A stretch of DNA of 54,234 bases, taken from the NCBI GenBank assembly GCA_001662655.1, contig KV460265.1, one strand, 5' to 3'. Within the stretch, counting starts at the first letter, position 1. Every line of letters starts with the position of its first letter. Shown piece by piece: positions 1 through 54,234 of this stretch. This DNA is from Pseudogymnoascus verrucosus (Eukaryota). Under the pieces are notes generated by a model. It saw only the letters and a program-made list of their open reading frames with translations. It was not told where the DNA came from and did not search any database. Both the position numbers and the translations under genes were made by a program.

Positions 1-2589
1 GGATTAGGGAAATGAGGTATGAGTATGAGTAACAAACGGAAATAACAACGATAGACGCTTCACGAGGGGTAATAACGATGAAGAATATATATATATATAG
101 TAGGTTTGAGGAAGTATAATCAGGTTGATGAAGTTGAATAGGTTCGTGAGTTTGGGTAGGTGGTGGATATAAGGCTACAGATAAGATAGCAAGTTCGCCC
201 TTCTTCCCTCTCCTGCTCTCCCCGAGGTATAAGTAGGCACACCCACAGCTTAGCTACCCGGGTATTCCACGCCGATACGGATCACGTCTCAGCCTATCGT
301 GGGGAACGTGGTTCTGTTGCCGCATGACCATGGTTTCGTATGTATGTATGTACAGTACCTCCTCCCATAATATATAGATACAGTAGAAGGCCATGGCAAA
401 GACCAAGGCTATGGCTGTTCTATACGTACAATACCTGTCTCAGCCTGCCCAGCCTGCCTCTCTGACTGTACCTCACCCATTCCCCTCCAAGTATCTACTA
501 TACGTACATAAACTGCGCGTTTATATCCCTCCATACAAACACCAGAAACACCGCACATGAACCCCATCCCATCCCATCCATCCATCCACCTGAATCAAAC
601 ACCTCACCTGCCTCTATGACGCTCCACGCCCCTTTGTTGACAGTAGCCGAGGGCGGTGCAAGGAGGGTACCCACCAAGGTAACCACGATGATGTCTTATC
701 GCGCTGCGTGGTGAGATAAGGCGTGTTTGTGTGTGGGGGGGCACGGGGATTGTTGGGGATGGATGTACTGCCCCGTATGTTTTTGTAGGGAGGGGTACAT
801 GGGGGGCGGGGAGAGGTGAGATTGCCGTATCGCGTATCTCCGTGCCTGGTGTTGGTGCTGGGCTTTCCGCTTTTTGTATCTGGTGTATCGGCGGGCTTTG
901 TTGGAGGAGAAGATTGAGGGGAGAGGGGATTACCTAGATGTTGTGGGATGTGATACTGTACACACTGTACTGTATGCCTTCGATATACATGTTTACCCCA
1001 CGATCCTCCCCCTTCATCCCCATCCATCCCTCCCCAACCACACCCGCACATACATACATCCATATCCATCCACCCCCCATCTCCATCTCCATCACCACTC
1101 CCCATCCCCCCCTCCCTCCCGTGCCCCGATCTCCCCGATGACTCGTCCAAACGCACCCGCCGCCCTGACCCTGATTGACATCACAGCGCATCTCCTTCCC
1201 ACCCTTCCCTGTCCCCTCCGTTTCCCCAGATTAGATACAGTAGTACCACAGGAATAGACACGCCTGGCCTACTTGGCTAGGCTAGGGGATCATGTGAAGT
1301 TGTGTTTGGCTGGAGGCGTGGAGGATGGTGGTATGAGAGAGGGAGGGATGGTGGTACGGGGTCCCAGCCTTGCTTTGGGGTTGTTGGTGTCATCTGGGTG
1401 CTTGCTTGGTGTGGCGATGAGCGCTGGGGGCTGTTCTGTCAGCCTGGCTTGATGATGTTGGCTCGGTGACTCCAACAACATCTCTAGAATCACTATCATC
1501 AAAGCAGCAAAGCATCAGGGAAGGTATCAAATAGTAAACAGTTCTTCTCCAGCGTAAACAGTACTCCAAAACCCGTCTCCAAGCGTCGATGTTGAGAGGC
1601 AGATGCACGTGATCATAACGTCTGCTTACATAATCACCCATCCGACGACATCCGTCTTTGTCTCCAGTGTCTCCCCACCCCTTCTTTCATCCACCAAGAA
1701 GCAATGGGGATGAAAACCACATCATTTTCCCAATCAATAAGTAGGAATTCCAATTCAATTCAATTTAATTCAAGTACCATATCCTCGCAGTTCACATTCA
1801 CATTTCCAAAACCGGTGAAAAATGAAGTCTCACAATCAGATTCTCGTATACGGTACAGAAAGTTCTACCCTACTTGCCCACCCTGCCCCGTCAATATCCT
1901 CGATATCCCGGCTCGTTGGAGACTTCCTCAGACAGCTTGTTTGCGAGTTCCTCGGGCAGCTCAGTGGCACTTGTGTTCAACGTTGAACTGCGGCGTGCAG
2001 CTCGACGTTGAACACAACCACCACTGGCCCTCTTCATCCTCTCCCAAATCCACCCCCCTTTGTACCGGCGGCATATAATGTGCCACCCCCGTGGATAGTC
2101 CCGCTCCTATCTCCCTCACCTACCCCAACTCCGTCGATGCCCCCATTCTTTCTCCCGCCCCCGGGCCGAAAATACTCCCTCCACCAGCCCCGTGGCGGCC
2201 AAAGCTCCGGCCGAAGCTGTAGCCGCCGCTGGTGCCACTCCCCTTCGAAAGGGATTTTACTAGCCCCTCTTCCCCACCGCTCTTGTCCGCTCTTTTCCAT
2301 ATCCACCACCAACCGGACAGACCATGAGGAGGAGGCCTTGTTGGCGGCCTTAGCCGAACCTGGCCGGATCCAAAGGACCACACACTCCTGGAAACCAACC
2401 AGAGTCCGGCTCCGGCAAAAGACCAGTCGATTGAAGGCGGGAGAGACCGCACCAACCATAGATGGTTGATGGATGTAGGGGTGGTCTCTCCCGCCCTCAA
2501 GCTGCTGCTCAGTAAAGGCCCATGGGTGTGGCCACACCACCCGACCCGGATGGGAAGTCCCAGAAGTTGTCCATCCGTAAACGGGGAAG

Positions 2590-3000
2590 ACCGAAAAAAC
2601 CATCCTAGAATAGGGACGGAAAAGAGGGACCAACCGAAAAAAAACAACCCAGGATAGGGACCGAAAAAGGGGGACCAACCGAAGAAACATCCGAGTATGG
2701 AGACCACCGAAAAAGTGGCCCCGAAAACAGGAGAAGGTTTTTCTCCCGAGTCCTGGAGCCAGAGAAATCAGATCCCCTGACTTCAAGATGGCGAGACACG
2801 CACCACCGCCACCCCCGCCGTGGGACGGTTGTAGGACCAGTCCGATGCGATTGCGGCGGTCCAGACCCTCGGTTCCGGGTTGGAACGAGTCCATGGGTGT
2901 GGACTCGAAAAAGGGATCCGAAAGGGAAGTCCGAAAAAGAGGACCGAAAAAGGAATCCGAAAGGCAACTCCGAAAAGGCAAAGGTTCTCCGAAGACCTCG
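2590..3000. repeat. Two clusters of short degenerate tandem repeats built on CCGAAA(A) (about 42-45 bp units at 2590-2735; about 13 bp spacing at 2905-2995)
   Basis: Recurrent ccgaaaa / gggaccgaaaaagg / gaccaaccgaa visible directly. On the minus strand they translate as repeated FRLVPLFR and (T/C)SLSD(P/S)FF-type peptides. Confidence 0.75.
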
Positions 3001-4633
3001 AACCGGAGATCCTGCTCGAACCGGAGGTTCGATCCGTGGAAAGGGGAGGAAGCACCCCCACCGGGTGTTCTCACTCCCGAGAAGCGCAGGAGAGACACCC
3101 CCCACCATAGATGGACAATTGTGCGACTAGCCCATAATGTGGTGGCCGAAGGGTGTCTCTCCCGCCCTGAGCTTGCCAGCAGCAAAAGCCTATAAGCGCG
3201 GGACCGAAAAAGGAGGTCTTTTTCCCGGAGATCTCAATTCGGAGATCTTTTCTCGATCCGGAGAGTCGACCCATACCTGGGTCACAATGTGGTCGTTCGA
3301 CTCCAAGAGACGAACTAGGGCCTCATCCTTCGCCGAGGCGTTTTGGCCGGACCTAATTTGTTTTGAGGTCAGTTTGTCATATTGACGGCTGTTCTCTGGG
3401 ATTTCGAGACAAGCCATTTTCAGGGCCGAGTGGCGTTCAACGCCCTTCCCTTTTTCGTCCTTTCGGGGATGCTCTGATCCCTTCCCCCGGTAGTTGGAGC
3501 CGGCGCCAGCCCCCGCAGTATGGCTGGGAGGTGAGGCACCGCGCCGGCACCCCGCTAGTCCGGAGAAGCCTCATATCCCCCCCCCCACCCACCTATCTGT
3601 TCCGGCGTTGGTGGTGGGAGGCGGCCATTAGCCGGCCTCGGGGAAGTCGCATGGAATTTTCAGACGGAATCCGGAGGCGCGTCGAAAGCTGGTCCGTCGC
3701 ATACCGTAAAGACGGCGAATACCAATCCGGGGAAGGCCGTCGATCGATCCGGAATCGGTACTTGGTGTGGCCGGTCGGTCCACCCGGGGCTCGTGGGAAG
3801 GACAGGGAGCCGGACCCGCCATGCTTTGCGGTTTTTGGCTCCCCCCCCCCCCGGAAACGTCCAGAATCCTGGACAGCCCCCCGTGAGCCGTGGGAGAGGT
3901 TCACTCCCAAAAGCACACAAAAAACCAATTCTCGCATCCCCTCGTAATCCCAGCGTCTCGCCCGACGCAAAACGAACTTGTTTCCCGCACTTCCCGTGCA
4001 TATTCTCACTGCCCTCCCCCCGTGCGCCTTCCCCCTTCGTAACCCCCGTAATCCCCTGACAGGCCGCCTAAGCCGCCTAGCCCGCCCCAACCCTCTCCCA
4101 GCCCACACACACGCAGCCGAGAATCCTCAGCTCCCACACCGAAATCCCAGGTAACCCCTGTCAGTAGGCGTGGCTACCGAACAAAGGAAATCGGCCGCCC
4201 ACACGCGAACAAGTTTCCTCGGTGAACTTGTCAACACCGAACCTTCCACACCGAACTTCAACACCGACAACCTTCCACACCGGCGCCGACGACGACACAG
4301 CACCAGCACCGGAACCACCACGACGACCACCACGGCCGTACGTTGAGAGTAAGTATTCTACCCTTTCTTTTCCGTCATCGTTGTCGTTTGTTCCGAGTTT
4401 CCGAGATCGAAAGTCGCATTGTTCGGAGCTTCTTTCATCGGGGTCCAGGGCGGCAGCTTCACTTCTTCGGGCTTCGGTGCCACGGTTCTCAAGCTCCTTC
4501 TCCCAGCTTGGAGGATCCTGTCCTCCATGGCCATGGGGACCATCCCCGAGCTCTTCTTCCTGTTCCAGAGCTTCTTTTCTTGATCGTCGAGGTCGCCGCC
4601 TCCAGATCCTTCTGCCAATCCAGGCGGCTCTCT

Positions 4634-4880
4634 ACGATCTTCGCCGAGATCAGAGGCCTTTTGTCCTTCCTCCATCTTTCTCCGTTCTTGTTCTTCTCCT
4701 ATTTTTTGTCAGCTTTCATGATCGTTTTCTCTCGGGAGAAGCTCCACTCACCACGATCTTCACCAAGATCAGAGTCCTTAGTCCATCCTCCATCTTTTCC
4801 ATTCCTGTTCTTCTCCTAATCTCCGTCAGCTTTCATGATCGTTCTCACAGGAGAAGCTTCACTCACCACGGACCTCACCA
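4634..4880. repeat. Imperfect direct repeat, 2 copies plus a partial third, period about 115-119 bp
   Basis: acgatcttc(g/a)cc(g/a)agatcagag...gtcagctttcatgatcgtt...ggagaagct(c/t)cactcaccacg occurs at 4634 and 4753. A third start is at about 4868. Confidence 0.85.
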
Positions 4881-5228
4881 CCAATCCTCCCAATTCCCCA
4901 TCTTCTCCTTCTTGATCTTCGAGGTCGCCGCCTCTCATCTTCTTCTCCCAGATCATCCTCCCAGCACTGACAGTTCCCATCGATCTACGCCGAGATCACA
5001 GTACTCTTTCTCTTCCCCCTCTTCCCCCAGCGCTGTCCTTGCGCTCTCTCTTTTCAGCTTCCTTGAGCTCACCCCCCAGGGGACGTGGCCTCTTCGCCGA
5101 TGACCTCCCCGACGAGCTTCCCATTCCCAAACTTCCTTTCCAAAACCCCTCCTTTCTCCAAACCCCGCTAACACATCAATAGCAGTATATCACCAACCAC
5201 GACCACCACCACGACCACCGCCGCTACA

Positions 5229-5567
5229 ATGCCCCTCCACGGTGTGGGGCTCGTCCTCACCGTCTGTGGTGCGGCCTGCGTGTTCGGGTTCCTCGGGGGC
5301 CTGGCCCAGCGCTGCTACATGGAGGCCCGTTCCCGCTCCCGCGCCCAGCACGACGCCCGCGAAGCCGCCCGCCGCGACGCCAACCGTGGCTGGCCGTCCG
5401 CTCCTGCGGATATCGAGCTGGGCCCCAGGCGCCCCATCGTGTGGCTTGATGGGCAGTTGGCGGCCCAGACGGGGGTGGGGAGGGGTCGGGTCTTCAACCC
5501 GGATGCCGAGGCCATTGCCGCGAATGGGAGGGAGGAGCGGGGGGGGTTGGGGTGGACGACGGTGTAG
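5229..5567 (+). CDS. Small hypothetical single-pass membrane protein (112 aa)
   Basis: ATG in good context (ctacaATGc), N-terminal hydrophobic segment GVGLVLTVCGAACVFGFLGGLA, GC3-rich codons. No recognised domain. Confidence 0.5.
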   Translation: MPLHGVGLVLTVCGAACVFGFLGGLAQRCYMEARSRSRAQHDAREAARRDANRGWPSAPADIELGPRRPIVWLDGQLAAQTGVGRGRVFNPDAEAIAANGREERGGLGWTTV

Positions 5568-6250
5568 AGGGGGGTGGGTGGTCCGGCAGCGTGAGCGGCT
5601 GGGGCCGGGGGGTGAGGGGGGTTGTGATCGGGGGTGAAGACCGACCAGCCGATGGAGGGGGGAGGGAGTGGGGGAGGTTGCGGGAGATGAGGGTGGCCGT
5701 GGCGGGGGAGGGTGTGTGTGGGTGTTGTCGGCCTCCGGCGTGAGGAGGATGGTGGTGCCGATGGGAGGCGATGGAGGAGACCAGATCGCGCCTGCCTGGT
5801 TCGAGCGACGACGAGCCCTCGATACTCCCTTGGGGCTGGTGCTGGAGTGATGACCGCCCAGCTGCCTTGGATCGAGACGGCGTACGGAGCGACTCTTCTT
5901 GTCGCGGTGCGTTTGAGTGGCTTTGTCTTCGGCCACCGATGCCAAGCCAGATCGTGGTGACCGAGGAGTTGGGAAGGGATGAAGCCCGCTCCTGCCAGTC
6001 GGCCAGTTCGGGGCTCTCAGAAGCCAGCTGGACCGGTGGTTTTCGGAAGTCGCCACGTGATGGTGCGGTCGAGGTGAGGCGGGTGGTGATGGGAGGTTGG
6101 CGACGGCGACGATGGAGGGAGGGGGGGCGACGGTGAACATAGATTCACCTCGCTGGCGATAAGGGGCGCGGGTCTGACGCCTGTCGGCGAATCAGGCCTG
6201 GCGGATTCACTGATGACGACGCCAGCGGAAGCGTCCACGGAATCCCATCG

Positions 6251-6745
6251 AATAGGGGGGCCACCGGGAATGAGTTTGGCCCCCCTATTTCGCTTCCGAT
6301 TCACTTCACTCTGGGGCACACTGGCAACAGAGGGGGCTTCTACGCGCTTTTACTTCACCATCGCATTCACCATCGACACAAGGGCTTTTGGGAACCACCA
6401 GGAACGAGATTGGTTTTCTCTTGTTTGCTTTTCTGTCTTCTCTTCTCCTCCCCTCTCCAATCTTCGGCACGTCAACAAAGTGGAAGTTCACCAGGAGCGA
6501 GTTTGTTCTTCCACTTCTCCTCACACAGTATCACAACGCAGTTACAAGGTCACCGGGAACGAGTTTGGCCTTGCAACAATATTCACAAAGTAGAAGTCCA
6601 CCAGGAACGAGTTTGGACTTCTATCTTTCATCAATCATCATCACAAAGGGGTAAAAGGTCACCGGGAATGAGTTTGGCCATCCTTCTTTCAACATTCACA
6701 ACAAATCTGTAAGAGATCACCAGGAACGAGTCTGATTCTCTACTT
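6251..6745 (+). repeat. Array of 7 stem-loops with conserved CA-CCRGGAAYGAGTT-TG loop and variable complementary stems (candidate structured RNA leader or ncRNA)
   Basis: Loops at 6264, 6398, 6491, 6553, 6601, 6662 and 6720. Each is flanked by its own inverted repeat, e.g. aataggggggcca/tggcccccctatt, aagtggaag/cttccactt, tagaagtcca/tggacttcta. Confidence 0.85.
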
Positions 6746-6910
6746 TTCTTCATCACAAACTGTGCAAAGAACTCCGTCAGGTCACATAGCACGCTCACCA
6801 GATTGGGCTTGCTTATTCCATTTCCTCAATATCAAAACAAAGCGTGAAAAGATCACCAAGAAGCAATTTCATCATCCAAACCGCAAAACAAAGGGGCACA
6901 CACAGCGACA

Positions 6911-9703
6911 ATGTCCGACTCACCTGGATCAGACTCATCATCTGGATCAGACACATCGTCTGAGGAATCCCCTGGAAATTATGAACTGCGCATGAATGAA
7001 TTAGGGATGGCTGAAGTGCTGTCTTTTTCATATGCACGATCTCCATCTCCACCTGCATTGGAAGATCCCAAGACTCCTGAAGCCACTTCTTCGACATCAT
7101 CACCCTCAGCAGTCGGGACCCCAGTTTCCACGTCGTCGGGAACTTTATCTGCAGAAGCTGGGAGCCCAACATCGACGTCGTCCAGAACTTTGTCTCTACA
7201 AGCTGGCACCCCAACATCAACGTCGTCGAAAACTTTGTCTCTACAAGCTGGCACCCCAACATCAACGTCGGAGGAGGATGACCCGTATCCAGTAGCTCAG
7301 AGCCCAACATCGACGTTCTCGGAATCCACGTCTGCTGCTGCACCCAAGACCCCAACCAAGTCCCCAGCAGCAAAGAACCCACCATGCACGTCCCTGTCGG
7401 CGCCGTATCCAGAGTCGTGGACTGAAAAACTGTGGTCTCCACCATCGTCTCCAGAGCTGCCCTCTCAATTGTCTCTGCATCTACCGTCTCCGGTGCGGAT
7501 CTCTCCGGAGCCATTCTCTCCAGCGCCGTGGTGGCCCGTATCGTCCTCTCCAACACCCGAGCCTGGAGCACGCACGACTCCAGCATCCCCACCGCCACCA
7601 CCGCCTGAGCGCGTCGTCATCGCCATCGCGGGCCCAACCTCTAGTGGCAAGACAACTCTCTCCAACCTTCTTCTCCATGTCTTTGGCAACGGCAGTGCTA
7701 CTCCGGGAAGCGGCTTTACCTCGGTCGCCCTCCATCAAGACGACTACTTTGTTCCTAGTAATCTCCCTACCGGACCTCAAGTTCAATGGGCTGAGTGCTA
7801 CCTTGAAGAATGGATGGGCGAGTGCCTTGCCAGTCGCGCCTGCATGTTCAAAGGTTTCACCGTGGAGGAAGCCGACAGGATCACACCCGTGCACGAGGAG
7901 ATACTCATCAGGGAGTATCGGGATGTCCATGCCCGTAGATGGAATGCACCTCATTTCGATGCAGAAGTTCTCAGCCTCCAGCTTCGCAGTGGCAAGAACC
8001 GTGACACGCGCCTTGTGACTGACTTTTTTGCTCTCGCCATCGCTATTGCGCGTGCCAAGGCGTCTATGCTCGACTCCGACATGGAAATTGCTGAGAGGGG
8101 TATGGTCACGGATTATAGCTTCCTTCTGGAGAAACCAAGCATTGACGGTCCCGAGATCGAAGACAACGAATATGGACCTCGCGATCCAAGCCCTTTCATC
8201 AAGGAGGAGGAGTCTATCAAGGGGGATGGATCAGTCAATGGAGTGGAACCTATCGAGATCTATGAATCAATCGAGAAAGATGAACATATTGAGGTATATG
8301 AATCAATCGAGAAAGACGAATCTATCGAGAAATATGAATCTACCAAGAACGGTGATCCTATCAAGGAAGAGGAGCCTATCCTAGAAGACGAGATCCTCGG
8401 GCATGATGAAGTATGGAACATCACAAAGTACAGGATCCACAAGCCTAGATGGCCCCCATACAAAGTTGACCATGGGATATATGGCCCCTACCTCCAAGAC
8501 CCCACCATGGTCGTCCCCAAGAAGGGTAAATCCGGCTACATCAAGAACCCGATCAAGCCCAACTCCCTCATTCCACACCACTGCTTCGCCGTCGAGCCAA
8601 ACTCCCTCCAATACCCAGAGCTCCCAGACGGCACCCGCAAGCTCCTCCCCGTCATCGTCAATCTCCGCCTCCAAGTGCAACGCTGGATCGAGGCTATGAC
8701 GACTCTGAACGAACTCGCTGGCTTCCCCGGGCTGAACTTCATAGATGGCAAATTCCGCGGCATCGTCTTCGTCGAGGGCTTCACGATCCTCCAGCCCGCC
8801 GAGGTCGACCCCGCCGCCCATCAACCCAACTACGACCTCTCGCTCTTCCTGTCTGCAACCCGTGAGGGAACGCGCAAGCGCAGATTTGCGCGCAAAGAGT
8901 ACAATAAACCGCTCATGAAGAGATACATGACATGGCGCGAGAAATCCTACTTCGATGGCGTTGCGTGGCCTGCGTTCGTTGAGGAGCACCAGTGGATCTT
9001 TAACATGACTCCCCAGCAGGCGAAAGAGGGACTTATGCCCGATGCCAAGTATGAGAATGTGTCTGACCTGGCGAAGGAGCGAGGCTTGGAGGTGCGACCG
9101 GGTGAGATGGGGATTAAAGAGACGCTGGAGTGGGCGATGCGTAAGATTATGAATGAGTTTGGGTTCAAGGAGAAGACTGCTAGGGAGAAGTGGGTGGAGG
9201 AGAAAAATGCTAGGGAGTACTTGGCGAAGGAGCAGAATGATTGGAATATGTGGGTGGATGAGGAGAATGCTTTCCATATGTGGGTGAATAAGGAGAATGT
9301 TAGGGAGATGTCGGCGGATGAGGATAATGATGGCGACGTCGTGGAGCAAGAGCAACCTGGAGAGTGGATTCAGGAGAACTTGATGGATGAGGACGACATT
9401 GACTTCATGTTTGAGATAGAGAAGCGTAATCTAGATATAACGGATGCGATTCATCGGGAGTGCCGTGATGATGGTCAGGTCCGTGATGATGCTGACCCTT
9501 ATTGGGGTAGACATGGTGCTGTTGAGGATGAGGATTTTGATTACGCTGCTGATCCCTGGTGGGGAATGCAGGATGACAATCTTGTGGAGGAGGTCTATTA
9601 TTCGGGAGACTTCAAAAATCTGGACTGGGAGGGGGATGATGGTATGCAGGCTTTCGGGACGTCGGATTCGGAATTATCGCAAGGAGGGTTTTGTAAGATA
9701 TGA
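6911..9703 (+). CDS. Enlarged P-loop kinase of the nicotinamide riboside kinase / uridine kinase family (930 aa)
   Basis: Intronless ORF. Walker A VIAIAGPTSSGKTT, LHQDDYF, later IVFVEGFTIL, YDLSLFL...RKRRFARKEY and YFDGVAWPAF match the fungal Nrk1-type motif order. It has a Ser/Thr/Pro-rich N-terminus, a large internal insertion and an acidic tail. Confidence 0.8.
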   Translation: MSDSPGSDSSSGSDTSSEESPGNYELRMNELGMAEVLSFSYARSPSPPALEDPKTPEATSSTSSPSAVGTPVSTSSGTLSAEAGSPTSTSSRTLSLQAGTPTSTSSKTLSLQAGTPTSTSEEDDPYPVAQSPTSTFSESTSAAAPKTPTKSPAAKNPPCTSLSAPYPESWTEKLWSPPSSPELPSQLSLHLPSPVRISPEPFSPAPWWPVSSSPTPEPGARTTPASPPPPPPERVVIAIAGPTSSGKTTLSNLLLHVFGNGSATPGSGFTSVALHQDDYFVPSNLPTGPQVQWAECYLEEWMGECLASRACMFKGFTVEEADRITPVHEEILIREYRDVHARRWNAPHFDAEVLSLQLRSGKNRDTRLVTDFFALAIAIARAKASMLDSDMEIAERGMVTDYSFLLEKPSIDGPEIEDNEYGPRDPSPFIKEEESIKGDGSVNGVEPIEIYESIEKDEHIEVYESIEKDESIEKYESTKNGDPIKEEEPILEDEILGHDEVWNITKYRIHKPRWPPYKVDHGIYGPYLQDPTMVVPKKGKSGYIKNPIKPNSLIPHHCFAVEPNSLQYPELPDGTRKLLPVIVNLRLQVQRWIEAMTTLNELAGFPGLNFIDGKFRGIVFVEGFTILQPAEVDPAAHQPNYDLSLFLSATREGTRKRRFARKEYNKPLMKRYMTWREKSYFDGVAWPAFVEEHQWIFNMTPQQAKEGLMPDAKYENVSDLAKERGLEVRPGEMGIKETLEWAMRKIMNEFGFKEKTAREKWVEEKNAREYLAKEQNDWNMWVDEENAFHMWVNKENVREMSADEDNDGDVVEQEQPGEWIQENLMDEDDIDFMFEIEKRNLDITDAIHRECRDDGQVRDDADPYWGRHGAVEDEDFDYAADPWWGMQDDNLVEEVYYSGDFKNLDWEGDDGMQAFGTSDSELSQGGFCKI
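7110..7330 (+). repeat. Intragenic 45-bp tandem repeat encoding AG(T/S)PTSTSS(R/K)TLSLQ
   Basis: About 3.5 copies of gctggcaccccaacatcaacgtcgtcgaaaactttgtctctacaa, plus a further partial copy at about 7300. Confidence 0.85.
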
Positions 9704-10037
9704 GGGCTTTATGAATTTGAGGGCTGAAAGAGGGGGTTCTTTATCAGTGTACGATATATACGAAAGGATGACAATGAATCGATGAATATAATGAGAGCAT
9801 ACTCTTTCATTGATGTTTGTTTGTGGTAACTAATTGTGCTTTTAGACCCGTATTCCCCTTAATTTTTTAATGAGCTTTCGGCAACCTTCGCTGTAGCAAT
9901 ATAGCTCCACAAGCAATACAACTTCTCTGCCTATCATCTTGACAAACTTCCACCACTATACCAGCTTTCCTCACAGCCACAAAGCTCTGTTCTTCAAAAA
10001 TATTTCACTGCACGGAATGTTTTGGGCACAAACAAAG

Positions 10038-11393
10038 CTACTGAAGCCCGTCTTGGACCTGTAGAACTGCCTTCTCACGGGGCTCCTCATCTTCCTCTCC
10101 CAGGTGTGTTCTGACTTCCGGAAGGTCTTCAGTCACTTCGAGCACCAGAGGCCTTTTCTCTTCCTGGAGCTCCTCCTTCGCATGAGGCTCTTCGACTTGA
10201 GGTCCTTTGTCTGTTTTATTCTCCTCCAACATATGCTCAGCGAGATACATCGCCACTGTCCTGACGCAATAATCGTTGTAGTCACCCTGGATCTTTAATT
10301 CCGGGGTAATGCTGCCCATAGAATCAAGCAAGTCCCATGCTTCGTAGACTAGCTTGTCGTTTGCAGCCATTAAAAAAAATGTCTCCCTAGTCTTCGCTCT
10401 GAAGTCTCTCCCCAGTTTCGCAATATCTTTCCCACCTTTATCATTGCTAGGCGTCTCTAACTCGTCATGCAGTTTGTTCAGATCATTACGAAGCTTCTCT
10501 TGTGCGTCAATGAGCTTCTGGAACTCTTCTGGAGTTGTCGTTCGCAACTTGTCTTCCACGATTCCCAATTTTTTAGCCTTTGCTTTCAAAGCCTCTTTCT
10601 CCGCTTCCAAGCTTTCTCTCTCCTCCTGCAACTTTGCTTTCTCGGTCTCTATCTTTTCTCTCTCGATTGCCAGACGCTCTTCCACTAACGTTTCCGTACG
10701 GAGCCTGTCTCGCGCTGTCTGCTCATTTTTCTTTGTCGCCTCGAAATTGACCTGCTTCGACGCCAAGTCTGTTAACTTCGACACCAGAGTTGCCAATTGC
10801 TCCACCAAAGCCTGCTGTTGCTCCATCTCCAGTGGCGAAGCTTCTTCCCCTGCCTGTTCATTTCCTTTTGATGCCATAGAATCAGACAGAGGGGTTACCC
10901 AAGCTGACACCTTCGATACCCATGCCGCGAGATCCACCAACACAGCATGCTGCTCTACGAGTATAGCATTTTGCTCCTTGACCAAAGCTTCATTGTAAAT
11001 CACCAAAGAGTCAATTTCAGTCTTCGTATACAGTTTGTCCGCTGCCAGCTCCAATAGGCTGGTATGTCTTCCGTCGAGTCGCTCTCTCGTCCGTTTTGCC
11101 CTCCGCATCCGACTGACAAAAACAAATAGTTCAATGGTGCTGCAAATGGCTCTCACGAGCATAGTGACGCAACTAGTCCATCTCGTGAGCTGAGACTGGG
11201 CTGTGTAGTTGTAGTGACAGACACTAAGCCTTGAGGATGGGTCGACAGAACCGGAAAGGCAATAAAAGTATATGCTAAGGCTGGCGAAGGTATAGATGTC
11301 GGCGATAGCACCCACGAGTAGGAGGGATTCCAGGGACCAATAGGAGCTGAACCAGCGCGCACAGCGTGAAGTCATCTCAGCCCAACGACACAT
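10038..11393 (-). CDS. Hypothetical membrane-anchored coiled-coil protein (451 aa)
   Basis: Long intact ORF with ATG after caaccttctcacc. One or two hydrophobic N-terminal segments (LLLVGAIADIYTFASLSIYFYCL; VTMLVRAICSTIELFVFV) are followed by a long E/K/L/Q-rich heptad region. Confidence 0.7.
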   Translation of the reverse strand: MCRWAEMTSRCARWFSSYWSLESLLLVGAIADIYTFASLSIYFYCLSGSVDPSSRLSVCHYNYTAQSQLTRWTSCVTMLVRAICSTIELFVFVSRMRRAKRTRERLDGRHTSLLELAADKLYTKTEIDSLVIYNEALVKEQNAILVEQHAVLVDLAAWVSKVSAWVTPLSDSMASKGNEQAGEEASPLEMEQQQALVEQLATLVSKLTDLASKQVNFEATKKNEQTARDRLRTETLVEERLAIEREKIETEKAKLQEERESLEAEKEALKAKAKKLGIVEDKLRTTTPEEFQKLIDAQEKLRNDLNKLHDELETPSNDKGGKDIAKLGRDFRAKTRETFFLMAANDKLVYEAWDLLDSMGSITPELKIQGDYNDYCVRTVAMYLAEHMLEENKTDKGPQVEEPHAKEELQEEKRPLVLEVTEDLPEVRTHLGEEDEEPREKAVLQVQDGLQ

Positions 11394-12069
11394 GGTGAGA
11401 AGGTTGCTTGGAGTGTTGGGGCTTTGTATTCTGGCGAAACCGCTCTTGATGTGATGTTTGGTGAATAATGTGTTCTTTGAGGTAAATGTGGAAGTCTTGG
11501 AGTTTCAAAAGGGTGTTGTTGGCACTGTTGTTCCTGAAGTTGTAAGTAATTTGAATGTGATAATGAAGAGACACGCTCGAATGGCAGTGAGACTGACCTT
11601 AACCACCAGTTTCTTAAACGTGAACTTGATAACTGATTGTACTGTGCGATGAAGAGTAGCCGACAAGAAGAAAGGTAGGTTTGTGGATTGGGGGAAGTGT
11701 GAGCGTGTTGAGGTTGAGGAAGGGGAGACCCTCATCAGACCATACCGATTAGACGATGACGGTTCGAGTTTGGGGAAGGTACGGTTACTGTTGTTGACTT
11801 TAGTCGTTATCAGGTACGGTGCTGCCATCTCAAACCCACGGATTCTATTTGTCTATACTAGTATCTCAGTATCCAGCTTGCACATATGTAATAATACTAT
11901 TCAACAAGTAATTTATATGATCCAGATCATTATTTATCCATTTTCCAAATTCCTACAAAGATGCGACACGGTGATTTCATCAATATTCAAGCTTCCGTGC
12001 CACGGGGATATAATACAGTCTCTCCTCTCAACAACCAAACCACTGCCAGAATTAACCGCAACAGCTCCT

Positions 12070-13065
12070 TCAAGTATCTTCCTGCCACGCAAAATCCAGG
12101 TCCTTATTCCTCTTCGTCCGATTCAGCGCCCTGAACCTCTCACCCTCCCACCCATTCCCGCGATCAACCCCATCCCACCTATGCCCAGGACGAATCCCAT
12201 ACCGATTCGGCGCCGCAGCTCCCTTATATGTCTTCTTCCCCGTCCCCGCTACAGCCGCACTCCCACCCCCACCCCCTCCAACATCCTCCTTCTGCGTCAA
12301 GAACGCCATCGCCGGATCATCCCACCTCAACTTCCCCTTCAACTCCCTATTCAACTCCTCATCCTCCACCCCCCTCGCCACCGGCATAAACCTCGCCTCC
12401 TCCAGCTCCTCCCTCCTCTTCTCCCTCACCTCCTTCTGCTTCTCCCCCCCCATCTCCTCCCTCTCCCTCCTCTCCTTCCTCACCCTCTCCTCCTCCTCCC
12501 TCCTCGCCTCCGCCCTCCTCATACTAATATCAATCCTCCGTCCCGTCGCATCACGATACACCGTCTCCTCCTCCTTCCCCCTCCCCCCCCCTTCCCGCTC
12601 CTCTTTCTCCCACCTCGCCCTCTCCCTCCTCGCCGCCCTCTCCATCTGCTCCGCCACCGCTGCGCCGCTCTGAAGACCCGCATGCGTCCCATCCCCCATC
12701 TTCACAATACTTGGATCCTCATCCCCTCTCCCCGCTTCCTCATTCTCCCGCGCCGCTTGCGCTACAATCGCGTCGGCCTGTGCATCATCTCCTCCGCCGG
12801 CGGTAGGCTCCCGCACGGATTTCCACGCGCTCTGTTTAGCTTTGCGAAATTCTGCAGTAGACCCAGATGTCACGGCTGTAATTGTATCCTCATCATCGTC
12901 CTTGCGGACGGGCGCCCAGTCCGCGTCGTCGTCGGCGATGATAAGGCCGGTGTTGGCGGATGTGTCTTTGGTCTTGCGCTTGCGTTTTTTGGTGGAGGAA
13001 GAAGAGGAGGAGGGGCCGGGGTCCGCGGTGAGGTATTTGGAGGCGAGGTAGGAGGAGAGTGACAT
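12070..13065 (-). CDS. CWC26: Pre-mRNA splicing factor Cwc26/Bud13 (RES complex)
   Basis: MSLSSYLASKYL start, ETVYRDATGRRID, RWDDPA and the C-terminal PNRYGIRPGHRWDGVDRGNGWE Bud13 signature. Confidence 0.95.
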   Translation of the reverse strand: MSLSSYLASKYLTADPGPSSSSSSTKKRKRKTKDTSANTGLIIADDDADWAPVRKDDDEDTITAVTSGSTAEFRKAKQSAWKSVREPTAGGGDDAQADAIVAQAARENEEAGRGDEDPSIVKMGDGTHAGLQSGAAVAEQMERAARRERARWEKEEREGGGRGKEEETVYRDATGRRIDISMRRAEARREEEERVRKERREREEMGGEKQKEVREKRREELEEARFMPVARGVEDEELNRELKGKLRWDDPAMAFLTQKEDVGGGGGGSAAVAGTGKKTYKGAAAPNRYGIRPGHRWDGVDRGNGWEGERFRALNRTKRNKDLDFAWQEDT

Positions 13066-13190
13066 GTTTGCGGGTGTGAGTTCGTGGGTTTTTGGAAATG
13101 GGTAAGGCCTCTGGTTGAGATGAGGCTGGTGGTTTGCCAGGTTTGGGCGAGGCTGCGTAGTAGGGATAAATGTCTTGGCATTTATGAATG

Positions 13191-13200
13191 ATCACGTGAT
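13191..13200. promoter_or_regulatory. Palindromic E-box ATCACGTGAT (Cbf1-type bHLH site) upstream of CWC26
   Basis: Perfect 10-bp palindrome about 125 bp upstream of the ATG. The same 10-mer lies upstream of ENP1. Confidence 0.5.
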
Positions 13201-13457
13201 TATATGATATTCAGCACGAAGCTCACTACGAATTCACCCAAGTTGTTTTAGTCACTAGAGAGATGAAATCAAAGTTCGTTGAGGTTTGCAATCTACTTAT
13301 TATGTCAGAAGGATAAGCCAGGCAAACAACCAGTCTTCGCCTATAGCCTCCACATCCCCCATGATGCCTGACGATACGTGCAAATAGCTCCATCCATCCC
13401 ATCCTCTCCCACCACCCCTCTCGAACCCCTATAAACCTGTCTCTCTATCTAAACACT

Positions 13458-15799
13458 CTACGTAGCTCTTGGTCTCAACAGCTTATCCTCCTGGCTGAAC
13501 ACCGAATTCTCCTTAACCAGCTTAATAAACTTCTCACGATCCTCTTTGTCCTTCCCATTCCCCTTGATACGGCCCGAGAAAATCTTAAGCAGCATCCCAA
13601 TGGCAATACCCTCCGCCGGGATCGCAGCCGCAATCTCATCCGCCATAATCGGTCGAATAGGAGACGCCGCACCTGCAGAGCTGTTAGTCACGCGTGCTGA
13701 AGCTGGAGAGCCGTCACGAGGCTTTGGGGGCGACGTGGGTCTGAAGGGTATCTGCGACGTAGGACTCAAAGAAAGAGGGGCCATACCCTGTGCCTGGGCC
13801 GGGCTCCCAGCGCGGCTTCCATTGGCGGGGCTGCCGGCGCGGGAAGGAGAGGCGCTGTTGCCGAGACGGAGCTTAATGCCGGATTTGCGCTTCTTGCCGC
13901 CGGCGCCATCCGACATCTCGCTGTCGCTCATGGCTGGGTGGGGGGTGTTGGCTTGGATGTCAGAGAGGCGTGAGGAGTTGACGTGAAGCTTGACGATGGA
14001 GGATTTGCGTGGGCTGACGCCACCTGCTGGGGCTGAGGAGGATGGGTGAGGTGACCCCGAGCGAGGGGTGGATGTCCCGGTTGGCTGGGAGGATGAAAGC
14101 ATGTGCTTCTTCTTGTGCTTCTTGCGGGTGGATTCGTTTCCGCTTGTTTCGGAGGCTGAGAGGTTGGGAGATCCAGCGCGCTTGAGGTGGTTGTGTTTCT
14201 TGTGAGGATCAGTGCTTCTTGGGCGTCCAATCGGGGTGGTTGTTCCCTTTGTTGAAGCGCCAGAGGCAAGCTTTGGCACGCCGAGCTTTTCTTTCTCTTT
14301 CAACTTGGCCTCCTCGTCCTTCTTGCGGTCTTCCTCGGCCTGCTTCTCGTCATCTGTGGTCTCATCGCCGCTCTGTAGTTTGTTAGTATATGACGTATGA
14401 AATGGAATTGGTGACATACTGAAGAAGAATATGGGTTTGAGGAATCGCTCTCATAAGTGTAGTTCTTTTCACGCTTTCTGAGCGACTTCCTCAGGCTCTT
14501 GCCAAGGCGCTTCTTCATCTCCTTTTCTTTCGCTTCCTCCTTGAATTCTTCCTCAACTTCTTCCTCATCTGCGTCTCCAAACAAATTCGCTCCCAACTGC
14601 TCCCGCTTGATCTTTTCAGCAGCGAACTTGGTGTCCTCGTCATTTTCTGGCTCGACAGTGGCCTGCTCGTCATCATCTTGGAACAAATCATCTGTAATAT
14701 CAAGATCGTCGTGATCTCTAGCTTCGCTCTTGGGCATGGGCCTCTCGCCCTTGACTTTACTGTACAGGCCAGCCATGGCTTGAATTCCCCTCTGCCTCTC
14801 TGCGGCTTCTTGGTTCTGTTGGTCAGCATGCATAACCCATCTATTTGCCTTAGACTTCTTGTTCATCTCAGCCTCTGCCTCCTCGATCGTCAAAGTCTTA
14901 AACTGGTTCTTAGGCGTGAACTTGTACCACTTCTCGATCGGAACCATCCTGAAATTGGTCCCGTCGATGACGAAGATGACGTTCGTGTCCGACAAAGCAG
15001 CCTCGTAGTTGCCCACCCAAGTTTGTTTGTTCTCGGCGTCTTCAAGATGCCATGGTAAGGCCTCTTCATAGCGTAGATCTGACTCCTTCATCTCCTCTTC
15101 GGTCTGGGCCGTTCTATGAACCTGGGTCGTCTTCTCATTCTTGAACGACTGGACTTTCTTGGCTGCCAATGCCGATGCGTTGTTTCCAGAGGGTGCAATC
15201 TGGGCCAGATCAGCAGCTCGCTGTGCCTCTTTGGCAGCCCGAGCGATTTCCTGCTTCTCTCTCTCCTTATCATCGATTGGCTCCCCCATCACCGTATCCT
15301 CATCCTTGGCGACTTTCCCAGCAGGCGGTTGTCTTGGGTCGCGGCGATGGAGAGAGACGGGCTTAATGAAGTCGTCAGAATTCGTTGGGTCGACCTTCTT
15401 CTTAGAGGCAAATCGTGCAATATGGTATCGTAGACCCTCGCGCATCGCCCTCTTCGTCGTCGTGAGCGCAAAGTCCTCGTATTCTCCGATGTTCGACTTG
15501 CGTGTGAAGTCGAGCTGGGGCTGTGGCGGCGCATTGCTGCTTGGTCCCGCAGGAGCAGCTGCTCGATTATTCCCTGGGTATCGTGGTAGGGGACGAGGTG
15601 GCGGTGGTGGTTTGTTCAGGGCAGTGAGTCCATTCTGGTTCTGTTGGCGTGATCTCGGAGCAGCCTGTGGCCGCACAACTGGTTTCTTGTAGGTGGCGAA
15701 TGGATCGGCCTTTGCTCTTCGGATGATCTTTGGCGGTTGCCCGCCTGAGTTTGGTGTCGGGGTTCCATTGGGAGTGATGCCAGCTGGAGAAGCGCTCAT
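13458..15799 (-). CDS. TFG1: Transcription initiation factor TFIIF alpha subunit (Tfg1/RAP74); introns 14419-14373 and probably 13786-13673
   Basis: Motifs LRYHIARF, PVSLHRRDPR, LRYEEALPWHLED, WVGNYEAALS, FRMVPIEKWYKFT and TLTIEEAE, plus a C-terminal winged-helix-like segment. Introns GTATGT...CTAAC...CAG and GTATGG...CTAAC...CAG. Confidence 0.93.
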
Positions 15800-16959
15800 G
15801 ATCACCAGTGACGTTCGTGTGGCCCCGAGGCAGCTATCCAGGGGTGGCGAGGATGCACAAGAGGCACTGATGCGCAGTTGCGAAGCTCAGTATGCGGCAG
15901 ACTAGTATTCAAGCAGTCCTCTAGATGTGGTACAGCGTTGTGTTGGAGCGCAGAGAAGTGATCGGAGTGTATCGCCCCACGCGCGCGACGTCAGAGCGAC
16001 GATTCGAAATCGAAAGAGGCGGTGCGCAAGGCTCAGTTTTCTGCGCTTTCAAAGATGATTGTTGGTAAATCCCTTTCTTTGTTGTGTCTAGTATAGAGGT
16101 GAGAGGGAGTGGCGGAAGGAAGAGTAAATGGGTGAACAATGGAGAGAGGGAGTGAATATGTCTTGGTGCCTTGCCTCACTCCTCTTCTTTGGACTTGGGA
16201 CGAACCCATGAACTTCGCGTGTACTAGGGTGGGCGCTAGCTCACGTTTTGGCTGTTTTTAGCGTGGGCGAGAGCTCCGCGAGACTCATGGCCTTCCCGTG
16301 ACTTTACACGTGACCTTGCAACATCTCTGAGCTGGTCCATCCAAGCATACATTTCCTTTTATATACTGTTCTGACACTTCTTAAAGCTCCATACGGCTAC
16401 ATATTAACTAAAGGAGCTTCGTTTATCACATAAATGATTCAGGCGCCTCTTGGGCGTTGATTCAAAATTCGACTCTGGTAACTCTTTGATGTATCCTCTG
16501 CTTATCAGAACCACAAGCGGCCGCTTACCTTCTTCCATAGCCCAACCTCTGCTCCACACATAAAGTGACGACCTATTCAACTCTACTACGCTCTCTACCT
16601 AGACCCTGTCACGGCTAGGAACTACCAGCCCAGTATACTTTGGTATATGGATAAGAAGAGATCCGGCTAACAGGATATCATTCTTTGGGGAATGGCAGCC
16701 GCAAAACGGAGCCTATCAATCGTATCATTCGTCAGAGGCTCGCTCACGTGAAGCTGTACCTTAAGAGGCTACGCCCTGGACACTTCATCCTAGAGCTATA
16801 CTCTCTCGGAAATACTCCGCGGTTGACATAGGCTTCGGGGAAGAGGATCCATTCCAGGTATCCTAACGACCGTTTTATTTCATTGGTTTTCCGGCATTGA
16901 GCTCTCGGCACTAAAATCATCAAGATACGGAAGGCTCCGTACGCCCAAGTGTCAAAGAG

Positions 16960-19900
16960 ATGTCTCAGAATCATCAACAACAGGAGCTTCCTGATGGCGC
17001 GAATCTTGAGGACAGGCTCCGCGGCTTAATTATGAACAACTCACCAGGTCCTGTTATTCAAGACCAAAGGCAGCCAGCCGCTCCAGCATCTGTTCCTACG
17101 ATTCCTCCTCATATGAGAGGTGCTTCGTTGGCTCAGCAGCAAGACTATTTGCAGAGAAGTATGATGCGTACTCAAGGCCCACCTGCACAGCCAGTGCAGC
17201 AAGCTCCGCCTCAGAAGGCCCCTCAAACTACTCACAAGCGCCTTAATCAATTTCAGCGCCGACAGCTCGCTTCGCAAATGGCTATTCCTGTAAATGATAA
17301 AGCCTCAGTGTCTACCGCCCCGCAAGGGAGCCCTGGATTCCATGGTACCCAACATCTTTCTCACCGTCTTGCTGGCAATCCGCAGAATAGTGTCATGTTC
17401 CAGCAGCAGTCAGAACAAATTACCTATCAGCAGGACTTTCAACGTGGCCCCATGCCTCAGTCAGTTGTGCACCGTGGCCCAGGGTTCCAAGATACCCACG
17501 TGAGAGGCCCGCCTCCTGGGCTTGGTGGTGAATTTAGAGGGCAAGCCCCTGGGTATCAGCAAGGCCATTCCCAACAGCAGTGGCAGCAAGGTCGTCAGAA
17601 TTTCCAGCAAGATCGCCAGAGCTTCCAACAAGGACCATCACAGTTTCAACAGCGCCCACCCCCGCAGAATCGTCAACTGTTCCAACCGGGAGGATATGGA
17701 GCACCTCTTCGTACTATAGCTCCCTATGGCGTCTCGCCAGAGCAGATCGCTGCCCAGAGTGATTTTCTTGAGAGCTTGGTCCAGGCAATCGTTCCTCATG
17801 TTGGAGTTAATACCGAGGAGATTGCGGAAAAAGAGGCCTTCAGAGCAAAAGCCGAGCAAGTATGTCGGGATGCAGTTGTCAAGTACGAGCGAGAGGAGCT
17901 AGGGAATCAGGACTTTGTGCCTGAGTCAGTGCAGTTGACGTGCTTTGGGAGTATGGCGTCTGGGTATGCAACTAAGGGATCGGATATGGATTTGGCATTG
18001 CTCAGTCCGTTGTCTTTGATACCTCCGGAGTCCTCTGAATCCCCGATCCCGAGAATACTTGAGAAAGCATTGCTTGAGTGGGGGTGTGGTGCGAGGCTGT
18101 TAACGAGAACACGAGTTCCGATTATCAAGTTGTGTGAGAAGCCAACTGAGAAACTAAGGGCCGACTTACTTCAAGAACGATTGAAGTGGGAGAATGGGTT
18201 TGATGTGGATGAACCTGATGAGGATGTCGTTGAGGAGGACTTAGATGCTGTCGAGAAAGACGAGGTACCGGAGAACGCCGAGAAGCCCACAGTTGCTGTA
18301 ATCGAAAAAGCGAAGACTGCTGAAGAGATATACACCGAGACACTGTCCACTTTCCGTCAAAAGAAGAACCTCTCCCTTGGCGATTACTATGGCTCTGCGA
18401 AACGACTTTTGCGGCAGTTAGGAGGACGGGATGTCGGGGCAGCGTATGGAACGAACCCAACTGAAGATGAGGTTAGAATCCTCGCAGATGTTTGCGAAGC
18501 CTTTGTCAACGGTCTCGAGAACCAGGAACTCAGGGATCAGCTTGTCCAATACAAGTCCCTAGTCTTCGACCGAGTCGGAAACCCTGCAATGGCAAAATCT
18601 CTTGGTGGAGTCTATCAACAGATCGAAGGAGAGCGCCTAGCCATGGCATGGAGCTCTAGACCTTTGCCAGAGATGACTGAGCGGTCGGAAGGGTTTTCGG
18701 ATGATCTGATCAAGCAATGGAGGACGCTATTAGACTGCAATACAGCAGAGTCTGCAGTGTACAATAGACGGCTTCACCAATCACTGGAAAGGTTGAAGAA
18801 GGTAGCTTCGTTGCAACTCGTATTCCTTGAGCATCAGGAAAATGAGAGCGCAGCGCAGTACTATGCGAGAGTTCGCAAGCTCTTGCTCGAACTTGGTGGC
18901 AAGGATGAGCCTGGTGCCGAGAATACTGCTCTGGCTATTGTGATCACACACTACATCAACGGCGCGAGGGGCATCAAAATCCGCGAAACCCTACAGTCCA
19001 TAGTTTCTCGGAACCCGCCTCTTTCTCTCAGCACAATCGGCCTCCATCACCGAATCCTCGAATTAGCGCGCGACTTTGAGAAAGCATTAGCTAAAAATAC
19101 CTACCAAGAAGCAGACCGCCCATATGTTGAGATGTACATCTCTGTCCTGCTATCAGCCAGCACTGGCACAGAAACCTCGGCACCGCTCCTACCATCTACA
19201 CCACACCTCCTCCCCCTCCTCGAGAAAATCGCCACCCTCCCCGACCCAACGCACGCCTGCAAGCCCCGGGACCGCTACCATGACCACCTCGAGTTCCCCA
19301 AAACGAAAATCGGTATCCAGTGCGATATCAATTTTGCCGCCTCGCTCGCCCTCCACAACACAACCCTCCTGCGCTGCTACTCCCTCACCGATCCGCGCAT
19401 CAAGCCGATGATCCTCTTCGTTAAGCACTGGGCCAAACGCCGCGCCATCAACACGCCCTACCGCGGCACCCTCTCCAGCTACGGCTACGTCCTAATGGTG
19501 CTCCACTACCTCGTCAATATCGCCCAGCCCCCCCTTGCACCAAACCTCCAACACCACAACCCTCCTCCACACGCTCCCGCCATCGCACCACAAACCTGCC
19601 AAGGCGCCAACGTCACTTTTTGGCGCGATGAGCGCGAACTGACCGACCTTGCACGCCGCGGGCTGCTGAACCATAATGGCGAAAGTGTCGGGTCGTTGCT
19701 GAGGGGATTCTTCGAGTACTACGCGCAGAACGGGCCGATGAGCGGTGGTGGTGGACGCGGATTCGATTGGGGACGCGAAGTACTCAGTTTGCGGACTCGA
19801 GGCGGCTTGCTCACGAAGCAGGAGAAGGGGTGGGTAGGCGCTAGAACCGTGACGCAAACTACTACCGAGGCTGCGCCGGCGGCAACAACAGCGGTAGCTA

Positions 19901-20244
19901 ACGGAACCGGTGCGCCGGGGTCGCCTGGTGCAGCGCGGAAGGTGGTGCGCAAGGAGGAGGTGAAGGAGATTCGGCACCGGTACCTGTTTGCGCTTGAGGA
20001 TCCGTTTGAGCTTGATCATAATGTGGCGCGCACGGTGACGCATAATGGGATTGTGGCGATTCGGGATGAGTTCCGGAGGGCGCTGAGGGTGGTGAGGGGT
20101 GTGGGGAGGGGAGGGGGAAAGGATGAGGGGGGGTTGCTGGATGAGGTTAGAGCGGAGGAGGGAGGGAAGGAGGGAGTGGTGGAGGGGATGAAGGTTATTC
20201 ATGGGCTTGGGGCGGAGTTTGGGGGTGCTACGGCTGAGGCTTGA
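16960..20244 (+). CDS. Cid1/Cid13-family non-canonical poly(A)/poly(U) RNA nucleotidyltransferase (TUTase-like) with a large insertion
   Basis: NTase motif CFGSMASGYATKGSDMDLAL, RVPIIKL, CDINF...LALHNT.LL..Y, VKHWAKRR.IN.PYRGTLSSYGY.LMVLHYL and PAP-associated LLRGFFEYY...FDW...EDPFELDHNVAR. Q-rich N-terminus. Confidence 0.93.
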   Translation: MSQNHQQQELPDGANLEDRLRGLIMNNSPGPVIQDQRQPAAPASVPTIPPHMRGASLAQQQDYLQRSMMRTQGPPAQPVQQAPPQKAPQTTHKRLNQFQRRQLASQMAIPVNDKASVSTAPQGSPGFHGTQHLSHRLAGNPQNSVMFQQQSEQITYQQDFQRGPMPQSVVHRGPGFQDTHVRGPPPGLGGEFRGQAPGYQQGHSQQQWQQGRQNFQQDRQSFQQGPSQFQQRPPPQNRQLFQPGGYGAPLRTIAPYGVSPEQIAAQSDFLESLVQAIVPHVGVNTEEIAEKEAFRAKAEQVCRDAVVKYEREELGNQDFVPESVQLTCFGSMASGYATKGSDMDLALLSPLSLIPPESSESPIPRILEKALLEWGCGARLLTRTRVPIIKLCEKPTEKLRADLLQERLKWENGFDVDEPDEDVVEEDLDAVEKDEVPENAEKPTVAVIEKAKTAEEIYTETLSTFRQKKNLSLGDYYGSAKRLLRQLGGRDVGAAYGTNPTEDEVRILADVCEAFVNGLENQELRDQLVQYKSLVFDRVGNPAMAKSLGGVYQQIEGERLAMAWSSRPLPEMTERSEGFSDDLIKQWRTLLDCNTAESAVYNRRLHQSLERLKKVASLQLVFLEHQENESAAQYYARVRKLLLELGGKDEPGAENTALAIVITHYINGARGIKIRETLQSIVSRNPPLSLSTIGLHHRILELARDFEKALAKNTYQEADRPYVEMYISVLLSASTGTETSAPLLPSTPHLLPLLEKIATLPDPTHACKPRDRYHDHLEFPKTKIGIQCDINFAASLALHNTTLLRCYSLTDPRIKPMILFVKHWAKRRAINTPYRGTLSSYGYVLMVLHYLVNIAQPPLAPNLQHHNPPPHAPAIAPQTCQGANVTFWRDERELTDLARRGLLNHNGESVGSLLRGFFEYYAQNGPMSGGGGRGFDWGREVLSLRTRGGLLTKQEKGWVGARTVTQTTTEAAPAATTAVANGTGAPGSPGAARKVVRKEEVKEIRHRYLFALEDPFELDHNVARTVTHNGIVAIRDEFRRALRVVRGVGRGGGKDEGGLLDEVRAEEGGKEGVVEGMKVIHGLGAEFGGATAEA

Positions 20245-20619
20245 GATGGGTGGGTGGAGGTAAAGAGGGTGGAATAAAATGAAATGTATGAGTAGCGCAT
20301 AGCAGATGGATCTTGTTTAGCTACTCAATGTTTAACCGCACACTCATTGCTTGATTATATGGTGAAGTTCTGGTAGTCTCATATATCTCCGTCGCACGCT
20401 CATCCAGACAGTGACACGAGACAGAACCTCGTCTCGCGTACACCACAGCACGGCACGAGATGTTCACGAGAAACCCGTAATCTGCTTCGGGATTCTTGGC
20501 GCAGGATCAGAATTCTCGCTCGATGCATATTTGAGCGTGCGCACCAAGGTCCTAAAGCGGTTGCTGTCAGCTCAATGCGGGTACCCGTCTTCAACGGGTT
20601 GACATACTTAATTAGCGAC

Positions 20620-23600
20620 TGTAAACAATAGGCGGGAGATTTCTACGTGTACCTCTATAGTTACTACTTCCATTGTAGTTTGTAAAAAGACAGAGTGTAG
20701 CATTAGAGATTGTAGTTGCTGTTATTATAATCTTCATGCTAGACGGTCTTGATTCTGTTAGGCTAAACAGATGGCGAAACTCAAACTTTTCTTATAGTGC
20801 TTCTTCTAAGAGCATAGCATCGTATAGGCTATTAGCAAAATATGATATAAGGTACTACTAACATTTCGTAATCGTAGAACGCAAAACGATCCTTTTGAAA
20901 ACACACATTATAAACTTATGCTAGAAACGGAGACATGTCTTTATGTTCTAGTGCATTATAAAAAGGCTAGCTAGGCTAATAGCTCCTGTTATGTGTTAGT
21001 TATTATAGGATGTTATTTTAAGCTACTAGGTAACAAACCTAAACTTGTCCCTATTCCTAAATCAAAGTGGTCCTATATAGGATAATTAAGTCTAAAGGCA
21101 TCTTGCATTTCATTAAAGAACGTTAGTAAAACTATTCTATAACATCCACCTCTATTAAAGCTAACAACTTATGCATAACATATAGGAGGCATGACTCTTC
21201 CTTAAAAACAAACGCTTTACTAGTAGATAAGGTAGGTATTCTAGGCAAAAGTATAACGTATTTCACGTACGAGTTGGCCGCACGGACGAGTTGGCCACCA
21301 AAACACCAAAACGCGTCAACTTGACAAATGTCAACATGCCACAACCAACACAAGCCCAATCCCCTAATCAAGAGGGTAGAATACTATTAGCTATTCAGGC
21401 ACTAAAGGAACATCAATTTAAGAGCGTCTAAGCTGCTGCATTGTCGTATGACGTGCCACGTAGCACCCTTACTAACAGAATGAATGGAATGACCACCCGA
21501 CGCGACTCCCCCCCTAACTTATAGAAGTTGACTTCGTACGAAGAGTCAGCTCTCGTCTAGTACATCCTTAACCTAGATTCACGTGGATTTCCACCCCGAC
21601 TGCAAGCTATGCAAGAAATAGCAAACCTTCTACTCTCTAAACAAGGCGAGAGCCCTATTAGGATAAACTAGACTACTACCTTCATTAAGCGTCGTACGGA
21701 ACTTAAAGCAAAGTTTAGTTAGAAGTATAATTATAAACGAGCAAAATGCAAAGATCTAAAGATAATTAAAGGGTAGTTCTCCCTTGTACAAAACATAGTT
21801 ACAAAATACGGAATCTTAGAGCAGGATATCTACAACTTTAATGAAGCAGGTTTCATAATGGGAGTTATTACTACTATAAAGGTAGTTATAAGCTTAGAAG
21901 TAAAGAGCTGTCTAAAGACTATATAGCTAGGGAATAGAGAGTAGGTGTTAATTATCTAAGGTATTAATTCGTATAGATAGGCACTCCTGCTATTCATTAT
22001 TTTTAAGGCGTAGAATCACCTCTCTACTTAGTATAAGGACTTAGGATTGCTAAACGACTAGGTAATTACACTAAGTAAGAATAGGTAGACTTTAAATTTA
22101 ATTAGGTATAAGTAGATTTAACACTTTAATTAGCATATAAATGCTTATATAGTTAGAACCTATTACCTTCTTATTCTTAACAGACATAAGAGCTACCTCT
22201 CTACTTAATTTTAGTACTACTACATAGAACAGAAGATAATTACACTCTATATGCTACTACACTCATTATACATTATTTAGCCTCTTAATGTAAGCTGCTT
22301 TACGCTACTAAAGCTTTTATATAGAAAGTAGATTAAAACCTTTATATAGAACTAGCTAAACTACATTATAAAGCTTAAGTTCCTCTCTACATTTAAAGTA
22401 GCATTTAAAGCTACATTTATAGAGTAGAACATTAAGAGCAGATTCTAAGCTATAGGGCTAGTTCCGTACGAGCTATAGAATGTCCTCTCTTACTTAAATC
22501 TACACTTAAGGACTCTAACCCCTCCTATAGTTAAGAGTGGCAATTAGACTTTAAAGACTCCTTAAACTATAAGGGAGCTTAACTTTTAAACAGAGCACAT
22601 TAAGAACTACATCGTACGGCATTAGAACAGCTCTTCTACCTTAATTAATGATTCTATTAGCTACCTTGTTAAAGGGGTAGAAATGATAATGCATTCTGCT
22701 ATTCTACTTAAGGTAGAAGTTAAGGCTCTATAGACTACAAATGAACAGAAAAAGAGGAGGGAAAGGAAGCGCAAGAGGCGTATAATGTAAGGGGGCAGTC
22801 TCTCTATACGAGAGGGAGAGGATATCCTTTAGAGTGCTAAGGTTGATGCTCAACTCCGTACGGAGGTGGCAAGTAAGACTACTTAGCAGGTGGGTTCTAT
22901 AGGCCGATAGCGGCGATGTGGCACATGTGGTAATATAGGGCATAATGCTCGTACGTGCGAGAGGCGCTAGGAATCAATTATAATTAAATAAGGGTTGTTA
23001 TATAGGGTAGTGGTGTAGTAGTATGTAGTAATAGTTAATTTTAGTGTTTTAGTGGCCAACTCGTCCGTGCGGCCAACTCGTACGTGAAATACGTTACTAA
23101 CGAAGCCTATTAAAAATAGCATAATCTTATATCTAAGGGTTCCTATTATGTCTAGATTTAATCTGTTCATTTTATTAGCTTATAAAGTAAATTCTAGAGC
23201 TATATAGCTTATATAACTATCTATAAGGAGAACCTTTGTTAGTGTTTTTAGAGTAGCATTTGTATGTTGCTGCTCTCTAAAATGTTGATATATTTATCTT
23301 AAGAAATTGCTATTATTATAATATCCTAGCTATTAATATTAACTACACTAAATTTCATCCTTATAATAAGTACAATAGATAATGATTTAAGGTGAAAAAA
23401 CTTACAGACAGGACTAAGTTGATTCGCCCTAGTTAACGCCGAATTTTTACCTAACTGTTAAAAAGCTGGTAGGTAACATACGGCTGTTGTAAGAGAAGGA
23501 AGATTATTAATTATAGATTACGGACAAGTCGAGCCCTAGGCTAGGTATAGGGATAGTTACGAAGGTACTAGTTGAACTAGATATAGTTATTACTATGTAA

Positions 23601-23700
23601 TGTCTTTTCTTGGAAGCACTAGGATCGACAGATGAGTTGAAAAAAAGTTGAGATGATTAATGGTACCCTGTAAATCTATAGGGTACAAATTCTTACAATA
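20620..23700. pseudogene. AT/TA-rich RIP-degenerated sequence (unidentified gene or repeat relic) interrupted by the Pot-like transposon
   Basis: Abrupt TpA enrichment on both sides of the transposon. A minus-strand intron-like signal (GTAAGT at about 23405, CTAAC...TAG at about 23221) is present, and a frame stays open across the empty TA site. Confidence 0.5.
21256..23094 (+). mobile_element. Full-length Fot1/Pot2-type (pogo, Tc1/mariner superfamily) DNA transposon inactivated by RIP
   Basis: Perfect 43-bp TIRs (acgtatttcacgtacgagttggccgcacggacgagttggccac at 21256-21298; reverse complement at 23052-23094), TA target duplication (21254-55, 23095-96) and length 1839 bp. The transposase relic reads EGRILLAIQAL...AAALSYDVPRSTL (HTH), DIYNF(N)EAGF and RRCGTCGNIGHNARTC (CCHC), with many TAA/TAG stops. 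Confidence 0.97.
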
Positions 23701-23932
23701 CCGCATGGGATGCTCTTTTTAGAACTGGTTCTGCATAAATCCTAAGAACTTAAAGATTATAATAGATGATAACGAGGTGCGAAATATGCTTAGATTCTGA
23801 TTCCATTAAGAGACTAGATATAAAATGGCTAAAATCGTGTAAATTGACTGATGCATATGTTTCATCGCAACACTATAATTGCATTTAGGGGATTAAACCA
23901 GTATCAACATTCAGAGATCTTAGATAAGTTTC

Positions 23933-25143
23933 TTATAATAGAGGCTCTAATGCCTTAGCGGTCTCTATAACACTCTGTTTGAATGGAATCCACGTGAGCC
24001 CCATTGACTCTTGGGCCTTCTTCGCAGAAGGGCGCGGAAATTCTGGGAGGTAATCGGGCTCAGAAACTTCTCCAGTCTTTTTGTCATAGCCAATGTAACC
24101 CTTTCCAGGGTTACCTACTAGAATCTTTTCTGCAATCTTGGTTCCCCTGTACTTGTAACGCAGGATATCCGCAACTCCCTGCGGCGGTCCATAGGAAGTG
24201 GCGGCAATATACCTCTCCCCATTTGCCTTTTCTGGATTCTCAAAAGCCCAAACGTGCATTGCCGCGACGTCTCTGACGTCTACATATGCGCCGCTTCCAA
24301 TCTGTGCGGGAATCTCAGAGACGGATCCGGAGAGGATGTTGTATATGGGCTGGAGAGTCTCGTTGAGCTTTAATCCACTATCAGGGATGATTATTGGCGG
24401 GCCTATCACCACGCTTGGGTTTATTGTTGAGATTGCAAATGGTGGCTAAAGGGTTGTTAGCACATTGTAGAAAGCCCAATTTGAACTTTCAGTAAATATT
24501 AAAGGCTCACATTTTGCTCATTCTTGAACTTCCACACGGTTCTCTCAGCAGCAGTTTTGCTTGCCGAGTACAAAATTGCTTCTGGAGTCTTTACCCCTTC
24601 GGCCTTATTCTTAGTAGCTACATCTAAGGCAACGTGAGCGAAGTCTTTTTCAGTGAACACGTATCCCGTCTCTGCTGGATAGTTCGTAACTGCAGCAACT
24701 GAAGATGTGACAACCACAGATGATAATTGAGGGCCAGCCTTGAAGGCAGCCTTAAGAATAGTCTCAGTGCCTCTCAAAGCTGGAATGACAGTGGCCTCAT
24801 AGCTGTTAAGGACAAAGCTGATTGGAGATGCAGTGTGTAAAATTCCGTGGACACCTGATTATTGTTAGACAGGACTTTCTCTCTTATTCAGCACGAAATA
24901 CGTACCTTTAGCCGCTTCATCAAATGCTCCACTAACAGTCATATCTGGAATCTCGTAGATCTGGATTCGCTCTTTGTAAGGTGCATATGGGCCTTTTAGA
25001 AGCGGATCTGAAGCTACAGTGCGACGAGTCGTGCCTCGGATGGAGTACCCTTTGCTAAGTAGGAGCTGTCCGAGAACGCTGGCAATGTAGCCATTAATTC
25101 CCGTGATCAGTATAGTTTTTCCATTGCTTGCTGGGAGAGCCAT
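23933..25143 (-). CDS. NAD(P)-dependent epimerase/dehydratase-family aldehyde reductase (Gre2/dihydroflavonol-reductase-like); 3 exons
   Basis: ILITGINGYIA Rossmann motif, HTASP, VVTSSVAAV, YSASKTAAE and YVDVRDVA. Introns 24905-24855 and 24510-24446 have canonical signals. Confidence 0.93.
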
Positions 25144-25427
25144 AGTGAAGTTTTTGAATAATTGACGTATGAGGACGGTGTATGCCAGATGAGTTCCTGT
25201 TTATTTGGACTAGTATACTGAGTAAAGGGGTGCAGGAGAAGTGGATTACAAACGTGGCTCAGTCTCAAGAGTTGCCTCTGTACGCACAGGAAATTCAATC
25301 CGACCAACGTACTTTATACGCGAGGGTGCCACCCGAGCGAGCGCTATATGAGGCTGTAATGAAGCTAGTGTATAGGCCGAATTTTGTGGCAAGGGAGTTA
25401 AATAATTCGCTAACATACATCCTACAC

Positions 25428-25818
25428 GTGGTTGCTGCCACACAACCAGGGTCATATCCCGCATTATCGTGTTCGAGGAGGGTCAAGACTTATCGATTTG
25501 GAATTAGTAAAACTTTTCGCGTTCTTAACTTGCCTTTACTTTGGTTCGTGGCTTAGACTTTAAGCGCTAGTGGGAAACTGTGATGGGAGTTGCCACTTAG
25601 TGATGACATAATTGACCAGGTGCGCTATGACTATAATGTAGCTAATGTATAACATCCTTGCAGGTGGTTGCCGCCAGGCAACCAGGGTCATATCCTGCAT
25701 TATCGTGTTCGAGGAGGTCGAGACTTATTGATTTGGAATTAGTAAAACTTTTCGCGTTCTTAACTTGCCTTTACTTTGGTTCGTGGCGTAGACTTTAAGC
25801 GCTAGTGGAAACTGTGAT
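25428..25818. repeat. Near-identical direct duplication of about 155 bp (25428-25584 and 25664-25818) in the divergent promoter
   Basis: gtggttgc...ccagggtcatatcc...gatttggaattagtaaaacttttcgcgttcttaacttgcctttactttggttcgtggc...aaactgtgat occurs twice, 236 bp apart. Confidence 0.95.
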
Positions 25819-26216
25819 ATCAACAAGAGATATTACGCATTTGTAAGCCGCCCATACTAACACAAGCAGTACAGTACTCATTGATTAGTAGCCAAAAGCC
25901 ATTTCATAATTTGGGTTTCTATATTAGCGTAATACAGGTTTCACATCCGCAGTATGATTGAAAGACGCATTTGCAATCAAGCATCGAGCTAATTGTGCCT
26001 AGACCCTTGTTATTGTCATCAACGCCTGCGACTGAAATGATATAAAGTATCTCAATTTCCGATTCTACACTCGATACAGCAAGTCCACAATAACTGCACC
26101 GGATTCAATAGACACATACTTGCTATAACCCATAGCATATTTTCCAAGAACTTTCAGTACTGTTAAAGTCTCGCCGATACGTCTTATACAACAGCTCTCA
26201 AATCGCATCCTTCAAT

Positions 26217-26899
26217 ATGCTCACCCTTTACTTTCTCCAGTCTTCGAGGGCAATCCGATCCGCATGGCTCCTCGAAGAGCTCAATGTTCCGTATGAGCTA
26301 AAGTTCGCCAACCGCCAGGCAGATGGCACTGTTCCTAAAGAGCTTGGAGTGCCTACAGCAGTTGGAAAGTCCCCGGCAATTCAAGATGGTGACATCATCC
26401 TCGGCGAGTCTGGCGCAATTTCTGAGTGAGTAACAGCTGTATTCCATGGTCTTACATTCAGGCAGCAAGTTAATTTTAATGCAGTTATATTTGTGAACAA
26501 TACGATGCGCAACATCAACTCCTACCTACCGACCCAATTAAGCGCGCCAAGGTCCGTGAATTCATATGGGCCTCTGAAGCCAGCCTCATGCTTCATATTG
26601 AGGTATTCTTTGGTGCCAAAGGCTCTGTCTCGCCAGAGGTTGAGGCAAAGCTACTGAAACCTATCCAAAATGACATGGACTGGCTTGAAAACGCGCTATC
26701 AAGGACCTCGACTAGGTACATTGCTGGGAATGAGGTTACGGCAGCGGATATAATGATGGCCTTCCCCGCACAAGTTATACTTTTTTATAAACTTGGCACA
26801 GAGGGCAAGTCTTGGCCAAAGATTGAGCAGTGGCTCCAGAATTTGGAGGCTGGAGAAGGTTATCAGCGAACTCTGAAACGCACAGGCCATCATCTTTAG
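26217..26899 (+). CDS. Glutathione S-transferase (GTT1-like); intron 26426-26484
   Basis: [25 protein letters not shown]...[12 protein letters not shown] and C-terminal [17 protein letters not shown]. Splicing at GTGAGT...GCAG restores the frame (SDYICEQYD). Confidence 0.93.
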
Positions 26900-27749
26900 T
26901 CGCTATCCAATAATTAGATGATAGGAGAATATTTCCTCAGTACCTTATACATTGTAATTACCGTAACCATGACCAGGGATCCTTGATCGCTTGATTTGGA
27001 GGTACCAACCCATGTGACGACGTCGCCTGAGACAGCATTCCCTGGCCACCATAAGGCTAAAAATATTTTTTCAGCATAGTGGTGAGGCTCGGAAGCCCAG
27101 ATGAAAGTGTTATATAAGTTTGAAAGGCGCAAAGAGGTCATGGTGGTGCTGTAAGTCAAGGGGGTTCTGTTATACTTCGAATTGACACCCTCTGCAATTA
27201 GGCGTGACAGCGACAACGTGATCGTAAATTTTAGAGTAGCTGGGGTTTTGACTGTTTAGGAGTAGTTACATAACATGACTGACAAAAATACTAGAATTTT
27301 CAATGGATTCACAAATTTAGAATCAACTGAATTTAAAGTACTAATAGTTTGTCCTGTCACAGGGTGTCTCTCTTAATGTAGGGATGCACGTTAGTAGCTG
27401 GGTGTAAATTTGTAAGTCAAGCCTTATTAAATCTAGAATTTCTTAGACTAATGGCAGTGAGTTGGGACAGACTCGTGCTGTGTTAGAACTATAAATGTAA
27501 TCAAGGGTTCTTAGAAGAAAGGTGATATAGCGATCACTATATCGAAGCATTACCCTTGAACTTCTAGGCAGCCTTAGCGTAGTTATGCTTAAAACGCTAA
27601 GGCTGCCTAAAGCTTATAAAATAGGGCGACTTTCAGCCTAGTTTTAAAACTCACTATATAATTACAGCTCTAAGTGTACACGTTTCTCAACTTGAAATTT
27701 TGCTAGCGTAAGTTTATTCTAATATAAAATTTTAATGCAGTCTATAAGC

Positions 27750-28865
27750 AGCGCCTCTTGCTCCTCCTTATGCTTATTACAGCTTAGGGTCGTTTCCTTA
27801 GTGCTAATCTATCTGTTAAATCTAAGGGGCGACATTAATAAACGCAGCTATAATTAGAGCTAGATAAAGCTTTAGCCTCACTATAGTCTGCCTAACTAAA
27901 CGTGGCCTTTAAATTCTATCACTCTTTAAACTACTTTATAGGATGAGGAAATCTGCTAATGCTTTGCTGAAATAGCCTGCTATAACACAAGAGTATTAAT
28001 TAGATTCTAAATAGAGATTGTAGCTTTCTTTTAGAAACGACTATAACCCTAGTAGATATTATTAAGGCTAAGCAATCCTAAGGAAACCTTGTTATCTATT
28101 ATAAATTAAGAATAAGGGTATCTAGATGTTATGTTTTACATAAGAGCTTAACTACTAGGACTTTAAGATAGAATAGATCTATAGTACATGTAGATAATAC
28201 CCTTATATACTAGGGGCTCGTTAAGCTTAAAGAAGAAGGAGACTGCTTTAAAGGCCCTAGTAAGCCTATCTATGTTACTTAGGTTGTTTTGTACCTAGTC
28301 CTAGAGGTTAGCTATCTAGTCCACCTTATTAATATTAGGCACCCTGCCTTTTAGCACTATATTAAGGTAGAAATGCTACCCTTTTATGTCTTTTTCTAGC
28401 CTGTGCTAATGATCTTTCTAACTATTACTACTATCTAGTAATAGTAAGGACATAGAAGCTTAATAAAGCTGCGCTATTACACTATCCTAGAAGAGATTCT
28501 AAACATTAGGGGCTTTAGGTAACATTAGCTGCTCCTTAAAACCTATGCCTATAGATAAGACTATGTTATAGTCCTCATCTCTCTATATGTGTTAAACCTC
28601 CTAACGCCCTAGCCTTAAAGGTTATTATACTTTAATCTACTATCTTAGAACGTGCTAAATGCCTCTAGGAACTTAGTTTTATAGTACCTGTTAAAGTTAG
28701 CTATTGTTAAGTAATTTAATTTACGTTAACTAACTAAGGCGCTGCTGTTATACATCGTAGCCTTTTGATAAGTTAGTAGCTATATCTTATATAACGAATA
28801 ATACTAACGCTTCCTAAAGAAGTACTTCATCCGAAGCATTATAGGGGCGGATGTGCTTGCATTCT
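27750..28865 (-). pseudogene. RIP-mutated patatin-like phospholipase gene fragment (C-terminal part)
   Basis: The minus strand reads HIRPYNASDEVLL*EA / LRCITAAP / YYKTKFLEAFSTF*DSRLKYNN...HI*RDED.NIVLSIGIG...VSFFFKLNEP. Reverting C>T and G>A changes gives the patatin motifs WEA-RCTTAAP, FQDGGLKYNNP and VLSIGTG. Two relic introns with GTTAGT donors are present. Confidence 0.8.
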
Positions 28866-30315
28866 GTTCATTCTCGTGTTGCTGAATGGGTCTACGTATG
28901 TAACTCTTCCCCAGGAGAAACCCGAGATTACTATTCCCGGCGCCTGTTTGGCAACTTGCTAGGCACAATAGCCTGTGTATATATAGTATCGCAAAGTGCA
29001 TCAGGGAAGCGATGTTCCTGATGGGGAATTGAGTGGGAATTTAAGCATAGTAGCTGTCTTACTAAATAGACGCGACATGGGTTTCTTTGGTCCAGATGCT
29101 TGCAAATCCAGGGGTTTGATATGGGGTAAGAGAAGAAGAAGACGAATCGGAGATTTTGGGGATATTACAGTAAGAGGCGCTATGATTTGCTGTTTATATG
29201 AGATTTTATTTAGCGAATATGATAATTTGTGTGTGATATTACTTTGGTATAAATTATTTGTATATTAATTGTAGAGGCTACATGATGGGAAATAATCCCA
29301 ACAAATTATATATAGGATAAATAAATAAATATATTGAATATATTAAGATAAAGCGCGAGTAATATATTTGAGAAGCCTGGCAGGCTGAATCCGGGTGAGG
29401 CATTGCTCCTTTGATATCCGTTTTGGGATATTGAAGTCCTAGTAATACGTATACGACAGACAGTCTTTTGAAATTCCGCCGCAACGTCGTATCCATCAAC
29501 ACCTTCCCCTTCATCCCACCACAAACCCCAGTATCACCAACGCCTCATTCTCCCCAGCTCCCAACAGCGAGCACAGCATAAGATATCCACTTCCTGCCCC
29601 AACTTCATTACCAAAGCGAAGCATATAAGTTGAAGAGACAGTAAGCACTACTGTACCCCGTCTCCTCTCCCAAACGCACAGCGGCTAAATCATCCAGCCT
29701 CAAATATACCGCCGATCATCGCCACTCTCGCCCGTCTCCTGACTTCCTCCTCCTCCCATATTGGCAAAGCCATATAAACCCGTCCGACACACCGCATGCT
29801 GACCGCCAGACCAAGGCCCATTCACGCCGAGGGGCACAGCCCCTCGCTAAGCGCGCCGTCTTGCTTCATATACAGTGTTCGATATTATGGCCTTCCGGTG
29901 CCGGGGCACTTTGTTGGGCCATCGTGATACAGTACTACTATTGCTACTTGTATTACTAACGATGCTGCTGGTATGGTCATCTCGCACTACCGTGTTCATT
30001 GGCACGCTGAGGTCTAACCAACCATGGAACTGCTATGAGAGCTCGGCATGCAAATACCCATATTGCAGTCCTCAGTGCCTGGGCGGCATCGGGAATCCTT
30101 TGGGGAACTGGCTGGAAGAAATGACCAGATCTCTGTTCTCCCCCCATAGTTATTTATCACCGAGAAATTTCCCCTCTGTTTTTTAACTCTGCTCCTTTTA
30201 TTTCTCTGCTGCTGGAGGAGTTGACGGTTCTGCAGTGGGAGATCCAGATCACCTACATTTGGCCGGTTGGTTGAGGCACGCGAGCTGCTACTGCTGCTGC
30301 TGCTGCTGCTGGAAG

Positions 30316-31710
30316 ATGCGTGGCACCGTAATTGTCGAGGTAGTAGCTGCTGCGACCTTCGTTTATGTCGTAGCGGCGCAAGAGACGACGTCGCTTTTCC
30401 TGCCCTACTTCGCGCCTGGACATCCATTGCTGGCATCTATCGTTGACGCTGTGAGTGTTATTCCTACTATTTTATAGTCTCATGACATGACTAACATCCA
30501 AGAAGGACCACACCGCAACAACGTACTCTGTCGCCTGCTCCATCCACGAGCCTACTGTCCTCAATGGGTGCCGCGTTCCTATACCTTTCTACCTTACCTC
30601 GGGGCCGACATTCATGCATGCGACAATGTCGTTGCCGTCTACGTATTTACCCTCCTTCGTTCCTTCCCTGCTTCACTCCTTCCCCGCCTTTGCTCTTTCG
30701 CTCTTCGCCCCTTTCCCCATTCCCTCCTCCGCTCTTTTCCCCCTTTTGCTCTAATCCCCCCTCACACCTTCCACCATTCCCTCCTTCGCTCTTGCCCTTT
30801 TTTGCGCTTTCCCTCCCTCGCTACTTCCCTCGTTGCCCCCTTCTCTCATTCCCTCTTTCGCTCTTTCCCTTCTTTACACTTTCCTTCCCTCTTCCTTCGT
30901 TCCTTCCCCACCTTCCTTCTCAACTATCCAACCAACTAACCCCCCCCCCACAGATCCGAAATACGCACCCACACCACAACCCGCCTCTCCATCCCCCTCG
31001 CAAGCGAATACCTCTACCTCTTCCCCGCCTACACCGAAGACGCCTACTGCCACCTCCTCCCCACCTCCGCCTCCTGTCTCGTGACCGCCACCGGTGGCGC
31101 GCTGACAGTGCCTACATTCACGAATAGACGGACGCTGGTGGGGGATGGGTTTTGGGGGGGGTGGAGGGAGGCGGTCGTTACGGATGTTATGCCGAGGAGT
31201 TATGCGTTGGGGGGTGGGGGTGGGAGAGAAGAAGGGAAAGGGAAAGGAAAAAAGGAGAAGGGGGAGGGGGAGGAGAGAGTATGGAAGAAGTCGGTGGTTA
31301 GTGAGATTCCGCAGACGCTGGATGTGGTGGGAGAGAAGGCGGAGGGGGTGAAGACGCCGGCGAGGACGGGGGGAGGTGTGGTACCGAAGGAGACGGGTGG
31401 TGGGGTGGTCGCAGGGGGAGGAGGGATGATGACAACGACCGCTATGCCGGGCTCAGAAATTGCTTCTGGCTCTGCGACTCCTGATGCGGATGTTGAAGTA
31501 GGAGGTGAAGCTGCAATTGGGAGTGGAGAAGCCCATATAGACACCCTCACGACTACGAAGACCGAGTCTCGAGAGATAACAGAAACAAAGATCATAACTG
31601 AGACAGCGGTGGTAACAGAAACTCTCATTGTTACTGAGCTCGCCGTCGTCACTGACACAGGTGTGCGGCGGAGTGATGATCAGAGGAGTGTCAGAAAGGA
31701 GAATTTATGA
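30316..31710 (+). CDS. Putative secreted Thr/Ser/Gly-rich cell-surface protein; introns 30451-30502/30505 and 30643-30953
   Basis: Signal-peptide-like MRGTVIVEVVAAATFVYVVAAQ, then TTSLFLP...LLASIVDA-DHTATTYSVAC. Splice phases are consistent across all three exons. Thr-rich tail. Confidence 0.75.
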
Positions 31711-31941
31711 CATGTGTCTGGAGAGATCGAGCCAAAAACAACTGAGAAACTACACACAATACAATAAATGCGAATACACTACAAATAGATGCATGAAGTG
31801 GAATATGTTCATTCTTGATCTTCCCTATATTCCTTGGCTCTATACTCCATAACCCCTTCTTCTCTAACCTCTACCCATAATTCCTCCCAACCCCCCATCA
31901 CATTACCCGAAAAACACGTACGTAGTATCATAATACCCAAA

Positions 31942-34625
31942 CTACCAAGTCTCCTGCAAATACCTCCCCTCCCTCTCCAACAACCTAACCCCCTGCTCCG
32001 CCCTCTCCTTATCCCCCCCAAACCCCAACTCAAACACATCCACAATCGCCTTCCTAACCGCCACCGGCATCTTTCCCGAGCTCCCACACACAATCACCGT
32101 CCCATCCCCCGTCCAATTCGGATCACCCCCCCTCTCCGCATCATGCATATCCCCGCCCCTCACCATCTCCCACGGCCTCAGCATCGCCCACACCAGCGCC
32201 GCCTCGCGACGAATCACGTCCTGGACATACACTTTCTCGCGCTGGTCGCGGCTCCACGCCGCGAGGACTTCGACACCGAGCTTGTAGTCGCGCCACTCGT
32301 GCTCGTATAGGAAATCGCCGTTCCTGTTGCGTCCACCGAAGATCAAAACCGTCTTGGCGCGCGGAGCTCCCTCGTAGCTGTTCTCGCTCCCGCACTCGAT
32401 GGAGCGCAACTCATCCTCCTGCTCGAGCACAAGCGAGCGCTCCCAGATCAAGCTGCGCATAGGCGCCACGCCAGTGCCGGGGGCGATCATCAGGAGCGGG
32501 CGACGGAGGATAGGCGAGTCCTGGGCGCTGATGTTGAGGGAGCCATCGGAGAGGGTGCAAGCGAGAGGGGTGCCAGGTTGGAGAGACGCGATGTAGCGCG
32601 AACACACGCCCTGGCGGACCTTGCGGAGGACGGTGCGATAGCGGACAAGCGCGATGGTGAGGTGGAAGGTGGTTGTTTCCTTTCCGTTTGGCTGGCGCAG
32701 GGCGCCGCCCGAGGAGATTGAGAATTGGCGGCCGCGGAGGCGGGGGAAGAGGGCTAGGGCGTTCTGGAAGGGGAGGTGCACTGTGGGGAAGTCGTGGAGG
32801 ATTTCGAGGATCGAGCGCCGAGGGCGAGTGGTGTAGTCGAAGTACTCGTCGGTGTAGGCGGGGTTGGAGAATTCTTGGAGCTTGGTCTTGTGTGTCTCTT
32901 CGTCGGTGAAGTGCGCGATGGCGCCGAGGAAGGAGCGCCGCGGGATGGCGGTGATGTCGAGGTTGTGGGTGAGGAGGTCGCGGAGGGTGGGGGGGCGACC
33001 GACGGGGAAGTAGAGGTCGAGAATTGCGGCTGTGAAGGGGGGGGAGGTGGGGTGGGCGGCGCTGTCGATGACTTGGAGGGGCTTGTCGGCGATGGAAGTC
33101 CAGCCCTGGAGGTCGATGAGGGAGTTGACGTCGGCGGGGAAGTTCTTGGGGAAGAGGGTTAGGACGTCGCCGGGTTCGTAGTGGATGTTGCCTTCCATCT
33201 CAAGGACGATGTGGCGCACATCTTGGAAGTGGTCTGCGGCTGTAATGCGGATGTTTTTTGTGAGCGTCAGGACTTTGTGGCCAGGGATGCTGATGATATC
33301 ATCTGGGGGTGGTGTCTCATCCGTGATGAGATCGGCTGCATCGAAGCCTTCTTTGAGGCAGGGGTCATTGGTGCCTTCATTCATCTTGGGAGATGTTGTG
33401 TTTTGCGTTGGAGTAGTAGAATCGATCTCAGGATTCAAGATCTGGAGAATATACTTTGGTGGCAGAAACTCTTCGTCTGGAATAGGTTCTATCCCGTCAG
33501 GAAGTGGATAGTTCTCCACGAGGTGCTTCTTAAACCCTAGAGACCAAGGTATGAACGCACCGTCCGTCCTGTGTGGTGTCAGAAGTGTTCTAGCCAAAGA
33601 GTGAATAATTCGGCAAGTGCAAGAACTCGGGGGTTGTAGTTGAGAAGATCAGCAGATCGGGGTTAAGGGTCCTCAGAATCAGCTAGAACAAAACGTCTTT
33701 TTCACTCACCCTTCGTCGTGCTGCTCGTCTCCCTCTCCTCTCGCATAAACCTCGTTAGCTCCTAACTGCTGCAGCCGCCTATGCAGTTTCCTCGCAGCCC
33801 AGTTAAACCTTCCAGGTGTTAGCAATCGAACAATAGGGGGATAAACACCACATTCGCTCCTGCGCTAACACAAGACCACAACGACTACCACAACAAAGAA
33901 GAAAGAAAAACAAACATCTTAATCCTAAGATAAGAAAGAAAGATAGAAGACTCACTTCACATACGACTGATCCCCAAACCCAAACGTCGTAAAATCCACG
34001 TGACGCAGGTAACCAGCCGGGATACTCTTCCTCAGCAGCGACTTCCACAACTTCCTTCCATTGGCAGGGAATTCGCCCTGCCCCGTCGTCGAGACGGCAA
34101 AGACGACAATCGTATACTTCCGGAGTTCGTTCTACGAAATTAAGTTAATACCTCTCTCTAGGTTATGGTTACAGCAGGATGCCGGTATGGATAGCACGGA
34201 AGTGCCGTGGGGGGGAGGGGAGGTGGAGGCGGCAAGAGCGGCCGCTGAGCGTGGGGAGAGGGCCGTAGGGTATGGCATATGATAGATAAGATATAATAGG
34301 GACAAACACATACAACATTAACACCCGCTCCATCCATAGCCGCCACCCGCGTCGCAAACCGCAGGCGCTGCGCTATCCCACCAAGTAGATGCGCGGCATC
34401 TTCGCTAGTGCCGGTTTCGGAGGCGTACAGAATCAGAGCACTGCGCTCGTGGCGCGTGGGAGGGAAGGGGATGGGAATGGGGACGGGGGCCGTGGTGGCC
34501 ATGGCGGTGGTGGTTGTTGTGCTGGTTGTGTTGTGGAGTGAAGGGACGGTGGAGGGAAGGGAAGGTGCATGGTGGGGGATGGCGGGGTGAGGAAGGAGCG
34601 ACGGCGGCGGCGGCGGTACCTGCAT
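31942..34625 (-). CDS. TAH18: NADPH-dependent diflavin oxidoreductase 1 (Tah18/NDOR1); 4 exons, start at 34625 or 34502
   Basis: Flavodoxin motifs LILYASETGTSED, STTGQGEFP, FGFGDQSY and KFNWAARKL; FAD/NADP motifs RQFSISS, GVCSRY, MIAPGTGVAPMRS, KVYVQD and C-terminal ETW. Introns 34313-34132, 33955-33809 and 33709-33569. Confidence 0.95.
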
Positions 34626-36616
34626 TAGGGCCGGCAGGGAAGGCGGATGTCACGGGATCTAAAGCTTTACTTATGGATGACGAGGCTATAGTTTGGATGG
34701 GTATTTAGGAGGGATATTTATTTTATAACGGTATAGGGGAGTTATTCTTTTGCTGTATTGTTGTTGGTGGCGACTTTGTGTATTTGCGCCCCGCGGGGTA
34801 CCCCGGATGCGTATTCCAGCATCAAGCAGCATGCAGTATAGCATAAATAAACAGTATATGTTATTTCAAGTAGACAAAATTCACAGACACTCAGGTCGAA
34901 CAATATTGTAAGAGAAACCAGCTTATCAAAAAACATCCATATTTGCGTCCCTACGTCAATATAAAAACTACATGCGACTCATCTTTTCTCCATCCTCAGC
35001 CTTGCGTGTGTATGTACGATTCCCCCTCAGCCTCGCCACTTCATGCATGACATCTCATCCCACGCCTCATCAAACCATGTGGAGATGCGCATTGATCTGT
35101 TTGATAGCATATCAGCCACCGCGCACCAGCATGTGATCTTGCAGTCAAACAAATTACAGCTTCTCATTTACTTTACGGAACCGTGTGTTTGCGCGACGCA
35201 TGCAGTGTGGCAAATCCCCTTGCATATGTTATTTCTTTGTCTCTTACTCGCCGTCTGAGTCAGGCGCTGTGTGGGCGCTTTGTCGGTGATCTGCTTTGGG
35301 ATAGGGGGATATGGGTTCTAGGGGGGAACTGGAATGGAGAGAGGGACTGGAATGGGATCTCTGAAGGGAGAGTGCGTCTGATAGGGGTATGCTGTATGGA
35401 GTACTGTCATGCCGGGGGTCCTTTATGTAGATGTTCCATCACTCAGCCAATCCTGGTGTCTATATGGGGAAGGAGGTATGTGGGTAATTGTCCGTGGCTT
35501 CCCACCGCCTGGTCCCTGGATATGAAGGCCTGCGTGGCATGTGTTCAGCCTTGGGGGAAAGGAGTGTTTTCGAGACTGGCAGCCTGGTCGAGGTAGGTAT
35601 TTGTGGTTCTTCCTTCTTCCTCCTCCCCCGTCTCCATATGTCTGGGCACGACAGGAGGTTGTCGACGCTACACATAACTCCCACTCAGCCAGCTAGTCCA
35701 GTCGGTGAAGGCTCACCGGTCAAGAAACAGACGTCGCAGTGTCTCAGGGGCAACGGATATATAGTCGGAGATTGCATGAGGCGCGCGTGGTATAGGTCGG
35801 GATGGCAGCCTCGTTCGTTGGTCTGGGCGTGCGAGGATAAGAAATTGGCGGAAGGGACGAGTTTGATGAGGCTCTCTCGCTGGTTGTCTATACGGTCAAG
35901 GCAAACCCGTATATGGTCCCGTGTATAGCGTACAGTACAGTATAGTCGACTGTCTGCTCTTTCCTGTATGTTGATGCCATATCTGCTCCTTCTGCTTGTG
36001 AAGTTGGACGTTGGCGTGACAGATGCAGACTCCCATGTTCATACATTATCCGTACATACAGTAGTAGTAACACACACAATATCCAGGCGCAATCGACCAC
36101 TTTCCCAGCGTTGTTTTGCCACTAAACACCGCCTTCCCTAAACTACCACATTGTGTCCTCATACAGCAAGTGCAATCACCATTCAATCCCAATATCGCTT
36201 AATTCCATCCAATTGGGGTAATTACTCCTTCCCTAATTTACCCATTTTATCGCCCTCCAACTCCCACACACCCACAGTAAACAGAAGGCGGCGGAAGCTA
36301 GGACCCTCTGGGCGCAATAATAATAATAATCGTCCCCCTACTCTACTTCTTCGCCTTCCCTCTCCCTCTCCCTCCTCTCAATCATCAACTTCATTCCATC
36401 GAAGACAATTCAACTTCCAAAAACTCCTCCAACTCCCCTTCCACATCCTCCTTCTAGGGCTCCAAGCTACCCTTCAAGCCATCCCTCCCTCGCATAAATC
36501 TTGTTCAAGACAGTCAAATCTCTCGAACAACAGACAACGTCGACAATCCCAACCTCAATTTTCAAATCAATCAGTTATCCTCCAACCAACAACCTTCATC
36601 AACTCGATCATTCATC

Positions 36617-38027
36617 ATGTCTGCCATCGCTGAGAAGATTACTGACGCCGTCAACGACGTTACTGCCAAGCTTGGCAACGCAACCATCGCCACCGACGCT
36701 GACAAGACCACTGCTGCTCACAACGATGCAGTTCTGGCCAGCGCCGCTGAGGGACGGAGACTTTACATCGGCAACCTCGCCTACGCGACCACCGAGCAGG
36801 AGTTGACCGACTTCTTCAAGGGATACCTTGTGTAAGTTTTGATCCGTGTTCTGACCCCTTCTTGTCACGGTGGCGCATCGAGCAGTTGTGGAAGGTGCCA
36901 CCTACCATGTCTCGTGACAATGTCACATCGCCTCTGAACAGTCACCAATTCAGCTCGATGCGCTCCTGTTCACCCATGTCAATACCGTCTGGGCGATCTA
37001 GTTGCAACCGCCATGATGGATACCATCGATGGCTACGTTTGGATAACAGCTGCTGACGTTATTTCCGACAGTGAATCGACCTCCATCCCAAAGAACCCAC
37101 GCACCGACCGCCCAGTCGGCTACGCTTTCGTCGACCTCTCTACACCCAGCGAGGCCGAGCGTGCCATCACTGAGCTCTCCGGCAAGGAGATCCTTGAGCG
37201 CAAGGTCTCCGTTCAGCTTGCCCGCAAGCCTGAGCCAGCCGGCGAGAAGACCGAGAATGTCGTGAGTGGAGGTGACGCTGCTGAGGGTACCGAGGGTGGC
37301 CGCCGCAGACAATCCGGACGCGGTCGTGGACGCGGCCGTGGCCGTGGTGGACGCACTGCCCGTGCTGGTGACCGCGTATGTTTCCCTTTTCTAAATTCTC
37401 AATACACAACACTAACAGTACTGCAGGTCGAGGGCGAGGTTGCATCTGAGGAGGTTCTCCCTCTCCAGGACATCACCAACCAGGCTACCACTGATGAGGC
37501 TGCCAAGGACGACAAGAAGGCCGCTCGTGCTCCCCGTGAGCGCCGTGAGCGTGGCCCACCCGCCGATGGCATCCCATCCAAGAACAAGGTTATGGTTGCC
37601 AACCTTCCTTACGATCTGAGCGAGGAGAAGGTTAGTTATTCCCCCCAGTCGGCCGCGCAAGGTTGACCCGTCTATCATTGAACTGTTTGCTAATACATTT
37701 CTCGTACAGCTCAAGGAGCTCTTCGCTGCTTACGAGCCATCTTCCGCCAAGATCGCCCTCCGCCCTATCCCCCGCTTCATGGTCAAGAAGCTCCAGGCAC
37801 GCAACGAGCCCCGCAAGGGCCGTGGCTTCGGCTTTGTTACTCTCTCCTCTGAGGAGCAGCAGCTCAAGGCCGTCTCTGAGATGAACGGCAAGGAGATTGA
37901 GGGTCGCGAGATCGCTGTCAAGGTTGCCATTGACAGCCCCGACAAGACCGATGAGGACGCGAACGCTCCCGTTGCTGAGGAGACCAACGGCGCTGCCGCC
38001 ACTGTTGAGGAGACCACCACTGCTTAA
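36617..38027 (+). CDS. RRM-RGG-RRM RNA-binding protein (Sbp1-like); introns 36832-37071, 37376-37426 and 37631-37709
   Basis: RRM1 (LYIGNL, GYAFVD), GRGRGRGRGRGG box and RRM2 (VMVANL, RGFGFVT). Strongly biased codons. All splice junctions are in frame. Confidence 0.92.
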
Positions 38028-39241
38028 GCGGTGACTGGTGTATTATACGAGACGTAATGATGGGGAGTGCTGCATCCGTTTTTCGCGTGAGCATTGCTTT
38101 TATACATTGTTACTTCTCCAGGCGTATGGCGGAAGCACTGGGAAATGAAATGCTGGTAATGGCTCGTTAAAATTGTTTTTTGATGACCAGCTACTAGCTA
38201 TTTCATGATTTTAATGGGAGAGGAGAGGAAAAATGATTTTATGGGGGGTTTTGGGAAACGGTCGATGGGCACTGTTAGATCTGGCGGCTTCTCTCGAGGC
38301 TTGGTTCTTCTAGAAGCGACGGCTATATCCTACAATTCCCATGGCTTGTACTTTTTGAAACGACAAACTACACAATATCTTTTTTTCCTCCATCAAATGT
38401 CTTACTACTACGGACCGTTTTTCTTTTAGCTGGATCTGTACATTAGGGGTTTCCTTTTTGTGCTGGTCTGGGGTGAAGAGGGGGAAGTTGTGAAATGAAA
38501 AGTTGATTTTGGGGATTCTGACTTTGAGTAATATGAGTGAATGTTTTGTCGTGATCCGATGATGATTGTAATATGATACTCTCAGCCTTCGAAGATGTCG
38601 ATATACCCCGGACGCCCTGTAAAAAGGAATTAAACCCGTGACGACGTCGTGAGACAACAAGGCCACGTTCTAGGCTAGAGCAGCATCTAGGCCGTAAGTA
38701 ATCCAAGGCGGACGAGGCTGAGACATCCATCTCTGGCCGGCCCCCCAGCTATCGCGTTCCTGGCCCACTGCTGCCCGCAGGACGAATTGGGTTTTTGGCG
38801 CCGCACGCACGGCAATCGCGCGCTAAAAATATGCGACCCCACACCCCAACCAACCAAGGTCTTTGTGGACAGGGACAAAAAGCGACCGCGGCCGCTTCGC
38901 CCCTCTCTTGTCTCCTATCTTTTGACTGCCAACTGCAACTGCGACTACCCCAGCAAAGGAAAAGGGATTTATAACTATAACTTTGTCGAGAACGGGAGGC
39001 GTTTGGTAATAACTACGGCTACAGCTACGGCTACGACAACAGAGGGGCGAGTTGATAATACGGAGGAGGCTTTTGTTGTGTGTGGGGTTTATTTGAAAGG
39101 GGGGCGATATACTTGAGGCGGTGACGGGCGGCGTTACGTGTGAAAGGATCGGCAAGGGACGAGTTCGAGGCGAGAACGAGGGAAGAAGGGGGTTTATACC
39201 TGTTTCTCCAGAGGCAGGAATAGGCCTCGACTACAAATACA

Positions 39242-40593
39242 ATGGCGTCCAAGGCGATGTGGGAGGTTGATCCCGAGACACGATCAAAGGTACTCCCCAT
39301 TCCGTTCCCTCCCCCCGCACCTCCTCCTCTCCCCCAAAACCACACCCGCTGACCACACCCCACACAGCTCCACGAAATCGCCAAAACAAACTCCAACTCC
39401 ACCTGCGCCGACTGCTCCGCCCCCTCCCCCCAGTGGGCCTCCCCCAAATTCGGGATCTTCATCTGCCTCTCCTGCGCCGGCGTGCACCGCGGCCTCGGGG
39501 TACACGTCTCCTTCGTCCGCTCTACCACCATGGACGCCTTCAAGGCCGCCGAGATAGAACGCATGCGTCAAGGTGGGAATAAGCCCTGGCGCGACTTCTT
39601 CGAGGGGCATGAGGAGAATAAACTCGCGGGTGTAGGGTTTGAGGACGCGACGATTAAGGAGAGATATGAGAGTGCGGTGGGGGAGGAGTGGAAGGAACGG
39701 TTGACGGCGAAGGTGGAGGGGAGGGAGTATGTCCCCGGTGCGCCGAAACCGGTAGTACCGAGACAAGAAAAGCCCGTTCCCCGCGCCACGACGCAGATTC
39801 AAGGCCGTGCATCCCCTTCCCCCTCTCTCGGCGATGGTGGGAGTACTGGCGGCAGAAGCTCGAAGGCCAAGGTCGACGATAGGTATTTCTCGAAACTGGG
39901 AGAAGCGAATGCCGCGCGCCCTGCGGATGTGCATCCCAGCCAGGGAGGCAAGTATGGAGGCTTCGGATCGGAGATGCCGGCGCCAGCGGCAAGGGGGGAC
40001 GGGCCGCCGGGACTGGATGAGCTGCAGAGGGATCCGGTGGCGGCGTTGACGAAGGGGTTTGGGTGGTTTGGGGGGATGGTGGGGAAGACGGCTAGGCAGG
40101 TTAATGAGGGGTATATTGCGCCTGCTGCGCAGAGGGTGAGTTCGCATTTTAAATTTCCCCCTGTTCTGCCCGTCTTTTCTTTTATGTGGTTCGGTCACTA
40201 ACAGCTGTGCAGATCGCAGAAGCAGACCTCGCAGCCCAAGCCCGCATCACCGCCGCCCAACTCGCCAAGTCCGCGCAGACCGGCGCCCAGGGCGCGAGCA
40301 GAACATTCAACGACTCCTTCAACCGCTTCGTGGAAGGCGAGGGCGCCGGGGGTGCGCGTGGTGGTGCTGGGCGCGGGCCGTTGGATGAGTCGAAGAGGGA
40401 TTTCTGGGATGGGTTTGGGAGGCCGGATGAGAGGGAGGGTGGAGGGACGATTGGGACGAATGCGTTGAGGGGGGGTGGGGATTTGGGCGTCAGGAGAGGG
40501 GAGGAAAGGGAGGGGCTTGTGGGGGGGAAGAAGGGGGAGAAGGAGGTGAAGAAGGAGGAGAAGAAGGAGGATGGGGATTGGGATAAATGGTGA
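39242..40593 (+). CDS. GCS1: ADP-ribosylation factor GTPase-activating protein Gcs1; introns 39290-39367 and 40136-40212
   Basis: [16 protein letters not shown] start, ArfGAP zinc finger [51 protein letters not shown] and C-terminal DGDWDKW. Confidence 0.95.
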
Positions 40594-40871
40594 TGACTGG
40601 GGGGGTAACTTGGATAGATGAGAATGCGAAGTCTTTACGGTATTTGGGATACTTTAATGGATGATGAGAGATGAATTGACTGGAAAATATGATAACAAGC
40701 GTTTATTTCAAACAAATCCAAACAATGCCTATAACGCCCAAAAACATACTCCAAATAATAGATCCCACCCCATCCTACTGCTTGTAGCCCATAAATAGAA
40801 TAAGAAACACCTGGCTAGCTCACTATGACTTTCCCACTATTAGCCTCTGAGGGGCGATGGCAAACTTTATC

Positions 40872-42509
40872 TCATCCTGAACCATCCACACCACGCGCCC
40901 AGGCCACAGACTTCGCTTGGGGTTGGTTTGTCACAGTGGTCGCAGTCGCAGCCGTGATTTTAGCAACTGGCGGGTTTGTCACCGTTGTCTCAGTCGCAGT
41001 CGTAGTTGTAGCACCTGCAACTGGTGGATCTGGCACTGTGGCTGCAGTCCCAGTCGCGGCAGCAGCAGCTGTCCCCCCTTGCGCCCCTTGACCTTCACCT
41101 TCCCTCGGAGAAAGTCCCGTCTTCCACCTCCTCACCCTCTCAAACATCCTCATATCACTCCTCACCAACTGTCTCCTCACATTCGGCACATACATGACCC
41201 TCCTCGCCAAGACCTCCTTCTCCATCTCCGCCAGCGTAAACTCCTCATAGAACTCCTCTCTCTCCAACTGGAATTCCTCCGGCTCCAGCTGCGACGTCAG
41301 AAGGATGCTCAGGGCGTCAACTTGCATCACCGTTGGTACGCGGATGAAGATCCCCGGCGCGGGGTTCAATGCCGCTAGCAGGCCGGGTTGCACCGAGTAG
41401 ACGGGAGCGGGGGCTGTGGGGAGGAACCCCTGTTTTCGGTCGTCGTCGAGGAGGATATCGATGCAGTCTAATTTCGTGCCGGAATTCTGTTCGATGCCGC
41501 GGGTGTATCCGCGGGCTCGCACGATGTCTTGAAGCTGGGTAAGGGACATCTCGTTGTATATCGCGGCGGCTTCTTCCATGCGTGCCGTGCGGTAGAGGGG
41601 CTCATACGAGAGCTCGATTGGCATCTGGGTTTGGTCTCGGTACCGCTCGTAGACGGGGTTTAGCGGCGTCGTCGTGGTAATGGGGAGGCCGTTGTCTGCG
41701 ATTAGATTGTGCGTTGGAACGGGGTATAACACTGTGATGTCTGCATGGCGTGGATGCTGGTGAGGGCTTGGCCAGGAGCTGATGTTTCGCGTGGATGCCC
41801 GGTTAGTTTGCATGGTTGCTGGCGTTGGGATTAACTTGGTAGACGGCATCAGGGGCGCATATGGGCCTTGAGGGATGTAAACATGTTTGATTTTTTGCAT
41901 CCCAGAGGCTTTGCCTTCCACTTCCATGACGTTGCGGGTAAGTTGCGAAGTGGGCCTTCTCTTGGACCTGGGGATTCCGAATACTTTGCAACGGCGCTTG
42001 AGATATCTTCTGCTTTTCTCTTTATAATACTTGTATTGTCTGTCCATAGGCTGGTCTCCAGGAAGGTTTGTTGGCTCAGATGTAGACCTTATTTGCCCAA
42101 CTATGTATACACTGTTGCCTGCTTCGTCTTCCGCGTTCAATATAGCTTTTATGATGTCGTCTCTGCTTGATCTCCAGCCCATAATGACATTCAGGTCTCT
42201 GCATCGTTTTATGAGGTCGTTCTTCATAAACAGCCCATATCGCTCCGCTCTCACACTGCGGGTGTTGGATGTTGACACTGGTTCCAGGCTTTCATATCCC
42301 GTGACAAACTGTGTCACAGTTATGAATCCAGCTCTGTTCATTGTGCGATCGTAGTTCTTGAGTTTATCTTGCACGTCTATAATGGTCCGAATGATATCGT
42401 CTTTCCAAGCCTTCCATATGATGTCGATGTTTAACTCCTCACACATTTTCAGGAGGACTTTCTTCTCCTGGTGCTTATATTCCACCCATCTATCCTCTAC
42501 AGTCGACAT
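40872..42509 (-). CDS. Hypothetical protein (545 aa) with up to five SAP/HeH-like helical repeats
   Basis: Intact intronless ORF with a recurring Y-x(5-7)-L-x3-(C/V)-x3-(N/G)...(K/R)xD(I/C)I-x2-I pattern. Confidence 0.75.
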   Translation of the reverse strand: MSTVEDRWVEYKHQEKKVLLKMCEELNIDIIWKAWKDDIIRTIIDVQDKLKNYDRTMNRAGFITVTQFVTGYESLEPVSTSNTRSVRAERYGLFMKNDLIKRCRDLNVIMGWRSSRDDIIKAILNAEDEAGNSVYIVGQIRSTSEPTNLPGDQPMDRQYKYYKEKSRRYLKRRCKVFGIPRSKRRPTSQLTRNVMEVEGKASGMQKIKHVYIPQGPYAPLMPSTKLIPTPATMQTNRASTRNISSWPSPHQHPRHADITVLYPVPTHNLIADNGLPITTTTPLNPVYERYRDQTQMPIELSYEPLYRTARMEEAAAIYNEMSLTQLQDIVRARGYTRGIEQNSGTKLDCIDILLDDDRKQGFLPTAPAPVYSVQPGLLAALNPAPGIFIRVPTVMQVDALSILLTSQLEPEEFQLEREEFYEEFTLAEMEKEVLARRVMYVPNVRRQLVRSDMRMFERVRRWKTGLSPREGEGQGAQGGTAAAAATGTAATVPDPPVAGATTTTATETTVTNPPVAKITAATATTVTNQPQAKSVAWARGVDGSG

Positions 42510-43297
42510 GATTGCCTGTGTCGTTTCGGAGGATATTGAGCGCTAAGGCACGATATGACAGGAATAAAAGAATGTGAGAAAGACGCCGTGATGTTCGATG
42601 CCAGATTGGCGAAGCAAGAGTCCTACTTCAAGACGCAACGTGTAGAGTAGGAAACTGAAGGTATAACTTTCAAACTCGAAGCGAAACTAAAATATTAGAA
42701 AGACCTTTGGGTTTTGGGGATGAGAAATAGCCCATGTTTGGTTTCTTTGCCTAGCTAGAAAATAGACAAAGGACAAAGGACGGACTGTCCGGCTCGAGTT
42801 GAAAGCAACCCCACCCGCAATAAAATCAACACAAAGAAAGACCGAAAGCGGCCACTACTATACCTGAAGGATGTCGAAGCCGTCTCATACTTATAATAGT
42901 GTGGTTTGGACTCAAAGCCGAAGTTGCGAGAGCTGAAAACGACAAGACAGAACTCCCCGGCTGCCTTGGAGCGGGTGATGGGACCTAAAGACTGTAGTAT
43001 CAAGCCAATAAAGAACCTGTAAGAATGGTATGGCACTTCGAAGCCTTCAGATCAAAGACTGTTGAGCCTTTTTAGAGAAGTTAAGCGTCCCATCCTGTTG
43101 GTGATATATCACGAAGCTCTTGTCACCATACCATCGTGAGATATCGTGTTATTTGTTATAAAAATTAGGCCTATCGCTAAGAATAAAAACGTACAAAGTC
43201 TACTTATTCCATCATTAAAAATAATAACTCGAGACGAGTTGGCGTTGTGTTGTATGAAGGTAGAAATAATTGGTTTGGTGAAATCGATATGTCAACA

Positions 43298-43362
43298 ATC
43301 ACGTGATATCCCCGCTAGCTTATCGGATATGAGAGATGGCGCACTTATCGCAACTTTTTTTT
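43298..43362 (+). promoter_or_regulatory. Ribosome-biogenesis-type promoter module upstream of ENP1
   Basis: ATCACGTGAT (43298), two CTTATCG (= CGATAAG, PAC-like; 43319 and 43344) and a T-tract (43355-43362) lie within 140 bp of the ATG. Confidence 0.55.
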
Positions 43363-43433
43363 GCGGAACTGGAAACTACGATCACATACGCTATAATCCA
43401 GTCGGTCTCCTCGAGCCCAACCTGCATTTCGCC

Positions 43434-44910
43434 ATGTCTCGAACTGCTCAAACCGGCAGGCGGCATAATGCCCTCGAAAATGACCTCCTAGCGACCGGCC
43501 CGCTCAAGAACAAGGCGCCGAAGAGAAAATCGAGGCACGAAGAAGATGGTGGGGAGAAATTCGTGGATGCGAAAGCGTCGCGCAAAATTTTGAGAATTGG
43601 ACAAGAGTTAGCGGCCGAAGACGAACAGGAACAGGGAAGCGGCGTAGCCAAAAATACAGCGTTCGATTTTGAGTCGAGGCTCGAGGACGAAGATTTGTCG
43701 GACGATGCGGGGCAAGATGTTGCCGAGGATTGGGGCGATGAGGATGAGATCGTTGAAGAGATAGAACTCGACCCAGAGGATTTGGAGACCTACAGCAAAT
43801 TCTTCCCTACACAGGAGGATCCGTTATTGCGACAAGGTTGGGGCGGCGAGGCGGACGATGACGAAGGTGGAGAGTCGACAAATCTCGCTGATCTGATACT
43901 GGAGAAGATTGCCGCGCACGAGGCATCGCAGGGTGGACGTGGGGACGCACAGTTTATGAATGGCGCCGTCCCAGACGAGGACTTTGAATTGCCTCCTAAG
44001 GTTGTCGAAGTGTACACCAAGTAAGCATACCTAATCACTTATTCTCAGCCACGGCTTTGCTAACAGCTTCAGGATCGGCTTCCTCCTTTCCCGCTACAAA
44101 TCTGGGAAACTCCCCAAGCCCTTCAAGATTCTCCCTACCGTCCCCCACTGGGAAGAAATTATCCAGCTCACCCGCCCCGACAAATGGACACCGAACGCCT
44201 GCTACGAAGCCACCAAGATCTTCGTCTCCTCCACACCTCAAGTTGCCCAGATCTTCATGGAGCACATCATCCTCGAGCGCGTGCGCGAAGATATCCAGGA
44301 AACCAAGAAGCTCAATGTGCATTTATTCAAGGCGCTCAAGAAGGGCCTGTACAAGCCGGCTGCGTGGTTCAAGGGATTCCTCTTTCCTTTGGTGGGAGGT
44401 GGAATGTGCACCTTAAGAGAGGCGCATATTATCTCGGCTGTTCTCGCACGAGTTTCGATCCCCGTGCTTCACTCTGCGGCGGCGTTGAAGGGACTCTGCG
44501 ACATCGCGGCGCAGGAGACGTCGCAAGGGACGGAGGGCGGTGGCGCAACAAATATCTTCATCAAGACACTGCTCGAGAAGAAGTATGCTCTGCCGTTCCA
44601 GGTCATCGATGCGTTGGTTTTCCACTTCTTGCGTTTCCGTGGCGATCCTGTGCAAGGATCGGGTGGGGATAAGGTCTCAAAGTTGCCTGTTATCTGGCAT
44701 CAGTGCTTGTTATCGTTTGCGCAGAGGTATAGGAATGATATTACGGAGGATCAGCGCGAGGCTCTGCTAGATCTCTTAATTACGAAGGGTCATTCGGCGA
44801 TTGGACCGGAGGTGAGGAGGGAATTGCTGGAAGGTAGAGGAAGGGGCGTGGCTATTGAACCTGAGGGACCAGCAGGCAATGGGGGTGATGATACCATGAT
44901 GATGGATTAG
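43434..44910 (+). CDS. ENP1: Bystin / Enp1 pre-40S ribosome biogenesis factor; intron 44021-44072
   Basis: FVDAKASRKIL, NLADLILEKI, LSRYKSGKLPKPFK, LYKPAAWFKGFLFPL, LLEKKYALP and LPVIWHQCLLSFAQRY. Confidence 0.96.
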
Positions 44911-45397
44911 GTGGTTATGAATGCATATTGAAGATTCCTGAGAGATATAAGGGATAATGAGTTTTATGTCTTCGAGTTTACAACAATTCTTCATTTAGTA
45001 CTTCGTACAAGTGAAAATGCTCCTAATGACCTATCTTGAATATTTCTAAAAATAGATTTCAAGATGCTTAGCATATGTGGTTCTAGACCTCGAAACGGCA
45101 ATTTTGCCAGCCACCCGCCAAGGCGGTGTACCCATCCTTGATAGGAGAGGAACAATTTGCCCAGATCGTCAAGACATCACAATCTGCAAATTCCGCCTCC
45201 TTCTTTTCATCTCAGGAATTTGCAATCCGATAATATTTTTACTATATACCCTTCGCTCATGATACTGTTATAAAAAGATAACACCCACTGTCGCTACGGA
45301 CCATCAAGCACCCTTGATCACACCACGACACGAACGACCAACGTATCCGACACCCTTGCTTGGCCTGGATAAGAACCTTGCCCATCACCAAAAAACG

Positions 45398-46498
45398 ATG
45401 GTACTACCCAGCTTCAACGATGCGCGCGGGCAGTACAGCGTGTTGAGAGAGAAGGTAGACAGTCTACCCTTTCTCCAGCGAGCACGCATTCGTACCATCC
45501 AATTCCGCGAGCGGGTCGACAGGTCGGGCCTCTTGGGCAACGCACGCTTTCGCCTCCTCGCCGCATTCGTTACTCTCGCCTTCGTATGGCTCGTCGCAGG
45601 TATAAGCAGGACCGCTCCTGCTCCTTCAGCACCAGCAGCACCGGCAGCACCGCCGCCGCCTGTCCTGCCGCCAATGCCTATGATTGAGATTGCGGACTTA
45701 TTACGCGAGACCAAGTCCCTGGCCGCCAACGCGCCTGGACCATACGCGAATGGCACCTACTTCGAGTCCGACAGAGTCGCTGTGATCATCGAAGACCGCC
45801 CGCTTGAGAACCTGATACCCCTGATACTCCACTACTCTGCCGTCCTTGGCCCTGCCTGGCCCGTCGTCCTCTACACGTCCATGCCATCCATCCAGAACTC
45901 CTCCTCTCTTCGCCGCTCCCTTGAGGAGAAGCGTATCATGATCCGCTCCCTTCCAGTGGGTCTTAAGTTTGAGACACACTTCGACGTTACGAAGTTCCTG
46001 ACGCAGCCCTGGTTCTGGGAGCAGCTCGCCCCAGCGAAGAACGTTCTCCTTTTCCAGGCCGATGCCATGATCTGCGGCAATGCACACTTACGCGTAGACG
46101 ACTTCATGCACTACGACCTTGTTGGTGCGCCGATTCAATATGAAAAGTGGCATGGGCAGGGATACAATGGAGGTCTCTCGTTGCGCAATCGCCAGCTGAT
46201 TCTTGATATTATTGCTACGGATGTTGCGCTGCACCCGTTGGACCCGGAGGCGGAGGAGGATACGGACAGATACGAGGATCAATGGTACTTCATGCGAATG
46301 AGAGAGCGCGGAGCCAACCTACCTATCGAGGATGTGGCCAAGACCTTTGCGGTGCAGACACTGTACTACGAGTTCCCAATTGGATACCATCAACCGGAGA
46401 AGTTCCAGGCCGAGAACATGACACTGATTGAGGAGTGGTGTCCCGAGGTCAAGCTAGTGACGAACAAGCTTCTGAAGTGCGAGCCACCGATCTGCTAA
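45398..46498 (+). CDS. Type II membrane protein with DUF5672 (glycosyltransferase-like) domain
   Basis: TM segment LLAAFVTLAFVWLVAGI and a Pro-rich stem, then VAVIIEDRP, LLFQADAMIC, YDLVGAP, GYNGGLSLRN, EDQWY and AKTFAV. Confidence 0.85.
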   Translation: MVLPSFNDARGQYSVLREKVDSLPFLQRARIRTIQFRERVDRSGLLGNARFRLLAAFVTLAFVWLVAGISRTAPAPSAPAAPAAPPPPVLPPMPMIEIADLLRETKSLAANAPGPYANGTYFESDRVAVIIEDRPLENLIPLILHYSAVLGPAWPVVLYTSMPSIQNSSSLRRSLEEKRIMIRSLPVGLKFETHFDVTKFLTQPWFWEQLAPAKNVLLFQADAMICGNAHLRVDDFMHYDLVGAPIQYEKWHGQGYNGGLSLRNRQLILDIIATDVALHPLDPEAEEDTDRYEDQWYFMRMRERGANLPIEDVAKTFAVQTLYYEFPIGYHQPEKFQAENMTLIEEWCPEVKLVTNKLLKCEPPIC

Positions 46499-47390
46499 GG
46501 CAACTACTATGGGAGCGAACTGGGAATGGGGCGTTTTTGGCTGTTCGGCTAGAGAGGTATGCGTCAGAATACGCACGACGAGGTGGGGGGAATGGAGGGA
46601 ATACAGCTGATATGACGGACGATTTGACGATGGCGCTTCCATATGATACGCCGCGCTTTACGAAGATCGGGAGAGAGCGAATGCTATTTTTTCAAGAGTT
46701 AATTTTACATCTCGCACACACTCACTAGTCATATATTTCCAACACTGCGGATTTACTTGGATGGGGAAGGAGCGACTGGCATGGTACTACACAACGGGCA
46801 AGCGCAGCATCTATCACGCTTACACAACGCGGCGGCTTTTACAATGACTCTTACTATGCACTACGGGGGTGGGCGCGTGGGAGGGTGGTTGTCTCCAGGG
46901 TTTTAAGGTTTGACATTCAGGACTAGACGCAGCGGCGGCGCCATGTTATACGTCAGAGACAAGAAACTTCCCACCACTTTTGCCTGCCCTGGTACCTTTC
47001 CCCTTGCTGTTCCTTGGGGGGTGGGACCTTTTACCATGGTTAGTGGGCCCAGCCGCTCGTGGTGTTAGTCGATTTGACTGTCAAAGTCCCGTGGTGGGTG
47101 GCATGGCAGTCCATTTGAACATGAAGCATGTATATTAGGCGTTCCAAGCTCTCATTCTCTTTTGGATCATTTTCCTTTTTTTATTGTATCATAGAACACT
47201 ACGTGGGCAACACAGCGCGATATCTGTACCTTATAAAATACATACAACTTTTAACGACACCTCCTTGATTCACAATCTTGCAACCGTTTCTATTACCTCC
47301 CGACTTGCTTATTGCACACCTCGTCACCTCGTGTGAAGCTGTCCGCCATTTCTCTAAACTTCAGTTCATAAGAACATTTTTTCGGCTACA

Positions 47391-49457
47391 ATGGCTCCTG
47401 TGGGACAGGATGAAGGCGGTATTTTCTCTAAATTTGTCGAAACACTGAGGGGTGTTATTCGCAACATACCGCCTAGTCCGTCATCGTTGCCCTCTGGGCA
47501 GCAGCCCATGGCCTGGCCATCTGATACAACAGGAGAGGAATCTTCATCTCCTTCAGCCGATCCCGAGCGTATCTCCATCAGAGCCTTGTGGCCTCATGAG
47601 CCAGACTTGCCACTTGGCTCATCATCGACTTCTCAGTATGGACTACCCCATGCACTGGGACATACTCAAGTTGAGCATATGTATATCCCTAGTGGGGTAG
47701 AGAGGATTCAGCAAGATGCACTTGACGCTTTGAACAGCCTAAGTGTAGTCCATACCACAGATTATGAGACTTTGGCTGGTCTATCCTCCACCGCAGGTCA
47801 ACAGGTTTTGCCTTCGAAATTTTTCTTCGAGCATTATTTGTCTATCGCCAAATTTCGCGAGAACAACGAAGGCGCAATCACCTTCGACGACGACGACGAC
47901 GAAGAGTTTTTTTTCTGTCTGGGCCCGCCGAATGGCCGCCGCCACTACTCCCCGCCCCCTATCCTCGACACCTCATCGGAATCCCTGCCAGGGGACATGG
48001 ACCAGCCATTTTACGACTGGGATGAAGTGTTTGATTCCAATACGCCGGTGTCCAAAGAGTTAGATCCTGCCGCTCCAGTTTTTGAGTATCAACCCAGCCA
48101 CGCCTATATCCAAGATACGGCTCCAGGAGCATACGAGCAAGCTCTCCAGCCCCAGCACCCAATTTCCGAGCTCCTGGAACCCGAGTTTCCAGCAAAGACT
48201 GTAATCGCCCCGGATCCAGGAGTAGGTCAGCAACCTCTTCAGTCCCAGGATTCAGTCTCCGAGCCCCCAGAGCCCGAGCTTCCAACACAGGCTCTAAGCG
48301 CCCCGGCTCCCCAGCGTCATGCGCCGCAACAATATCGTGCACCACCGCTGCGTCACCTACCATTCCACCCTGATAATATAAGAAAGCGGAAGGAGGCGGA
48401 ACTCAGGGCCCAGCGCCAGCGTCAGGGAAATGGCGATAGTAATGGTTCTGCGAACGGTAATGGAAATGCTCGATCGCAGAAGTCACAAAATGGCAATGCG
48501 TCCTCTGGGCCGTCACAGGGGCCGTACAGGCCAACCGGATCCAATGGGTTTTTGGCAACTGCTACGCCGTCACGAGGCTCGTCGGGGTCAAGCCATTCTA
48601 TGGCACACGGCTCCCATAACGGGTCATCTGGATTTCAAAGAGCTCGCAACGGCTCCTTTAATCCTCTAGCTGCTTCGCCGTCGCCATCGTCTTCGGCGCT
48701 TAAACTCCGGAGCAACCCGCCTAGTCCTACTCGTTCTGGTCCATCCAAGCGCCCCAAGGCCGGCAGCAACTCACCTAAGACCACAGCTACCACAGACGCC
48801 GGCCTGTCAACCACGCCTACACTATCCTCTAGTCCGCCTCATAAGTTCAAGAAAACCGCCGGTTCATCAAATCTTCTAGAACGACCACCTACCCCTGGGC
48901 CGTCTGGAGAACCGAGGACAAAGCCTGCAACGAAAGGCAAGGCAAAGACGCATACCAAAGCAGCCAGTCCACCACGCTCACCTCCCGCACCGACCACTGG
49001 CACGACCGGAGTTCCTGCGGCGACTACCAGGCCGAATGGGGGCCATGCGAGAGGCCGGACGCGGCGCCAATCACCACCGGCCCAAGTCGCGGGGGTTTCG
49101 ACATCTACTGGCCAAAATTCGGCAGCTGCACCTCGGTCACCAACACAGATGCCGACTCAGACGAGAGCCAGCAACGGGACTGCGGGTGCTGGACCCTCGA
49201 CCGCAGGAAGTGGTGTTCCGGTCGAGCCTGCAAGAATCAATGGTCAAGAGTCGGTGGTGACAACTCGGCCACCCATGCCGCGGCCGACTCAGACGAGCAC
49301 CGGCGACGGAGTTGCGGATGCGGGACCTTCGGCTGGGGAAAGCAGTCCACAAGTTCGGCGCACAGGAAGGGAAGTGGCTAATGCGTTATTTGAGCAGCAG
49401 GTGGAGAAGCATAGGAGACTTCGGTCGATGGGTGGATACAAGAAGCTAGGGGGTTAA
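47391..49457 (+). CDS. Hypothetical, largely disordered Ser/Pro/Thr/Gly-rich protein (688 aa)
   Basis: 2-kb intact ORF with a good ATG context (ctacaATGg). Small internal repeats of about 31 aa and about 21 aa. No recognisable domain. Confidence 0.7.
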   Translation: MAPVGQDEGGIFSKFVETLRGVIRNIPPSPSSLPSGQQPMAWPSDTTGEESSSPSADPERISIRALWPHEPDLPLGSSSTSQYGLPHALGHTQVEHMYIPSGVERIQQDALDALNSLSVVHTTDYETLAGLSSTAGQQVLPSKFFFEHYLSIAKFRENNEGAITFDDDDDEEFFFCLGPPNGRRHYSPPPILDTSSESLPGDMDQPFYDWDEVFDSNTPVSKELDPAAPVFEYQPSHAYIQDTAPGAYEQALQPQHPISELLEPEFPAKTVIAPDPGVGQQPLQSQDSVSEPPEPELPTQALSAPAPQRHAPQQYRAPPLRHLPFHPDNIRKRKEAELRAQRQRQGNGDSNGSANGNGNARSQKSQNGNASSGPSQGPYRPTGSNGFLATATPSRGSSGSSHSMAHGSHNGSSGFQRARNGSFNPLAASPSPSSSALKLRSNPPSPTRSGPSKRPKAGSNSPKTTATTDAGLSTTPTLSSSPPHKFKKTAGSSNLLERPPTPGPSGEPRTKPATKGKAKTHTKAASPPRSPPAPTTGTTGVPAATTRPNGGHARGRTRRQSPPAQVAGVSTSTGQNSAAAPRSPTQMPTQTRASNGTAGAGPSTAGSGVPVEPARINGQESVVTTRPPMPRPTQTSTGDGVADAGPSAGESSPQVRRTGREVANALFEQQVEKHRRLRSMGGYKKLGG

Positions 49458-49715
49458 GCGTTTGCCACGAGTTGTTGATTTTGATTTTTGGCAGCGGTAG
49501 GATGGACTCACTTCAAACTGGCGGATGGTGCGTTCGACATTCGGTTTTTGAAGTCAACATTTACATGGATGGAAAGTTTGTTTTTTGATATATTGAACAG
49601 AATTTGCTAGAAATTGGTTCGAACTCGATTTATAGAAAATGTAATTCATTGCACTCATATCTTAATCCTCTTCAGCGGTTGCACTGTAGCATTCCTCTAT
49701 ATAGTCCATCTGTTC

Positions 49716-50671
49716 TCACAACTCAGGCGCACCATCATCATAAAGATCATTCCAATGCATAATTTCTTGAATCTTCACCTCACTCAAATTGGCATTAGCA
49801 AAATGCTCCCTTTGAGGCGTTCTGATCTTGCGGTGGACTTCTCCCGCCGTTTTCCAGCCAAAGAAGCCAGCCATCTCCCAGTCAATAACCCCAACAATCT
49901 TATCATTTTCAACTATGACGTTAGACTCATTGAAGTCATTGTGCATGAAAGCCAAGTCCGGATCAGTATTGCCGCTTGAGAAGAGGATTTCTCCTTCTCG
50001 TGCATAAATACGGCCATTTCTGAGGATGTTGGGGTCTTGGAGGACGTGGAGCGATTATGGCGTCCATCAGTCGGCTTCACGTCGTGTAACTGGCGAAGTA
50101 TCTCTCGTGATTGTTGTCTAAATGATTCCTTTTGGCCTTGCGATAGGTATGGCAATGCGATGTTCATACCAACGCCCGGGAGCCTTTCTTGGACCAGCAC
50201 CTGACGGCCGTTGAGCTTCAAGGGGTGCAAGTGTGAGATGTTGCAAAGTAGCGAGAGACAGGGGGGGAGAGCACGCACCTTGCCGGCAAAGAGGATCTCT
50301 GGTACTCTAACGTCTTTTAAGATGCTCTTGGCAATGGTAATCGCCTGCAGTTCGTTGGCATCAGCGTATGAGAAATCGATCTCCTTAATCTGGCCATTGC
50401 CTGAATTGTGAAGATGGCTGGACTTCACGATGACGCTACCAAGAGCGAAGACGTCGCGGCCGCCCTCGTCAGCGGGGTATATCCTAACGGCTTCATTGCA
50501 GAGTTCAACAACCGATGCCCAATATTGCAGTGATGCAGTCGACAGAGAGTTGATATGCTGGAGATCGACCTGAAAGTCGTCCGGCCTGGGGAAGTACCGG
50601 CCGTATAGCGGTACGTCTGCATACATGTCGGTGGCGGGGATATCACCTGGGTCCGAAGCGTATGGATTCAT
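49716..50671 (-). pseudogene. APH/choline-kinase-like phosphotransferase with a 1-nt frameshift near 50048; probable intron 50278-50216
   Basis: N-part DVRVPEILFAGK...LVQERLPGV. The C-part carries HNDFNESNVIV and GVIDWEMAGF in a different frame. Adding one C at cgc-tc-cac restores RSHVLQDPNIL. Confidence 0.8.
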
Positions 50672-50778
50672 TATAAAACAAATGAGGCAAATATCGGATG
50701 AGATGAGTGAGGAGCGGGGAGTTTGGTGATTGAAGTTAATTGGGGGTGCTCATGTCTTGGAAAAGGCGGATTTCAGAT

Positions 50779-51015
50779 CTATCTACTAAGCCGTAAAGCG
50801 GAGTACCTATCGACGCGGACACGAAGGGATTCGACGTTTGATTCCCTACTCTTCCCACCGTCCACATTTCCTTGAATTAGGCTGCAGCTGAGACACCCAT
50901 TCGCTGCAGATTTCTGTAGAGAGCCACATTTTACTAATACCGACCTTTCCTTCTTCTCTACGGGACTGCCCTTGCCAGTAGTCGAGGCGATACTAGCGCA
51001 TGTATCGCATGCCAT
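50779..51015 (-). pseudogene. Short Cys-rich fragment resembling the N-terminus of fungal HET-domain proteins
   Basis: MACDTC...LQKSAANGCLSCSLI pattern (CxxC ... SAxxGCxxCxxI). The ORF stops after about 78 aa with no HET domain. Confidence 0.4.
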
Positions 51016-52023
51016 CGTATACTTCTCTATGGTTGATCTTGACTCGAATATAATATTGTTGGAAGTAGCTTGGTCTGACAATAGAGCATTTCCATGGATA
51101 ATATATTCATTCGCCTATCTAGGCAACCATACTTATTTCAAGTCAGGAGGATGTGCAGCATGGCTCTCGAAGTATTCGTGCCCAATCACCATAAACCTTA
51201 ACCAAGAACTCTGCCTCGCAAAAACCAGTCTCCCGTTTCTAGTATGTAGATCGTGTTCACGGTCGACTCTTCCCCACATCTTCCCCACCTTAACCGCCGT
51301 CTCTGCCGTTAACCGCCTCTCCCGCTGAAACTCTGTCCATTGCCTCCGCCCCGTCCACTACCTTCGCTTCTGTTGTCGGTGGTTGCAGCACCACTGTGGC
51401 TCTAGATTCTGGGCACCTATGCCCATCACCGCTAGTCTTTACCCAGGTGTTACAGAGAACGCAGCGGCCAGCCATTTTATCTCGTCTAGGCTAAGGGGTG
51501 TTCTGTAAGGATCTTGGAGTGGACAAGGAATTCGGAACTCACGTTTCTGGGCTGCTATGTTGTATAATCCTCTTGTATTGGGAAAACTAATCGCTGGACT
51601 CTTTCTAAGGGTCTGGGTTCCTGTTATATATGGTCCATGAAGATGCGGTGTCTAGCGCGACGACATATGCGTGGTTGCTATTTACACGTGATGCTGCATA
51701 TAACTATTACCGCCCTCTATATATAGGTTAAGCGTCATGCAAGTGGCTACCGCCTATTCAGAGGTACTATTGGGGGACAGTAGGCGGTGGGGAGGCTGGC
51801 GATGTAAGTTGATTGGAAATGCTCATGCCTTAGAAAATGGCAGGTTTCAAATCTATTTACAAAAACGTGAGGCAGAGTACTATTACTCGGAGTAGAAGCA
51901 ATAACCCGTGGATGTCGAAACCAGCAGTCGACAGATAAATAGAGACGTGGTTTAGTCGAATTGGAAGGCTTGCTGCCAACAGGGCCCGCGTCTAGGTATG
52001 CACCGAGGCATCTATGCCTCGGT

Positions 52024-53443
52024 TTACTTAAACTTTCCTGCCACGCAATTTGCCACAATCCCCCGGTCAGTCCACACTCCATTTGAATATGTAGGTGTTT
52101 CTGATAGTTCGTAATTTGTGTCGAACGATCCTGCAGCCCATCCAATCCACCCCAGATACACATCGGCATTGTAGCTGCATAGGATATTAGACATTGCTTG
52201 CCCAGAACCGAAGAGTGTTATTTAAAGAACACGTCTAAACTTACTTCATCCAATCCAACTCAGAACACAGATTAGTATAGCAACTAGACGTGCTTCCACC
52301 TCCAGTTTCAGTCAGGAAACTAAAAGCCAACAAATTAGCCAATCGCTCAAATAAAGGTGGAGGTCATATACTCACGCCTGTCTCCCATTGCTCCTCAGCC
52401 AACCGGCAAGGGTATCCAAATTAGCCACACCATTGGTGCTGCAATCAGGGCTCGTGCCACTAAAATTCGAATCAAGGTATTGGTGGACATCAAAGATCAG
52501 ATTAGTCTTGCTTCCATCCAAGTTGTGCACGGCGCTCAGAGCGGAGGCAGATCCTGTGGGGATGAGACCACCCACGGACGTGTAGTCAGTGCCGGGGAGT
52601 AAAATCATTTGAGATTTGGCGCCGGCGTTGCGGATTGAATCAACAGCCCACTGAACTGTTGTGGCCCAGTCATTGATATTGAGGTCGTGAGGCTGTGATG
52701 ATTGTTAATGATTAGATACCACGGGGTATTACTTGATCGCTGGAATTTCTCACCTCATTCATAACCCCGAAGATAACCTTTGGCTGTCCTGCATACTTTG
52801 CTGCACTAAAAATAATTAGCTGAAACAGTCCCATCCAACTTGAAATCGGCAAGAATGCACTCACATCTGATACCACACGCTCGCGAAGTGGTTATTGGTG
52901 ACAGCACCACCCGATTGACCAATGACTTGGCCGCCCCAGCGAGCATAATTGTGAATGTCAACAACACAATAAGCACCTGTAGCCAAGCAACCCTGGACGA
53001 GCTGATCATACACAGCGAAGTTGTTACCATCCAAATTGCCACCAAGGACATTGTTCACAAGATACTGCCAGCAAACTGGGAGCCGGAACACGTTGAGACC
53101 ATGGTCACGAGCAAAATGGTTCATCTGCCCAAGGCCATCTGCGTGTCCTTGGGAGGACAAAGGCGCGGTGACGCTGGAGCTTGAGTAGTCTCCGTTTGTG
53201 TTGCCGCAGCCGAAATCAAAGCCGGCTTATCAAATATAGTCAGTTGAAAGATCCTGGGTCAGAGATTCTGTATCAGAGTGATCTCCTTACCAATATTTAC
53301 ACCAGCTATTATCAATATACGTTAGCATAGTTCGAGAATTTATATGGTCTAAATAGGTAAGGTAGAGGGATAATACCTAGCCAAACCTTTGCTGATGCAA
53401 CCTGCACCAGAGCCGCAAAGGCAAGTCTCTTCATGGTCACCAT
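52024..53443 (-). CDS. Secreted GH5 (subfamily 5-like) endo-beta-1,4-glucanase without CBM1; multi-exon, with a 15-nt micro-exon
   Basis: Signal peptide, then AGVNIAGFDFGC, NVFRLPVCWQYL, DIHNYARW, MNE/PHD (acid-base), FDVHQYLD, FLTETGGG (nucleophile) and WIGWAAGSF. Confidence 0.95.
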
Positions 53444-53550
53444 TTTCAGTAATCAGAAACAAGACTGTTGATTGTTGAAAGCTCGGGCCAATGGGTAGAT
53501 TCCAGGAGGTAGCTATGACTTAAACCCTTTTTCTGGTCGACCCTTTGGTT

Positions 53551-53966
53551 CTTATATACATGAGCGCCGCCATGAGAGATTATGGACGATATGCTTAAGT
53601 TTCCAAACCTCCAAGGATTAGGTTTCTGGGGCCGCCGTTCCCCGCGATAAATTAAAGATGGTGGCGTTCAGACCCGAATAACGCAGTGAGACAATACAAT
53701 CGAGGTCATTTACCTCTCGCCATATACCCCAGTTGTGGGTTGTGGATTGAAACCTTGTTGCTAGGACCAATTGAAACGTCGCTGTAGGGCCGATTGAGAA
53801 AGAAGAAAGGTTAAAATCTTAACTAGCCATTATAGTTCCTCATGCGCCTAAAATATTCGGCCTTATTTTTGGCTTTCGGACCTGTAATAGATCGTCGCAT
53901 CACACGTTCCTCTTAACGGATGTACCCCGCTTCTCCTCTTTACGTACATTTTGTAAGCCTGGCTAA
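53551..53966 (-). promoter_or_regulatory. Putative cellulase promoter elements: TATA-like box, four CreA (SYGGRG) sites and one XlnR-type GGCTAA
   Basis: TATATAAG at about 53551-53558 (minus). CTGGGG or GCGGGG on either strand at 53626, 53640, 53727 and 53925. GGCTAA at 53961. These are short motifs and can occur by chance. Confidence 0.4.
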
Positions 53967-54234
53967 GCAACTACTTTATAAGTTAGGAAGGTCCCCAATC
54001 CTTCGAAAATATAAACGGCGTTATCAAGCCGGCTCGTCGGCTCGCAATGCGCATGCATGTTGATGCATGTGTGATTCTAGGTTGTTAGAATAATCTTAAA
54101 AGCTTCCTTTATTTTATGTGGCTGTTAAATATTCAATAAAATACCTTCAAGTATTATCAAATATTTACCAACCTCTCAGAAAAAGAAGGGAGCTCTGGTA
54201 TAATTTAAATTAATCAGTGTTCGGCACGGATACC

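Follow-up and report, generated by a model that had tools for sequence, protein, structure and literature searches.

An array of small hairpins with one 13-nt loop on differing stems upstream of an NRK-like kinase gene in Pseudogymnoascus

To our knowledge, few systems are known in fungi in which a hairpin loop is recognized by its sequence. In bacteria, CsrB/CsrC and RsmX/Y/Z are sponge RNAs that titrate CsrA/RsmA, and we know of CsrA only from bacteria; in fission yeast, meiRNA is a decoy RNA that carries Mmi1 sites. The Smaug/Vts1 element (SRE) is defined, in the excerpt of PMC4053848 used here, by CNGG at the 5' end of a loop of 4-8 nt, with the base before CNGG paired to any one of the five that follow it. 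Within a 54,234-nt window, the whole stretch of DNA analysed, we find an array of 7-8 small hairpins, 560-660 nt in length, that present one 13-nt loop on differing stems upstream of a kinase-like gene.

A pattern search of the window with the 13-mer CACCRGGARYGAG returned seven exact matches, all on the + strand and all within 470 nt (positions 6262, 6396, 6489, 6551, 6599, 6660 and 6718), and no match outside the array on either strand. Among 100 dinucleotide-preserving shuffles the mean was 0.35 matches and the maximum 2, with 0/100 reaching 7. All seven loop positions proposed by an earlier sequence-only reading of this DNA were exact, with 0 mismatches, on the + strand. The hairpins share the closing pairs C-A/T-G and the 13-nt loop CCRGGARYGAGWY, and their arms are unlike between copies. 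An ungapped 39-column alignment of the seven units has 12 invariant columns, all of them within columns 12-28, hereafter the core. The units are spaced by 134, 93, 62, 48, 61 and 58 nt. Every unit is oriented like the gene at 6911, and the last copies end 36-95 nt before its ATG.

TRF with a minimum score of 30 reported no repeat in 6251-6880. With this null result and the uneven spacings there is no constant period, and a regular tandem repeat or minisatellite was rejected; since TRF finds no regular array, the identity of the core is not due to recent homogenising duplication. Dispersed direct-repeat families are present in the array, and units 3+4 and 5+6 resemble a duplicated block of ~110 nt (families D1 and D5). 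A MITE or foldback element was also rejected, the arms being unlike between copies and the central core alone common to them.

We built a covariance model (R1) from the units and ran it on the window with filters off; it scored the seven units at 43-54 bits and found one further copy in the window, at 6785-6816. Unit 1 (6251..6289, + strand, as are all features of the array) has a perfect 13-bp stem and the loop CCGGGAATGAGTT with an ATG at 6270 (−26 kcal/mol, z −3.56, 52.4 bits). Unit 2 (6390..6418) has a weak 8-bp stem with two G.U pairs and the loop CCAGGAACGAGAT (42.9 bits), and its designated stem differs from the MFE fold. CT-rich tracts are often found at fungal start sites, and one such pyrimidine-rich tract (6421..6466), a possible core-promoter or start-site tract by its composition, lies between units 2 and 3. 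Unit 3 (6478..6516) consists of nine outer pairs, two U.U mismatches and the two closing pairs around the loop CCAGGAGCGAGTT (−12.2 kcal/mol, 49.1 bits). Unit 4 (6541..6577) has a 12-position stem with one G.U and one A.C and the loop CCGGGAACGAGTT, in which an inner GGAA tetraloop is predicted to be able to form (−13.5 kcal/mol, z −2.36, 48.8 bits). Unit 5 (6591..6623) has a perfect 10-bp stem and the loop CCAGGAACGAGTT (−14.3 kcal/mol, z −2.98, 54.1 bits). Unit 6 (6649..6687) retains an inner 5-bp stem only, GGTCA/TGGCC, and has the same loop as unit 1, CCGGGAATGAGTT, with an ATG at 6668 (44.3 bits). Unit 7 (6707..6745) has a weak stem of four pairs followed by G.U/A.C and the loop CCAGGAACGAGTC (43.3 bits).

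Downstream of these lies a degenerate unit 8 (6785..6816) with a 9/10-bp stem and a loop shortened to CCAGAT (16 bits and E 0.03 with R1; −12.1 kcal/mol, z −2.82), and then a decayed, stemless last copy (6832..6875; family D3, 77% to 6696-6726) that gave no match with R1. Three degenerate copies had been suggested at about 6321, 6797 and 6856: the second corresponds to unit 8, the third to the decayed copy without a stem, and the first was dropped, having no match with the model. The linkers of 6531..6758 are C/A-rich and G-poor on the + strand and hold five + strand copies of TCACAA, out of 27 in the whole window, in agreement with the recurrence of this motif described before. Across the seven main units and unit 8 the designated stems fall within the 4-13 bp range of the array. 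The loop ATGs of units 1 and 6, as had been pointed out, open uORFs that end at 6593 and 6712.

Stem pairing was compared with a slid-register control in which the 3' partner was moved by 1-3 columns. Standard pairs are formed by 81.3% of the 91 stem cells of the seven units and by 31.9-51.2% of cells in six slid registers. Eleven of the 13 stem pairs differ on both sides among the seven copies, and 0/500 column shuffles reach the observed covariation score. The view that the stems differ in sequence yet are self-complementary and co-vary is borne out by this pairing level and by the doubly changed pairs. An inverted-repeat search independently recovered the perfect arms of units 1 (13/13) and 5 (10/10) as I1 and I2; the remaining stems are as first quoted, and in the alignment units 3 and 5 do differ by a compensatory G-C/A-T pair.

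Folding stability is uneven among the units. In isolation, units 1, 4 and 5 clearly outperform shuffled sequences (z −3.6, −2.4 and −3.0), unit 3 is marginal (z −1.2), and units 2, 6 and 7 are no better than shuffles (z −0.75, +0.93 and +0.39). When the whole leader (6230-6910) was folded as + strand RNA, the mean pair probabilities of units 1, 3, 4 and 5 were 0.92, 0.59, 0.93 and 0.97, and those of units 2, 6 and 7 were at most 0.10 (0.01, 0.02 and 0.10). Because of these probabilities in context, we describe the array as comprising four solid hairpins and three or four weak ones.

The same fold on the − strand gave 0.93, 0.04, 0.47, 0.18, 0.98, 0.00 and 0.01 for units 1-7, and the whole-leader predictions mildly favour the + strand. 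Single-unit folds are about equally good on the − strand. It had been argued that several imperfect pairs are G-U only on the + strand and favour a + strand RNA; this does not hold, as the 91 stem cells contain nine G.U on the + strand versus six A.C, which would be G.U on the − strand. The strand evidence from G.U pairs is weak.

One non-coding frame, 6143-6712 (P0012), was translated and compared with protein databases. The search recovered spurious gene-caller ORFs that run across the orthologous arrays of relatives: P0014 (106 aa, ENA), P0015 (55 aa, JGI) and P0016 (101 aa, Logan). P0019 (240 aa) belongs to the same 90% cluster as P0016 and is probably on the same contig as the 54%-identical kinase homologue P0009 (longest contig 11,569 nt in both). 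Two weak matches of repeat proteins to the translated array (P0017 and P0018, E ~1e-5, eight stretches each) are probably chance and were rejected. Aligned to the window by tblastn, the relatives' proteins switch reading frame along their length, which is what non-coding DNA containing indels would produce.

Codon changes were counted between species in P0014, P0015 and P0016, that is, in protein translations rather than in DNA. Changes were found in 1/35 core codons, 13/46 stem codons and 40/141 other codons (53/187 for all non-core codons). Fisher's test of the core against the rest gives P = 0.0005, a value that is optimistic because P0014 and P0015 share five changes and the lineages are not independent. 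The sole core change shifts the deviant GAGAT of unit 2 to a consensus-compatible codon. As read from these translations, the loop core is conserved between species far better than the stems or flanks. The stems change at least as fast as the neutral-looking flank, and within 6612-6732 of the window, in the comparison with P0014, changes affect 7/16 stem codons versus 0/13 linker codons (P = 0.008).

Several of the stem changes preserve pairing. At the unit 1 pair 6255/6285, G-C has become A-T in P0016/P0019 via Arg>Gln and Pro>Leu codons, a change that the translations make certain to be compensatory; the core of unit 1 is unaltered in the orthologue. In P0014, the unit 6 pair 6659/6677 has gone from U.G to U-A, with pairing kept, as is certain from the translation, and g6715>a in unit 7 would convert G.U to A-U, provided that its unread partner has stayed the same. 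The unit 6 orthologue in P0014 has five changed arm codons around an unchanged core. Other pairs are broken: C.C at 6261/6279 and A.R at 6655/6681 are certain in P0014, and A.G at 6261/6279 is certain in P0019 (read by hand). The P0014 ORF starts in the 5' flank of unit 2, crosses one core and continues directly with unit 5 (its 3' arm and linker), which implies one unit there versus units 2-5 here and ~203 nt fewer. Copy number thus varies between species. The CT tract at 6421..6466 is absent from the P0014 lineage.

Among 24 sequencing runs listed, none was an RNA run covering the region. Four DNA runs (X3, X4, X5 and X9) are ~99% identical to the window and cover the whole array, X9 partly. 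Within 6251-6745 these four strains differ at five sites, one in a loop, two in stems and two in linkers (6423 and 6435), too few for a test of constraint. Both stem sites belong to the unit 4 pair 6545/6573, in which each partner is changed in a different strain: C6545>T yields U.G and G6573>A yields C.A on the + strand. The loop difference, A6610>G in unit 5, occurs in X3 and X4 (2/4 strains) at an otherwise invariant position and counts against strict loop invariance. In unit 8, close relatives have an additional GCAGAA after 6792 and C6812>T.

The gene downstream of the array is a 930-aa ORF (6911..9703, + strand) with a Ser/Thr/Pro-rich N-terminus followed by an insertion-split P-loop NRK/uridine-kinase-like domain. 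The protein has 11 database homologues, with identities from 99% down to 49%, and all named ones are from Pseudogymnoascus, which places the host in this genus (Leotiomycetes) and makes the gene a fast-evolving, genus-restricted one. Named orthologues are V499_02791, VE02_04246, V496_09856, V502_00197, VE03_02019, V494_04056 and V495_03137. Its only match in Pfam is AAA_18 (E 0.028), and a PDB sequence search with the 930-aa protein gave nothing useful. In the ESM Atlas, residues 228-752 group with fungal nicotinamide-riboside/uridine kinase clusters (feature score 0.93); taken on the cluster side, for the NRK rows, the structural TM is 0.76-0.81. Given these values and the insertion-split kinase fold, the label NRK-like, which the sequence-only reading had attached to the downstream kinase, is fair.

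On the upstream side, a 112-aa ORF (5229..5567, + strand) has a coding-type GC pattern (GC1/2/3 0.73/0.58/0.87) and no Pfam family, and the long ORFs over 5190-6140 are without the coding-type pattern. By its composition the 112-aa ORF is a probable upstream neighbour gene, which would make 5568-6910 intergenic, between two + strand genes, and the array lies in the 1.3-kb spacer downstream of its stop codon. The sequence is C/A-rich from ~6290 to the ATG at 6911, and the linkers within 6290-6910 are G-poor on the + strand (63 G of 439). There is a single ATG in 6290-6910 (shuffle mean 4.1, P = 0.037) versus 11 in the 645 nt of 5568-6212. The composition of 6290-6910 hints at a likeness to a sense-strand leader.

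Searches for known families gave no assignment of the array. Rfam had no match at the gathering score in the whole window, and in 5800-7300 with E up to 10 there were only six noise matches, all with E of at least 2.2, and no riboswitch. Ligand sensing, which had been offered as one possible role, is unsupported, since no riboswitch or other Rfam family matches even at this permissive E and there is little room for a binding pocket in a hairpin of 39 nt whose loop is 13 nt. A tRNA search returned nothing. In the literature, the papers listed for the loop strings were primer-type chance matches, and none of those listed dealt with this motif or with a hairpin array in Pseudogymnoascus or filamentous fungi. 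A metagenome scan for CACCRGGAAYGAGTTTG over 19/64 parts found at least 120 loci (estimated 410); the loci listed have a single match each, with a flanking stem of 2-6 bp and no array, and are chance matches. The window contains no complementary target for the loop; the only extra match, with three mismatches, shares the strand of the units.

Several specific readings were rejected. Ssd1-type sites in 5' UTRs have the motif CNYUCNYU, and 6251-6910 contains one match only (6682) and no cluster. Fungal microRNA-like precursors have a long, Dicer-suited stem of ~20 bp or more, compared with stems of 4-13 bp here. For splice-site, snoRNA, A-to-I editing, Mmi1 and STAT/heat-shock core readings, compared by eye with the known motifs, required bases are missing or variable. 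We know of no fungal DNA site that matches the loop core.

The region is supported as a selected, structured array rather than noise, and it is probably a docking site for some factor. A 17-nt core shared by the seven paralogous copies and kept between species, set between mostly complementary arms of unconstrained sequence, is the hallmark of a hairpin with a sequence-read loop. Tentatively, and at somewhat below even confidence, we favour the reading that the 5' leader of the NRK-like gene, transcribed on the + strand, carries a multivalent array of loop-specific docking sites for a protein. Its RNA nature, the + strand as the active strand, its place in the 6911 transcript, a protein as the partner and an effect on translation or decay are all inferred. 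The earlier proposal of an RNA leader or a sponge is a plausible candidate.

In the docking-array reading, the array would be a cis-acting RNA element in the long 5' leader of the NRK-like mRNA, on the + strand transcript. Each hairpin, whether one of the four strong or of the three or four weak ones, would show the loop CCRGGAAYGAGUU closed by C-A/U-G, and together they would offer a series of docking sites to a single RNA-binding protein specific for the loop sequence. We propose that the stems drift and compensate because only their pairing matters, and that the loops stay fixed because they are read by sequence. Sites in a row would allow avid, cooperative binding, and this binding, the hairpin of −26 kcal/mol close to the 5' end and the two loop AUGs would together set scanning and translation or the lifetime of the mRNA, with the 5' hairpin and the loop AUGs adding to repression. 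A transcription start in the CT tract after unit 2 would leave units 1 and 2 outside the mRNA, which counts against the leader reading. So do the poor folding of units 2, 6 and 7, the certain stem disruptions in relatives, the loop change A6610>G, the weak strand tests, the unstable copy number and the small number of relatives compared. A more far-reaching version seems rather unlikely to us: that the array is one half of a new eukaryotic RNA-protein pair, in which a fungal protein reads CCRGGAAYGAGUU and either gates translation of the NRK-like gene or is sponged, as a counterpart of the CsrB type with units gained and lost between close species.

The placement of the array where a promoter would be expected, between two + strand genes and with a CT-rich tract typical of fungal start regions after unit 2, would suit an element acting at the DNA level. 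The 17-bp core, perhaps with CACAAA-type linkers, would then be a repeated transcription-factor site in the NRK-like promoter, and the inverted flanks a by-product, for example of template switching. The closing pairs C-A/T-G are invariant in sequence, beyond mere pairing, and conservation of the 6612-6732 linkers matches that of the cores (0/13 changed), as such an element would have it. According to the excerpt of PMC8794818 used here, template switching can make or repair stems without selection. It would also fit stems that outpace linkers (7/16 vs 0/13). A transcription-factor site needs no complementary flanks, yet 81% of the cells pair and 11/13 pairs are doubly changed; in addition, a non-palindromic core of 17 nt is long for a single DNA-binding domain, no fungal site is known to match it, and the single orientation of all copies is not required for enhancer-type sites. 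We consider transcription-factor sites unlikely. A little less likely again is an independent non-coding RNA from either strand, such as an upstream or antisense lncRNA, that acts in trans as a decoy or sponge for a loop-binding protein. Identical loops on variable stems are, by analogy, the layout of known decoy RNAs (CsrB/RsmZ, meiRNA), the hairpins fold about equally on both strands, and the array, 560-660 nt in length, is 1.3 kb away from the stop codon of the upstream gene. Its composition and ATG depletion resemble those of a sense-strand leader instead, the array reaches to ~36 nt from the ATG at 6911 without a recognisable end signal, and it is a single locus within the 54 kb examined.

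The loops themselves contain C-R-G-G in 7/7 cases, with the variable base at the N of CNGG, and could thus be a cluster of Smaug/Vts1 elements, at which the fungal SAM-domain protein Vts1 binds CNGG loops and recruits deadenylation or decay factors. In the excerpt of PMC4053848, the protein leaves the 3' part of the loop uncontacted and longer loops are expected to bind. A 9-nt loop with CNGG at its 5' end would result from a C1-G11 pair, which is predicted with a probability of 0.83 for unit 4 and of 0.14-0.30 for four of the others. Set against the geometry in that excerpt (PMC4053848), CNGG in the plain hairpin begins at the second loop base and the loop is 13 nt vs the 4-8 nt defined, the C1-G9 pair that would give a CNGGN3 loop has a probability of at most 0.01 in 7/7 units, and C1-G11 ranges over 0.00-0.83. 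The conserved AAYGAGUU and the closing pairs would be left unexplained. Known SREs are mainly in coding regions and 3' UTRs, not in 5' leaders, and we hold this assignment to be improbable. The least probable of the readings, and a very unlikely one in our judgement, is a neutral, decaying minisatellite-like repeat without function, whose hairpins would be kept by mutational template switching alone. Copy number does vary between species, the 3'-most copies are decaying, certain stems are disrupted in relatives, a loop substitution segregates among close strains, and strain differences strike loops, stems and linkers alike (1, 2 and 2 sites). Decay cannot keep the core, in which 1/35 codons changed vs 53/187 elsewhere, and all 12 invariant alignment columns fall inside it. 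Template switching could explain the paired, fast-changing stems but not the fixed core.

With its 7-8 sites and invariant 13-nt loop, the array would offer a direct means of isolating the factor that binds it, and would allow the study of multivalent RNA elements that expand and contract between species. The pattern of fixed loops, stems that change faster than linkers and partial compensation is relevant to the question of whether hairpins are maintained by selection or by template switching. If untranscribed, the array would be an odd promoter repeat of local interest. The host genus includes the agent of bat white-nose disease, and nothing in this analysis ties the element to virulence.

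Compared with described systems, the array resembles the CsrB/CsrC and RsmX/Y/Z RNAs in being a row of hairpins with a GGA loop on unrelated stems (GGA is present in 7/7 array loops), in its multivalent layout and in its variable copy number. Those RNAs are bacterial, free-standing sRNAs with terminators, whereas the array is eukaryotic and adjoins an ORF, and its loop is longer and different in sequence. The comparison with CsrB made in the sequence-only reading is an analogy that extends to layout alone. Hairpins produced by template switching, as presented in the excerpt of PMC8794818, are alike in that both arms change together, as in the paired, fast-changing stems here; they differ in that the process is a mutational mechanism without function, and the conserved core is left unexplained by it. 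By analogy the nearest fungal system is the SRE, likewise a loop read by its sequence on a stem whose own sequence is free, often present several times per mRNA and with a fungal family of binders, Vts1, and CNGG occurs in 7/7 array loops. The array loop is 13 nt with CNGG offset by one base, as opposed to 4-8 nt in the SRE, and the array conserves nine further positions and two closing pairs and lies upstream of the ORF. Because the loop geometry fails and the nine conserved positions are unexplained, we do not class the array as an SRE. The general kind, multicopy hairpins with a sequence-read loop, is familiar; the motif itself is undescribed, and to date one locus is known, in a single genus.

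The array of hairpins with a common 13-nt loop (6251–6875, + strand) is preceded by a spacer at 5568–6250 in which G is very abundant and the GC content is 0.62–0.74. When translated, this spacer is recognisable in the Pseudogymnoascus relative that carries P0019, a 240-aa predicted protein spanning the orthologous array DNA, with 55% translated identity and indels. P0009, a homologue of the NRK/uridine-kinase-like 930-aa ORF (6911–9703, + strand), appears to lie on the same contig as P0019 and is only 54% identical to that ORF. Because the translated spacer reaches 55% where P0009 reaches 54%, the intergenic DNA seems, on this sequence comparison, to be conserved at least as well as the fast-evolving 930-aa ORF. 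By eye, ATTCAC-type words are repeated at 6142, 6205, 6298 and 6364.

Further upstream of the array is a 112-codon ORF (5229–5567, + strand). Its GC3 of 0.87 is strongly of the coding type, and the N-terminal part of its translation includes a hydrophobic stretch. A Pfam search with this ORF matched no family; it is probably the gene for a small membrane protein. The Ser/Thr/Pro-rich N-terminal part of the 930-aa ORF contains two in-frame tandem repeats, one of 18 nt in 2.4 copies (6920–6962) and one of 45 nt in 3.1 copies (7130–7270). The shorter repeat is polymorphic: among the DNA runs of close strains, X3 and X4 lack 18 nt at 6941.

Within the array, each base of the unit-4 pair 6545/6573 is altered in a different close strain, C>T at 6545 in X9 and G>A at 6573 in X5. 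Combined, the two changes would yield a compensated U-A pair; none of the four close-strain runs compared carries both.

At 30650–30915 (+ strand) lies a CCCTCCTT-type tract, rich in pyrimidines, in which periods of 8, 56 and 72 nt are nested; a cluster of matches to the Ssd1-type motif CNYTCNYT is due to this tract.

The translated array frame (6143–6712) weakly matched two repeat proteins, P0017 (500 aa, with about nine copies of a 54-residue unit) and P0018 (1348 aa), in 8 stretches each at E of about 1e-5. Both matches are probably coincidental, repeat against repeat; P0017 could instead represent a further tandem array, in another organism, whose core is similar.

What the first reader, a model, noticed from the sequence alone, without database searches (positions are those of the whole stretch)
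18325..18995. Two Gag-capsid-CTD-like repeats inserted within a Cid1-family RNA nucleotidyltransferase
Seen: about 390 aa separate RVPIIKL from CDINF, which are only a few residues apart in canonical Cid1-type enzymes. The insertion contains two similar units: LSTFRQKKNLSLGDYYGSAKRLLRQLGG...ILADVCEAFVNGLENQELRDQL (about 18325-18545) and LVFLEHQENESAAQYYARVRKLLLELGG...LAIVITHYINGARGIKIRETL (about 18805-18995). Known: the LTR-retrotransposon Gag capsid C-lobe/MHR follows the pattern LxQxxxESxxxYxxRxxxL...FxxGLxxxxxRxxL. Inference: a domesticated capsid-like module could oligomerise the enzyme or target it to retroelement particles to tail their RNA.
Basis: partly seen in the sequence, partly recalled or inferred. 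Interest (0 to 1): 0.7.

Follow-up and report, generated by a model that had tools for sequence, protein, structure and literature searches.

The report
Capsid domains inside fungal RNA-tailing enzyme
A single-copy RNA-tailing enzyme of many filamentous fungi carries, inside its catalytic domain, two ancient copies of a retrotransposon capsid domain, an unusual case of a mobile-element part built into the middle of a host enzyme, with its job still unproven.

Summary
An intron-free frame (16960-20244, 1094 aa) encodes a Cid1-type terminal uridylyltransferase with all three catalytic aspartates and the uridine-selecting histidine. A 396-aa insert splits its palm and holds two homologous repeats of about 155 aa (profile-profile 98.7%, E 4e-16).

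Three lines point to a capsid C-terminal domain (CA-CTD) in each repeat. Fold: with repeat 1 alone, the 28 best structural matches are all capsids; with both, the best 13. Motif: repeat 2 keeps the Q-x3-E-x4-Y-x2-R major homology region in 244 of 266 homologues. Family: two orthologues pass Pfam's Retrotrans_gag cut-off. Z-scores are middling (8-9) and Foldseek gave nothing at E<=0.001.

The insert occurs in seven leotiomyceta classes, follows host groups, was duplicated before they split, and is under purifying selection. It is not among the published fungal gag co-options I read.

Function is untested. Most likely it is a rigid docking module for host partners or RNA substrates. Targeting to retroelement particles is possible but less likely, because known CA-CTD restriction factors need near-identity to their target.

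The parts
16960..20244 (+). Cid1-type terminal uridylyltransferase gene, 1094 aa, one open frame, single copy
16960..17754 (+). Gln/Pro-rich, poorly conserved N-terminal region (aa 1-265), probably disordered (inferred from composition)
   Evidence: mean identity 25%
17812..18135 (+). First half of the catalytic palm (aa 285-392): GS motif G330-S331, D342, D344, strand RVPIIKL
18133..19320 (+). Whole insert, 396 aa (aa 392-787), where Cid1 has a loop of about 8 residues
18136..18201 (+). Conserved segment leaving the palm (aa 393-414)
   Evidence: 47% mean identity
18202..18324 (+). Acidic, variable linker (aa 415-455)
   Evidence: 13% identity; dN/dS 0.31
18325..18654 (+). Repeat 1, CA-CTD-fold core (aa 456-565), degenerate major homology region at 18358-18396 (Q467, Y476)
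18655..18798 (+). Two added helices after repeat 1 (aa 566-613)
18799..19092 (+). Repeat 2, CA-CTD-fold core (aa 614-711), major homology region at 18832-18870 (H625 for Gln, E629, Y634, R637)
19093..19254 (+). Added helical segment after repeat 2 (aa 712-765; modelled only to aa 735)
19255..19308 (+). Conserved return segment into the palm (aa 766-783)
   Evidence: 49% identity
19309..19854 (+). Third catalytic aspartate D789 and fingers/central domain (aa 784-965)
19957..20097 (+). Nucleotide-recognition motif with H1020, aligned to the Cid1 histidine of the same motif

Best explanation
What it is (about 0.9): one capsid C-terminal domain from an LTR-retroelement gag gene, most likely Ty3/gypsy type, entered the palm loop of the Cid1 orthologue early in leotiomyceta. 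It was then duplicated in tandem with its following helices and has been inherited vertically as part of a single-copy host enzyme. How it most likely works (about 0.6 given that origin; inferred): the catalytic core still adds uridines to RNA 3' ends. The two repeats form one rigid helical body that hangs off the palm on a flexible acidic linker and acts as a docking module that selects host protein partners or RNA-protein substrates, as the middle domain of trypanosome RET1/RET2 does from a similar position. It would not assemble capsids. Shown: sequence, repeat, motif, distribution, selection, predicted fold. Inferred: activity, rigidity in the real protein, docking role.
For: Fold: AlphaFold2 of aa 452-735 gave pLDDT 95.7, pTM 0.90; of 48,161 chains the top 13 are all capsids or capsid-derived, led by MLV CA-CTD on repeat 2 (Z 8.9, rmsd 3.1 A, 84 of 87 residues). 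Repeat 1 alone (pLDDT 90.3): the top 28 rows are all capsids, led by MOAP1 CTD (Z 8.3, rmsd 3.4, 94 aligned), Copia (8.0) and PEG10 (7.8), aligned to the CTD lobe of two-lobed chains; first non-capsid Z 5.0. Motif: published consensus Q(G/K)X2EX4/5(Y/F)X2(R/G)(F/L)X3H (PMC4734008); strict Q-x3-E-x4-[YF]-x2-R in repeat 2 of 244 of 266 homologues, repeat 1 of 9, elsewhere in 1. Pfam PF03732: two Monosporascus orthologues over the 24.1-bit cut-off (30.8 and 28.7 bits); 11 of 48 diverse members at E<=0.1, on the CTD half of the model where shown. Host gene: single copy; 77 of 80 clusters hit among 1.84 billion proteins carry nucleotidyltransferase motifs, the other 3 are short fragments; core tree groups by host lineage; repeat 1 and repeat 2 form two groups with support 100; dN/dS 0.06 and 0.03 in the repeats against 0.03 in the palm (one pair). 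Catalysis: D342, D344, D789, H1020 invariant in 48 of 48. Precedent for a palm insert that helps bind RNA: RET1 (PMC5159558).
Against: Z-scores of 8-9 lie in the range the tool warns may reflect a common helical arrangement. Foldseek gave no hit at E<=0.001 in three searches (best 0.064, 0.071, 0.040), and the proteasome activator Bpa ranked 4th for repeat 1. The window's own protein stays under Pfam's cut-off (E 0.009) and a third Monosporascus orthologue gave no PF03732 hit. A profile of the insert found no capsid among PDB sequences; its best hits were kinesin light chain repeats at E 0.009. Unit profiles did not score on 6 gag remnants in the same genome. Repeat 2 was not folded alone. No evidence here touches partners or substrates. 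The TUT1 palm insert is dispensable in vitro (PMC5467268), and the histidine does not guarantee uridine specificity (10.1101/422972). A Pycnora orthologue has one repeat only.
Confidence: 0.55

Rival explanations
1. Capsid-guided defence: the CA-CTD repeats bind Gag of LTR retrotransposons (or another particle) and bring the enzyme to packaged RNA, whose 3' uridylation blocks replication or triggers decay.
For: Both halves have precedent: TUT4/7 uridylation restricts LINE-1 (PMC6191937, abstract); isolated CA-CTDs p18 and Drt2 bind Gag and poison Ty1 assembly (PMC13709905). Major-homology residues of repeat 2 are conserved at 96-100%. The genome holds gag remnants.
Against: p18 and Drt2 act only on their own subfamily, and Drt2 is 91.5% identical to its target. 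No Gag close to the repeats was found. dN/dS 0.03-0.06 shows no arms race in the one pair tested. The conserved motif residues form an internal hydrogen-bond network in HIV CA-CTD, so their conservation may only hold the fold.
Confidence: 0.17
2. Oligomerisation module: the repeats dimerise the enzyme through the CA-CTD dimer face, as SCAN domains do for zinc-finger proteins.
For: CA-CTDs are obligate dimers in Ty1 p18; SCAN is a CA-CTD-derived dimer (reference title seen). The first helix region of repeat 2 is conserved and hydrophobic.
Against: In repeat 1 the outer positions of the two helices that correspond to the Ty1 Dimer-1 face are variable and often polar (mapping by helix order, no coordinates). 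The conserved hydrophobic stretch in repeat 2 may be buried by the added helices.
Confidence: 0.12
3. Not gag-derived: a host helical repeat that converged on a CA-CTD-like bundle.
For: Middling Z-scores, no Foldseek hit at E<=0.001, 6-19% identity to solved capsids, no capsid by sequence profile.
Against: 28 of the top 28 structural rows are capsids with a gap to the first other fold; exact motif spacing at the structurally matching place in 244 of 266; Pfam hits over cut-off.
Confidence: 0.07
4. Tolerated passenger: a gag-derived insert kept only because it must stay folded inside an essential domain.
For: Palm inserts can be dispensable (TUT1). One lineage has a single repeat. No named hit comes with confidence from Eurotiomycetes, Lecanoromycetes or Dothideomycetes, which would imply losses.
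Against: Insert length is held at 353-459 aa in 265 of 266 homologues and both repeats are kept across seven classes with dN/dS near that of the palm. A clean deletion to the Cid1-like loop should be easy if the insert were idle (inference).
Confidence: 0.07

Closest known systems
Schizosaccharomyces pombe Cid1 (terminal uridylyltransferase)
   Same: Best solved relative, E 1e-51; catalytic triad and nucleotide-recognition histidine align.
   Different: Cid1 has about 8 residues where this enzyme has 396.
Capsid C-terminal domains of Ty3/gypsy-derived MOAP1, PEG10, PNMA2 and Arc, and of Copia, Ty1, MLV, RSV and HIV
   Same: Five-helix topology over most of the domain, Z 5-9, rmsd mostly 2.4-4 A; major homology region.
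   Different: Two CTD-like copies rather than NTD plus CTD; long loop after the motif helix; added helices; no zinc knuckle; two-lobed capsids fit both repeats only at rmsd 8-14 A.
SCAN domain, and the gag-host fusions Crtg14-PEX14 (fungi) and Crtg10-KELP (plants)
   Same: gag-derived part joined to a host gene, kept above family level under purifying selection (PMC8321522).
   Different: Here the part sits inside an enzyme's catalytic domain and is tandemly duplicated. The three fungal cases in that survey are Ty1/copia- or Bel-Pao-derived and lie in Pleosporales/Mytilinidiales and Tremellales/Trichosporonales.
Ty1 p18/p22 and Drt2 restriction factors
   Same: CA-CTD without an NTD, encoded or kept by a fungal host (Drt2 is a structural hit, Z 6.9 and 6.3).
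   Different: Those are recent, stand-alone and near-identical to their target Gag; this one is ancient, fused and far from any Gag found.
Trypanosome RET1/RET2 middle domain; human TUT1 proline-rich insert
   Same: Extra region inserted in the TUTase catalytic domain between the second and third aspartates.
   Different: RET1's is an RRM-like fold and TUT1's is predicted disordered; neither is described as mobile-element-derived in the passages read.
CutA/CutB of filamentous fungi
   Same: Non-canonical RNA nucleotidyltransferases of Pezizomycotina.
   Different: Solved CutA is far more distant (E 4e-18) than Cid1. Orthology to Aspergillus CutB was not tested.

Membership tests
Cid1-type terminal uridylyltransferase | GS motif and three catalytic aspartates | tested here: met
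   G330, S331, D342, D344, D789 invariant in 48 of 48
Cid1-type terminal uridylyltransferase | Palm (PF22600) plus PAP_assoc (PF03828) domains | tested here: met
   E 5e-15 and 6e-12, both over cut-off
Cid1-type terminal uridylyltransferase | Histidine in the nucleotide-recognition motif | tested here: met
   H1020; His in 235 of 235 proteins bearing the motif, of 238 examined
Cid1-type terminal uridylyltransferase | Adds uridines to RNA | not testable with these tools
   The histidine is not a sure predictor
Retroelement capsid C-terminal domain | CA-CTD helical topology | tested here: met
   Predicted models; top 28 and top 13 rows all capsids, Z up to 8.3 and 8.9; middling Z, repeat 2 not folded alone
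Retroelement capsid C-terminal domain | Major homology region in repeat 2 | tested here: met
   Q 255, E 260, Y 265, R 257 of 266; consensus; positions 2 and 15 depart; this protein has His for Gln
Retroelement capsid C-terminal domain | Major homology region in repeat 1 | tested here: inconclusive
   Q 261 and Y 260 of 266 kept; Glu position is mostly Gln; full pattern in 9 of 266
Retroelement capsid C-terminal domain | Pfam Retrotrans_gag over the curated cut-off | tested here: inconclusive
   Not met for this protein (16.7 bits); met for 2 of 11 orthologues
Retroelement capsid C-terminal domain | CTD-CTD dimerisation | not testable with these tools
   Needs biochemistry
Complete, particle-forming Gag or CA | N-terminal lobe before the C-terminal lobe | tested here: inconclusive
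   Repeat 1 aligns to the C-terminal lobe of two-lobed chains and is a paralogue of repeat 2, which favours CTD-CTD; the two lobes are similar folds, and a Ty3 NTD matched repeat 2 at Z 6.4
Complete, particle-forming Gag or CA | Nucleocapsid CCHC zinc knuckle | tested here: not met
   Pattern absent in 80 of 80 cluster representatives and in this protein
Co-opted gag gene (criteria of PMC8321522) | Kept across at least two families with a host-like phylogeny | tested here: met
   Seven classes; quick core tree; synteny not tested
Co-opted gag gene (criteria of PMC8321522) | Purifying selection | tested here: met
   dN/dS 0.06 and 0.03, one sequence pair
CA-CTD restriction factor (p18, Drt2) | Near-identity to a target Gag | tested here: inconclusive
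   No close Gag found; searches have limited reach
CA-CTD restriction factor (p18, Drt2) | Binds Gag and lowers retrotransposition | not testable with these tools
   Needs experiment

The most novel reading that the evidence does not exclude
A capsid-guided RNA-modifying defence enzyme: the tandem CA-CTDs recognise a conserved surface on assembling Gag of many LTR retrotransposons and deliver a uridylyltransferase to their RNA, joining capsid-mimic restriction and 3' uridylation in one host protein that predates the split of several fungal classes.
Probability: 0.15. Interest if true: 0.92.

Novelty: new variant of a known kind. Interest (0 to 1): 0.72.

Why it matters
Domesticated gag genes are well known in animals, and the one survey I read lists three deep cases in fungi, none of them this one. 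This case is broader in range, sits inside the catalytic domain of an RNA-fate enzyme and is duplicated. Even on the plain reading it identifies an unannotated 400-aa domain in an orthologue group found in many filamentous fungi, and shows that very diverged internal capsid domains escape Pfam-based screens. It also makes a direct test possible in laboratory fungi: does a capsid-derived module decide which RNAs are uridylated? If those RNAs are retroelement RNAs, it would be a new kind of genome defence.

Tried and rejected
Homodimer prediction of the insert: no verdict (score 0.00, alignment not used). Expression: no RNA holder listed. Four runs guessed to be RNA were laid; in three, one contig of a relative bridged the whole insert without a joint, the fourth gave only three short pieces, and RNA status is a guess, so this is not counted. 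Sequence profile against PDB: no capsid; kinesin light chain TPR repeats at E 0.009 were rejected because no helical-repeat family led either fold search. Pfam RGS-like (E 0.001-0.04) was rejected: 1 of 48 diverse members. ESM Atlas: all scores under 0.9; a cluster with PF03732 on 12% of members ranked 4th at 0.82, a lead only. Stand-alone relatives of 138-459 aa: one partial orthologue only. Viral contigs: none. Metagenome contigs: one locus. Unit profiles against 6 gag remnants of the same genome: best 3.1 bits, no signal. Covariation (effective depth about 205): strongest pairs lie within a repeat; the few between repeats mostly involve the added helices; too noisy to define the packing. 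The whole genome could not be scanned with the insert profile, so faint extra copies are not excluded. Intron or frameshift artefact was rejected: open frame, conserved protein, low dN/dS. A recalled Neurospora gene number for a poly(U) polymerase was wrong and was dropped. Earlier scan findings: none returned. The careful core tree did not finish; the quick tree is used.
Full report
1. THE GENE. Window 16960-20244 (+) is one open frame of 1094 aa. Pfam finds the palm (PF22600, E 5e-15, in two stretches) and PAP_assoc (PF03828, E 6e-12). The best solved relative is S. pombe Cid1 (E 1e-51); CutA is far weaker (E 4e-18). The closest named proteins are from Pseudogymnoascus (96%), a Leotiomycete genus. 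G330, S331, D342, D344, D789 and H1020 are invariant in 48 of 48 diverse homologues, and the histidine is present in 235 of 235 proteins that bear the motif, of 238 examined. This predicts an active uridylyltransferase, though a tethering screen found that the histidine is not a sure guide (10.1101/422972, passages).

2. THE INSERT IS REAL. RVPIIKL (aa 385) and CDINF (aa 788) are 396 aa apart; the Cid1 alignment skips from residue 110 to 119 at this point. Among 238 proteins, 227 have both motifs, 354-460 aa apart. The insert matches one place in the genome. The one paralogue found has the short spacing. Layout: a conserved segment, an acidic linker, repeat 1, repeat 2 and a conserved return segment.

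3. THE TWO UNITS ARE HOMOLOGOUS. BLASTP gives E 6e-8. Profile comparison gives 95.1%, 96.4% and, with 47 diverse sequences, 98.7% and E 4e-16 over 127 columns. Control pairings gave 0.3-2.6%. Its added helices do not align significantly alone (2.6% and 3.5%), so their homology is inferred from position. In a tree of 23 first and 22 second repeats the two sets separate with support 100, so the duplication predates the lineages sampled.

4. EACH REPEAT HAS A CAPSID C-TERMINAL FOLD. The model of aa 452-735 has pLDDT 95.7 and pTM 0.90 (117 sequences), which suggests one rigid body. Against 48,161 chains the top 13 are capsids or capsid-derived. MLV CA-CTD fits repeat 2 at Z 8.9, rmsd 3.1 A over 84 of 87 residues; RSV, PNMA2, Copia, MOAP1, Arc, PEG10, HERV-K and Drt2 follow; the first other fold is at Z 6.8. 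Repeat 1 folded alone (pLDDT 90.3) gave 28 capsid rows first: MOAP1 CTD Z 8.3, Copia 8.0, PEG10 7.8, PNMA2 7.8, MLV 7.3. In two-lobed chains it aligned to the C-terminal lobe; the first other fold is at Z 5.0. Against this: such Z values are in the range the tool calls common for helical bundles; Foldseek gave nothing at E<=0.001, although every row shown is a retroviral capsid and PEG10 CTD leads (E 0.04), with Bpa fourth. Repeat 2 was not folded alone. Two-lobed capsids span both repeats only at rmsd 8-14 A, so the repeats are not arranged like NTD and CTD.

5. SEQUENCE EVIDENCE. The published major-homology consensus is Q(G/K)X2EX4/5(Y/F)X2(R/G)(F/L)X3H (PMC4734008, passages). I scored 266 homologues that passed filters (over 600 aa, boundary and recognition motifs present) out of about 310 held. 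The strict pattern Q-x3-E-x4-[YF]-x2-R lies in repeat 2 of 244, in repeat 1 of 9 and elsewhere in 1. Repeat 1 keeps Q (261) and Y (260). Pfam Retrotrans_gag scores the window's insert at E 0.009, under the cut-off. It recurs in at least 8 of 49 homologues at E<=1 (five families shown per protein), 5 of 13 (best 3e-8) and 11 of 48 at E<=0.1, where it is the only family outside the nucleotidyltransferases to match more than one member. Two Monosporascus proteins pass the cut-off and a third gives no hit. No copia or Bel-Pao gag family appeared in these scans, which points, weakly, to a Ty3/gypsy donor (family assignment of PF03732 recalled). Against: no capsid by profile search of PDB sequences, no signal on six gag remnants of this genome, and no Gag among 80 clusters hit in 1.84 billion proteins. 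Homology therefore rests on fold, motif and Pfam agreeing, not on any one strong score.

6. RANGE AND SELECTION. Of the 80 clusters, 77 carry nucleotidyltransferase motifs, 3 are short fragments and none has a zinc knuckle. Named holders are Leotiomycetes, Sordariomycetes (class recalled), and Xylona, Geoglossum, Pycnora, Sclerophora, Peltula, Vezdaea, Thelocarpon, Piccolia, Trizodia and Sarcosagium. Only 13 of the 30 representatives looked up had an organism name. NCBI places those checked in five further classes or unplaced within leotiomyceta. No named hit was a Eurotiomycete or Lecanoromycete; one protein labelled Lasiodiplodia ranks among Xylaria proteins and may be mislabelled. Absence in those classes was not tested directly. 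A quick tree of the catalytic core groups Sordariomycetes (98), these with Leotiomycetes (98) and the rest (86), with many open forks. Pycnora has one repeat, of type 1, and is nested: probably a loss or a gene-model error. Against a 96% identical metagenome locus, dN/dS is 0.06 for repeat 1 (110 codons), 0.03 for repeat 2 (87), 0.03 for the palm, 0.15 for the N-terminus and 0.31 for the linker (one pair). An age of several hundred million years for leotiomyceta is recalled, not from a call.

7. HOW IT MOST LIKELY WORKS. Shown: an intact catalytic core, and a conserved, duplicated capsid-fold body in the palm loop. Inferred: the body is a docking module for host partners or RNA-protein substrates. 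The position has precedent: RET1 carries an RRM-like domain inside its catalytic domain, reported to contribute to RNA binding (PMC5159558, passages), while TUT1's palm insert is dispensable in vitro (PMC5467268, passages). But those CTDs act on their own subfamily only, and Drt2 is 91.5% identical to its target, whereas these repeats are far from any Gag found and evolve slowly. In repeat 1 the outer positions of the helices matching the usual dimer face are variable (mapped by helix order). My odds: host docking 0.55, retroelement targeting 0.17, oligomerisation 0.12, convergence 0.07, passenger 0.07.

8. WHAT IS KNOWN. Wang and Han list three fungal gag co-options, from copia and Bel-Pao elements in other lineages, one fused to PEX14 (PMC8321522, parts 1-2 of 6; supplements not seen and may bear on this). 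A fungal screen of host-transposon fusions has no mention of PF03828 or PF03732 in text or three supplements (PMC10799480, term searches); as PF03732 itself is absent, this is weak. Two CutA papers do not mention capsid or such an insert (PMC5689010, PMC7498324, term searches). A mammalian capsid-gene survey was seen in passages (PMC10516033). Ten searches listed no paper describing this insert; the library lacks most subscription papers, and Table 1 of the tethering screen was not held. Automatic annotation already tags two orthologues with PF03732.

9. VERDICT. Observation confirmed; capsid origin well supported; function open. A new variant of a known kind (domesticated Gag CA-CTD), unusual in lying duplicated inside an enzyme's catalytic domain across seven fungal classes. 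Interest 0.72.

Noticed in passing
window 21254-23096: AT-rich element with 58-nt terminal inverted repeats (97% complementary, 1727 nt apart) about 1 kb downstream of the gene; a broken frame starts near 21336. Looks like a decayed DNA transposon (pogo/Fot1 type by recall, not tested).
   Followed up: partly
window 25425-25811: Two-copy direct repeat with a period of about 235 nt, 91-96% identical.
   Followed up: no
window 12070-15886: Neighbours on the minus strand: TFIIF alpha subunit (14303-15886), divergent from the uridylyltransferase, and Bud13 (12070-13188).
   Followed up: no
P0304 (Pycnora praestabilis): Orthologue with a 277-aa insert holding only repeat 1; a natural deletion variant or a gene-model error.
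   Followed up: partly
L010:1453-1770: Paralogous nucleotidyltransferase in the same genome with the short canonical loop and no insert.
   Followed up: partly
P0194: Protein labelled Lasiodiplodia mahajangana ranks among Xylaria proteins; possibly a mislabelled assembly.
   Followed up: no
window 6848-9703, 40872-42542, 47358-49457: Long open frames (951, 556 and 699 aa stop to stop) without a significant Pfam match.
   Followed up: no
L003-L008: Six retrotransposon gag remnants in the genome, five with internal stops.
   Followed up: partly
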